Below, one piece after another: positions 1 to 64,000 of a stretch of DNA of 64,000 nucleotides. Every line of letters starts with the position of its first letter. Positions within the stretch are counted from its first letter, which is position 1. Where the stretch lies: positions 23,312,001-23,376,000 of the forward strand of contig OZ024755.1 of NCBI GenBank assembly GCA_964016885.1. The letters are read 5' to 3'. Below the pieces are notes generated by a model. That model had not been told where the DNA came from. It made no database searches and was given only the letters and a program-made list of their open reading frames with translations. Source of the DNA: Eledone cirrhosa. Taxonomy: Eukaryota. A program made the translations under genes and the position numbers.

Positions 1-1825
1 CAAAAGTTATCATTGTTTGCTTTCGTTTACAGACTTTGTATGAGTCAGTGCTCTTTCCATTTTTGTGCTAACGACCAGTCCAATACCTCCAACAGCTGTT
101 TCAGTATTTTTCTTCTATGCACTTGATGTTATGAGTGTTCGTTTGTCTGGTTGTTCAATTTTTACAGGTTCTTCCGTAATTTTTACAGGTTCTTACGATT
201 TTGTGGTTTGTTGTACACAGAATGTCCAGCTTGCATTTGTTGAAGTTGTTTGCTAGCTCTAATCACCTCTTTTCGTCTTTTCTCGGTGTACGTCATTTGA
301 AAGTTCCCACTCGTCTGTAGGTCTTGCAATAGAGGAGTCTGAGTCGTTCAGTTTTGTGATCAGGCATTTCCCTTCTGTCAGGGCTTGAGGAAACATTGTT
401 ATTAGTCTCATTGTCAGTTATACTTGCTTGAATTCCAGGAATACGGCTTTCCGGGGCTTTAACAATGGTGCAGTTTTTCTTGTGAATTCATATTGCATTT
501 CTGTTGCACATGATTCTTGTAAGCCCATGGCGCTGCTCCAAGCGCAGTTCTCTCAGTATTCTACAGGCTCGAGTGAGTAAATTTTATCCATTTACTTGTG
601 TAGCTTCATCTGCATAACACCCATAATGGCCATTGCTGCAGTCAAGTTCTGTTTTGATACACCAATGTCTAAATCCTATATCCTACTACCGATGCATTCA
701 CCGTAACCCTGGCGAGTACTCTACCTTGCCAAAGAGCAGTCTGCGTTTTGTCTGGGACTGCTTATATGAGTATTCACAATTAATCTCTATATCCAAAGGC
801 CACTCCCTTAATCTCCGTAACCTGGAGCTCATATGATGGGAGTTATATTTTAACACCATAACTAAATAGTCATTATTACAAGAGAATGGTTTGGTCTGTA
901 CCTGTAACTCCTGAATATTTTTCATAGATTACCAAATAAAACTTTTGTTCTTTAGACTATTTGCAAATAAGGGATTTTAGCTGACTTTTGGACATCTGCC
1001 CGCAATACCTGTAATAATGCAGATGTTTTTTTTTGTTTTGTTTTTTTACATTTTGATGACATTTCCACTTATCTATCGGATAAAAATAAACGCCCCAGAC
1101 ATACACACTCACAAAGAAAATGATTTTAACAAAACAGGGCGCAAAATAGAAATAAAAGCAAATCGTAAAACGCAGCGAACATTTACAACAAATCGTATAA
1201 AAGATAATCAACTTTTGACGGAAAAGAAAATTGTTTTGAACGGTTTTAATAACAGTTTTAATAACACTTCAAATGATAGTATTAACAACAATAGTACTCA
1301 CATTGAGACAGATACGTTGACAAGTGAGGTTGGGAAAGACGTTGAAAATGGTAATAATGTTAATAGAGCTAGTTTGGCTTCTATTGTTACCCAAAGAGAA
1401 TTTTAGGAGATGGCTAGATTCTCGTATAAAAAAGTTGCCTGGGAAAATTGTGTTTAAACCATACAGTGTCTCTTTGTTCCATGAATTCCACAAGAAAATA
1501 AAGAAGTATCTATGCTTTAAAAAGAACGGCAAGTACTTACATATACCCCGAAATAGTTACAAGAAGAAGCCCTCTGCGAGACTGAGTATAGTATCAAGAA
1601 CCCAAGATAGAGAGCTCAGTTGAAAACGAACTGGAATAGTGAGGCACATATGCATCTAAAACTTTGTGCTCCAATATTTGGGGTAGTGAAATACAAGGCA
1701 GAGCTGTTCTGCTACAGAACGACACGGACACCAGCTATGTTGGTTAGTTGCGATAAAAGTGAGCTCCTGTCAGACAAATAAGCAACCCCGAACCAACAGC
1801 GGTAAACTACTAGGGAAGATGAAGC

Positions 1826-2150
1826 AATGGCGACTGTTAGCTCGCAAGAAAAACTCTCACAACCTAGTGGTGTAGCTACGACGAGGCGAGTAAACCCTAG
1901 TCTTCGCGGATCTGAGAAAAGTACAAAATTGGTGAGTGATGCGAATAAGACCACCAAAACACTGCAATAAGACGAGTAACAATAAAAGCATTCTTACTGC
2001 ATCGTATCAGCAAATAAAGTATTTTAGCGGGTAATCCACCGACTTCGTAATAAGAAATCCCTCTCCACGCCTGCTATCAGGAGCGCGTCTGTGGTTCTCC
2101 TCTCTTCAGAGAGGTGCATCCTCACGAGGTGGAGAGAATACATTGCCCAT
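1826..2150 (+). mobile_element. Short + strand fragment of the same RTE family (5' UTR-like piece joined to a linker piece)
   Basis: 1826-1970 resembles 48355-48515, which precedes an RTE endonuclease start. 2035-2150 translates IHRLRNKKSLSTPAIRSASVVLLSSERCILTRWREY and resembles the reverse complement of ~3190-3330. Confidence 0.55.
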
Positions 2151-3640
2151 ACTATCGGAACTGTGATCTCTCAATTTGGAGAAGTAGGGGCTCTACCTGG
2201 AGTAACTCTCTGGTCTCCGAGCTACACACTCTATCGAGTAACGTTACTCCAAAGACACTTCGGAGGAACCCTGTTTCGGCCGCTTATATTTTTTCGGTCA
2301 TTACCCAAGATACATGAACATATGTATGGCTTGGAACGAATACCGAATTGAAGACAGCGAGTTTGGCTTTTACGCCTACCTCCCTTCTTCTGATTACTGA
2401 ATGCTGAAGCTGGCGCATTACTGCAACAGCTCCTGCAATTCTTGCAATTAATTCAGCCTCCTGCCTTCCATCACTCGTGAACATGGCCCCGGGATATTTG
2501 AACTTCTCCACCTGCTTCAGTGGGACTCCAGTCACATGCAGAGTGCACTGCACAGTCTTCCTTGAAAGGAGGAGTGTCTCAGTTTTCACAGCACAGATTT
2601 TCATTCCAGCCATGCAGCACACGGCATCAAATCTATCAAATACAAGTCGGAGATTACCTTCTGTCGAGTTAAGTAACACCACGTCGTCTACAAATTCCAG
2701 CTGACTGATTTTACACCCACCAGTCATGATACCACTTCCAACATGACTGCGCATGTCAATCCTTTTCAGTAATAAACAGGAGAGGTGACCCTGCACACCC
2801 TTAACAGAGTTCGACTCCTACATTGAATGGTTTCGATTTAGCATCATTTATCCGAACACAAATACTCGGGCATTCGTATAGAGACATCAGGGCAGCAATG
2901 AGCTGACCACCGATCCAATACCCCTGCACAACTTTTCATAGACTTTACCGGGGAGGCTTAACAAGGAGATCCCTCTGTAATTGGAACAATCTCTCTTGTC
3001 TCCCTTTTTGAAAATTGGGATTATCACCCCCAATTGTCCTGGCGTAGGTGGCTTTCCGGAGATCCAAGCCAGCCGGCACACACAGGTCAGCCAGGGAACA
3101 TCTTTACTATTTAAAGCTTTTACCATCTCAAGCCGGATTTCATCTTCCCCAGTGGCCTGGTCACCGTTTCCAGGTGGACCTCGTGAACATCCGAGGTTGC
3201 AGTTGTGATCGGGATTAAGAGAACAGCAAAGTATTCTCTCCGCCTCGCAAGGATGGACCCAAGACGCGTTCTTGATAGCAGGTGTGAAGGGTGGGGTGGG
3301 GCGTCTTAATACGAAGTCGGTGGGTAGTCTGCAGAACACTCTATTTGCTGTTCTAAAGTCGAATACCAGCTTAACCCCAGAGTCTTCCCATGTCTTATTT
3401 TTTGACGCCTTTACTGATTCTGTTGCGGTGCTTCATGCCTGCTTGTACCGCATGTGCAAGAAAGAGGAGGGTTTATTTCCAAGCAAAGCTGTAAGGCCTC
3501 CATTTTTGCTCGGATGGCATCTTTGACCTCTTGATTGAACCAAGGGATCCTCCGGCCATCCCCCGCGACACCGGGTATCTTTCGCCCGCACCATTTGACA
3601 GCTCAAGTAGAAACTGCTGAGCTGAACGATCTCCACTCTG
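2150..3640 (-). mobile_element. Degenerate RTE-clade (Rex3/Expander-like) non-LTR retrotransposon: linker plus reverse transcriptase, frameshifted and internally deleted
   Basis: Minus-strand ORFs 2887-3339 (GEDEIRLEMVKAL...VIIPIFKKGDKRDCSNYRGISLLSLPGKVY) and 2284-2796 (LEFVDDVVLL...VEKFKYPG...KAKLAVFNSVFVP..TY....WVMTEK) are typical RTE RT segments. The sequence towards 3640 resembles the endonuclease-RT linker. The coding sequence is broken by frameshifts. Confidence 0.85.
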
Positions 3641-3649
3641 TCTCTCTCT

Positions 3650-3659
3650 CTCTATATAT

Positions 3660-3732
<73 letters not shown>

Positions 3733-3744
3733 TGTATATATATG

Positions 3745-3780
<36 letters not shown>

Positions 3781-3930
3781 CATGTATATATATGTATATA
3801 TATATATATACATGTATATATATATATATACATGTATATATATGTATATATATATATATACATGTATATATATATATATACATGTATATATATGTATATA
3901 TATATATATATATGTATATATATACATATG

Positions 3931-3963
<33 letters not shown>

Positions 3964-3964
3964 G

Positions 3965-3996
<32 letters not shown>

Positions 3997-4010
3997 CATG
4001 TATATATATG

Positions 4011-4097
<87 letters not shown>

Positions 4098-4172
4098 GCA
4101 TGTATATGTATATATATGTATATATATATGCATGTATATGTATATATATGTATATATATATGCATGTATATG

Positions 4173-4213
<41 letters not shown>

Positions 4214-4250
4214 GTATATATATATGCATATATATATATATATGTATATA
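3650..4250. repeat. (TA)n/(TATG)n microsatellite
   Basis: Directly visible TA runs interrupted by TG or CATG. Confidence 0.97.
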
Positions 4251-4487
4251 TATTAAAAAAATAATGAATAAAACAATGAAACAGTTCCTTATATTAAACA
4301 AAAAAAGTTCATTATTTAACGATCGTTTCTAGGATATACATGTGTTAGAATTGGCATGCATATTCATTGTTGAATATGCATGCCAATTCTAACACATGTA
4401 TATCCTAGAAACGATCGTTAAATAATGAACTTTTTTTGTTTAATATAAGGAACTGTTTCATTGTTTTATTCATTATTTTTTTAATAT
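4250..4487. repeat. Perfect inverted repeat: 117-bp arms (4250-4366 and 4371-4487) with a 4-nt loop (TTGT)
   Basis: Base-by-base reverse complementarity read around ...GCATATTCA-TTGT-TGAATATGC... Confidence 0.95.
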
Positions 4488-4624
4488 TTTATCTTGACTC
4501 TGTATTCCGTTTATCTTTCACCGAAAGTGATTTTCATTGCATCTCTTCTTTCCATGATATCCGGATTACATTGAGTTCTTCATACGGATTGGACACTACC
4601 GTAAACTCTTGGTAGATTTATCTA

Positions 4625-5202
4625 CATATATATGTATATATATATGCATGTATATATGTATATATATATGCATATATATATATATATGTATAGAAATATG
4701 TATATATATATGTGTATATATATGTATAGATATATGTATATATATATGTGTATATATATGTATATATATGTATATATATATGTATATATATATGTATATA
4801 TATGTATATATATATATATACATATATATGTATATGTATATATATATATATGTATATTTATATATATATGTATATATATATGTATATATATATGTATATA
4901 TGTATATGTATATTTATATATATATGTATATATATATGTATATTTATATATATATGTATATATATATGTATATATATATGTATATATATATGTATATATA
5001 TATGTATATGTATATATATATGTATGTATATATGTATATATATATGTATGTATATATATATATGTATATATATATGTATATATATATATGTATATATATA
5101 TATGTATATATATATGTATATATATATGTATATATATATGTATATATATATATGTATATATATATGTATATATATATGTATATATATATGTATATATATA
5201 TG

Positions 5203-5253
<51 letters not shown>

Positions 5254-5254
5254 G

Positions 5255-5293
<39 letters not shown>

Positions 5294-5295
5294 GT
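4625..5295. repeat. (TA)n/(TATG)n microsatellite
   Basis: Directly visible. Confidence 0.97.
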
Positions 5296-5394
5296 ATATA
5301 GACATAGAATATTCGAAAATATTCTGTATGTTTATAATAAACATTTTGAAGACCTAATCGCTATAGAATAGAATACGTCACGTATTACAATTAG

Positions 5395-5483
5395 ATTCTC
5401 GATAAAAGCAAGGGAAGTAATCTACGCGTTTCATTCTTGTTAGAAATCATCAGGACTACATATCCAGTGCTTTTATCGAGAAT
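5395..5483 (-). ncRNA. Type I hammerhead ribozyme, copy 1 (core 5417-5459; predicted cleavage GUA^ between 5423 and 5422)
   Basis: The minus strand reads GUAGUC-CUGAUGA-U(UUCU AACA AGAA)U-GAAA-CGCG-UA-GAUUAC. This gives stem I GUAGUC/GAUUAC, the CUGAUGA and GAAA boxes, a 4-bp stem II and a palindromic ACGCGU stem III. Stem I extends via a 16-bp helix (AUUCUCGAUAAAAGCA/UGCUUUUAUCGAGAAU) after an internal loop. Confidence 0.88.
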
Positions 5484-5704
5484 GACACAGCTAGAGACTT
5501 ATAGAATACTTAGCTGTGTACAGGAACTGGTTTGAAAGAGCGGTTGCCGGTCCGGCAGAAATTAGAAATTGGAATAAATGCTCTGAAATAGCGATATATA
5601 TGTGAATATAGACATAGAATATTCGAAAATATTCTGTATGTTTATAATAAACATTTTGAAGACCTAATCGCTATAGAATAGAATACGTCACGTATTACAA
5701 TTAG

Positions 5705-5793
5705 ATTCTCGATAAAAGCAAGGGAAGTAATCTACGCGTTTCATTCTTGTTAGAAATCATCAGGACTACATATCCAGTGCTTTTATCGAGAAT
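5705..5793 (-). ncRNA. Type I hammerhead ribozyme, copy 2 (core 5727-5769)
   Basis: Identical to copy 1, offset by 310 bp. Confidence 0.88.
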
Positions 5794-6014
5794 GACACAG
5801 CTAGAGACTTATAGAATACTTAGCTGTGTACAGGAACTGGTTTGAAAGAGCGGTTGCCGGTCCGGCAGAAATTAGAAATTGGAATAAATGCTCTGAAATA
5901 GCGATATATATGTGAATATAGACATAGAATATTCGAAAATATTCTGTATGTTTATAATAAACATTTTGAAGACCTAATCGCTATAGAATAGAATACGTCA
6001 CGTATTACAATTAG

Positions 6015-6103
6015 ATTCTCGATAAAAGCAAGGGAAGTAATCTACGCGTTTCATTCTTGTTAGAAATCATCAGGACTACATATCCAGTGCTTTTATCGAG
6101 AAT
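6015..6103 (-). ncRNA. Type I hammerhead ribozyme, copy 3 (core 6037-6079)
   Basis: Identical to copy 1, offset by 620 bp. Confidence 0.88.
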
Positions 6104-6274
6104 GACACAGCTAGAGACTTATAGAATACTTAGCTGTGTACAGGAACTGGTTTGAAAGAGCGGTTGCCGGTCCGGCAGAAATTAGAAATTGGAATAAATG
6201 CTCTGAAATAGCGATATATATGTGAATATAGACATAGAATATTCGAAAATATTCTGTATGTTTATAATAAACAT

Positions 6275-11820
<5,546 letters not shown>

Positions 11821-11821
11821 T

Positions 11822-12044
11822 GTGAAGGCGTGTGGCGGAGTGGTTAGAGAATTGGATTCGCAATCGTATGGTTGTGAGTTCAATTCCTGGACCAGGCGAT
11901 GCGTTATGTCCTTGAGCAAGACACTTTATTTCACGTTGTTCCTTGGACTGGAGTTGCGACCGATAGATAGTATAAGCAATTGGAAAGACCAACGGAAACA
12001 CTGTTCCCTCGTTCCGATTTGACGAAAGTCGATTGTTCCTTTTT

Positions 12045-12045
<1 letters not shown>
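11822..12045 (+). mobile_element. tRNA-derived CORE-SINE (Arg-like head; resembles octopus OR-type SINEs)
   Basis: Pol III A box TGGCGGAGTGG (11833-11843), B box GAGTTCAATTCC (11876-11887), TCG in the anticodon-like loop, then the CORE-like TGTCCTTGAGCAAGACACTTTATTTCAC. Related copies lie at ~31430, ~42441 and ~61410 (+), and ~22100, ~26130, ~27550 and ~61000 (-). Confidence 0.8.
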
Positions 12046-12541
<496 letters not shown>

Positions 12542-14141
12542 GCTTGTGTCTTGAAGGCGTGTCAACACCAACTTGCATCTCCTCTTGCCAATCTGCGGCG
12601 GAACTCACTGGATGCTGGATATGTGCCAGAAAACCTTCTATCCCAGTCTGTTGTCCCAGTTTTCAAAAAGGAAACAAATCCCTTGCCGTGAATTACCGTC
12701 CAATCTCACTCACCTCTCATATCATTAAGGTATTTGAGAGAGTGGTGAGATCGCGAATGACCCACTTGCTTGAGAGTAACAATATGCTGAACTCCAACCA
12801 GCATAGATTCCGTAATGGAAGGGATTGCCTGACGCAGCTACTGCATCACTTTGATGACATTTTGAGAGCCTTGGGAGAGGGTTCCAACACTGATGTTATC
12901 TACCTTGATTTCAGCAAGGCCTTTGACAGGGTTGATCATAACATTCTACTGAGAAAACTGTCCAATATTGGTGTCACTGGAAAGCTGCTGCAGTGGATCA
13001 AGAGCTTCCTGTCAAACAGAACCCAACATGTTGTAGTTGAAGGAGTCAAATCCAGCCCAGCCAAAGTCAGTAGTGGGGTCCCACAAGGCACTGTGTTGGG
13101 CCCACTTCTCTTCATTATCTATATTAATGACATCACTGACATCATCAAACACAGCAACATTAAAATTTTCGCTGATGATTCCAAGCTCCAAAAGGTCATC
13201 AATGGCGTGGATGGCCGGATAAGCCTTCAGTCAGACCTACTGGCTGTTACCCAATGGGCGGAAAAGAACAACATGTTACTGAACGAAGACAAATTCGAAC
13301 TGATCCACTTTGGAAAAGAGGATGCTCTGAAACTCCCGTACTCCCTTCCCTCCGAGGAAACTCTCGTGGCATCTAACAACATCAGAGACTTGGGAGTAAC
13401 CGTGGACAGCAACATAAGCTGGGCCACGCATATAAGCAGCAAAGTTGACATGGCCCGCAGAATGTGTTCCTGGATCCTCAGAACCTTCCAGTCGAGAGAT
13501 TCCCACACCATTATCCTTCTCTTCTCTACTTTTGCCCGACCACACCTTGAATACTGTTGTCCACTGTGGTCTCCCCACACGAAACAAAGTATTATGAAAC
13601 TTGAAGCTCCTCAAAGGGCAATCACGAAAAAGATAGATGGCATGTCAGACCTTGACTACTGGGGTCGACTAGAAAAGCTGAAACTTTACTCACTCCAACG
13701 TCGCCGTGAGCGTTATATTATCTGCATGATGTGGAAAATGTTCCATCATCACTGCCCAAATGATGTTGGCGTCGCCTTCAAGATACACCCAAGGCTTGGG
13801 CCCCGTGCTATCCGTCCCATACAAAAATCTAAATCGCAACTCATAACAACAATACAGTACAATTATTTCACCTCAATCGGCCCTGCTCTCTTCAACATCA
13901 CACCAGGACACGTCAAAAATGAAAATGACCACACAAAATTCAAGAAGTCTTTGGACAAATTCCTCCAAGTAATCCCGGACAAACCACCCACACCCGGATA
14001 TGTCTCCGCAAACAGTAATTCTCTTCTCGAATGGGCCATGGTGCCCAAATCCTGAATTGAAAGACTTCGCCAGGTGGTGCTATTAAGTTAGACATGGCCT
14101 GGGCTAATACTGGCCAAAACATTTCAAAGTTATTCAAAGTT
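12542..14141 (+). mobile_element. 5'-truncated CR1-group LINE with a nearly intact RT ORF (stop at 14055) and a short 3' UTR ending in TTCAAAG repeats
   Basis: RT motifs [61 protein letters not shown] and [10 protein letters not shown]. There is one frameshift in an A-run near 12665-12670 (VVPVFKK/GNKS). Flanked by (TA)n on both sides. Confidence 0.92.
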
Positions 14142-14370
14142 ATATATATGTATGTATATATATATATGTATGTATATATATGTATATGTATGTATATATA
14201 TATATGTATATATATATATATGTATAATATATATGTATATATATGTATTTATATATATGTATATATGTATATATATGTATATATGTATATATATGTATAT
14301 ATATATATATGTATATATATGTATATACATATATGTATATATATATATATGTATATACATATATATATAT
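14142..14370. repeat. (TA)n/(TATG)n spacer between the two LINE copies
   Basis: Directly visible. Confidence 0.95.
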
Positions 14371-14892
14371 AAACTTTGAACTTTGAACTTTGAAATGTTT
14401 TGGCCAGTATTGGCCCAGGCCATGTCTAACTTAATAGCACCACCTGGCGAAGTCTTTCAATTCAGGATTTGGGCACCATGGCCCATTCGAGAAGAGAATT
14501 ACTGTTTGCGGAGACATATCCGGGTGTGGGTGGTTTGTCCGGGATTACTTGGAGGAATTTGTCCAAAGACTTCTTGAATCTTGTGTGGTCAGTTTCTGTT
14601 TTGACGTGTCCTGGTGTGATGTTGAAGAGAGCAGGGCCGATTGAGGTGAAATAATTGTGCCGTATTGTTGTTATGAGTTGCGATTTAGATTTTTGAATGG
14701 GACGGATAGCACGGGGCCCAAGCCTTGGGTGTATCTTGAAGGCGATGCCAACATCATTTGGGCAGTGATGATGGAACATTTTCCACATCATGCAGATAAT
14801 ATAACGCTCACGGCGACGTTGGAGTGAGTAAAGTTTCAGGTTTTCCAATCGACCCCAGTAGTCAAGGTCTGACATGCCATCTATCTTTTTCG
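14371..14892 (-). mobile_element. Second, shorter copy (3' ~520 bp) of the same CR1-group LINE, inverted and tail-to-tail with the first
   Basis: Reverse complement of ~13625-14141. ORF 14462-14875 ([25 protein letters not shown]...MVPKS) has a few substitutions relative to copy 1. The tail is (TTCAAAG)3. Confidence 0.92.
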
Positions 14893-14903
14893 ATATATCT
14901 TTG

Positions 14904-14934
<31 letters not shown>

Positions 14935-15703
14935 GTATATATATATAAGTATATATATATATAAGTATATATATATATGTATATATATATGTATATATAT
15001 ATATGTATATATATATATGTATATATATATGTATATATATATATGTATATATATGTATATATATATATGTATATATATATATATGTATATATATGTATAT
15101 ATATATATATGTATATATATGTATATATATGTATATATATATATGTATATATATGTATATATATATATATGTATATATATATATGTATATATATATGTAT
15201 ATATATATATATGTATATATATATGTATATATATATATATATGTATATATATGTATATATATATATATGTATATATATGTATATATATATATATGTATAT
15301 ATATGTATATATATATATGTATATATATGTATATATATATATGTATATATATGTATATATATATATATGTATATATATGTATATATATATATGTATATAT
15401 ATGTATATATATATATATGTATATATATATGTATATATATATATATGTATATATATATGTATATATATATATGTATATATATATATGTATATATATATAT
15501 GTATATATGTATATATATGTGTATATATATATATGTATATATATGTATATGTATATATGTATATATATGTATATATATGTATATATATATATATGTATAT
15601 ATATGTATATATATATATGTATATATATGTATATATATATATGTATATATATGTATATATATGTATATATATGTATATATATATATGTATATGTATATAT
15701 ATG

Positions 15704-15773
<70 letters not shown>

Positions 15774-15861
15774 TGTATATATATGTATGTATATATATGT
15801 ATATATATATGTATATATATATATGTTTATATATGTATATATATGTATATGTATATATATG

Positions 15862-15912
<51 letters not shown>

Positions 15913-16029
15913 GTATATATATGTATATGTATATATATGTATATATATATATATGTATATATATGTATATATATATATATGTATATATATGTATATATAT
16001 GTATATATATATATATGTGTATATATATG

Positions 16030-16062
<33 letters not shown>

Positions 16063-16239
16063 GTATATATATATGTTTATGTATATATATGTATATATAT
16101 ATATATGTATATGTATATATATGTATATATATATATATGTATATGTATATATATGTATATATATATATATATGTATATGTATATATATGTGTATATATAT
16201 GTATATATATATATGTATATGTATATATATATATATGTG

Positions 16240-16270
<31 letters not shown>

Positions 16271-16415
16271 GTGTATATATATATATATGTGTATATATAT
16301 ATATATGTATATATATGTATATATATATGTATATATATGTATATATATATATGTATATATATGTATATATATATGTATATATATGTATATATATGTATAT
16401 ATATGTATATATATG

Positions 16416-16446
<31 letters not shown>

Positions 16447-16663
16447 GTATATATATATATATGTATATATATATGTATATATATATGTATATATATGTAT
16501 ATATACGTATATATATATATATATGTATATATATGTATATATATATATATGTATATATATGTATATATATATATATGTATATATATGTATTTGTATATAT
16601 ATGTATTTGTATATATATGTATTTATATATATATGTATTTATATATATACGTATATATATATG

Positions 16664-16698
<35 letters not shown>

Positions 16699-16995
16699 GT
16701 ATATATATGTATATATATATATATATGTATATATATGTATTTATATATATATGTATTTATATATATACGTATATATATATATGTATATATATATATGTAT
16801 ATATATGTATTTATATATATATGTATTTATATATATACGTATATATATATGTATATATATATATATGTATATATATGTATTTATATATATATGTATTTAT
16901 ATATATACATATGTATATATATATATATGTATATATATGTATTTATATATATATGTATTTATATATATATATATATAAGTATATATATATGTACA
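14893..16995. repeat. ~2.1-kb (TA)n/(TATG)n microsatellite
   Basis: Directly visible. Confidence 0.97.
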
Positions 16996-17331
16996 TACAT
17001 ACATCATATGTGTGTGAGTGTTATAAAATAAGAATTATAAATTACAAATAGTATTTCTAAACGTGAACATAATATGAAGGAGTTCTCTATTGTTAGAAAT
17101 TAGAAAGCTTATCCCTGTAAATTAGAGTTATTCCCCTTTAACCGGTGTCGCCCGAATTATCTGAAAAAAAATAACAATACTCGTTAATACACAATTAAGA
17201 TATTTAATAAGTTTTTTTCACGTATTTACTTTGAAATGATATTACCCCTAGTATTTTATACTTATATCTATATTTTCTAAATTAATTCTATCGGTTTTTT
17301 TAGCATTCTTCCTCAGCACATGCGTCGCACC

Positions 17332-17337
17332 CACGTG
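17332..17337. promoter_or_regulatory. E-box CACGTG just upstream of the DDX51 start codon (candidate Myc/Max site)
   Basis: Canonical CACGTG in a short CpG-containing patch about 33 nt before the ATG. Ribosome-biogenesis genes are classic Myc targets; function here is inference only. Confidence 0.35.
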
Positions 17338-17369
17338 CTCAGTGTAAAATTTCATTACTGGCACCCATT

Positions 17370-20300
17370 ATGTCTCTGTTTGATATTAAGCGGTAAGTAT
17401 AAACATTTATTATCAACACATCATGTAATTGATTTAAATACACATATCATAGTATAGATGGAGGGCTTTTCCTTATTTTTTGTCAATGCTGTTATTTGTT
17501 TGATTGTTAAAAATACATCCGTTGTTTTAAGATAAAACTGTGTCATTAAGAAACGTATCCTCAATTTCAACACATGATAACGAGCTGCTCGTTATTGTAG
17601 TTTAATAACATTATTTTGGGGGTCAATTTAAATTAATTTTACCCCTTCTCTTCCAGTCTTGTACCACATAAAAAACAAATCAGAATTTAGATAATCTCAT
17701 CAAAAGATATGGTATTATTATGGAATACCCCACTCGATTTATTTTTTTCGTGTGCTATCAACTCATCTAACCTCCAAGATTTTGGCAATCGAGTTTCCCC
17801 CCCCCCCCCCCCCCTTGGAGTTTTTCCTACGGATTTGTTTTTCGTGTGTTATCAATGAATATGACCTCCAAGCCAGTCTGAAACCACTAGGTTTGTAGAA
17901 AAAGATGTGCAGAAAAGTTTCGCAGATCTGTGAACTGGAGGTTTGCAACACATCGCTAGAAGTAGACATACAATCTGGGAAAGACTGGCTTTGATGAAAT
18001 AATCAAAAATAGGATACTACAGAATAGGGCTCTACCATGCTATTAGCTGTCAGAAGTGAAAGTTTCGTCAACCTTCTCAATCGTAAACATCGTTTATTTC
18101 CGTACTACCACGCGTTATTTTAATAAACCATATCGATGTAAGTGGAGTTACTTAACTGAAAATATAGGTGGCCCTTAAAAGGGCCAAATTAGAAAACAAA
18201 TATATGGTTATCAAATATTTTTCACCAACTCTCCCTATACATGAAATTGATAACCATGACTATGAAAATATAAATGATTAAATCCAATTTATTTGATAAC
18301 CATGACTTGTTTTCTAATTTGGCCCTTTTAAGGGCCACCTATATTTTCATTTAAGTAACTCCACTTACATCGATATGCTTTATTAAAATAACGCGTGGTA
18401 ATACGGAAATAAACGATGTTTACGATTGAGAAGGTTGACGAAACTTTCACTTCTGACAGCTAATAGCATGGTAGTGCCCAGAATAGTGTTAAGATAGACA
18501 ATATGGACATTAAATTAATGATAATGAAAGAATAACACTGAAATATTCGACATTTTTATTCTTAATTGGAGTCATTTGAGCCTAGTGTCATTAATTAATT
18601 ACTCATCATTAATTACTTTTTGCATTGCTGTACATCCTTTCAAAAGCTATGTAAAATGTATTCTTTTCAGCTCTTGATAGAACAATTAAGAATATTGTAT
18701 ACGTAGTATTTAAATACAGGAAAAAGTTACTGATTTGGAAAAGTAGACTAATTATATAAATTAGAACAGCATTTTGAAAAACAACATATAAAGTGTTGTG
18801 TGCTCAGGCATAAAATAGGGGTGGGGTCAGCTTATATTTGAGTATATACAGTAATTAAGCCATATAATTAAATGTCCTGTCTTTGAATATGATGGAGATG
18901 CTTTGCAGCTGTTTCAAATTCACTATCACTGTGAGTCAGTTTGTATCTATTACATATAATATTACTTTTTTATTTTCCATGTTATAGGTATGATGCTGAT
19001 ACTAAGTCAGCAGAACCTGATTCAAAAAGCAAATATCTCGCTAGATTAAAACGTCTGTTAGAAGATGCAGATAAACGAAAGGAAGCAACAATATCCTCAC
19101 CAGCAGGTAAATTTTGTTTGAATTTCTCGGATGGAGAATTATTAATATTATTATTACATTGCCATTCTGAGTTCAAATCCCACCGAGGTTAACTTTACCT
19201 TTCATCCTTACGGGGTCGATAAAATAAAGTACCAGTAATGTACTGGGTAATTGCTGGCCTTGTGCTAAAAGTAGAAACAATTATTACAAGCAGAGAAAAG
19301 TGGACGTAAAATGATGATGATATAAAAATGGGAAAACTCATCGCAAGAACAGCCATTAAGATAGCTAAATGCTGTTATAGACAGTAATGGACAAAAATGC
19401 CTCAGAGACCAGCAGCCAGTGGTCAACAGAGAGACAATCCACAGGGTGGGTGACAGGGAGATGAAATATAGAAATGATTGAAAGATCATGCGAAACCATT
19501 TTGCTGGTTTGAGAGCTGATGAGGGTGAAGATGTGTATGTGTGGAGTCTTGTCTTGTACATCAGCTTTCTTTATTTCCTTATTCCAGTCACTTCTATATG
19601 CCAACACACTTCTCCTTGTCCTCCACTTTCAATCTTTTCTATATTTTATCTGCCTGTGATGATGCTTTCTGGTGTGGAGAGCCCCTATGCACAAGCCACA
19701 TTGTGGTCCCAGTAAAAAAAATGGAGAAAGTTTTACCCCAGAGGAGAGCAAGGGGAAACTATCTGTAGAGTCTCCTTCATTATTCCAAAATATTGCTATA
19801 TAAGAGAAACTTCATTCTAGAAGCAACTAGCTTTGTGAAGAATATGTTGTTATTTCATTCTGAAAGCTAGCAGTTTGCAGATATCATCATTTTATGTCCA
19901 CTTTCCATGTTAGATCATAAAGTAACTGCCCCTTAACATTCTATTCATCATCATCATCACCACCATTTAACATCTATTTTCTTTGCTTGTATGGGTTGTG
20001 TGTATATATCATATCAATGAGAATTTTATCCCCTATTCTCTGACATAATTTATTGTCTTCTCTCATTGCTATGATTTATTATGAGCTCGGTCTCTCTTGA
20101 GCTCCCTTCATCATAGGGAATTTATTGTGAGTTTCTAACTCTATATTATAATTTAATGAATAAGTGTATATATATATTAATATCAATAAATATGTGTTTC
20201 ATACATAATCTAATTCCAGGAAAATCTAAACAGACTGGTGAAGTGGTTGTCCATAAAACAGCTGATGGTGTTACTGTTGGAGAGATTAAATGTCTTGTCC

Positions 20301-23300
20301 AAGAAGAGGAAGTGCATTCAAAGAAAAAGAAGAAACATAAAGACAAGAATGAATTAACAAGTCCTAAAGTGAAGGAAATTGAAGTGGCCCCAGGGGCAGG
20401 AGAAACTAAAAGTAATCATGTATCAACTAAATCTAAAAGGAAAATTGCTGTAAATAATGACGATGATAATGAACAGATTTCTTCTGAGATTGTCAGTAAA
20501 AAAGTGAAAGTCAGTTCTGAATGTGAGGATGCTAAAGATGTAAACGAAACATCTGATGCAGAGACTGAACCATATTGCATTCAAAAGGACCAAGATTTGG
20601 AGGTCTCATTTGATAAAGAAAATGGGGAATTACATAAGAGCCCTCTTCATGAAGGACCATGTGAGTTAGGGGAATTCACTGTTCTTGGAGAATACAGAAG
20701 GCAGGAAGTACAAAAGGTATGACTACTATTCCGTTTTTCATTTCTAATGTCTTACAACTCACCACCTCTTTCCCACCATAGAAAAACTTGCCAAAACAAA
20801 GAATCGAAAGGACTTTTCAGCTGTGTCAAAAATATGACACTTTCCCTGGTCCTCAAAACAATGATCTATTGGATAATGCAGTCCAAGATACATCATCATC
20901 ATCTAATGTCCATTTTTCCACGCTAACATGCATTAGCTGAGTTGTCCTGTTGTGAGACAAGTTAGAACTGGTGACCATGTCTTGTTCATGGCTTGGTTTC
21001 TGCAGTTGGATGCCCTTCCTAATGCCAACCACATTTCCAGTGTAGACTGTGCACTTTTTGTTGTGTCACCAACACGACCACTACATATGTCCGAGAAGAG
21101 AACATGTTAATAGCATGATTACTGCTGGATAACCTTTGATCATAATTTTGCTTGATCAAAACTGATTTGGGGCTCAACTAAAAAATGTAGCATTTCTTAT
21201 GCGTAGATTTTGCCATATCCAATAATATGTTGCTATGGCAAGTTACCCAGTCCTCTTTACAGTTTTCACCTTGTCGTCATCAAGCAGCACACTTATGATT
21301 AAAAAGCCCTCCAGTCATGACCAAACTATCTCAGGTTTCCAATGTCATCTTAAGTAAAAATAGCAAGATGTGATTTAAAGAAAATTTGGCTGTTCTTTTC
21401 AGCCATGTGAGTGACCACATAGAGGCTCTCTTGGTTCATTTTTACCATTCTTTACTTTGACTTTATTTTCATCCAGTGAGATGGATTAACATCAATATGA
21501 GCAGCAGGTTACAGCCTGTTTGAACAGAAAGAAGTGAGAGAATTCTGGCCAGATACAGCCAGTTTAAATGCTAAAGGGTTAATCAACTTTCCCCTTCCCC
21601 CAAAATTGTCTTTGTGCCTAAATAAGAAACCATTATTTTCATCTTTATTACAGGTTTCATGGAAATTACCTGATTGGCTAGTCAAACCAAATTTGATAAA
21701 AACTGACCTGACTGAAGAAAAGACACATATTTCTGAATTTGTTGGTCTTGATGATAAACTAAAGAAAAAGCTCATAGACAATGGAGTCAACTATTTCTTT
21801 CCTGGTAAGTCTTTCTCTCCATCTCTATATACTGTTTCTGTCATTGCCATACAGTATATTAGATTATCTGATAGATCAACTGATGGAGCTGGTACAATAA
21901 TGTGCAAGCTTCAGTACTCAGTCCTCAGAAGAAAGAGAGGTTTAAACTCTGTCTCGAGCCTGGAAGCTCATAAGGCCAGTACTTATTCCGGTTTCTATGG
22001 CATAAAGTGACTGAGAGTACAAAACTCCCCCTTGGACAAGACACCAGTCCACTGCAGGATTAAACTCCCATCTATTGCTGGTACTTATTTTTTAGCTGAG
22101 TATATTAGAGCAATATGAAATGAATTTTTTTGCTTAAGAACACACAATCTAGGTGAAGAATTGAACTCACAACATTATGATCGCAAATCCAACACCCTTA
22201 CCACTAGGTTGTGCACTACCACAAAGAGAGGTAGTTGTAAAAGCTAAATTTGCTATCTTCAGTATGGAGTTCATGCCTACCCTTACCTATGATCATCAAT
22301 CTTGGGTAGTGACTGAAAGAATATGATCACAAATACAAGTAGCCCAAATAGGGTTCCTCGGAAGGGTCTTTGGAGTAACATTACTTGATTTAGTGCATAG
22401 CTCCAGGTAGAGCTGCTACTTCTCTGAACCAAGAGATAACAGCTGAGATACTATAGAGGTGGTTAGAATGACTAAGGAAAGAATTGCTTGACAGATTTTA
22501 CAAGCAAAGCCAACTGACAGGAGACCCTGTGGTAAACTTTGAATAAGGTGGTTGGATAATATCCATAAGCTCGGATGTTCTTGTTTGGGATGCTGCCACA
22601 TCATTTGGTGAAGGTTACTTCTGATAGGACCTGCTGGAATATTTCTTTGAGGAATCTGCCATAAAGACCCTCAAAGGAATAAGTGGGCAAAAAAAAGAAG
22701 ATATATCATAAATCAGATTCAACTATGCACATTCAGTTATTTGATCTACTAAATTTCTGTGTAAGTGAATGAATATTCCATTGATAAGCGTACCCTTATT
22801 GAAATTCTTGGGCCAAATCAACATGACACAGTATGTGATAAAGCTGGACCTTTGAATTAGAAGCAAAATCCATCTGATGGTCTTTTACATAGTTTATTGT
22901 GTTGGCCCAGGATACCACTGGGTGGGATTGAACACTGAAACTGTTGACTGCAAAGTAAACTTTAACCACTTACCCATGCCTACATCTATATTAGTTCATC
23001 TAAAACATTTGATTATTTAAAGAGAGGGCCAGCAGCAGAAGAATCTGTCCTGAATGGTCTATTGTTTTAAGTTCAGTACTCTGCCAGGTCACTGATGATG
23101 ATGATAATAATTGTTTCTACTTTTGGCACAAGGCCAACAATTGATTTAAATTAACTGGTATTTATTTTATCATCCTTTGGAAGGACAAAAAGACAGAGTT
23201 AAAGTTGGCAAGTTTTGAAATCAGAACATAGAGGGACATAATTAAATACTATAACGCATTTCATCTGAATCACTAATGATTCTGGCAATCCTCTACCCTA

Positions 23301-26300
23301 ATAATATTGATGATGATGACGACAAAATATTGCACTAAAATAAATTTATTAGAAAATTAGTCTGGTAAAATATTTAATTGGTTTATCTTTATGACATTAA
23401 AACTAAAATAGAACTAAGGGAGAAAGACAGGAAACAAAATAGCATTTTCCTTACTGATGACATTAAAACTAATTATTTTATTGCTTAATTATTTTTTCAT
23501 TATTTTATTGATTACAGTCCAGTGCCAGTTGCTTCCAGTTCTACTTAACGACGTTCGTTTTGGTGTGAATGTTGGTTGTGGAGGATACCGTCCTCGGGAT
23601 ATCTGTTGTTCGAGTCCAACTGGCAGCGGGAAGACATTTGCATTTGTCCTACCAATTCTTCAGGTGCAGTTCCAATATATCATTATTACTTTTGGTTACC
23701 TTAGGGCTTATCGTGCTGAAGTTGTTTTTAGATTCTGTTCTCTCATACCATATGCCTCTCCAGTAATATGCATGCATGGACCTATAACCCCTGAGGGAGT
23801 CAGGCGAGTGCCATATTGACATACACCATTTCTAGGGCATTTTTTAAAACCTGACGGATCCCATCTCCTCTTTAGGTCTGAACATAGCAGATTTCTTCCA
23901 AAGAAGGATAGAGAGAAAGAGAAAGTGGTATAGAGGAAGAATTAATTCCAGTACTAGACTGGTACTTTTTTATCGACCTCGAATGGATGAAAGGCAAAGT
24001 TGACTTCAGCGGGATTTGAACTCAGAAAGCTGAAACGAATGCCGCAAAGTATTCTAATGACTGCCAATTCTCTACCTTCTCCAGTAATATACTGGAGGTT
24101 AGTTTCATCAAATATACCCTGTTCTTTTACCAAAGGAGCTATTATATCTTTACTATTATCAATATAGATTCTGAACAAATTTTTTTTCTCTATTTATGTG
24201 TTATTAGTTTTAAAAAAATTTTTTTAAATTTCTTTTGTCAGTCACTCAAAGATCGAGTTGTGTGTCGTGTAAGAGCTATTGTTATTTTACCTGCCAGGAG
24301 CCTTGCACAACAAGTATTCAATGTTTTCCAAACTTATGCTGCAGATTTGAAACTGAAGGTAAACATTTTTGTGCTATTTTCAATAAAAAAATTTAGACGT
24401 TTATATAATTAATCTTTATCTTTAGATTATTCTAGTTTGGTGATTACAGATTTAAAGTAGAACTTATATCTTTGCCAACAAAGTCTTAGGTCTTACCTTT
24501 TAAGTCACCAAATACCTGTAATTTTATTGGGTATATTTTGATTTCTGTCAGAAGTTGAGACCAGTAGATAGTATCACCAATGGAAATATTGTTTACTTGG
24601 TCTGATTTGACGAGTTCCATCCCACTTGGTATTTAAATGGGGTCTGGGATCTTGTCAAGCAATTCAATCAATCAATAGATATTTGAGTTAGCTATGGCCC
24701 TTCCTTTTGGCAGCCAATAAGAAATAGAGACTTTCTATTTCTTCTATTGTTCACCTTTTTTTATTTTGTCATCATAATCCAGGGTTTATTTTAAGAAAAT
24801 TTTAGAATTACACAAATCTCTGACTATAAAATACTGACATGTAACTATTTCAATCTATTTCTCTTTTGTTTCCTAGGTTGTCTTAATTATGGGAGAGAAA
24901 TTCTTTCAAAGGGAACAGGAATCTCTAGTTAAGAGAAGGTTGGCATATTTTTTTTTTTTTTGTTCAGTTTTTATGTAAATCTAGTCACATGTTTGTTTTT
25001 CAATTATACTGTATATCTTACATTTACATACATATATATATTTAAACAAACAATGTACAAAGCCGAATTTTGGGCTTTTTTTAAGTGCTGAGAATATATA
25101 AGTATAAAAAAATGTGCTCTAGTGTGAGAGTGCTATAAAGATAGCTTATAAAATAGGGATGTATATCTGCCTGTCTGCTGATGGAAGATATGGGGTTCAA
25201 TTCCTCTTTAGTGTTATTTCCATGATATAATGTGCCCACTATGCTGTAAAGAATCCCCCAACCCTTTTTTTAAAATTGCTTATATAGCTTATTCATGGGA
25301 AAATGCATCCAGTACATTTTATAAAATTGTAGTTCTGGTTTCATGATAAAATGCACCTAGTACATTCTGTAAAGTGTTATTTCGGGTGGCACAATAAACT
25401 GCACCCAGTACATCCTTTAAGGTAGTTGGTGTTAGGAAGAGCATCCAGCTGTAGAAATCATGCTAAATATAGAACATATGAGCAAGATATTGTCTCTCAG
25501 ACCTGTCTAGCCTTGGATGGACCATGGAAACCAATCCAATCCAGTCCAGCATGGATGATGTTACATGTATCTTATTTGTTTCATAATAGTTTGTGTAAGC
25601 TGTATGAACTCGTATCAAATAATATTTTTATATGTAAACTCAGTCTTTCCCTGCAAAAGTTCTGCGATACTGTCTAATGTGGTAAACAGCCAGTACCTTC
25701 TTTTTAGAATGTCTTCTAAAAATATTTGTTTTGTCTGTCTTAACAGTTTATATCCTACATAAATTGATATTTATTACAAAACTATTTTTTTTTCTAATAA
25801 ATTAACCCTTTTAAAGAGCATATATTTCTGTCACAAGTACATTCTGCTTTTGTTTTAGTTTTCAAAATAATCCAGGATTATGAAAGTTGTAGTGAAATAA
25901 CTAATGGTAAAAAATGAGTAAAGATCCCTCTGGTCATGAATGACCTTGGGTTTTGCACCAAGAGAGGACTCTGAGGCAGAAGCCTGGGCATGGTATTTTT
26001 GTGGAAGACCAGCAGTTGTCCATGTATGCCAGTCTCCCTTCTCCAAACCACTGATGCTGTCCAAGGGAAAGGCAATGGCTGATACAGCTTGGCACCAATG
26101 ACATCACTGAGTAAACTGGAGCACCATGAAATAAAGTGTCTTGCTCAAGGACATCACACACCACTCAGGAATTGAACTCAGAACCTCATGATTGTGAATC
26201 CAATGCTCTGACAACTAAGCCATATGCCTTCACTAGTGAAATGACTAACTTTCAACTCAATAATGATAACTTTTCATGTAATAATGAGATTTCTGTCTTA

Positions 26301-29300
26301 AGATTTTCATTTAAATTTGAACTTTTTAAGTTGGCTGGGGTGTAGCCGTACTCGCCACACTTGGTCAATTGTGCGTTGGTGAGGCTATTTAACCCATAGT
26401 TGACTCTGAGGAATTTATCTGCCTTTTTAAGGTTGAACATATTCTATATATATTAACTTTAAATTTCTTTTTCTTATTGTTTATTAAAGACCTTATGGCT
26501 TTGAAAGTTTGGCTGACATTGTTGTGGCAACTCCTGGAAAATTAGTTGATCACCTCTCTCAAACTGAAGGTTTTGATTTAAGTTACCTAAGGTTTTTGGT
26601 AAGTTGCTTGCATTTTTGTACATTGGACTTTTGGGGTACCCTATATACTCGAATATAAGCTGAGGTATATCTAACCAAAAAATCGATGGTACAAAGTAGA
26701 TCGACTTATATTCAGGGTTAATATTTTGACAATTTTCACCAACTTCATATTCTATATAAATAAGGTTTGGATTTTTGCCCATTTCTCAGGCATAAAATGG
26801 TAGTCAGCTTATATTTGAGTATATACTGTAATTCTTTTTTTTTTATTTCCACACTGTACTGTGCATCAGTCCATTTTTTATTTCATCTTTGTTACTATTC
26901 CAGTAATATGTTAGTTTATACTATTATTAGCGTCATCTTTGCTACTATTTTAGTGGTCATGTGGGTGTCATGACAAAAGTGAGCACCCACCCCATGCTGT
27001 AAAGTGGTCGTGTAGGTGTCGCAACAAAAAGCTCCCAGTCCACGCTGTAGGTCATGTAGGTGTCGCAACAAAAAGCACCCAGTCCATGCTGTAGGTCGTG
27101 TAGGTGTCACGATAAAAAGCACCCAGCCCACACTGTACAGTGGTTGTGTAGGCAGCATGGCAAAAAGCACCCATCACACACTGTAGATGTGGTTGGTGTC
27201 AGGAAGGGCATCCAGCCGTAGAAACCAAGCCAAAATCAGTTCTGTGTGAGCGAATCATGGTCCCCCGAGCTGATCCCTCACAAGGGGACAGCCTGTCTTA
27301 CCCATGCTAGCATGGAAGATGGATAATGATCATCATCATCCTTTTACATCCGCTTTTTCCCTGCTTGCAAGGGTGGGACAGGAACTGATTCTGGCTTGAT
27401 TTCTACAGCTGGATGCCCTTCCTAACACCAACCTCATTTACAGTGAGTGCTGGGTGCTTTTTTGCTGTGGCACCCCCACGACCACTTTGCAGTGGAATGA
27501 TATGGACCCCAGTCCTATCATCTCATTTCTACAGCTGAGTAAACTGGAGCAATGTGAAATAAAGTGTCTTGCTCAAGGAAACAGCACATCACCCAGTCTG
27601 AGAATTGAACCCACAACCTTTCGATTGCTAGTAATATATAAACCGGGGGTTGCAAGCTATTTTTCTATGGCCCTGACAGAACAGTTTTCGTGATCAATAT
27701 TGACCTAGTGCATGATAGGTACATTATTTATCAACTCTAAAGGATGAATGGTTAAATTGACCTCAGGGATATTGAACTCAAAATACATAGAGCTGAAACA
27801 AATAGCACAAGACATGGTAGCTCTACTTGTTACTGTGGAGTGGTTTAATATCCAGCTATAAGGTCAGTTGCTGCAGCTAATAAACCATCAGGCCCATACA
27901 AGCATGTGAGATAAATGGTTGTAAGACATCAAGGGAACAAATGATCACACATTTTACAGAAGGGGGTAGGCTTAAAAGCCAAACTCACTATCTCCAATTC
28001 GGTTTTCATACCAACCCTTACCTATGGTCATGAATCTTGGGTAATTACCGAAAGAATACAAGTGACCGAAATGGGATTTCTCCCAGGGGACTTTGGAATA
28101 ACATTACTCAATAAAGTGCTTATCTAGGAGATCAAAGCCACTCAAGGTAGAGCCGCTACTTCTTGAGAGATCACAGCTCCAATACTATGGACATGTGGTG
28201 AGAATGTCTCAAGAAAGAATCGTTAGACAGATTTTATTGGTGAAACCAACAGGTAGGAGACCAAGAGGTAGATCCCAAACAAGATGGTTGGATAACATCC
28301 ATGAACTTGGCTGGTCACGCTTAGGGATCCAGCCAGATCAGTTGGAGACAGTTGCTTTTGACAGGGCCTGCTGGGGGTAGTGTTTGAGGACTCTGCCCCC
28401 CATGACCCTCTCGGGAATAAGTCGGCGAAGAAGATGATGGAGTATGAGTTGGATGAGTTATTGAATTGTAAAGTTTGTTTGTAAAAAAATGAGGTGGATG
28501 TGAGAGGCCAACAAGTAAACAGGAGGGGGAAATCAAGGTTATATTGCTTTGACTTTGTTTCTTTTTACTAAGGTCATTGATGAAGCAGATCGTGTTTTTG
28601 ACATTATAAAGTATGACTGGTTAGCCAACTTAGAGAAAGCTGTTTACAAAATGTCTACTTCTGAGTCTGGGACCAATGGTAGACCAATGCCTGGTCCCTT
28701 AACAATAATGCAGTGAGTCAAAAGTTTTCATTCATATTCTTCTATCAACACTACTATTACCACCACTACTATCACCTCTACAACTATCAACACTGCTGTC
28801 ATCTCTATTACTATGACCTCTACTACTATTACTGCTATTACTATCAGCACTACTATCACCTCTATTACTAACTACCCTATTATACTACTACCACCTTTAC
28901 TACTATCAACAACTAATTGTCACTACAACTTCTATTATTATTGGTATTATCACTGTCACCAATTATTATCAGCACCATCTCTGTTACCACCAACAACACC
29001 AACACTACATGCTTGCAATGAATAAGTAAATAGTTTTTGATTCTTCCATTATCAATACTATTAAGTAAAATTCATAATTGTATTGTTCTCTATTTACAGA
29101 GCTTCAAAGATTTCCTTTCCGGTAAGGACAAAACATTGAAATATCTTCATTACTTCTCATCCTCATCGCTTTTCCTTTTGCTAATGTCTTTATCATAGTT
29201 TGTTTGTTTTTTAATTACACAGCAACAGCTCGGAGGCAGATCAACTTCGGTCAGAATGTGCCAGCCCACTGTAAATTACATATGTAAACATTAAAATGGA

Positions 29301-32300
29301 TATTTTTATAGAATAAGAGCAAAACTGAGAATAAAAAAAAAAAATTCTGAGACTGCTCTTCCAGCAATGGGCTTCTCAGGGTTGCTTACATGTAAATAAT
29401 CTTGATCAACTAGTATTATTTATCTGTTACCACATATCTCAACATACTTTGGCATTTTTCAGGCCCACAATCAAAGTTATTCTAACTATGACTTTCCTGT
29501 CTTTTCAAATTGTTTATATCAGACTACATTATTTCAATTCCTATTTTTTTAAAGACAGTAGGGTGTGATTTGAAAGATATCTGACTGCTGTTTTTAGCAG
29601 ATCAAACAACCACATAAGGGCTTCCCCTGCTAGCACATTGACTCTTTTACTTGTGCTTAGACTGTTCTCTGGGGTACCACTATCTGTTTATATATTTAAG
29701 AAAAAAAAAAAAATTTTTTATTTTATTTGTTCTTGCCAGTGTTCTCTGCGCTACTATCTTTTGTTTATAATTTCTTTTAAAGTTTTTTTTTCTTTTTTCA
29801 ATTTTCAAATTCCAGTTCCAAAAGTTGCTGTTTTCAGCCACCCTCACAGATGATTCTGAGAAACTGAGGAAAGTGAATCTCTTTCAACCCCGTCTCTTTC
29901 TTGCTTCTAAAAAAATTCTCAACAAATCTACTCAGTCTGAAAACAGAGAATCTACTCAACTCAGTGATGGTAATGTCTTATTCTGTTTTCCTCTTTCTTT
30001 TTGTTTTATAATTAAATTTAATGTTGATATTTGGAACATAACTTAACAATGTTTTTTCATAAAATTATGATGGAAGTTTTTTAGATAAATATAAACACTT
30101 TAACCCTTTTGATACCAAACCACCTGAAGCTGCCTCCTGGTTTTATGATATAAAAACTGTTTATTTTAACCCTTTAGCATTTAAACCGACCACATCTGGC
30201 CAGAATTCTCTCTCTTCTTTCTGTTCAAATCGGCTGTAACTGGCCGCTCATACTGATGTTAAGGTATTGTTCTCAAAATAAATAATATCAAAATCTCATA
30301 GATTCGATATTATGAGATAATTACATGAGGTAAAGCCTTTACTGTAAAAATATAATAGTATATATAGAATAATGCAAATGCTAAAAGGTTAAAGTGTTTA
30401 TATTTATCTAAAAACCTTCCATCATAATTTTATGCAAGAACCTTTGTTATGTTATGTTCCAAACACTACTAACTTAATAATGAGAAAGTAAGTTATATTA
30501 TTAAATCCCTCCAAATTCTTGATTATTTTCAAAATTATTTGAAAAATCCTAGGCAGTGTCTTTCATTAGAAATATGATAATGAAAGGGTTAATTAAATTA
30601 TATTCTTCAATTTCAGATTCAAAGAAACAAAACGACACCAAAGTTAATGGTGAACAAAATATCAGATTTATCATTCCTGAAAGTCTTAAGGTATATTTAT
30701 TTTACAATTATTATTCGTAGTATATATTTTACTATATTTTTTTCCTCCTAATCAGAAAGAACTTATATGCTACATAGCCTACACCACTTATCGGTTTTTA
30801 TTCACCATTTAAACATAATGTGTCAATTAGCTGCCTCTGGGTTTGGATTTTTGCCTAAAAAGTGGGAGTCAGGGGTTTTTTTTCTTTCTCAGGATATTAG
30901 AAATACTGAGTGAATATTGTCTGGGCAGAAATTATAAATATAAAAATATAATTTTCAAGCTAAAATGAAACCCAAATCAATATTCTTAAGGATAATTTTA
31001 CCTTATTATCAAAAACGGGGAATAGTTGGATTTTTTCAGCAATAGGACGATGGAATGTATATGTATTGATGCTGAATATAAATGTAAACATCAATATTGA
31101 TCCTTATTGCAGGAAATAGATGCTAAAATGCAATAGAAATAACATTTGATACATAATAAATGACTGTTAAGTTTCAGAAAGATGGTACAATGCGGTAAAA
31201 ATATATAAAGGGCAGAGGATGTCAAATAAATCAAAATAAAGTAATGATTCTTTTGTTTTATTTGTCATCTTTTGCCCTTTATATATTTCTATTGCATTGT
31301 ACTGGCTTTTTGTCATTCATTACATATCCCACAATACTTCATATTAATTATAAAGTTTGATAGATATTTAGATGTCTGAATGTGTGTCTTTATTTAATCA
31401 TTTACATGTGCATAACAAAATAAAATAAAAATGAAGGCACATGGGTTAGAGAATTGGATTCACAATCATGAGGTTGTAAGTTCAATTCCTGGACTACATA
31501 ATGTGCTATGTCCTTAAGAAAAACACTTTATTTCACATTGCTCTTTCTGCCAGGTCTGAAATCTTGTGGATCATTTAAAGAAAGAAAGAAGAAAATAAAT
31601 TGTTATGCAATATGGTAGCTTAATGTAGAAGTAACTGAGTTCTTGTCGAGTGAATTCTTAAATCTTTTTTCTTCAACGAACAAGCAAGCATATTAATGAA
31701 ATCTTAAATTGTCTTTCTTTATCCACAGGAAGAGTATGTGATATGTAATCCTTCTGAGAAAGTTATTGCTCTGGTTCATTTTGTCCTTGATCAAGATTTT
31801 CATAGTGTAATTTGCTTCACTAACTCAATTGAATCAACTCATAGGTAAGTATATTTTTGCTGTGCACCCAGCCAACTCTATAGAGTGGTAGTGCTGGTGC
31901 CATGATAAAATGCACCCAGTCTAATCTTAGCTAGTGAGATCAGTGGTTTGTTACTACATGAGCTATTTAGTTTAATAGTTTACCACATGAGCTGTTGAGT
32001 TCAGTGGTTCCCTCCAAAATGAACTATTGAGTTTAATAGTTATTTACTACATGAGCTATTGAGTTTCATGGGTCCCTCCCACCAAACTTTCTAGCTTTGA
32101 AGCTTTGATAGAAATTGTTCTGATTGTTGTTGTAGCAAGGGATTCTGGTAGTGGCATTGGTGTTCATCATTATTATCATTTAACATCCTTTTTCTCTGCT
32201 AGGGGTCAATAAAAGTACCAGTCAAATACTAGGGAGGGTGGGTGGGGGAGATAGTATGATTTACTGCCCTCCCTGTCCCCTTTTAGCTTTGTGCTTATCG

Positions 32301-35300
32301 ACATTTCCATGCTGGCATAGTAGGGCTACACCTCTGTCATCACCAAAACCAAACAGAGAGTGGTGGAGGTCAACCTGGAAGGGGATCCTCCAACAGGCGT
32401 GAGAAGGGCTTGGATTGGATATCTATGCCTATTCTAATCACAAGTATATTTACATCTAAAATGACAAAACTGTCTCCTAGTTTTCCTTTTCTTGATGAGC
32501 CCTGCACATTCGAGGTTGATATCTGGCCACAGAACAACAACAATCTTGACAGTTTGATTTAGAATAAATAGTTATAATGTTTAATTGTGTGTCCTGTTTA
32601 TTTGTTCCAGACTCTGTCTCCTTCTTAAATTAATTAACAAATTTCCTGTTGATGAATTTTCATCAAGAATCAAAGGAAAGCAAAAAGAAAGTATTTTATC
32701 AAAATTTTCCAATGGTTCCATTAGATTGTAAGTATAGTCACATTTTTTCTTTGAAATGTTCTTATATCTTGTCTAAGTGAAACTACTATTAATATTAGGT
32801 GAGATATTTGTCACAATTTTGGTACTGGTGTTTGTTGCAGAAGTAACGGCATTGGTAGCAATAGATACTTGTATTTGTATCTGTATCAGTGTTCACCTAA
32901 GATGGGTTGAATCTGCTCCATCCAGTGATTCCATACTATTGCAAATAAGTCACCCACCCATGCATGGTGAACACAGACATCTGATGTGGGTATTTGTCAA
33001 CTAGTCACATTTCCAGTGAAGTCACTCATCCATATATGGCTATCACAGACTTCTGGCGAGAGTATTATTTGTCCACTAGTCACAATTCCAATGGTGGACA
33101 CAAGATATATATAAAGACCAGCATTGATATATTAGTTCAAGATTCAACTTGAGCCAATCCATGTTTTTAGCTGTCTGCTTTGCTATTTATGCCATTTTAT
33201 TTTTCTGTAGGTTGGTGTGTACAGATGCAATGGCCAGAGGAATTGACTTGCTTAATATAGACCTTGTTGTCTCCTATGATTACCCAAAGTATGTGGAGAC
33301 ATACATTCATCGTGTTGGCCGCACTGCACGAGCTGGCCGTGAAGGTACCTCTGTCAGTTTGGTGGCTAATGGACAGGTAATTGATCTTCTTAGTTCAATA
33401 TATTTTTATAAAATGAATTGTGTGCAGGAAAGGAAGCAGTTTTTTTTAATACGAAATAGGAGAACTGTTATAAAAGGGAGTGAATGTATTGTTGTATATT
33501 GTTATTAGTTGTGTTGTTGGTTGTTTTGACTTTGATGCAAGGCATATATATTATTTGTTTTAATGGAACTATATAAAATATTACTTATGTAAAAGTCAAC
33601 ATTTCTACACCAGATTAGGTTAAATGTTCTGCCTTCCATCATTCGTAATGGAAGGCAGGAGGCTGAATTAAATACAAGATTTGCTATTTTCAGTTCGGTG
33701 TTTATGCCTACTCTTACCTATGGTCATGAATCTTGGGTAGTGACCTAAAGAATATGATTGGGGATACAAACAACTGAAATGGGTAAGTAGCTCAGAGATC
33801 AGAGAGTCACTTCAGGTAGAGCTACTACTATTCTGTATTACAAGATCAAAGCTTTGGTATTATGGTCATGTGGTTAGAATGTCTAAGGAAAGAATCACTG
33901 GACAGATTTTAACAGCAAAGTCAACAGGTAGGGGACCCAGCAGTAGACCATGAGCAAACCAACTGGTAGGAAATCCAGAGGTAGACTATGAGCAAGATAG
34001 TTGGATAACATCCATAAGGTTAGTTAGTCTCACTTTGGAATCCATTTGGATCCAGTTGCTTCAGATAGAACCCTCTGGAAGGTGTGTCTGAGGACTCTGC
34101 CCCCATTGGCTTAGCCAGTAAAATCTGTCCAGTGATTCTTTCCTTATACCTTCTAATCATAGTAGTGGAGCTTTGATCTCTCAATGCAGAGAAGTAACTG
34201 CTCTATCTGGAGCAACTCCCTGATCTCTGAGCTGTGCACTCTATCAAGTAATGTTACACCAAAGATCCTTTGGAGGAGCCCCATTACAGCCACTAGTATT
34301 CGTGATCAGATTCTGTCAGTCATTACCCAAGATTTATGACAATAGGAAAGGGTAGACACAAACAGCAAATCGAAAATAGCAAGTTTAGCTTTTACACCTA
34401 CCTCTCTTCTGATGAACGAATGTTGAAGCTGGTGCATTATTGCACCATCTTCAGCAATTTTTTTTTTTATTTAATTCAGCAGCACCAATTTTATAATATG
34501 TTTTCCTTTATTTTCTGAAAATGTATTCAAGGTTGTTCACTTGAAAGCAATGCGTAAACAGTGCCAAACCCAAAATAAAATTTTTCAAATAAAACTCACA
34601 AATCAAATTAGAAAAAAGTACTTCCCCCTTCTACACAGCGCTGTTGAAGCTCTGCCTGCATCATTAAAGGTAATTATGGAATTGTCAATATTTGTTATCA
34701 TTCTGATTGTACATTAATTTGATATGGGGTCCATTACCAAAGGTTGATACCCTATTTAACCCTTTTTTTTTCCATATTTCTAATGAAAAGCTCTGCCTAT
34801 GGTTTTCAAATAATTTTGAAAGTTATCAAGAATTTTTAGGGAATTTGATTAAATAATTAACTATTTTATTATTAAAGAAAGTGACTGAAGCATTAAAAAA
34901 ATCTCCTACATAAAATTATAGAGGAAGGTTTTTAGATGAGTATAAACATTTTAAAACAACCAGTTTTCTATCATAGGATTGGGGGCAGTTTTGTATCAAG
35001 AATGTTAACTCTTTCATGACATCAAACTACCTATTTGAATTTTCAAAATAATCAAGAATTTGTTGGTGTTTTGAATGTATGTTATTTACACCCCACTATT
35101 TTATGTCTGAGAAATGGGCAAAAATCCAAACCTTAGAATTTCAGTCTCTCATAGTAACATTTCCAGGCCTCTTTCTTTTCTCCAACAATATCACAATTCA
35201 CACTGACACACTGCCTTGCAATGCAGAACACTTCGTATCTCTGATCCTCACGTTTCAGGATGTTGGCAAATTTTCTTTCTTAGCCACCTGGTACTGTTCT

Positions 35301-35874
35301 CTGCTACCTCCATTTTTCCAGTCTTTCCATGCCTGACTTCTGGCTTTGATGGCTCCATCTGCTGGGCTGTTCCACTACCAGGTTCCCCTCTGACTGGCTG
35401 GTGCTCTACTCCAACCACAAGTCACGTCAGTAGTTTGCAAAAGGTTGTCATGTATGAATTTCCAGTTGACCTTTCATCATAGCTCATCACTTCTCTCATC
35501 AAATGCATCCCGTAAGGCGTTTCTAAACTTATATTTAATTGAGAAGTCCTTTAGCTTACTAACCTTCCATCTATCGGAGTTGTGATCTCCCAATTCAGAG
35601 AAGTTGCAGGTCTACCTGGAACGACTCTCTGTCGAGTAATGTAACTCCAAAGACCCATTGGAGGAACCCTATTTTGGCCACTTACATACTTGATCGTATT
35701 CTTTTGGTCATTAACCAAGTTTCATGACCATAGGTAAGGGTTGACACAAATACTGAATTATATCTCTACAGCTCATATATTTATTTATTTTATTAATTTA
35801 CTTATTTTACTTTGCAGGTTGAAAACAAGAAATACCGATCGAATAAGAAAATTTTGCAGAGTACCAAAGCTTAA
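17370..35874 (+). CDS. DDX51: ATP-dependent DEAD-box RNA helicase DDX51 (Dbp6 orthologue), 17 coding exons
   Basis: GT-AG exons joined in frame: 17370-17392, 18988-19106, 20220-20716, 21654-21804, 23518-23663, 24242-24358, 24877-24938, 26490-26598, 28573-28712, 29100-29121, 29816-29969, 30617-30690, 31729-31844, 32611-32727, 33211-33376, 34532-34669, 35818-35874 (TAA). The protein starts [10 protein letters not shown] and contains the Q motif [74 protein letters not shown] and [12 protein letters not shown]. These include DDX51-family signatures. AATAAA overlaps the stop. Confidence 0.92.
18028..18478. mobile_element. Foldback non-autonomous DNA transposon (Merlin-like MITE) in DDX51 intron 1
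   Basis: Near-perfect terminal inverted repeats of ~170-190 bp (GGCTCTACC.../...GGTAGTGCC) with an exact 8-bp target-site duplication CAGAATAG (18020-18027 and 18479-18486). GG termini plus an 8-bp TSD fit Merlin; the superfamily call is inference. Confidence 0.8.
22225..22700 (+). mobile_element. 3' fragment of the Rex3-like RTE LINE in a DDX51 intron
   Basis: Degenerate [26 protein letters not shown]...KPTDRRP...RWLDNI; same family as 2150-3640. Confidence 0.7.
26639..26828. mobile_element. Tc1/mariner (pogo/Tigger-like) MITE
   Basis: TIRs CCCTATATACTCGAATATAAGC and GCTTATATTTGAGTATATACTG, flanked by TA. Confidence 0.65.
26950..27335 (+). mobile_element. SINE-like repeat with ~40-45-bp internal tandem units and an RTE-type 3' tail
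   Basis: Repeated GGTGTCRCAACAAAAAGCACCCAGTCCAYRCTGTAG units, then GGAAGGGCATCCAGCCGTAGAAACC...CCCATGCTAGCATGGAA...GATGAT. The same family recurs at ~25290, 43940, 45310, 54860, 57430, 58670 and 60550. Confidence 0.65.
27920..28445 (+). mobile_element. 3' fragment of the Rex3-like RTE LINE
   Basis: [15 protein letters not shown]...[49 protein letters not shown], followed by a GAAGATGATGG tail. Confidence 0.8.
28745..29005. repeat. Degenerate (ACT/ACC)n trinucleotide microsatellite
   Basis: Visible CTACTATTACCACCACTACT-type repeats. Confidence 0.75.
30104..30588. mobile_element. piggyBac-like MITE containing a nested second piggyBac-like MITE (30170-30388)
   Basis: Outer element TTAA-CCCTTTTGAT...GAAAGGG-TTAA; inner element TTAA-CCCTTTAGCATTTA...AAATGCTAAAAGG-TTAA. 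An uninterrupted relative of the outer element lies at ~56790-57000, and free copies of the inner family lie at ~51125 and 61580-62040. Confidence 0.7.
33640..34460. mobile_element. Two oppositely oriented Rex3-like RTE 3' fragments (+ ~33640-34110, - ~34115-34460) in DDX51 intron 15
   Basis: The + copy reads [22 protein letters not shown]. The - copy is the reverse complement of the same region (TCATTACCCAAGATTTATGAC...). Confidence 0.7.
35330..35760 (-). mobile_element. Rex3-like RTE fragment in DDX51 intron 16
   Basis: 35570-35760 closely resembles 2153-2345, the minus-strand RT C-terminal region. Confidence 0.65.
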
Positions 35875-35974
35875 ATAAATTAAATAATACTGAGTCATTG
35901 TATTCAGAATTTTCTTTCTAATACATGCACACACACACACACTCTCATAAGCATTATCATCATTATCGTCATTT

Positions 35975-36205
35975 TTATGTCACTTTTTTCCACACTTGCA
36001 TGGGTTGGACAGGTCCTTTTCAGCTCGGGTTCTCTCCACTTGCCAGATTCCTTCATCATCACCTCCCTTTTGTCTCAGCAATTTGAGATCAGCTTCCACC
36101 ACGTCTGCCCAGGTCTTCCTTGGTCTACCTCTACTGCGGTTTCCTTCCACTGGGATTTCCTGGCACTTCTTCCCAAAGCGATCATCATCTGTATGCATCA
36201 CATGT
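35975..36205 (-). mobile_element. 3' end of an RTE-clade LINE downstream of DDX51
   Basis: Minus [41 protein letters not shown], then a CCATGCAAGTGTGGAAAAAAGTGACATAAAAATGACGATAATGATG tail. Confidence 0.75.
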
Positions 36206-38553
36206 CCTTACTAACATGCACACACCTTCAGTTCATAGTTTTTATTTTATCATTATCATCATTTTTACATTTGCTTTACACACTGGCATGGATTCTGTGG
36301 TTGGATGCCCTTCCTAATGCCAACCATCTTACAGAGTTTTTTCATGGCGCCATTTACAGAGTGGACTGGATACATTTTATTATGGCACCAGCACTAGAGA
36401 GGTTATCACTTCATCCAGATTGAAGAGTCCTCTCAGAGCCTGTATTGTCTATGTTCAGTCACCAAAAACTACAGCCTTTATTAGTCCTTCACAATGTTTA
36501 CTTTTAGTGTTGCATGTTTGAGCAGTAGTATTTAAGTATTTACAGTATGATATTCTTTCTACTATTAACCAATCAGCTGTTTAACTGTATATTTTGTTTT
36601 ACTTCTGTTGGTATTCCCCCAGCATGGTTTGAGCCAGCTCCAACCAATAACATTCACAGCATTGAAAACGGTGATAGCAGATATTGTCAGCCAGTCACTA
36701 TTCCAGTGGCAGACATCATATATGCAAGGACTAGACATTAGCTCAAGATCTAGCTTGATCAAATCAACCCACAACTGTTTACCTTGCTATTTACACCATT
36801 TACAAATGTTTTCAACCAAATTAAAGATCTTGTTGTTATTACTAGCATGTTGAACGACCATGTAAAGGCTCCATCAATGGTTTACATTCAGTGACCATCA
36901 TAGTTTGAACAGATTACTCCTGGTTATTGAGTTCAAATCCTGCTGACATCCACTTTGCCTTTTATCCTTTTGAGGCTGATAAAAGAAATACCAGTTTAGT
37001 ACTGGGGGTGGATTCTTCCTTAATATCTCTTTCTCCCTTCCATTCTTTCACTCTATCCTTCTCTGGAAGAAATCTGCTGTATTTAGACCTGGAGAAGTTA
37101 TGGGCTCTGCCAGGTTTTAAAATGCCCTAGAAATGCTGTATGTCAATATGATGCCCCTACGATTCCCTCAGGAGTTAGGGGACCATGCATGCATGCACAC
37201 TATACTTTCCATGTAACATTACAATGTGGTGAAACTATGAAAGTGACGATATTTCATATTCACAAATGTGTGGCACACCTTGACCTCCACATTAAAATGT
37301 CTGACCTCTGTTAAGCCCAAAGTTATGATTTACATATGACACACTCGTTTGTCCCAAATCATCTGGATCCAATAGCAAAACGTGGTTAGGACTGTTGGAG
37401 ATGAGACTAGATACAAGAGTTGCTGGAAACTAGACAGTTTGAATAGAAACTGTCTGCAGAGTTCCACTCTGATATTTCTTTCAAGATTATTTTCCTTGGC
37501 CTTCTATTCCTAGCACTCACAAAAAATTATTTGAGCCTTAGAGATCTGTTAGTGGCAATCGGGTTTTTAGCTGGATTTAAAAATTGTTCAGAATTTGTGC
37601 AGTATCCCTAGATGTTAGCATCCTTACCAATTCTTTAGTTTGGCCAGTGCATTGTGCCAACATTGCCTGTGTACTAAAAACTGCATAGAATGTAAAATGA
37701 GTCAATAAAAAAGTGAATCTGCGTTTTTATTTTAAATTATCAAATTAGCTTATAAATGGAGTGATCGGTTGCTACTGGTAAGTCACGAGTCTTTTTGCAA
37801 TTAAAATAAGGAATTTGTGGGTTCAGTTTGGATAGTATTAACAGTTAAATAAAATTCAAATATAAAAGATTGCCTCCATCAGTGTAAGGGATGCTTAAAG
37901 GCTACACACATTTCTGTAACAATTGGTCTTTTGCATAATAAAAAAACAACAAACAAATCAATAACTTATTTGAAGAAAGTATAAGTACAGTATAGGTGGC
38001 GAATAGAATATTTTGTGCTCTTTCAGTTCAAATCCCGCCTTTCATCTCATTCAAGGTTGATAAAAAAAAGTACCAGTATAGTACTGGGATTGATTCCTTA
38101 TCCTTCTCTGGAAGAATTCTGTGTCAGACCAGGAGAGGAAATGGGCTCTGCGAGGTTTATTTTATTACTATACCCTAAGTGCAGTATAGTAAAAGGTATG
38201 CTCTAAGCAAGTTAAGATCAGACCATAATTCAATTTTCGGTAGAAGCAACTTCACTTTTGAAACGCCAAATAAAACTCCGTGTGAAAGAGATGAACATCA
38301 GAGTTATAATTCATTTGGTCTCTTAAACAGAGCTTTCGTGCCTAGTAAAAAAAAAAAAGTTATTCTTTATGAAGAAGAACAAATCGAAACTGTTAGCTTC
38401 TTTATTGTCGTTGTGCTCTATCAATAGATATTTAAAGACTAGAGTTGATCTGTCGTGCAATTCAACACCATTACATGGCCCGTGGAGTATTGTTTCATAC
38501 ATAGAATTGGAATTGTGACCCACAGTGATGAAATATCCTCAATCGGTTTAGAC

Positions 38554-39118
38554 CAGTGATTCCCAACGTGGACCTCACACACCACAGGAGGGCAATTTGA
38601 AAATGATAATGAGAGCAAACTTCAGATTTTGCCCTATTACTTTTACACCAAGGCAAATTTGGAATAAATTACGGTGGGAAACTCCTGTCTCACCTCCTCC
38701 ACATGTTATTGTGCATCTGGCATCACCCATATGCCAATTTGTTTACACTTTGTAGTTGATCTTCGCTGTTTTTATATCAAAGTGGGGCCAAAATATGTTT
38801 GAGATGTTGAGGTGGGCCTCATTTGCCTTAAAAATGTAAGGGGGGCAAAACAAACTTGTTGATTCTTAAAGGAACAAATTGCTTATGGTGCCTTTCCCGG
38901 ACCCTATCACATAAGTAAAATTTTATATATTCAAATGAAGTTCAGATAAAATAAATAAGCTTAAAAAGAATTTATTATATTAAATAAACAAAAAATAAAA
39001 CATAGACGTTTGAAAAAGTGTGTGGGGGGGGGGGGGGGGGGGGGCTTGTCCCTTGGTACCTCCCTGAAACAAGGCCCTTGGAGGTGGGGCATGGGGCACA
39101 AAAGCTTGGGAACCACTG
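38554..39118. mobile_element. hAT (Charlie-like) MITE
   Basis: TIRs CAGTGATTCCCAA and TTGGGAACCACTG, with an exact 8-bp TSD GTTTAGAC (38546-38553 and 39119-39126). Confidence 0.85.
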
Positions 39119-39559
39119 GTTTAGACCATGAGCATTTATTTGATCAACTGAACATGCGACTCGTAAATTAATGTGCAAGTGGCTGAGCATTCTATAGACA
39201 CGAGTAAGTGACTTTAATATAATTCAGTGTGTGAGGAGACTGGACTAAGTATACTCCATCCAATGGTATTGCAGAATACACTTCCCCAAGATACCACGCA
39301 GTGGCATCGAACTCGAGAGCTCATGATTGCGACACGAACTTAAGTCATGTTTGCGTTTAGACTAAGTTTGAATTGAACATACAGTAGCATAGAAACAGTG
39401 AAATGTAAAACTTTCAATGTCAGGCGAGTTCCAAAACAAGGGAGATAAGTCTCAGCTTACTGTTGTATTTTTCTACCGTGATTATCCTGTTCTCATCGAA
39501 GCAGAGTTGTGACCTTGGCACACCATCCCGACTGACTTAAACTTTCTCCCCACAGGATA

Positions 39560-42500
39560 ATGTTGTTAGCTCATCTTCGGTTTGGTATGGGCCGGTCCCT
39601 TGGTCAGTTTGCCCGTACCATAAGAAACGAGCCTAGCTTGACCATTTCGGCGAGGAGGCTTTTCCATCGAGGCAGGTCACTTCAAGGTAGGTTAATCATT
39701 TGGCTCTCTCGCTGTTACTCTTTGTTAGATTAGATTGTCTGTAAAATGAAAAAGTTATTGTTATTTTTCACTAAATCTGTGTATTTTTCGTAATTGCTGA
39801 AACAATATTAACGAAATTAATATTAAATCTCCATAGGCAATAATAAAATCGTGATCTTTCGTAATTGGTGATAGGAAATTGTTCCTTTTTTTCGCATGAC
39901 ATCTGTCTATCAATTGTACATCCACCTGTCTCTCTATCTTTCCGATTATCTATCTGTTTACTTCTAGTTTGTATTAATTCTTGGGAAATACTCTATACAT
40001 ACAAACGAAATTGATGGACCAAATTTGTTTTCATCGTATGAATAAATGTCAAATATGTCTGAATGACAGAATTCCGTTGACAAAATAAGAGGTCACGCTT
40101 GTTTCACCTTCTCTGTATGTTGTGAATGAAGATAAAATCGTATATGTTGTTTAATCCTTTATTTATTTTTTTTCTTTTCGTTTGAATTTCAAAAACTCTA
40201 CCTACAAATATAAATGCACACACACACACAACCGTAAATGCAAGGTTATATAAACACACAGAGTAGAAGTCTGTAAAACCTGAAAGGCTTTTACAGTCGA
40301 ATAGCCCATCTTATTCAAAACTCTTTAACAGTATTTACCATTCTCAAATATAAATGCATACACACACACACACACACACACCACACACACCGTAAATGCA
40401 AGGTTATATAAACACAAGGAGTGGCAATCTGTAAAATCTGAAAGGCTTCTACTGTAGTAACCCATCTTATTCGAAACTCTTTAACAGTATTTACCATTCT
40501 CATTTTAGATTCTATTTCAAATTAATTGAGAATTAGAGTAAAAAGATTAGATGAAGAGTGGAGGAAGGAGAATTAAAGACGATGTCTCAGGAACCGCTAC
40601 TTTAGTTCATGATTTATAAAACCTGTTAATTTGGGACAAATAAAATGTATTGGAGAACTACTAAGTGAATATTTGAAAAATCATGTGAGGTGGTCGTAAC
40701 GTCTTAAATTTTTCGAAAAAATTTATACTTGTAGAATAACGTCGGCAAAAAGCTTCTGAGTTTAATAAAAGTGTCGTGTTATTTTATTAAACTATGTGGA
40801 TGGTGTTATCGTTGGATATAATTTCTTTGGTAAAATAACATTTAAATTTCAGTTCAACAACGTATTAATATTTAATCTAACGCACAAGATCACATAATGG
40901 TTTCTAATTTAGGCACACGGCCAGAAATTTATTGATTTGGGAAAGTCGATTACATCAACTCCAGTACTTGACTGGTTTTCTCTTTAACGACTCCATAAGG
41001 GTGAGTTGGAAAGTTGACCTCAGTGGGATTTTCAACATAAAGAGCCGGAAAAAATACCGCAAGTCTGACGTTCAACCGCTTCTGCTAATCCACCGACCAC
41101 ACATAAACACTTAATGACATTAAAGAGGTTTAGGGCGACTGTACCAACCTTTTTTTTGTCTCTGTTCTTACTGGATCTACTGTCTGGTGTCAGTATGTGC
41201 CAGAGGCGGTATATAATGATACGCTCTTCAGTTGTTGGTGGAGGTTTTCCAAATAGCAACATAATTAATTCATAAACTATTTTTAAATTATGCTTTTTCT
41301 CACTTACTATGTTGGGCTGTGGCTGATCCAGTATTTAAGGTTAGTTGTGAGACAGGCAGGTTATATTTATAAATGGGAGGACCCTTTAGTCGTGTTAAGG
41401 ACATGACAGCCTCCACTAGTGTTTGTGATCTACATGATAAATGCACCCAGTACACGCTGTAAAGTGATTGGTGAAAGCCTGCTAAACAAAGGGTTGGGAG
41501 GACCCTTCAGTTGTGTCAAAGATATTGACAACCTCTCCTATGCACTCAATAGAATGTGAGACTGTACATAAGTGAGTTGATTACCCTCTGACTTATCTGG
41601 GAGGTTAATAACCCTTCTTCAGTACTGACTTGGTTTATGTAGACCCATTCAACCCTTGCTAGCAGATGTTAAATTATAATGGTGATGACAAATACATAAC
41701 TGAATAACTTTAATGGTCATAGGTTAAGGAGCTCTTCCACTTATTTATCGGTAATTCATCTTGTCATCTTGATCACATGATTGTCTTTGTCATCATCATA
41801 ATTATTTTACATCTAATTTTCATGCTAGCATTGGTTAGACAGGTCATCACATTCTGAGACTAGATCAGCCACATAACCACATTTAATTCATGTTTCATTT
41901 TTGGCATGGTTTCTGCATCTGGATGCCCTTCCTATCGGCAACCATTTTACTGCATGTCCTACTATATTTTATCATGATACCAGCACTACGTCCTTACAGT
42001 GTTGACTGGGGGATTTTCTGTTTTCATGACACTAGTACTGACAGGGTAAACTGGATGCTTTTTTTTTCATGGAGTTTATACTGATAACTTTGTATTATTG
42101 GCAATCGGTAGAGGGTCGGATGCCATGCTTTGACGCATAGAGTTACGGCCCTTGCCATTCTGAGTTCAAATCCCGCCGAGGTTAACTTTACCTTTCATCC
42201 TTACGGAGTCGATAAGATAAAAATAAAGTACCAGTAATGTACTGGGTAATTGCTGGCCTTTTGCCAAAAGTAGAAACAATTATTCTATAATACTGTTTTC
42301 ATCAACATCATCACCATTTAACATTTTTCGTACTTGCATAAGTTAGATAGCTGTCACATCTGCAAGCTTGTAAAATAGACGTTAAATGATGATGATGATC
42401 TTACTGATATACAAAAATACATATATATATGTTTGTGCATGTGAAGGCTCATGGCTTAGTAGTTTGAGCATTGGGGTTACAATCCTATGGTTATGAATTT

Positions 42501-42836
42501 GATTCCTGGATTGGGCAATGCATTGTGACCTTGAGCATGACACTTTATTTCACATTGCTCCAGTTCACTCAGCTGTAGAAATGAGTTGCGATGTCACTGG
42601 TGCCAAGTTGTATCAGCCATTGCCCTTCCCTTGGACAACATCGTTTGCATGGACAGGTGTGCCCTTCTCTTGGACAACATCGTTTGCATGAACAGTGAGA
42701 CTGGTATGCATAGGCGACTGATGGTCTTCCACAAACAACCTTGCTTTGATTTGTGCTTCGGAGGGAAAATTTTTAAGTGCAGATCTCATGGTCATTTGTA
42801 ACCAAAGGTTTTTTACTCTTTATATATATAAATGAT

Positions 42837-42871
<35 letters not shown>

Positions 42872-45800
42872 CATCAAGGGCGGTGGATTGGCAGTATCGG
42901 TAGAGAGTCGGACGCCATGCTTTGCAACAAAGAGTTACGGCCCTTTATGGTCTGAGTTCAAATCCCGCCGAGGTTAACTTTGCTTTTCATCCTTACGGGG
43001 TCGATAAAATAAAAGTACCAGTAATACACTGGGGTAATTGCTGGCCTTGTGCCAAAAGTAGAAACAGATATATATATATATATATATATATATGATGATA
43101 TCTATTATTTGTATATATGTATATGTATGTCTATACATGTATGTAAATATGTATTTGTGTATATATATATATATATAACTCTGAAATGTAATGAATACAC
43201 ACATATGTACAGTTGCGCGCACTTATTTATCCAACTAACTGACTTGAAAATCTATCTTTAGATACCATAAAACTCGAAATGCCATCATTATCACCAACAA
43301 TGTCAGAAGGATCCATTGTAAAATGGTACAAGAAAGAAGGTACGTTGTTTTTCGTATTTTTTATTTGAATAAAAAGAATAATTCTGCAATCCATATTTTG
43401 TTTCCAGAATGCTGCTATCTCCCTGGTCACTGTTTCCACCATCATAGTATCTCACTCCTTTCTTGTCCTATTCATCTTTTATTAACATCTTAATCATGCT
43501 ACTGTGAATGAGTAGTGACAATATAGATTAGAGAAGACTCTTTAGACTTGCTGAGGACAAGGCAACCTCTGTAATGTTTATGCCATCATAAAATGCATTC
43601 AATATACTCTGTCTGTAAAATGGTTGGTGTTAGGAAGGGCTTAGTATCATTCAAGGATATTAGATAATGTAGTTTAAAATATCCCTAAAATGATGTGATG
43701 ATTATTAGTGGATAGATCTGCTTGATCAGAATTGTCCTATGGTCATGGATAAAATGCCTTTGATTATACATCAGCTTGATCAGGACTGACATCTAACTAA
43801 ACAGCAACAATTAGACAATTGGTTTGATATTCCTGTTCTGGCAAGGTATTCCTGCTCCGTGGTTTCTATTTGCTAAAAGTAAACTAGGGTCATTTGAGAA
43901 TTATGTATCTTGACCACAAGCATAATTCAGTACTTGTAATGGTGGCCATGTTGATAATACGACAAAAAGCATTCAGTCCACCCTGTCATGGTAGTCGTGT
44001 TGGTGACACAACAAAAGGCACCCAGTTCAACCTGTCAGTTAGTCATTTTGGTGCCATGATAAAAAGCACCCAGTCTACACTGTAAATGTGGTTGGCATTT
44101 GGAAGGAGATGCAGATGTAGAAACCAAACCAGAAACAGTTCTGGATGAACAAGACATGGTCACCTAATCTGACTTGTCTCACATCAGGACAACTCATCTA
44201 ACCCATGCATGCCTAGAAACTGGACATTAAACAATGATAATAACCATGATCTCTCAATTTCCCTATTATCAATTCAACCATTGTTACTCTCAAAGATTCA
44301 ACTGATGTGGGAGATATTAGTGCTTTTGTTATGAAACTAAGGGGAATCTGATGAATCTATTTTTCTTTTTCCAGGTGAACGTATAGCTCCTGGTGACATA
44401 CTATGTGATATTCAAACAGACAAGGCTGTTGTTAGTATGGATATTGAAGAAGAGGGGATACTGGCTAAAATTTTGGTAAGTATAAAAATAAATGAAGTAT
44501 ATTTTACCTGTTTGTTCTTTGTTTTGTTTTTTAGATACCATTTTGAATAGGGTGGCAAACATTTTTTTTTTCTTTAGAATTTGATAATGTGTTCCATTTT
44601 GGATATATAATGTGTGAAATTTTGGATATTTAACGTGTGAAATTTTGGATATAATTAATTACCTCTATTCTGTTATCAGTTACCAGATGATACAAAAGAT
44701 ATCAAGGTTGGTCAGCTGATTGGCTTAATGGTTGAGGAAGGTGATGACTGGGAAAATGTCCAAGTTCCAGGTCAGGCTACTGAAACCACTTCTGCAGCAC
44801 CTAGTACCCCTACATTAGCTGCACCAACTGTATCTACTGGTGAACCATTTCGTGAGTAACAAAATGTTTTCAATGTCAAATACTTTAAACAAACCTCTGC
44901 ATATCTTATAACTTTTCATAACCAGCCTTTTATATTCCTGTCTGCTCTTCATTTCTTCCTCTATCTATTTCATCACTGACCTACTTTATCATCATCAGTT
45001 TTATTATTTTTTATCTAAACTAGATACCCTTTTTATTACCTCCAACACATGTAGATTCTTAAGCTTGCAATAGGGTATAAGCATGACATAAGTTATGAAC
45101 TAACCATTTGCAACACAAATTTCAGGAAATCAGCCAGCCAGCCAGCCACCTGATCTCATATCACTCAGGTGAACAGAAAAGCCAAAAAATTATGATGATA
45201 TATATGCCATAATACAAAATATCCATCCACAATACAAGAACTTTGACACTGAAATTAAACCTGATGAGAAGCAGTATAGGGTCTAAGATGATCATGTGAC
45301 AACATCACTTGTGCTGGTGCTACAATAAAACATCTCCAGTCTACTCTGTAAAGTGGTATTACCCTGTGCCACAATAAAACCCACCCAGTTTACCCTGTAG
45401 AGTGATGGTACGATAAAACACCCCCAGTCCACCCTATAAAGTGGTAGTACTCTGTGGCACAATAAAACCCACCCAGTTTACCCTGTAGAGTGTGGCACAA
45501 TAAAATACACCCAATCCACTCTGTAAGGCTTCATGAATCCAATTCAGGACCATCATAGAATCTAATCTAGGACCTTGTCACTCCTGTTAGAGGAACCCCT
45601 CCCTTGTTGACCTCCACTGCTTTTTGTTTGGTTTTGGTCATGTCAGGGGTGTAGCTGTACTCACCATGCTTGGCCTATTGTAGGTTGGTGAGGCGATTGA
45701 CTCTGAGGACTTCATCCTCCCTTATCCATAGAATACAACTTTTAAAAAAAGGGGCTGTTTTCCCATGCAGACTTCAGTAGGATAGTTTTTTATATACAAC

Positions 45801-48800
45801 ATATCACCACACATCCTAATCTTTTCTTCTCACTACTTTCCATAACTTCCTTAGAATCTGCTCCTGCTATCACTACATTCCACTGTCAACATATGCTATT
45901 TTCCCACTCAATACTCACTCTCCATACCATAAACATTTATTTCTTTATCATACTTTGGCTGATGTCCCTAACCCCTGACCATCCCCTCCTCTGCTCTCTC
46001 GATTCACTTTTTTACTGGTTAATGCTGCTACCTATCCATCATACCAGGCTTGTTTAATTTTTCATCAGTTTCCTTACATTTTCCAATTTAACATCACACT
46101 TTATATAATCTACCATTTACAAAGAGAGAAAAACTTTTATTTCCAATGGAAGTATCTCAGTTCCCTGAACTTTTCCCCATCAGTTTCGTGTTCTAGGTAC
46201 TATGTTTTCACTACAACCACCTCCACTACATGTATGTATGCACACACACATCCACACACATGCTCATCATCATCATTTTACGTCCACTTTTCCTCGCTTG
46301 CAAGGGTGGGACAGGTCCTTTTCTGCACAGCATCTCTCCATTCGTCACGGTCCTTCGTCATTTCCTCTGTGAGCTTCAACGATCTGAGGTCAGCTCTCAC
46401 CACCTCCGCCCAGGATTTTCGTGCTCAATGTATTTTTTTATATTTTTATTTACTTTTGTGTAACATTTTCTATTTTCAATTTGTTACAGGTGGCATGCGC
46501 ATAGAAATGCCCTCATTATCTCCAACAATGTCTGAAGGGGATGTTATCAAATGGCATAAGAAGGAAGGTAAATATTAAGAATTTTGTTTTATTAACCAGT
46601 CTTTTATGAAGCATTGAATAGAAATGTTTTTACTATAATTTTTGGAAGAAGGGTGATGGATTGGCAGTACCGGTAGAGCGTCGGATAACCTGCTTTGTGG
46701 CATAGAGTTACACCCCTTTATGTTCTGAGTTCAAATTCCGTTGAGGTTAGCCTTGCCTTTCAACCCTACGGGGTCGATAAAATAAAGTACCAGTAATGCA
46801 CTAGGGTCTATTTAATTGACTTTCCCATCCCCCCAAATTGTTGGCCTTGTGCCGTTATTATTGTTGAGAGACTGAAGGCTACAGTGTCACCTACCTCTAA
46901 GTTGGTATCACAAGGTGGCATATGTCCCTATTGTGGATATTTAGGTTCAGATGAGTTCTGATCAGGCAGATATATAATTCAAGCTTTCTAGCCATGCACA
47001 TTCCATTTTAATTTCTGATAATGTATCCAGGACTACATTATCCAACATGTCCTTTTTAATTTTAAGATGGCAAAGCATGGTATTGGGGGAAATTTGGCTA
47101 CCATGTCCAGCATGTCTAACAACCAGATATATGCTGCCTCAGTGGCTCATATTGGTTCCAATAGTAAAAAGCAGCAACACTGTTAAATTGATGAATAATT
47201 CAATGGTGTGTTGGTCTGTGTTCAAGTTCTTCAATGGGTCAAGAGAAGGTAATGGTAAACCTGTTCAGAGTACTTTTAAAGACTAGGTCTTCAATGGAAT
47301 CCCAATGTTAAAATATTCCTGATTTCAACCATTTCATTAATATTAGGTTTTCAGTGGTATGTTTAGCTTTATACCTCTCCAGTATACTCTTGATGTTAAC
47401 CACTACATGAAGACTGAATCTTCAGTGATGCCCTAATAGTAAGCCATCCCATTTGAAGTAATTATGGTGATAGTTGTGACTGAATTTCAGAACAGAAAAC
47501 TACATACTAGAACTAGCAGCGAAGTCGCCAACAAATCTCAACCTTCTGCTTTAAATAGAGGAAGAATACATTGGATAATGTAGTTTTTCAAATTTCTAAA
47601 ATGATATGGTTGATCATGACTGGGATAACAATGCTAACCAAAGTGACTGTTAGTTTCCAAATACCTCAACACTCTACTACTGTATCTGTCATCTCACAAA
47701 TATCCTTTGCTCCTAAATCTTTCTTTCTCTTAAGGATTATCATGGGCTATTTTAGTTTCTTGTTGTGCATACATCAACTTACCAAAGGACCAAATACGTC
47801 GGTTGGCTGAAAAGTTTATTGGCTGACTATGCTAGGGCTGTGAAATTTTGCATGCATTCATTTCAACTCTTCTTATTAATAACTAAATTGTTTCTTTCCA
47901 GGGACTATGTTGAAAAATAAAGCTCATTTGATTATTCCATGAGAGCATCTTGGTCAGTCTATGAACTTTTCAGCCAACGAACTTTTCAGCCAACTTTTGT
48001 ACACTTTCATGACTCTTCATCCAAGAAATATGCTTCAATATCCATTTGTCTATTGAGGCATCTCCCCTGTTTTCTTCATTTTATTTTATAATGTCTCCTA
48101 AACAAGTTGACGAAAAGTGTTGTCTAACTTTTTTTCTTGTTTGACCTTCAGGTGATAAGGTAGTCCCTGGTGACATCCTTTGTGATATTCAGACTGACAA
48201 AGCTGTTGTTAGTATGGACATTGAAGAAGAAGGAATATTGGCAAAGATTCTGGTAAGTAATTCTTTTACTGGCATCAGTCATTGGACTATGGTCATACTG
48301 GTTTCAATCAATTTATGATCATCTTGTTTTCATTTTTTTTACAAATAGTTTATCCTGTAGCTCCCAATAAAACTCTCACAACCCAGTGATGTAGCTCCTA
48401 TGAGGTAAGTAAAGGCCATTTCTAAAGAAAGCCTAGTCTTCACTGGTTTGTCAAAGTACCAGATTGGTGACTGGTGCAAATAAGACCACTGAAACAGGAA
48501 CTGCATTATGATGAGGAAAATAAAGAAGAACCATACGTCTTTCATGCGGGTTAACAAGGGACGTGTTCAGGTCTTAGGTAGAGGGGCCTGTTCGAAAAAT
48601 ATAAAGCAGTCTTCATTTCATGCTGCAAAAACTGGCAATGGGCCTGTGACCTGTTCTGGGAGGCGAAGGATGGACACACACATATTGTGTATCCCAAGAC
48701 TCCAAAGAGGGTCTGGAAGGTAGCAAACATTGACAGTTAGAACCTGGAACGTCACAACCCTTACAGGTAAGGAGCAGGAACTAGTGGAGGAGGCTAGATG

Positions 48801-51800
48801 TTGGCATTAGGAAGGGCATCCAGCCATAGAAACCAAGCCAAAAACAGTTCTGTATGAGCAAGACACGGTCACCTGATCTGATCTGTTTCACAACAGGACA
48901 ACTTGTCTAACCCATGCTAGCGTGGAAAAAGGATATTAGAATAAGGACGGGTTGGAAGAAGTTTAGGGAGCTGCTTCCTCTGTTGACAAAGAAGGGTTTC
49001 TCCCTGCGCACGAAAGGACGGTTATATGATGCCTGTGTGAGATGCTGCATGGTAGTGAGACATGGGCAGCAACTGCAGAGGATATGCAACGGCTGGAGAG
49101 AAATGATGCAAGTATGCTTCGTTGGATGTGCAATGTCAATGTACATGAACGACCAAGCATAGACGAGTTGAGAAAGAAAGTGGGTACAAGAGGGATAAGT
49201 TGTGGTGTGCAGGAGAGAAGGCTGAGATGGTATGGAGATGTGATGCGCATGGAGGATGACCACTGGGTAAAGAAGTGCTAAGAAATCCTACCTAGTAGAA
49301 GGAAGACGCAGTAGAGGTAGACCACGAAAAACATGGGCGGAGGTGGTGAGAGCAGACCTCAGATCGCTGAAACTCAAAGGAGATGACGAAGAACCATGAC
49401 AAGTGGAAAGATGCTGTGTTGAATAGGACCCGTCCAATACTTGCAAGCAGGGAAAAGCGGACGTAAAATGATAATGATAATGATGATCTGTCCACTAGTA
49501 AAGATATTTTAAACATTTGAATTAACAAACACGTTTTTATACATTTTCTACTAAATCCTTACAGGATGTTAAGAGTAAAATCATTGTTCCTCTTTTCCTT
49601 TCTATTCCTAGATACCAGAAAATAGTAAGAACATACAAATCGGTAAATTAATTGCATTGATGGTCGATGTTGATGATGACTGGCAAAATGTAACCATCCC
49701 TGTTGAGGAAACAGCTGATGCAGCTGCACAAGTTCAAAGCGTTAAAGCAGCAATGCCAGTCACTCCTGTTGCTTCATCAGCTGCAACACCTTTAGAGAGT
49801 AGTGCCAAAACCATTGAAGAAATATATGCTCTGTAAGTTGTTCACTTCAGCTTATAAATGCTAGCAATTTCAATTGTTTTTATCATTTTTATGACCCCCT
49901 TTCCAGCCTGGTATGGGTTGGGTGAGTTGATATGAACTGAGACAGGAAGAGTCAGGATGATCTCATCTTGCTCATATGTTCTAAATTTGCATGATTTCTA
50001 GAGCTGAATGCCCTTCCTAAAGCCAATTCCTTTGTAAGGTGTGCTGAGTGCATGTTATCTTGGAACTACCACTTTACAGAATGCACTAGATTTGTTTTAT
50101 CATAGCACTGGTATTACCACTTTACAGAGTGTACTTGGTGCATTTTATCATTTTTTCCCCCAGCACTGGAGATGTTGTCACATGTTGAAACATGAGTCTC
50201 CTGCCTGTTGGATTTGCCCATAAAATCTGTCCAGCGATTCTTTCCTGAGACATTTCTAACCACATGCCCACAGAGTGGGTGAGTCTTTGATTTCATTTCT
50301 CATTTGTAACTAACTGATCCATTTATTGTAAGCTGTATCAAATCCCTTTTAAAACCATATCTATGCAAGTATCAAGTGTGTATAATTGTTTAACTGCCAC
50401 TGTATATAGAATTATATACACCATCTATATCTAATCCTCTGGGAATTGTCTTATCTTTGTTATCACTACTGTGTATAATTGTGTAACCATTTATATTGTA
50501 TATTCAATATAACTAGCTGTGTTGGGTTGGCAGTGTCAGTAGAGCATCAGACAACATGCTTTGTGGTATATAGTTATGACCCTTTACGTTCTGATTTCAA
50601 ATCCTGCCAAGGTTACCTTTGCCTTTCATCCTTACAGTGTTGATAAAATAAAGTACCAGTAATACACTGGGGATATATTTAATTGACTTTCCCCTTCCCC
50701 CAAATTGTTGGTTTTGTGCCTATATCGGAAACCATTTGGATTGGCAGAGGGTCGGACGCCATGCTTTGACGCATAGAGTTACGGCCCTTGCCATTCTGAG
50801 TTCAAATCCCGCCGAGGTTAACTTTGCCTTTCATCCTTACGGGGTCGATAAAATATAGTACCAGTAATACACTGGGATAATTGCTGGCCTTGTGCCAAAA
50901 GTAGAAACCATTATATAACTAATTGCACATAGCCTGTTATATATGTTGCCACCACTGTGTTTAATTCTGTAGCAGTATATGTGTAAATATGCATATGTTA
51001 TTTTCTTTTTGTATTGCTAGCAGTCTCTTTAATTGGATAGTCACCAGAATATTTATTTATATATGTATGTTGCTTTCTGTGTATAGCTGCTTGTGTGTCT
51101 AATTGTTTAGACAGCAGTGTGCTTAACCCTTTACCATTTACATTACTCTATATATACTATTGTATTTTCATGGTAAAGGCTTTATCTCACAGTATATCGA
51201 ATCTATGACATTTTGATATTATTTATTTTGAGAATAATATCTTAACATCAGTACGAGTGGTCGGTTTGAATAAACAGAGGTGAGATAATTCTGGCCATAT
51301 ACGGCTGGTTAAAATGATAAAAGGTTAATGATATAAACCAGCGTTTTTCAACCAGTCTTCCCCGGAACCCTAGGATTCCTCAAGAGGTTGCTAGGAGTTC
51401 CGCGAGAAACACTGATAAATAAGCTAAAAGAGATAGATATTAATAATGATATATAATAATTTTTATGCAGGAGCTCCCTGAGACATGAAAACTGTTTCAA
51501 GGATTCCACAAGGGTAAAAAGGTTGAGAAACGCTGATATAAACCAGCTTTATAAGTTATGAGGTGATGTACTGAATGGTATATATAAACAAAAAGTCCCT
51601 AATTATTTGTAATTTCCCTCAGAGCTGGAAAATAAAATAAAAACCTATCAGAAGTTTGAAATGTCAGACTTTCCTTTTCAGAGATTAATTCTTCATTTCT
51701 TGAAATGGATAAATATAGTATATTATCAACCCAGGCTTTGCTGCCCACAAGGCTGAAGAGGGCAAACTGTCCAAGTATCGACTGTTCTCTATAAGGTCTG

Positions 51801-53761
51801 TGGTTGTTAGTCGCCAGACCACATCCCTGATCGCTGCTATTGGAGTGGAGCTGGCTACCTGCAAGTGCAAGCTCTGCGAAGTGGAGTGGCTGTTTGAGCG
51901 CATCTCCCTCGGCTTCCTCTAAGGTAATGTCTTCGCCATCCTGTCAGCGACAACCATGAAGTGGACTGTCACTTAAGATATGTTTGTATACTATGTTTTA
52001 CTGTCAGCCTTGCTGTCCTCTGGCCGGGACCACAATGCAGACTGTCACTTAAGATATGTTACAAAGTTTATTTTTAATGAACTGCCAACTTGATGAGTAA
52101 CACCACTAATGTTTATGATGTACATTGTCAGTGACACACAGACAGTCTGACTTACAGGTATAATAAAAATAAAAGAAAGAAATTTATAATTAATTTAGGT
52201 TTGCATATCAACAAAGAAGAAAATGAAAAAAGAAAAAGAAAAAAATTAAATTGTGAAAATAAGGGAAAGGGAGGAGAAAGTGGCAGACTCTACTCTCCAG
52301 TTTAGGAGGTATATTTCAGCTGCACCCCATGGACAAAATGATAAAGGTACTGTTGTAGAGAGCAGCCAGAAACATCTGCTGCATCAGCCACTCTACCTGA
52401 TGGTACTCCTTCCTCAAGCAGGATGTGCTCCTTCTGATTTTGTAGAGAAAAACAGCTGCTTGAAGATTGAGGACACCGAATGTCTTGATGGTGACTGGCA
52501 TGAAAAGGCTATTTTACTCTCCTCTGCATTGCAGAGGAGATGGAGCGTCGGTTGTGCTTTGCGGCATATAGTTACGTCCCTTTACGTTCTGAATTTGAAT
52601 TCCACTGAGGTTAGCTTTGCTTTTTATCCTTACGGGATCAATAAAATGAAAGTACAAGTAATGCACTGAGGTCGATTAAATCAACTTTCCCTTTCTCCCA
52701 GTTGCTCGCCCTGTGTCTAAATCAGAAACCATTATTATGATGTCAGTATATGACCTCTTAACTTATTTATTCAAGTTCATGACTTTAGCATATTTAATTT
52801 AGTATTTCTCTAAGCTCATTATATTTCTTAAATATTGTTACGCTGTTTTTCTATGTAGACACGTACAAATGTAATTAAGTTTGTAGATTAGTGTTAGCAT
52901 GGAGAATTGTAAAAGCTGACTAGAAATAAATATATTGTAAAAAAACAACAACACAAAAACAAACAAAAACGATAATTCGGTTTAGAATTTCACAAGCAGG
53001 AGTCAACTGCACATTAAAATAATCACTGATGTGTATAGAGTGTATATTGTTTATATATGTAACTATTTGTAGATATAGTCATATGACTACATATGTATAT
53101 ATATGTGTGTTTATTATTGATGACTTGGCAGAATCGGTAGAGTGTCTGACAAAATGTTTTGTGGCATTTATTCCAGCTTTTTACATCCTGAGTTCAAATC
53201 ATATTGAGGTCAACTTTGCTTTTCATCCTTTCGGGGTCAATAATATGTTAGTACCTGTCAATTACTGGGGTTGATTTAATCGATTTTTTTTCCCTGTTTC
53301 CCCTTATTATTGGCTTTGTGCCTAAAGTGCAAATCGTTTTTGGTAGAGACATAGTCATATGTCTTCTTCTTGTGTCATCCGATGCCTTGAGGCAATGGTG
53401 AGGCATTGACAAAGTTCAAACTCCGGAGTTCTCAGTTGGCCATCGCAGCATGCAGATCCATTTCTTTGAGGCTTGAGATGCAATTCTCCAGTGGGTTCGT
53501 CTTGGTGAGTGACATGGCTGGCAAGGGCCAGACAACGATGCTTCAGAACATCAAGAATATGAAGCAGAAATCCATATAGAGACTCGTTGGATGACATCGC
53601 CAGAAGATGTTGTATGCCAATATAGCATCCTGGTGTATGTACCATTGAGTCTTGTGGCGAACAGCATTCAATGTCCACAACTCTGAACCACACAGAAGGA
53701 TCATTTCTATACAGACCAGAAACATCCTTGCTTTTGTGTCCTTATCATATAACTTCATGTA

Positions 53762-53802
<41 letters not shown>

Positions 53803-56800
53803 TATTGGTGGAGATGGTAGATTGACAGAGTTGTATAAAACACCCTGCAGTATTTAATTACCTCCATTTACATTTGGAGGTCGACTTGATCATTCATCCT
53901 TCTAAGGCCAATAAAATAAATACCAGTTAAATACTGGGATCAATTAAATCTGCTATACCCCACACTCTTCAAATTTGCTGTCTTTTGTGCCTTTTCTAGA
54001 AACCATTAATGATCAAAGAAAAAATAAGTAAACATTGGTAATTATGATATAATGACAATAATAATGATGATGATGTTGATGGCATATAGTTTAGTAATCG
54101 TTTTAATTATATCATATCATATCCGCTTTATTATTTGACTGTTATTTAGGGAATATATCTCAATATTAGCAAACTTTGGCTTACACTAAACTTGCCAAAA
54201 AACCTCATCTATACTCCTTTATAAATGACAAGAGTAATTTGTAATATTTAGATGGAAATCCAATGATATTTGTAGGAAAAGCAATGCTTGCTTTTTTCAG
54301 AATATACATCACTGCGTGCAATCATTCATGTGGTGCAAGTAACATCACTCATTTTAAATGTTAATCCTGACAACTTGTTCGAGTACTGGGTCAATAAAAT
54401 GCTCAGTCATCACAAGTTACTTGAAGTTCATTTATTCTGTCAGTCTGTCTGTCTCACATTCTCTCTCTTCCTCACTCTCAATCTCCCCCTCTCTCTTTCA
54501 CACACTCAACTCATGAACATGCCTAAAACATGAATTAAGTTCCTTTAATAAACAGCAATTGTCTACTCTACTCCATCATTACAGCACAGGAGTTGGTCCT
54601 TCAGTTAAGAAATTATTGGAAGAGTACAATATCAGCCCAAAAGATGTTCAACAAAGTGGTCCTCAAGGTCAAATTCTAAAGGGGTAAACCACAGAGTTTT
54701 ATATTATTTTATATAAATCTACTATAGTGTTTATATCATTGCTATATCAACCCACTAATCCCTTACCTAAACCTCCCTCTCATATCATTATACTAAACCT
54801 TTTACTTTTTATCCTCATAGTTGGACCACCCAGTTCCCAAATTATGGTTCCGATGTAAGCAGGGTACGCCGTGGCCAACTTGGCCTGACCCTCCTCATAA
54901 AAGCGCCACCCAGGGTTCTACTATGAGTAAGGCTTGGTGCAGCCAATTGGCCAGACCTCCCTCATAATGGGTCCACCAAGATCCTAAATTATAGTTCTGT
55001 GAGCAGTGTATGGCATGGCCAACTGGCCTGTCCCTCCTCATAACAGTGCCATCCAGTTCCACACCGTAACTGTGGTTGTGGCCCCCCAAACTATGGTTAC
55101 GCTATGAGCAGGTCAACTGGCCTGTCCCTCTTCATAATGGTGCCATCCAGTTCTACACTGCAAATGTGGTGGGTGTTCGGAAGGGCATCCAACTGTAAAA
55201 ATACCAACCACATTTACAGGTCCATCTGAGCAAGGTATTGTGCAGTGGCCAATCTGACATGGACGACTTGTCTTACCCATGCAAGCATGGAAAATTGACG
55301 TTAAACAGTGATGATGATGAATATTATATTATTCTTATATTGTCAGTGAATTTGATGAGTCGTTAGAACATAGAACAAAATGCTTTACGTTATAAATTCA
55401 AATCCCGCTGAAGTCAACTTTGCCTTTCATCCTTCCTGGGTTAATAAAATATAATACCAGTAACATACTGGGGGTTGATATAATCAACTTTTCCCCTCCC
55501 CACAAATTACAGGCCTTGTGCTTAAATTAGAAATGATTATTCTAATATTATAAGGTTGTGCATGGCAGAGAGGTTAAAATGCCTTATATTTAATTTCGTC
55601 CTTTTATGTTTTGAGTTCAAATCCTGCCAAGGTCAACTTTGCCTTTCATCATTTTGGGCTTGATAAAATAAAGTAGCAGTGAAGTTTTGATGTTTATGTA
55701 ATAAACTGACTATACCATTCCTCCATTCCTTCCAAATGTGTGCCCCTTGTGCACGTGTTAAAAATCTCCTTAACACTTTCTATTAATATTTCACCAACCT
55801 CTTACTAAGTCTGCTGAAACCCTAAGCTAACCATGAATCAACTAACATATCATTTTAACACTAATCAAACATTACTGAATGTTTCCTCATGCTTCAATAA
55901 AATTATTAACTTAGTAAACAGGATTTTTGCAATAACCTATCACCTTGTTAAGTATCTTGCTATCTTTTTATCAACATAACATTTGCTCTTTTAGTTTATC
56001 ATTCTATTAAAATATGTTATGTTTTATCATCCAACTAGCATTCTTGTCTCGTTTTTTCTTTTTTGTTTTACATATATTAAAAATTGTGTTATCTAGTGTA
56101 TACATCATCATCCATTTTTAATTTAGTGGGTTGAAGAGATATTTGGCTTGTCTGTCTAGAGGACTGAACAGCTCTTTTAAATGAAATCAAAATAGATGAG
56201 TATTGAAAAACTGTATAAAGAGGAGAAACTTAAGAATGGTTGAACATATATGAGAGCAAATTAGCAGAATCATTGAAGCGTAGAACAAAATGCTTTGTGA
56301 TATTTCGTTTTTGCTCTCTGCAAATCGCCCCACCCCAAGGTCAATTTTGGCTATCATTCTTTCAGTTCAGAGTGGTGGATTGGCAGAATTGTTAGAATAT
56401 TGTACGAGTTGTTTTGTGGTATTTGTTTCAGCTCTTTACATTCTGAATTCAACTCCCATTATTAGCTTACTTGGGTGGTAGACTTTATCCAATATCTGAT
56501 TTAACACCACCACCTAGTCTTTTAACAGAGTCCAGTCTGTTGTAAGCAGTATTTGAGTCACCTCTCCAATTTGAGGATACATTCTTTTCTCCCTCCTACC
56601 AATCTTGACAGTCCTGCCCTTCCCTCCCTCACTAAACAGTAAAAATAATAAATAAAATTCACATACTGCTGTGGATTGAAGTTTCTATAATTGATAGAGA
56701 ACCATTGTGAAACTTTAGAATTTGAAAGAAGCATTACATATAGAAGTTTCTGAAAACAATAAGTAAGCCCAATACTGATACCAACTTAACCCTTTTGATA

Positions 56801-59780
56801 CCAACCCACCTAAGACTGTTCATGAATCTATAATACAAAAGTGTATATATTTATTTTAAAACCTTCCATCATAATTTTATGTAGGAACCCTTATTAAGTT
56901 CTATTCTAAACACCAGTTAAATAATGTCAAAGTTAGTTATTTTATGTAATGACTCAAAATTTTTGATTTTCTAAATTTTTTGAAATCCATCAAAAGTGTT
57001 AATATTTAATGAAAAATAAATCTAAATAACAAAAATATTATATTAAATGTGCATGCAACAGGATCATAGTGAATTACAGTTGCTATTATTAGTTTAATTG
57101 TCATTCAAAGAAAACATGTTGCCTTCTGGATATTAGGTGCTTATTGAGTTGGTGTATTTATAATAAATTCTTTATTATATTTCATTAGGTCTTTAAGTAT
57201 TGCTTAATATTAGTTTCAGAATATGTATTTTCACTAGAGTATATTTGATTTTCGTTTATGGCATGAACTTACACTTGCATGGCTTAAGCTTTAAGACTGG
57301 CATAAGACTGTTGGTAGGATTAACCAGGTAAATGAGCTTTCATTGTGAAGATGGATGGCCTAGTGGTAAGGGTTTTGAGCTCATAGTCATAATGCCATGG
57401 CTTCAATTCTCACCAGAAAACTACTGTAAATGAGGTTGGCATTAGGAAGGGCATCCAGCTGTAGAAACCAAGCCAATATCAGTTCTGTATGAGCAAGACA
57501 CGGTCACCTGACCTGGCATTGCCCACAACAGGACAACTTGTTTAACCCATGCTAGCGTGGAAAAATGGACGTAAAATGATGTTGATGGTGATGATGTTTT
57601 ACAAGGATAGCTGGCTTTCCTGTTGATTTCTTTTGAATGAAACAGTTCTAGTCCTGTAGAAGCCATTTCTATATTAAACTTTATATATATATATATGAAA
57701 AGATTCAGGACCCTGACGACTGAGCTCCAGCCATTTTGACACACACACACACATATATTCCAACAAATTTTCTGTCATTGAGGAAACTTTCCTGAATTAA
57801 CTTGACTTGGAAAACAACTACTTATTCAGAACAACTGTTCAATTTTATCTATTTTTTAAAATGGTACTGCAAAAGCTATGGAGTTGCTCTACTGATTTAA
57901 TGCTTATAAGTTCAAATACTATCAGTTATGTTGTACCCTAACCATAGGTGAAGCATTATAATTATTATTTCCATTGTGAACCTGGTCATTCTTACTACAC
58001 AGTCTCAGTAATTAACCATAAAGAGCTATAAAATGAGGTGGGTTTGCTTTCTGGGAAAAGCGAAAACTCCTTGGTTTTGTTTTTTGCAAAGCCTTTCATT
58101 TGAGAAATGCTTTTGCTCACCCTTCCTGTTGTTTCTCTATACTTTTACAGGTGGGAATAGTTTTTGTTTAAGTAGCTGTTTTAACAGTGTTTATCTTCCT
58201 ACCAATAACCAGTCAACTGGGATTTAGGGAGTATAATATGCTTTATGTTAGTCTATCAGTTAAGAAACCTGGAACAAACAGAATTAGTTGAGGTACTTAA
58301 GGGTCAAACATCAGTGGGTGTAATATCTAAAATAAAATATCAGTTAATCAAATGTAAATAAACTTGTTCCAACAATGGATGTACAAACTCCTGCTCTTTG
58401 TTTCTCTTTGTTCTAGGGATGTTCTTTCAGTCATCAAGACAAAGCACCTGATGAAATCAAGTCTTATCTCTTCTGCTCAGCTGATACATGGTCTATCAGT
58501 TACCGAACCTGCATTGAAGGCACCTCCACCACCTCCTGCTGCAAAAGGTCCAACAAAAATAAAGTACACAGATATTCCTGTTACCAGTATGAGGAAAACA
58601 ATAGCTAAACGTCTTACCGAATCAAAGGTAAAGAATTCATTCTTACATATAGCTAAATTTTTTTTTCACTAGCGGTGGTCATGCTGGTGACATGCCAAAT
58701 AGCACCTAGTCTACTCTGTAAAATGTCATGCTGGTGACATGCCAAATAGCACCCAGTCTACTCTGTAAAATGTCATGCTGGTGACATGACAAAAAGTGCC
58801 CAGTTCACTCTGTAAGGTGTTCATGCTGGTGACATTACAAAAAGCATCTAGTCCACCTTGTAATGTTGACATAACAAAAAACACCCAGTTCACTTGGTAA
58901 GGTGGTTGTGCTGGTGACATGACAAAATGCACCCAGTCCACTCTGAAAGGTGTTTGTGCTGTTGACATCACAAAAAGCACTCAGTCCACAATAATGTGGT
59001 TGGTGTTAGGAAGGGCATCCAGTGTTAGATACCAAGTCAAATACAGAACTATATGAACAAGACGTGGTCTCCTGGCTTGATTTGTCTCATAACACGACAA
59101 CCCGTCTAACCCATGAAAGCATGGAAAATGGACCAGTCCAGTACTGGGGTTGATTCTTCCTCTATATCTCTTTCTCACTTCTTTTCTCTCACTCTCTATC
59201 CTCTCTGGAAGAAATCTGCTGTACTCAGGCCTGGAGAAGAGATGGGCTCTGCCAGCTTTAAAAATGCCTTAGAAACACCATATGTCACTACAGTGCCTCT
59301 ACAACTCCTTCAGAAGTTACTGGATCATGCCTGCATACAAATGTAGAAACCTAAATATATTGAAAAAAATATATTTTGATTAGAACTTATTAATTGTTTA
59401 ACAAGTTTTCTGATAGATTATTTAAAATTATTCAAATGTCCATTGATGTACATTGGAACATGTCACTTTGATGTTTCATATTTTTGTTTCTATTAGACAA
59501 CTATTCCACATTCTTATGGCTCTGTTGACTGCAATGTTGATAAGGTAACAGCACTTCGGAAAAAATTAATTGGTAAGTACTAATGTATTGTAGAAACTCA
59601 GATAAATCACAGTTTGTTTACTAAAATTAAAATACAAAACAGACATGAAAACTGCATGTGATTTATCTACCAAACCTTACTCTGTGATTAAGACCCTCTT
59701 CCTGCTATTTCAAGCGTTAACCTAATATATTCCTTCCATATACTGTACCGATTGTGTTGTTATTTTTGTTTACCTTTTAC

Positions 59781-59821
<41 letters not shown>

Positions 59822-62800
59822 CATACACGTATATCATCACCGTTTTACGTCCGTTCTTCCACGCTAATATATATATATATGTATGTATGATATAGCTGTA
59901 TAAATATAGTGTGTATAACCAAGACTGCAACAGCGTGTATATTAATATACACATTTTTAATATGTAGACATACAAACACACACAAATCTGCGCGCGTCAA
60001 AGACTTGACAGCCTCCCTAGTGTTGGTTATTTACATGACAAAAGCACCCGGTACATGCTGTAAATTGGTTGGTGTTAGAAAGGACCATAGAAAGATGGCC
60101 AAACAAAAGGTTGGGAGAGCCTTCCAGTTGTGTCAAAGACACAGCAACCTATCTAGTGCTGGTGCCATGATAAAATGCACTTGTTAGAACGTGGAACTGT
60201 ATGTAAGTGAGATGCTAATGCTCAGCCTGTCTGGGAGGTCAGTGGCCCTGCTTTAGTACAGAATTGGTCTATGAAGACCCATCCAACCCTTGCTAGCAAG
60301 GAAAGAGGACATTAATGTTGTTGATGATGATGATTATAATACATATTCATTAAATAGATAGTGCCTGACGGGTGAGCTCACACTATTTTGACAGTGAGTG
60401 TATAAGATTGAAACAGCATGAGTTCAGCTGTTGGCTACTAACAATTGACATTACATACACTCTACTTTCTCAAGTAATGAGTACTTAGCTGAACATGTAA
60501 GCCTTTACACTAATATCCACCCCACACCTGCTACTCCATCCTCCCACTTCCGTCCACTGTAAAGTGGTCGTGTAGGTGACATGACAAAAAGCACTCAGTC
60601 TACAGTGTAAAGTGGTCATGTAGGAGACACGGTAAAAAGGCTCCCAGTCCACACTGTAAATGTGGTTGGTGTTAGGAAGGGCATCCAGCCATAGAAAACC
60701 TGCCAGAAACAGTTCTGTACAAGTGAGACACGGTCACCCGACAAATCTTGTCTCAAGTGGGACAAACCCGTCCAACTCATGCTAGCGTGGAAGATGGACG
60801 TTAAACAAAGATGATGAAGATATATATAAAGTCTAAAGTCTGTCTCAAGGCCAGAGGCTCATCAGGCCAGAACTTATCCCGATTTCCATGACATTAAGCA
60901 ACTGAGAGTACAGTACTCCCCACCTGGACAGGATGCCAATCCATCACAGGGTTAAACTCCCTGCTATTGCTGGTACTCGTTTTCAGTTGAGTATACTGGG
61001 GCAACATGAAATGAAGTGTTTTGCTCAAGAACACAACACACAACCCAGGCCAAGAATTGAACCCACAACATTATGGTTGTAAGTACAACACCCTTACCAT
61101 ACCACGTTTAACTTAGCTTGTTTTTCGTCTTTTACACAGCGGACGGTGTGAAAGTGTCCATGAATGATTTCATCATAAAAGCAGCAGCCCATGCATTACA
61201 GGTAAGGAGTTTACTGACATTTCATATTGTGTGAGAGATTGATAACAATTCTTTGAAAACAAGAGAGAAAGGTGTCAATGTGGTCACTTAACTGACTTGC
61301 TACCTGAAACAGGATTATCATAGCTTGAATGCTCCTACTCATAGAGTTGCTTGGTCAGGGTTGACCTGGGGTTAAATGACAACCATGCTATTAGGAAATT
61401 ATGTGGAGTTATGTTGAGCAAATCACTTTATTTCATATTGCTCTTTCTGCCAGGTGTTGCAACCAGTAGATAGTATCAGCAATAGAAAGACCAATGGAAA
61501 CTTTGTTTCCTTGGTCCAATTTGATGAGTTCCACCCAACTCAGTAAGCAAATAAGGTCGGGGATCTTGTAGATTACCTTAACCCTTTAGCATTTAAACTG
61601 GCCACATCCAGCCAGAATTGTCTCTTTTTTTTTTCTGTGCAAACCAGCCACTCATACTAACATTAGGGTATTGTTCTCAAAATAATATTGTTTGCAAAAT
61701 GTCATAGATTCGATATTATGAGATAATTATGTAAGATAAAGCCTTACCATAAAAATACAATAGTATATATAGAGAAATGTAAATGCTAAAGGGTTAAAAA
61801 AAAATGGCTCTGCCAGTTTGTCACCTTATAATTTTAGACACGGTTAACCCTTTAGCATTTAAACCGGCCAGAATTCTCTCACCTCTTTCTGTTCAAACTG
61901 GCCACTCATACTGATATTAAGGTATTGTTCTCAAAATAAGTAACATTGAAATCTCATAGATTCGATATTATGTGAGATAAAGCCTTTACTGCGAAAATAC
62001 AATAGTATATATATAGAGTAATGTAAATGCTAAAGGGTTAAACATTGAAATTTGAATAATCGATAGAAATATGTCTTTTGTTTGTTTCTGTCTCCCCCAA
62101 ACCATCAGAGGGTACCTGATATGAATGCTGTAGTAAACGATGGTAAACCCACCCAATTACCAACTGTGGATATTTCAATAGCTGTGGCAACACCAAATGG
62201 ACTCATTACACCAATTGTTAAAAATGCAGCGTCTCTTGGTGTTTCAGATGTTTCAAGCACAGTCAAGGTAAGTAATCAGTTAGTTACTTATATGTATATT
62301 TATCTAATTATCGTCTGATGATCCTGTGAGTACGTAGGTGAAACCCCAGAGAAATAAGGCTCAGTACTTAACCATAATTAAATATTTAAACTCTACTTTG
62401 GTACTGAGTACTTTTTCTCTCGTCTGTCAAATGAACGGGTATGTATGTATGTATATATATATGCATGTGTGTGTATATATATGTATATATTGTAATAATC
62501 CTACTAGTCCACCACCCTAGACTGCTACTTTATTTACTGCCCTCAGAAAGATGAAGGACAAGGTTCACCTCACTGAGATTTACAACTCAGAACACAAGAA
62601 GCCTAAATAAATATGCAAAGCATTTCATTGTCCACTCACGTTTCTGCCAATTTACCTTATTGAGGATAATTATTAAAATTTGAAGAGATGAGAGGCTGGC
62701 TGCTTCATCATTATTTTACATCCAGTATTTATGTTAGCATGGGCTGGACAAATCATCACAATCCAGGTTGATTCTCATTCAGAGCTACTGTTTTTCTAGA

Positions 62801-64000
62801 TGGGTTGTCTCATTCATTCCTGTCCATTTTTGTTAAGGTTTCTGTGTGTAACAGTGATAAAAAGAGACAGGAAAAATCAACGTTAGTACTTTGTTTATTG
62901 ACCCTGAAAGGATGAAATGCAAAGTTGACCCTCATGGGATTTGATTTGAACTCAGAGCACAACAAGCTGGAACAAATACAGGGGAATTTTTAATACAACA
63001 CCCAAACAACTCTACCAATTAATCACCCTGTGTGTGTGTTTGTGTTTTCTTTTTAGTTGATTTACACAATAAAAGCACCAGTACATACTGTGAAGTGGTT
63101 GGTGATAGGAAAGACATCCAGCCGTAGAAAGCTTGTTAAACAAGGGGTTGGGAGGTCCCTTCAGTTTGTGTCTAAAGACACGACAACCTCCTCTGCACTC
63201 GATATGATGGTTCATAAGTGGGATACCAACTCTTTGGCCTGTGAGGTCAGTAGCCCCGCTTCAGTACTGACTTGGTTTATGTAGACCCATCCAACCCTTC
63301 CTAATAAGGAAAGTGGACATTAAATGTTGTTGATGATGATGATGATGATAAAGAAATATATTATTTTTTGGTTTGTTTTCACATATGATCCTTACTTTGT
63401 TATTGTGGACCCTTGCATTTTTCTCTAATTTAATCTTGGTTGTAGCTGTTGGTGTTTTTATATACTTATTTCTTGTTCAGGAACTTGCCGGAAGGGCACG
63501 AGTGGGAAAACTCCAGCTCCATGAATTTCAAGGAGGTTCATTTAGGTAAGTTTCAATGTATAGACCTGTAACTCACGGGGAAGTCGTAGGGGTGGTGTAT
63601 TGACATACAGCATTTGTAGGGCATTTTTTCCTTTTTAAACCTGGTGGAGTCCATCTCCTCTCCATCTCAGAACATAGATTTCTTCCAGAGAAGGATAGAA
63701 AGTGAGAAAATGGAAGTTAGAGATAGAGGAAGAATCAACTCCAGTACTAGACTGGTACTTTGTTTTAGCAACCTCAAATAGATGAACAGCTAAGTTGACC
63801 TCGGCGGGATGTGAATTCAGACAGCAGATAGCCGGAATGCGCTCTATCCGATGTTCTCCTTAGTGCTGATGCCACAATAATATGCACTTGGTAGAGTGTG
63901 GGGGTGTTGATGATGCATTTTACATTTTTTTTTTTTTTTTTTTATTTCAGCATATCAAACCTAGGAATGTTTGGAATAAGTGAATTTTCTGCTGTAATCA
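39560..64000 (+). CDS. PDHX: Pyruvate dehydrogenase protein X component / E3-binding protein, mitochondrial, with two lipoyl domains; 3' end lies outside the window
   Basis: In-frame GT-AG exons: 39560-39686 (Arg-rich transit peptide [13 protein letters not shown]...), 43262-43339, 44375-44475 and 44680-44851 (lipoyl 1: [11 protein letters not shown]...IQTDKA), 46490-46567, 48152-48252 and 49612-49832 (lipoyl 2), 54585-54683 (subunit-binding [11 protein letters not shown]...[10 protein letters not shown]), 58417-58627 ([19 protein letters not shown]), 59497-59572 (TIPHSY), 61140-61201 ([10 protein letters not shown]), 62109-62267 ([18 protein letters not shown]), 63481-63545 (EFQGGSFS) and 63951 onward (ISNLGMFGI). 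PHSY, GGSFSISNL and VEEGDDW resemble PDHX more than DLAT (PHYY, GGTFTISNL). DLAT cannot be fully excluded because the catalytic DHR motif is outside the window. Confidence 0.82.
40205..40502. repeat. Two diverged ~140-155-bp tandem direct repeats containing (CA)n
   Basis: CAAATATAAATGCA(CA)n...CGTAAATGCAAGGTTATATAAACAC...ACTCTTTAACAGTATTTACCATTCT occurs twice. Confidence 0.8.
42441..42812 (+). mobile_element. tRNA-derived CORE-SINE, long-tail variant
   Basis: A-box-like TGGCTTAGTAG, degenerate B box and CORE CCTTGAGCATGACACTTTATTTCAC. The tail is shared with the inverted copy at ~25915-26232. Confidence 0.7.
42878..43065 (+). mobile_element. tRNA-derived SINE with a Nin/Deu-type central domain (representative of a multi-copy family)
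   Basis: A box TGGCAGTATCGG, B box GAGTTCAAATCC, then CTTTTCATCCTTACGGGGTCGATAAAATAAAAGTACCAG. Other copies lie at ~19165, 42095, 46650, 50520, 50740, 52540, 53120, 55345 and 55555 (+), and ~23950, 40905, 62880 and 63735 (-). Confidence 0.75.
47797..48000. mobile_element. Mariner-like MITE
   Basis: TA-CGTCGGTTGGCTGAAAAGTT at the left end and the inverted GAACTTTTCAGCCAAC (duplicated) at the right end. Confidence 0.5.
48355..49487 (+). mobile_element. Composite of RTE pieces: 5' UTR plus endonuclease start (48355-48797), SINE-like tail piece, and RT 3' end (48930-49487)
   Basis: [22 protein letters not shown] (APE N-terminus), then [18 protein letters not shown]...LHGSETWA...[20 protein letters not shown], ending in a (GAT)n tail. 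Confidence 0.8.
51339..51535. mobile_element. hAT (Charlie-like) MITE
   Basis: TIRs CAGCGTTTTTCAACC and GGTTGAGAAACGCTG, with an exact 8-bp TSD ATATAAAC. Confidence 0.85.
51720..52180 (+). mobile_element. Decayed 3' end of a CRE-like (restriction-like endonuclease) non-LTR retrotransposon
   Basis: Translates [16 protein letters not shown]...[21 protein letters not shown], resembling the AA..AE..K..KY and LFQRLS....RGN...IL motifs of CRE elements. Ends in an A-rich stretch. Confidence 0.5.
53370..53758 (-). mobile_element. Decayed LINE RT C-terminal fragment
   Basis: [22 protein letters not shown]...AYNIFWRCH...[14 protein letters not shown], typical of the post-RT region of LINEs. Confidence 0.6.
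58670..59130 (+). repeat. SINE-like element with about seven ~45-bp tandem units
   Basis: GTCATGCTGGTGACATG.CAAA.AGCACCCAGTC.ACTCTGTAA repeated, then AGGAAGGGCATCCAG...CCCATGAAAGCATGGAAAATGGAC. Confidence 0.75.
61582..62037. mobile_element. Two adjacent copies of a ~200-bp piggyBac-like MITE
   Basis: Each is bounded by TTAA-CCCTTTAGCATTTA...TAAATGCTAAAGGG-TTAA (~61582-61793 and ~61848-62037). Confidence 0.8.
62301..62384 (+). ncRNA. Degenerate hammerhead-like motif in PDHX intron 12 (probably inactive)
   Basis: CTGATGA (62315-62321), stem II CCTGTG-AGTA-CGTAGG, GAAAC (62340-62344) and an imperfect stem III ending GGCTC. A stem-I-like TATCTAATTATCGT/ACCATAATTAAATA pair is offset by 8 nt. Confidence 0.4.

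Follow-up and report, generated by a model that had tools for sequence, protein, structure and literature searches.

Tandem 310-nt hammerhead repeats of Eledone cirrhosa resemble a young non-LTR retrozyme family that a Penelope-type enzyme probably spread from circular RNA

Metazoan non-LTR retrozymes, which have been described in coral, mussel, and axolotl, are non-coding tandem repeats that have 150- to 450-bp units, a GC content below 50%, and one type I hammerhead ribozyme per unit. Their RNA circles have been demonstrated (PMC7229834, accessible text), whereas for the family described here a circle is predicted. The accessible retrozyme literature offers a life cycle as a hypothesis: a circle is formed and is then converted into tandem cDNA via an autonomous element that is probably a PLE. 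In its accessible text, PMC7229834 proposes mobilization by a PLE without evidence from insertion sites, and the terms inverted, tail, microsatellite, octopus, and cephalopod are absent from that text. PLEs themselves show an inverted 5' copy, a 30- to 40-bp tail, and a bias toward (TA)n, and the accessible part of PMC8557442 terms the origin of the inverted and tail structures undefined. The anole PLE PAc, a predicted dimer, cuts and extends both strands and has two internal start sites for reverse transcription that bound the tail (PMC11167929, accessible text). The retrozyme class was already known (accessible texts of PMC7229834 and bioRxiv 10.64898/2026.07.22.740005); the main interest of our results lies in the family-wide evidence on mechanism and not in the repeat itself.

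The window was a 64,000-nt stretch of the E. cirrhosa genome. An earlier note, made from the sequence alone, had described three identical 310-nt units plus a partial unit at positions 5296-6274, with a complete type I hammerhead core in each unit on the minus strand and no coding capacity. This description was borne out. The array was 979 bp long (3.16 units), and every position from 5296 to 5964 was identical to the position 310 nt further on. The minus strand contained three copies of the motif GUAGUC CUGAUGA UUUCUAACAAGAAU GAAA CGCG UA / GAUUAC (the slash marks the predicted cut), and a search for a ribozyme in the other polarity found no hammerhead motif on the plus strand of the array. 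The motif positions agreed with the cuts proposed earlier at 6043/6042, 5733/5732, and 5423/5422, and the two monomers predicted to be released were identical. The longest stop-free stretch in the six frames was 59 codons, and the unit had no ORF of the RT plus GIY-YIG type found in autonomous PLEs. The unit was a non-coding tandem repeat of 310 nt with 34% GC, both within the values of non-LTR retrozymes, and its single type I hammerhead was apparent from the motif, the stems, and covariation with a sister family. The features are given below; unit position 1 is the first nucleotide after the cut, and S and T are the two sites at which the arms of the family ended.

5296..6274, minus strand: one-armed retrozyme insertion with 3.16 tandem units of 310 nt; its variable 5' end is at 6274 (unit position 79) and its fixed S end is at 5296 (unit position 127)
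6037..6079, minus strand: type I hammerhead copy 1, predicted cut after GUA at 6043/6042
5727..5769, minus strand: type I hammerhead copy 2, predicted cut at 5733/5732
5417..5459, minus strand: type I hammerhead copy 3, predicted cut at 5423/5422
5733..6042, minus strand: predicted monomer or circle 1, 310 nt, 34% GC
5423..5732, minus strand: predicted monomer or circle 2, identical to monomer 1
6015..6103, minus strand: 16-bp helix that extends stem I and closes the monomer ends, present in each unit (fold; 4 compensatory changes in 13 pairs versus the sister family)
5900..5984, minus strand: long hairpin, unit positions 59-143, with the S site on its 3' strand (fold; 75% identity to the sister family over positions 59-170)
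5904..5917, minus strand: S end site, spread over unit positions 126-139 with the mode at 130 (69 arm ends)
5871..5878, minus strand: T end site, spread over unit positions 165-172 with the mode at 165 (61 arm ends; the window insertion does not end here)
4622..5295, no strand: target tract rich in (TA)n beside the S end
6275..12541, no strand: target tract rich in (TA)n beside the 5' junction, which has AT microhomology

Four features of the locus had escaped the earlier note. The base of stem II was a U.U pair, stem III consisted of one A-U pair that enclosed the palindromic loop CGCG, stem I was lengthened by a 16-bp helix (6088-6103 with 6015-6030), and the array was embedded in a (TA)n tract and terminated at a site that was fixed throughout the family. 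The first two features have separate counterparts in axolotl: helix II of Amex2 begins with a U.U, and helix III of Amex1 is one pair long and carries a palindromic tetraloop; the 310-nt family had both features (PMC7229834, accessible text). The monomer fold was stable (-72.5 kcal/mol, z = -4.38), and none of 100 shuffled sequences folded as well. The active hammerhead core was not formed in the lowest-energy folds of the RNA. Because closure of stem III in the monomer was unfavorable (+2.1 versus -3.1 kcal/mol, a cost of about 5 kcal/mol) while the self-duplex of ACGCGU reached -7.5, cleavage as a dimer seemed likely, as has been reported for the axolotl motifs (PMC7229834, accessible text). 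The modeled hammerhead was thus probably weak as a monomer, and a dimer was probably needed for cleavage. The Rfam check proposed in the earlier note gave a hammerhead match (HH9, 19.2 bits, E 0.026) that fell below the gathering score of 52.

Plant LTR retrozymes and hammerhead viroids likewise produce a small structured circle via hammerhead cleavage, which was the prediction for the 310-nt family, but the family had a type I instead of a type III hammerhead and did not have the LTR/PBS/PPT layout. As for the label "viroid-like" in the earlier note, the results supported a circular-RNA retrozyme; nothing was found for replication from RNA to RNA. The S end site contained an AU run that was able to pair with a nicked (TA)n strand, and the stretch between S and T formed a PLE-type tail of about 35 nt. 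Judging from the fold, the long hairpin was the probable region of RT binding and initiation. A target-site duplication could not be read because the flanks of the window array consisted of (TA)n. Rfam microRNA matches in the TA flanks were rejected as low-complexity noise.

To place the array in the genome, we relied on pattern searches of the 3.0-Gb genome. The exact 43-nt hammerhead gave 4,177 matches and a backwards control pattern gave none, and a degenerate hammerhead pattern gave 18,285 units. For end-junction patterns, the plus strand alone gave 733 matches of the T end and 1,015 of the S type, some of the latter internal; the minus-strand counts were inflated by overlapping matches. 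The family comprised roughly 1,500 to 2,000 insertions, and the units of the examined arms were mostly 98 to 100% identical to the window unit. The arrays were dispersed over many contigs, as the earlier note had anticipated, whereas Xenopus multimers cluster at chromosome ends or centers (bioRxiv 10.64898/2026.07.22.740005, accessible text). An independent run, X2, which looked like genomic DNA, yielded 659 contigs with many variants and with loose TA ends at both the S and T sites, and this ruled out the concern that the array was an assembly artifact. X2 was one of four runs analyzed among the six listed for the unit, none of which was labeled as RNA. The other three, with other organism labels (X1, X3, and X6), each yielded one clean self-closing contig of 340 nt (310 nt when closed, depth 10 to 15), which a DNA tandem would also produce; contamination, diet or eDNA, and related hosts could not be told apart as the source. 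Within a literature search that covered the main texts of open articles and few subscription papers, we found no description of the 310-nt family, and the same scope returned neither a paired S/T rolling-circle anatomy nor an editing signature for a retrozyme.

We examined 132 insertions, of which 72 were fetched whole and 60 were 1-kb pieces picked for a T end at position 170. The whole insertions were the window copy and 71 from the first 117 Mb of contig C1; one had an N gap, and two in L061 resembled a single duplicated event. The regions were picked for paired end matches (40), for apparently unpaired ends (20), or by hammerhead position alone (12). Fifty-nine of the 72 whole insertions were two-armed, with divergent S and T arms. 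One was complex, 10 had only an S arm, and two had only a T arm; no insertion combined S with S or T with T. The proportion 59/72 overstated the two-armed share because 40 loci had been picked for paired ends, and among the 12 that had been picked by hammerhead position alone, 10 were two-armed. In the case of the window copy, there was a single S arm without an inverted partner.

The S end fell at the mode, position 130, in 38 of 69 arm ends, and the T end fell at position 165 in 42 of 61. (TA)n adjoined 130 of 131 arm ends. At the 57 middle junctions, we observed an overlap of 1 to 7 nt (31 junctions), short filler (14), a blunt joint (7), a longer overlap (4), or long filler (1). The 5' ends were spread around the unit (uniformity p 0.2), with 1 of 130 at positions 1-5 where 2.1 were expected. 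Arm lengths were compatible with an exponential distribution (p 0.1), with medians of 971 and 1,452 bp; 116 of 132 arms were longer than 310 bp, and one exceeded 9 kb. Separately, the arms at L036:2599-2870 were joined by a 272-nt GC-rich filler that was possibly a captured RNA, and an Rfam search of this filler gave no match.

The family thus displayed an inverted 5'-truncated partner, two start sites for reverse transcription with a tail between them, and an AT-rich target, and by analogy its paired arms matched the inverted copy and the 30- to 40-nt tail that mark PLEs. The same inverted truncated copy, tail, (TA)n or AT-rich targets, and two starts downstream of a hammerhead are found in PLEs with GIY-YIG (PMC8557442 and PMC11167929, accessible texts). 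In contrast to those PLEs, the retrozyme had no ORF, was 310 nt long, and had many repeats per arm, and all 59 simple two-armed insertions used each start once. In addition, the S site was AU-complementary to the target, whereas the priming of PAc is reported as non-homologous (PMC11167929, accessible text).

Two further hammerhead families were identified. The sister family was older, about 306 nt long, and 65% identical to the unit (L104:2433-2864 and L153-L182; at least 40 copies scored of 2,802 candidates). It had its own hammerhead with a predicted cut after GUU, the same two S and T end sites, and the twin-arm layout with mostly short arms. Of the 21 stem pairs compared between the two families, 10 were unchanged, eight were compensatory, two were kept by a one-sided change, and one was broken; these pairs were counted with anchors, as automatic alignments were out of register after stem III. 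The 23-copy sister set was picked by intact core and was uninformative on core conservation. The third family (L183-L212), whose 3' end in (TA)n gave about 16,000 matches, had twin arms with a ~70-nt tail. Most of its arms stopped at one 5' site that had a TATA/CCAAT-like region immediately upstream, a pattern that resembles the copying of short linear PLE-end transcripts. No ORF was linked to the loci of this family. An apparent A-versus-G difference between its arms was rejected as a query-bias artifact, with G in 100/100 of the matches listed. In all four hammerheads (those of the window unit, the sister family, L183-L212, and a PLE family that includes L136), stem II began with a U.U pair, which suggests a shared feature rather than decay.

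Sequence variants indicated how many templates had contributed to each insertion. Haplotypes were compared at five diagnostic positions of the hammerhead: the two arms matched in all 51 insertions compared (chance 0.27), and none of 4,073 unit-site calls was discordant within an arm. There were 41 haplotypes across 119 well-covered insertions, and 11 variants were private to one insertion and fixed in both of its arms. A variant in every unit of both inverted arms requires a single-unit bottleneck. Of 38 non-fixed substitutions, only one (in L067) was found again at the corresponding lap of the other arm. The change 276A>G was not fixed in one arm of two insertions (L063 and L064); specifically, the T arm of L063 had A in laps 1-4 and G in laps 5-6, and its S arm had G in all seven units, possibly due to an edit that arose while the circle was being copied. 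Some long arrays had been reshaped as DNA: in L035 a variant pair recurred with a period of seven units, and L073/L074 had recurrent variants that were scattered. We found no support for a junction marked by misreading at a ligation scar: two of 193 non-fixed calls fell within 3 nt of the cut, and these were one duplicated variant. The clean junctions and the free passage across the cut favored a closed circle, and the shared haplotypes and 5' ends that were indifferent to the cut would fit rolling-circle reverse transcription of one monomer circle. Fixed variants spared the 12 core positions (0/42) and struck other hammerhead positions 11 times (p ~0.03), and this suggests that only cleavable RNAs propagate. 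One of the fixed hammerhead variants repaired the U.U pair.

The substitution counts excluded the terminal zones and the initial 25 nt of every arm, as well as 11 single calls, all other than A>G, at three noisy junctions. On the hammerhead strand, A>G accounted for 16 of 39 distinct array-fixed substitutions versus 3 of 93 single-unit substitutions (Fisher p 1.2e-7). Among the 38 independent events outside the backbone haplotypes, 22 were A>G and three were T>C. Some of these changes recurred: 20A>G was present on five backgrounds, and 276A>G (UAG, stem I) was present on four. A 5' U preceded 11 of 16 A>G sites versus 35 of 91 adenosines (p 0.014), and a 5' G preceded one site. This bias toward 5' U and the scarcity of 5' G match the 5' neighbor preference of ADAR, U>A>C>G (PMC11019741, accessible text). 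The A>G sites were mostly paired (0.78 versus 0.61). Selection for changes that tolerate G.U could contribute to the A>G excess, and it leaves the 5' U bias unexplained. Taken together, the spectrum suggests that RNA edits were written into DNA, and ADAR is the likely cause of the array-fixed A>G excess. The single-unit changes leaned the opposite way (17 T>C versus 3 A>G, p 0.005), and this excess would fit per-lap errors of the RT through a dG:rU mechanism.

On its testable features, the element appears to work like, and is, a non-LTR retrozyme mobilized by a PLE. The proposal in the earlier note of a young retrozyme mobilized in trans gained support from the near-identical dispersed arrays, the single haplotype per insertion, and the PLE-type ends. 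We propose, with a probability of roughly three in four, that a PLE RT/GIY-YIG protein acting on circular RNA spread this young retrozyme. An array would be transcribed (a promoter was looked for and none was found), and adjacent hammerheads, probably paired via the palindrome ACGCGU, would cut out 310-nt monomers for a host ligase to close, as in known retrozymes. Judging from the mutation spectrum, the structured RNA would occasionally be edited by ADAR. The PLE protein, probably as a dimer, would then cut a (TA)n tract on both strands. Both DNA ends would prime reverse transcription on the same RNA, at unit position ~130 for one and ~165 for the other, and this would produce the fixed ends that we observed. 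Each RT would circle the RNA for a random number of laps, in keeping with the observed arm lengths and break points, and the cDNA ends would be joined in the middle of the insertion by microhomology or short filler to give the observed left- and right-pointing arms. The window copy would be a minority outcome in which the S arm alone was made or kept. A more specific version, which we rate at even odds, is that each insertion was one RNA circle copied from both break ends by a dimeric Penelope-type enzyme with one subunit per start site and rolling-circle reverse transcription, and that ADAR edits of the circle were the main source of new heritable variants.

Alternatively, the same PLE machinery could have copied a multimer circle, or a linear transcript that spanned several units of a homogeneous source array and remained uncut, with the hammerhead as an inherited pLTR feature or an occasional activity. 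Linear copying of this kind would agree with the weak monomer hammerhead and with the anole PLE, which prefers uncleaved RNA, does not need hammerhead activity, and inserts in vitro without its hammerhead (PMC11167929, accessible text). That dispensability, together with the finding that one of nine predicted Xenopus retrozymes cleaved in vitro (bioRxiv 10.64898/2026.07.22.740005, accessible text), counts against our explanation, as do the unfavorable stem III of the monomer, the lowest-energy folds that did not form the active core, the reshaped long arrays, the lap-shared variant of L067, the arms of L063 and L064 in which 276A>G was not fixed, and the failure to find a homologous PLE end in the 50 GIY-YIG loci described below. 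Homogeneous source arrays would also give matching arms, and L067 had one variant at the same lap of both arms; however, such lap-shared variants were confined to that single case, and linear copying cannot spread a one-unit mutation to all units, as seen in the 41 fully fixed haplotypes and the 11 private variants. If a linear multimer were edited, the change would show in a single unit; A>G, in contrast, was enriched in all-unit variants and rare in single-unit variants. Moreover, the PLE-end family with an apparently linear template mostly stopped at one fixed 5' site, and the retrozyme family did not. We therefore regard copying of an uncut linear or multimeric template as unlikely.

Template jumping is a property of non-LTR RTs, and an RT that jumped repeatedly from the 5' end to a 3' end of a linear hammerhead-cut monomer would impose the same monomer bottleneck without a ligase. 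Against this reading, the junctions were clean apart from the one duplicated variant, 5' ends did not pile up at the cut, and haplotypes did not switch within arms, so that a jumping RT is quite improbable. A still smaller chance goes to one-unit insertions that were later expanded and homogenized as a satellite by unequal crossover, a scenario in the accessible text of bioRxiv 10.64898/2026.07.22.740005. The higher-order repeats in L035 and L073/L074 would be expected from such events, and the short arms of the older sister family indicate that arm number can change over time. Crossover is difficult to reconcile, however, with the prevalence of multi-unit arms of near-identical units, with private variants common to both inverted arms, and with the strand asymmetry of the spectra, including the single-unit T>C excess, which is as expected of RNA copying.

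If the circle was copied by a PLE protein, candidates for that protein were present in the genome. Intact RT plus GIY-YIG frames of up to 938 aa were found, some of them within two-armed TA insertions, and the named relatives of one such PLE protein came from bivalve molluscs or bivalve-associated records. One PLE family (L136, L137, L140, L146, L147, and L132) had RT and GIY-YIG, copies up to 98% identical, and a minimal hammerhead. L136, L140, and L147 had a palindromic A-GUAC-U stem III and ends ~120 and 160 to 170 nt past the cut, with one two-armed copy; their geometry was like that of the retrozyme unit, but sequence similarity was absent. By analogy, the L136 family is a candidate driver. 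A homologous pLTR or PLE end was not found in 50 GIY-YIG loci, from 150 scored of 10,595 candidates. The Xenopus retrozymes, as pLTR derivatives, likewise co-occur with PLEs and are non-autonomous; their PLE link is sequence similarity to pLTRs, whereas the link of the 310-nt family was its insertion anatomy, without a homologous pLTR found (bioRxiv 10.64898/2026.07.22.740005, accessible text).

A burst of about 1,500 to 2,000 near-identical insertions makes sharp predictions about the RNA, the two start sites, the target, and the lap number. Copying of a single circle from both break ends by a transposon enzyme had been proposed earlier and is now suggested by the shape of the copies and their mutations. 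The family also points to germ-line RNA editing that would feed back into the genome through a mobile RNA, and programmed tandem insertion could be tested in a minimal system made up of one PLE protein and a 310-nt RNA.

The remainder of the window contained several other elements. Exons at 20117-33508 on the plus strand presumably encoded a DEAD-box helicase (DDX51-like), and those at ~46500-62267 on the plus strand encoded what we take, from the translation, to be a pyruvate dehydrogenase E2/X-type subunit. LINE reverse transcriptase fragments at ~12540-14055 (plus strand) and 14462-14890 (minus strand) stood face to face around TA tracts. An intronic hammerhead-like core at 62315-62356 on the plus strand had stem II but unconvincing stems I and III (fold z 0.38) and was probably a decayed element. 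Finally, positions 4257-4466, within the left TA tract, formed a near-perfect inverted repeat with arms of about 100 bp.

Follow-up and report, generated by a model that had tools for sequence, protein, structure and literature searches.

The hammerhead ribozyme at positions 5395-5483 of a 64,000-nucleotide stretch of Eledone cirrhosa DNA (OZ024755.1, 23,312,001 to 23,376,000; this whole stretch is referred to as the window) is a standard animal type I hammerhead within a 310-bp non-LTR retrozyme. What is new, beyond the known ribozyme design, is the anatomy of the insertions that this retrozyme makes. The junctions appear to connect retrozymes with double priming of the Penelope type and, probably, with rolling-circle reverse transcription. 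We consider it likely that a Neptune-type Penelope-like protein copies 310-nt retrozyme circles round and round into (TA)n tracts.

The copy in the window is embedded in some 8 kb of (TA)n and comprises the following features.

5296..6274, minus strand: one-armed retrozyme insertion, 979 bp, 3.2 identical 310-bp units (exact period-310 identity)
5395..5483, minus strand: hammerhead copy 1, with extended stem I
5705..5793, minus strand: hammerhead copy 2, identical to copy 1
6015..6103, minus strand: hammerhead copy 3, identical to copy 1
5423..5732, minus strand: cut-to-cut monomer of 310 nt (unit position 1 = 5732), the putative circular RNA
5594..5610, minus strand: upstream end site of the family (unit positions 123-139), putative reverse-transcription start
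5561..5568, minus strand: downstream end site of the family (unit positions 165-172), putative second start
5296..5300, minus strand: RNA-sense 3' junction (unit position 123-127), joined to the TA tract
6270..6278, minus strand: RNA-sense 5' junction (unit position 79), joined to the TA tract
4622..5295, no strand: left part of the (TA)n target tract
6275..12541, no strand: right part of the (TA)n target tract

The only reading frames of at least 110 aa that touch the array enter it from the TA tracts, so the unit is non-coding. As the flanks are (TA)n, a target-site duplication is unreadable. The 310-nt monomer folded as a circle has a predicted energy of -67.8 kcal/mol. The ribozyme fold costs only 1.5 kcal/mol within this predicted circle and is therefore not expected to be blocked in it.

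All features named by an earlier sequence-only reading of the hammerhead were found on the minus strand at the positions that it gave. Its parts are as follows.

5483-5468 with 5410-5395, minus strand: 16-bp helix (from fold and sequence)
5395..5410, minus strand: 3' strand of the 16-bp helix (partner 5483-5468); three inherited changes, all keeping the pairing
5467-5460 / 5416-5411, minus strand: internal loop
5459-5454 with 5422-5417, minus strand: stem I, 6 bp, one G-U
5411..5422, minus strand: 3' strand of stem I (5422-5417) and of the internal loop (5416-5411)
5447..5453, minus strand: core CUGAUGA (positions 3-9), only N7 variable among inherited variants
5433..5446, minus strand: stem-loop II with U10.1/U11.1 mismatch, 3-4 bp, loop UAACAA
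5423..5432, minus strand: GAAA (5432-5429), palindromic stem III hexamer ACGCGU (5429-5424) and A17

The ACGCGU stem III, the U-U at the first stem II position (U10.1 at 5446 opposite U11.1 at 5433), the GUA cleavage triplet, the looped stem I and the 16-bp helix described by that reading are all confirmed, and the predicted cut falls between 5423 and 5422. As in type I hammerheads generally, a CUGANGA and GAAA core is combined with an NUH triplet, stems I and II pair, stem I is open and variants keep the pairing. The 111-nt strand carrying the hammerhead folds at -32.7 kcal/mol (z = -4.88; none of 200 shuffled sequences was as good), an advantage that, according to the folding model, comes mostly from the 16-bp helix. 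Stem III is absent from the fold of the monomer: closing one pair costs 5.2 kcal/mol, the 2-nt loop being outside what the model can score, while a 6-bp self-duplex of ACGCGU has a computed energy of -7.5 kcal/mol. Two details of the reading hold in part. Loop II is present, but instead of AACA it is better read as the 6-nt UAACAA, because this is how the alignment to Rfam Hammerhead_HH9 (RF02275) places it and because a sister family (see below) has C and A, which are unable to pair, at the corresponding loop ends. The internal loop of stem I is also present, but folding predicts a 3-bp helix inside it, which leaves only a short bulge beside stem I. Judging from these comparisons, the 6-nt loop II and the short bulge would be the canonical docking pair. 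The HH9 alignment is full-length at 19.2 bits, below the gathering score of 52, and no hammerhead in the Rfam scan of the window reached its gathering score. The core, the 6-nt loop II and the stem I bulge are shared with HH9; the differences are the stem III reduced to a palindrome and the U-U in place of G-C.

The architecture had been considered unusual, yet a short palindromic stem III and the U-U pair have both been published for animal type I hammerheads. In most metazoan representatives helix III measures 1-2 bp, a palindromic loop of 2-4 nt closes it and the ribozyme acts as a dimer, the short helix being thought to let multimers cleave while sparing monomeric circles (PMC4209133). An axolotl motif has U-U at the base of helix II and was 22% cleaved as a monomer (PMC7229834). 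The latter study defined non-LTR retrozymes, found that dimers cleave better and demonstrated circles, formed most likely via a host ligase. The 310-bp family resembles the animal elements described there (axolotl HHR_Amex1/Amex2, coral, mussel) in its tandem units within the 150-450-bp range, a GC content below 50%, one type I hammerhead per unit, thousands of dispersed copies and no protein, as well as in the weak or palindromic helix III and, in the case of Amex2, the U-U at the helix II base (PMC7229834). It differs in combining the 2-nt palindromic loop with U-U, and the circles, shown there, are putative here. The text of PMC7229834, as far as available, describes no inverted two-armed insertions, fixed ends or TA targeting.

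The exact 43-nt hammerhead core occurs 4,177 times in the 3.0-Gb genome (reversed control, 0), and a variant-tolerant motif pattern finds 18,178 family copies, which is a minimum. At about 9 units per insertion, 18,000 units would correspond to an estimated two thousand insertions or so; matches to the junction pattern lie on at least eight contigs. The family is very young.

To describe the insertions, we sampled 72 regions of contig C1, 12 selected by the ribozyme core alone and 60 by end patterns that include TA; these represent nearly all listed ends up to 118 Mb, and all insertions come from this one contig. Locus L041 (the same insertion as L073), the first L068 copy (a gap-flanked duplicate) and two old diverged copies in L048 were excluded before counting, and L035 was merged with L034. 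After removal of one duplicate there are 72 insertions, 61 two-armed and 11 scored as one-armed; for three of the 61, the second end was taken from an adjoining locus or from the end-pattern list. In the two-armed insertions the arms are inverted, and each outer end is an RNA-sense 3' end that joins (TA)n. The two ends differ in a regular way: in 61 of 61 cases one lies 125-139 nt past the cut site and its partner 165-172 nt past it, with no homotypic pair. Among the 12 core-selected insertions 10 are two-armed, and all 10 are heterotypic. Visible 3' ends abut (TA)n in 22/22 cases in the core-selected set and in 131/131 overall, the latter partly by selection. Inner junctions are scattered, with a 0-4-nt overlap in 42/61. 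One of the 11 one-armed cases abuts a gap and another has a 7-nt second arm; eight of the remaining nine end at the upstream site, as does the insertion in the window. A pure TA run joined at unit position 123-127 gives 141 pattern matches (the flank of the window insertion, with one G two bases out, is not an exact match), and the downstream end site gives 738 matches on the reverse strand. By comparison, the pattern for TA fused to the ribozyme cut site has only three matches genome-wide, of which two are internal point variants.

An inverted 5'-truncated copy, a one-sided tail of 30-40 bp and a bias to (TA)n are marks of Penelope-like elements (PMC8557442). All 61 two-armed insertions consist of an inverted truncated copy with a one-sided tail, and the (TA)n target is that of Neptune and Naiad. 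The stretch between the two end sites, 26-47 nt compared with 30-40 nt in Penelope-like elements (PMC8557442), would be the Penelope-type tail; it is also the best-conserved 31-nt segment relative to one sister-family unit (28/31 identical). The protein of a Poseidon element cuts and extends both DNA strands in vitro and uses two internal RNA start sites, the spacing of which equals the tail (PMC11167929). The inverted truncated copy, the one-sided tail, the (TA)n bias and the two start sites together point to Penelope-type double priming. As in Penelope-like elements, the ends lie about 90-180 nt past the hammerhead and priming is internal rather than terminal, whereas the retrozyme has no ORF, a unit of 310 bp instead of kilobases, and arms of many units. 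It also adds a rule of one site per strand; no strand difference was seen in bulk in vitro (PMC11167929). Inverted two-armed retrozyme insertions or fixed ends were not found in the literature searched, although supplements (figure S9 of PMC7229834, those of the vertebrate preprint 10.64898/2026.07.22.740005) may show them; in the preprint's available text 'tail' and 'target site' are absent and 'inverted' occurs only within a reference.

The arms also carry information about the template. The cut site is crossed by 116 of 122 arms and crossed at least twice by 99; the longest arm is 8,459 bp. Only 2 of 132 5' ends fall within 3 nt of the cut site, as against 2.6 expected, so there is no pile-up, although the distribution of 5' ends around the unit is not quite uniform (KS p = 0.025). 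We distinguished 29 haplotypes among 62 insertions. Within insertions the units are 99.95% alike, with 108 minority base changes in 196,640 bases (0.055%, a figure that may contain assembly errors), and 58 of 60 arm-fixed variants occur in both arms. Substitutions damaging to the fold (core, palindrome, helices) make up 0 of 26 distinct inherited but 17 of 74 minority substitutions (Fisher p = 0.005; a near-fixed variant in L071 and L073 was scored as fixed, and indels were excluded). The inherited ones are found at N7, in loop II, at U10.1 (to A, which pairs), as wobble changes and in the linker, and all seven in helices keep the pairing; for the 16 positions of core and palindrome taken by themselves, the zero count lacks significance, as about 1.3 changes would be expected among 26. 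The ribozyme thus seems to be needed for the spread of the family. Since the cDNA nevertheless crosses the cut site, a religated circle is the best explanation. Not all data are this simple: 4 of 33 testable minority substitutions (two variants in two insertions, L082 and L094) occupy the same round in each arm, and L034/L035 has two variants that reappear seven units away, so some templates were multimeric or the arms were converted. A 340-nt contig (unit plus overlap) present in three of four sequencing runs was rejected as evidence for circles, as tandem DNA gives the same result; the fourth run contains many unit variants at high depth.

The reading had further proposed that the palindromic stem III makes cleavage dimer-dependent and thereby favors the accumulation of circles, and had suggested looking for covariation among genomic copies. 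The hexamer is self-complementary and yet changes across families (ACGCGU, ACUAGU, ACCGGU, AGUACU); the changes are double ones that preserve self-complementarity, a requirement of the dimer model, and the palindrome together with A17 is intact in 18,050 of the 18,178 family copies. The core is likewise retained, none of the 26 inherited substitutions being damaging. Cleavage as a dimer through the stem III palindrome therefore gains comparative support as a sequence-based proposal, while for a switch that would spare the monomer circle the support is indirect, coming from the low cost of the ribozyme fold in the predicted circle and from the arm lengths of the sister family; with this addition, the interpretation appears largely to restate the published model. 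Against the reading, the U-U is not required, because 13 of 67 insertions have A at U10.1 and thus an A-U pair, and the U-U motif of axolotl retained 22% cleavage as a monomer (PMC7229834).

One source of the palindrome changes is a second, otherwise unrelated family (G000; 12,832 matches, control 2), whose units measure 466-502 bp in the two arrays read. It shares the U-U and loop II with the 310-bp family, but its stem II is changed and the palindrome is ACUAGU in 97/100 among the matches listed. Here too the insertions (L150-L155, C1:5541142-5543703) have two arms, the ends of which lie about 55-60 nt from each other. The units of L152 (484/502/484/494 bp) differ at one base in alternation, a pattern expected from a dimeric circle. 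The second family and the 310-bp family are found in common TA tracts (L047, L055).

The sister family (L163-L206 and L104:2425-2870, among others; at least 3,425 motif matches, 68.8% identical, unit of about 318 bp) has the same two end sites, but its stem III has 3-4 bp and positions 10.1-11.1 are mostly G-C or A-U. Its arms are short, with a median of 244 nt compared with 1,161 in the 310-bp family, and only 1/66 exceeds two units compared with 100/135; these lengths come from BLAST against one unit, which may fragment diverged copies, and six overlapping loci were left out. The contrast fits a more stable circle in the dimer-only family, as far as can be judged from a single lineage contrast confounded by the older age of the sister family. 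Against the switch, the sister family reached its 3,425 or more motif matches with no minimal stem III. Many of its copies have a core variant with U3/A8 in place of C3/G8, which may be a compensatory change; the same variant occurs in two Neptune-like 3' ends. A 17-unit sister-family array with divergent units (L187, C1:82389500-82396500) looks like an old satellite. A short inverted element ending in TA (L132:7091-7187, L139:5216-5308, L128:183-208, L167, L185) has a hammerhead-like core and the stem II of the window's ribozyme, with no clear stem I or triplet.

Potential protein sources are abundant. The genome contains 10,595 GIY-YIG candidate loci, of which 150 were scored, and open frames of 938 and 1,096 aa combine reverse transcriptase and GIY-YIG with a CX4CX2C linker, as in autonomous elements; the Neptune clade was assigned from this motif. 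Three Neptune-like families carry 3' hammerheads with a palindromic stem III (ACCGGU or AGUACU), two of the three with U-U. The Neptune-like element at locus L134 is inverted; beyond a hammerhead with U-U and a palindromic stem III, its two ends fall in (TA)n at a spacing of about 60 nt. Among the 40 GIY-YIG loci examined, no autonomous element with the retrozyme's end region and no pLTR homologous beyond the ribozyme was found, nor did the 3' regions of 12 long-ORF loci contain a partner. Two candidates were rejected: the Penelope-like ORF beside L033 belongs to a different, GC-rich element across an assembly gap, and the homology in L104 is a separate sister-family insertion in a TA tract past a Neptune 3' end rather than a partner's pLTR. 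Locus L124 (C1:145869500-145877500) contains a Neptune-like element that has an open frame of 938 aa and carries the same hammerhead at either side; its close relatives at L125, L128, L131, L132 and L135 suggest a young family.

In the mechanism that we favor, adjacent hammerheads of a tandem transcript would pair via the palindrome into a 6-bp stem III and cut, a lone monomer cutting poorly, and the 310-nt monomer would be closed by a host ligase. The GIY-YIG endonuclease would cut both strands of the TA tract, and each target 3' end would prime inside the same RNA, one at about 125-139 and the other at 165-172 nt past the cut site. Each enzyme would then pass the ligation junction, for up to 27 rounds, and the two cDNA ends would be joined at a short microhomology. 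Failure of the second priming would leave a one-armed insertion such as that in the window. A more specific version, in which a reverse transcriptase-endonuclease dimer sits on one circle with one fixed site per strand, and shrinkage of stem III to a dimer-only palindrome was the circle-stabilizing change that turned a short-insertion family into a long-array family, is put forward tentatively, as somewhat doubtful. Points against the favored mechanism are the preference for uncleaved RNA in the anole in vitro data, the lack of a partner among the 40 loci examined, the mirrored variants and the non-uniform 5' ends.

Some of these would be natural if Penelope-type double priming used an uncleaved or partly cleaved linear multimer transcribed from an existing array, with circles a by-product or absent. 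For the anole Penelope-like protein, uncleaved RNA was the main substrate in vitro and ribozyme mutants had no effect on insertion (PMC11167929), a dimer-dependent ribozyme should leave multimers, and the mirrored minority variants in L082 and L094 and the seven-unit recurrence in L034/L035 are as expected from such templates. We nonetheless judge this rather improbable: haplotypes seen only once are uniform over 14-22 units, which would demand a bottleneck of a single unit and subsequent re-multiplication, variants that damage the ribozyme are not inherited, and partly cut RNAs would pile 5' ends at the cut site, where only 2/132 lie. That short copies insert and then expand in place by unequal crossing-over or slippage, like satellite DNA, has been proposed for vertebrate retrozymes (10.64898/2026.07.22.740005), and the divergent 17-unit array L187 has the appearance of such a satellite. 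For the 310-bp family this is quite unlikely, since both inverted arms are long and have the same variants (58/60), the units within insertions are 99.95% alike, and the outer ends are fixed while the inner ends are scattered.

Still less probable is mobilization by a LINE protein, with the inversions produced by LINE twin priming through chance microhomology to AU-rich stretches. LINE-type reverse transcriptase ORFs are indeed found in the TA tracts of the window, and the upstream site contains an AU repeat able to pair with a TA target. In LINE twin priming, though, the second primer is used at variable sites, and here the second site is fixed at 165-172 despite a target match of only about 2 nt; the same two sites are retained in the 68%-identical sister family, and there is neither a poly(A) end nor an end at the cut site. 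We give hardly any credence to the hammerhead being a passive relic in a repeat that spreads without ribozyme activity. Its Rfam score is below gathering, eight of nine Xenopus retrozyme dimers showed no cleavage (10.64898/2026.07.22.740005), and the unchanged core and palindrome positions are in themselves not significant; even so, inherited variants keep the pairing where minority ones break it, and in the second family stem II and the palindrome are fully changed while the architecture is the same.

Penelope-like elements have been named only as likely candidates for retrozyme mobilization (PMC7761336), and both the enzyme and the circle template of animal retrozymes are still proposals (PMC7229834; PMC7761336; 10.64898/2026.07.22.740005). 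The preprint on vertebrate retrozymes as pLTR derivatives likewise reports co-occurrence with Neptune-like elements and a common hammerhead design, but it argues from co-occurrence and homology and favors local tandem amplification, whereas the junction anatomy here favors multimers formed during insertion (10.64898/2026.07.22.740005). Which enzyme mobilizes animal retrozymes, whether the template is a circle, and how the inverted arms and one-sided tail of Penelope elements arise can now be tested with the 310-bp family. Being young, it provides exact start sites, the one-site-per-strand rule and a 310-nt template small enough for in vitro work, and the sister family, in which stem III is longer by nature, allows the idea of a dimer switch to be examined by comparison. 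An enzyme able to turn a small RNA circle into many-unit DNA at TA repeats could also make an interesting tool.

The window contains several further features. A degenerate hammerhead-like motif in an intron (62315-62355, plus strand) has the core, the U-U and a 3-bp stem II, with no valid triplet. LINE-type reverse transcriptase fragments lie beside or within the TA tracts at 11971-14055 (plus), 14462-14900 (minus) and 2284-3432 (minus), the first two in inverted orientation with a common C-terminus. The region 20117-33508 (plus) contains exons of a DEAD-box helicase gene (DEAD and Helicase_C domain matches), and exon-like segments at 45979-46578 and 62150-62270 presumably encode a protein resembling a 2-oxoacid dehydrogenase E2 or E3-binding subunit. 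An Rfam Histone3 match exactly at the gathering score (18316-18360, plus), with no histone frame upstream, forms one arm of an inverted repeat, with the second arm about 150 bp farther upstream, and is probably a small DNA element.
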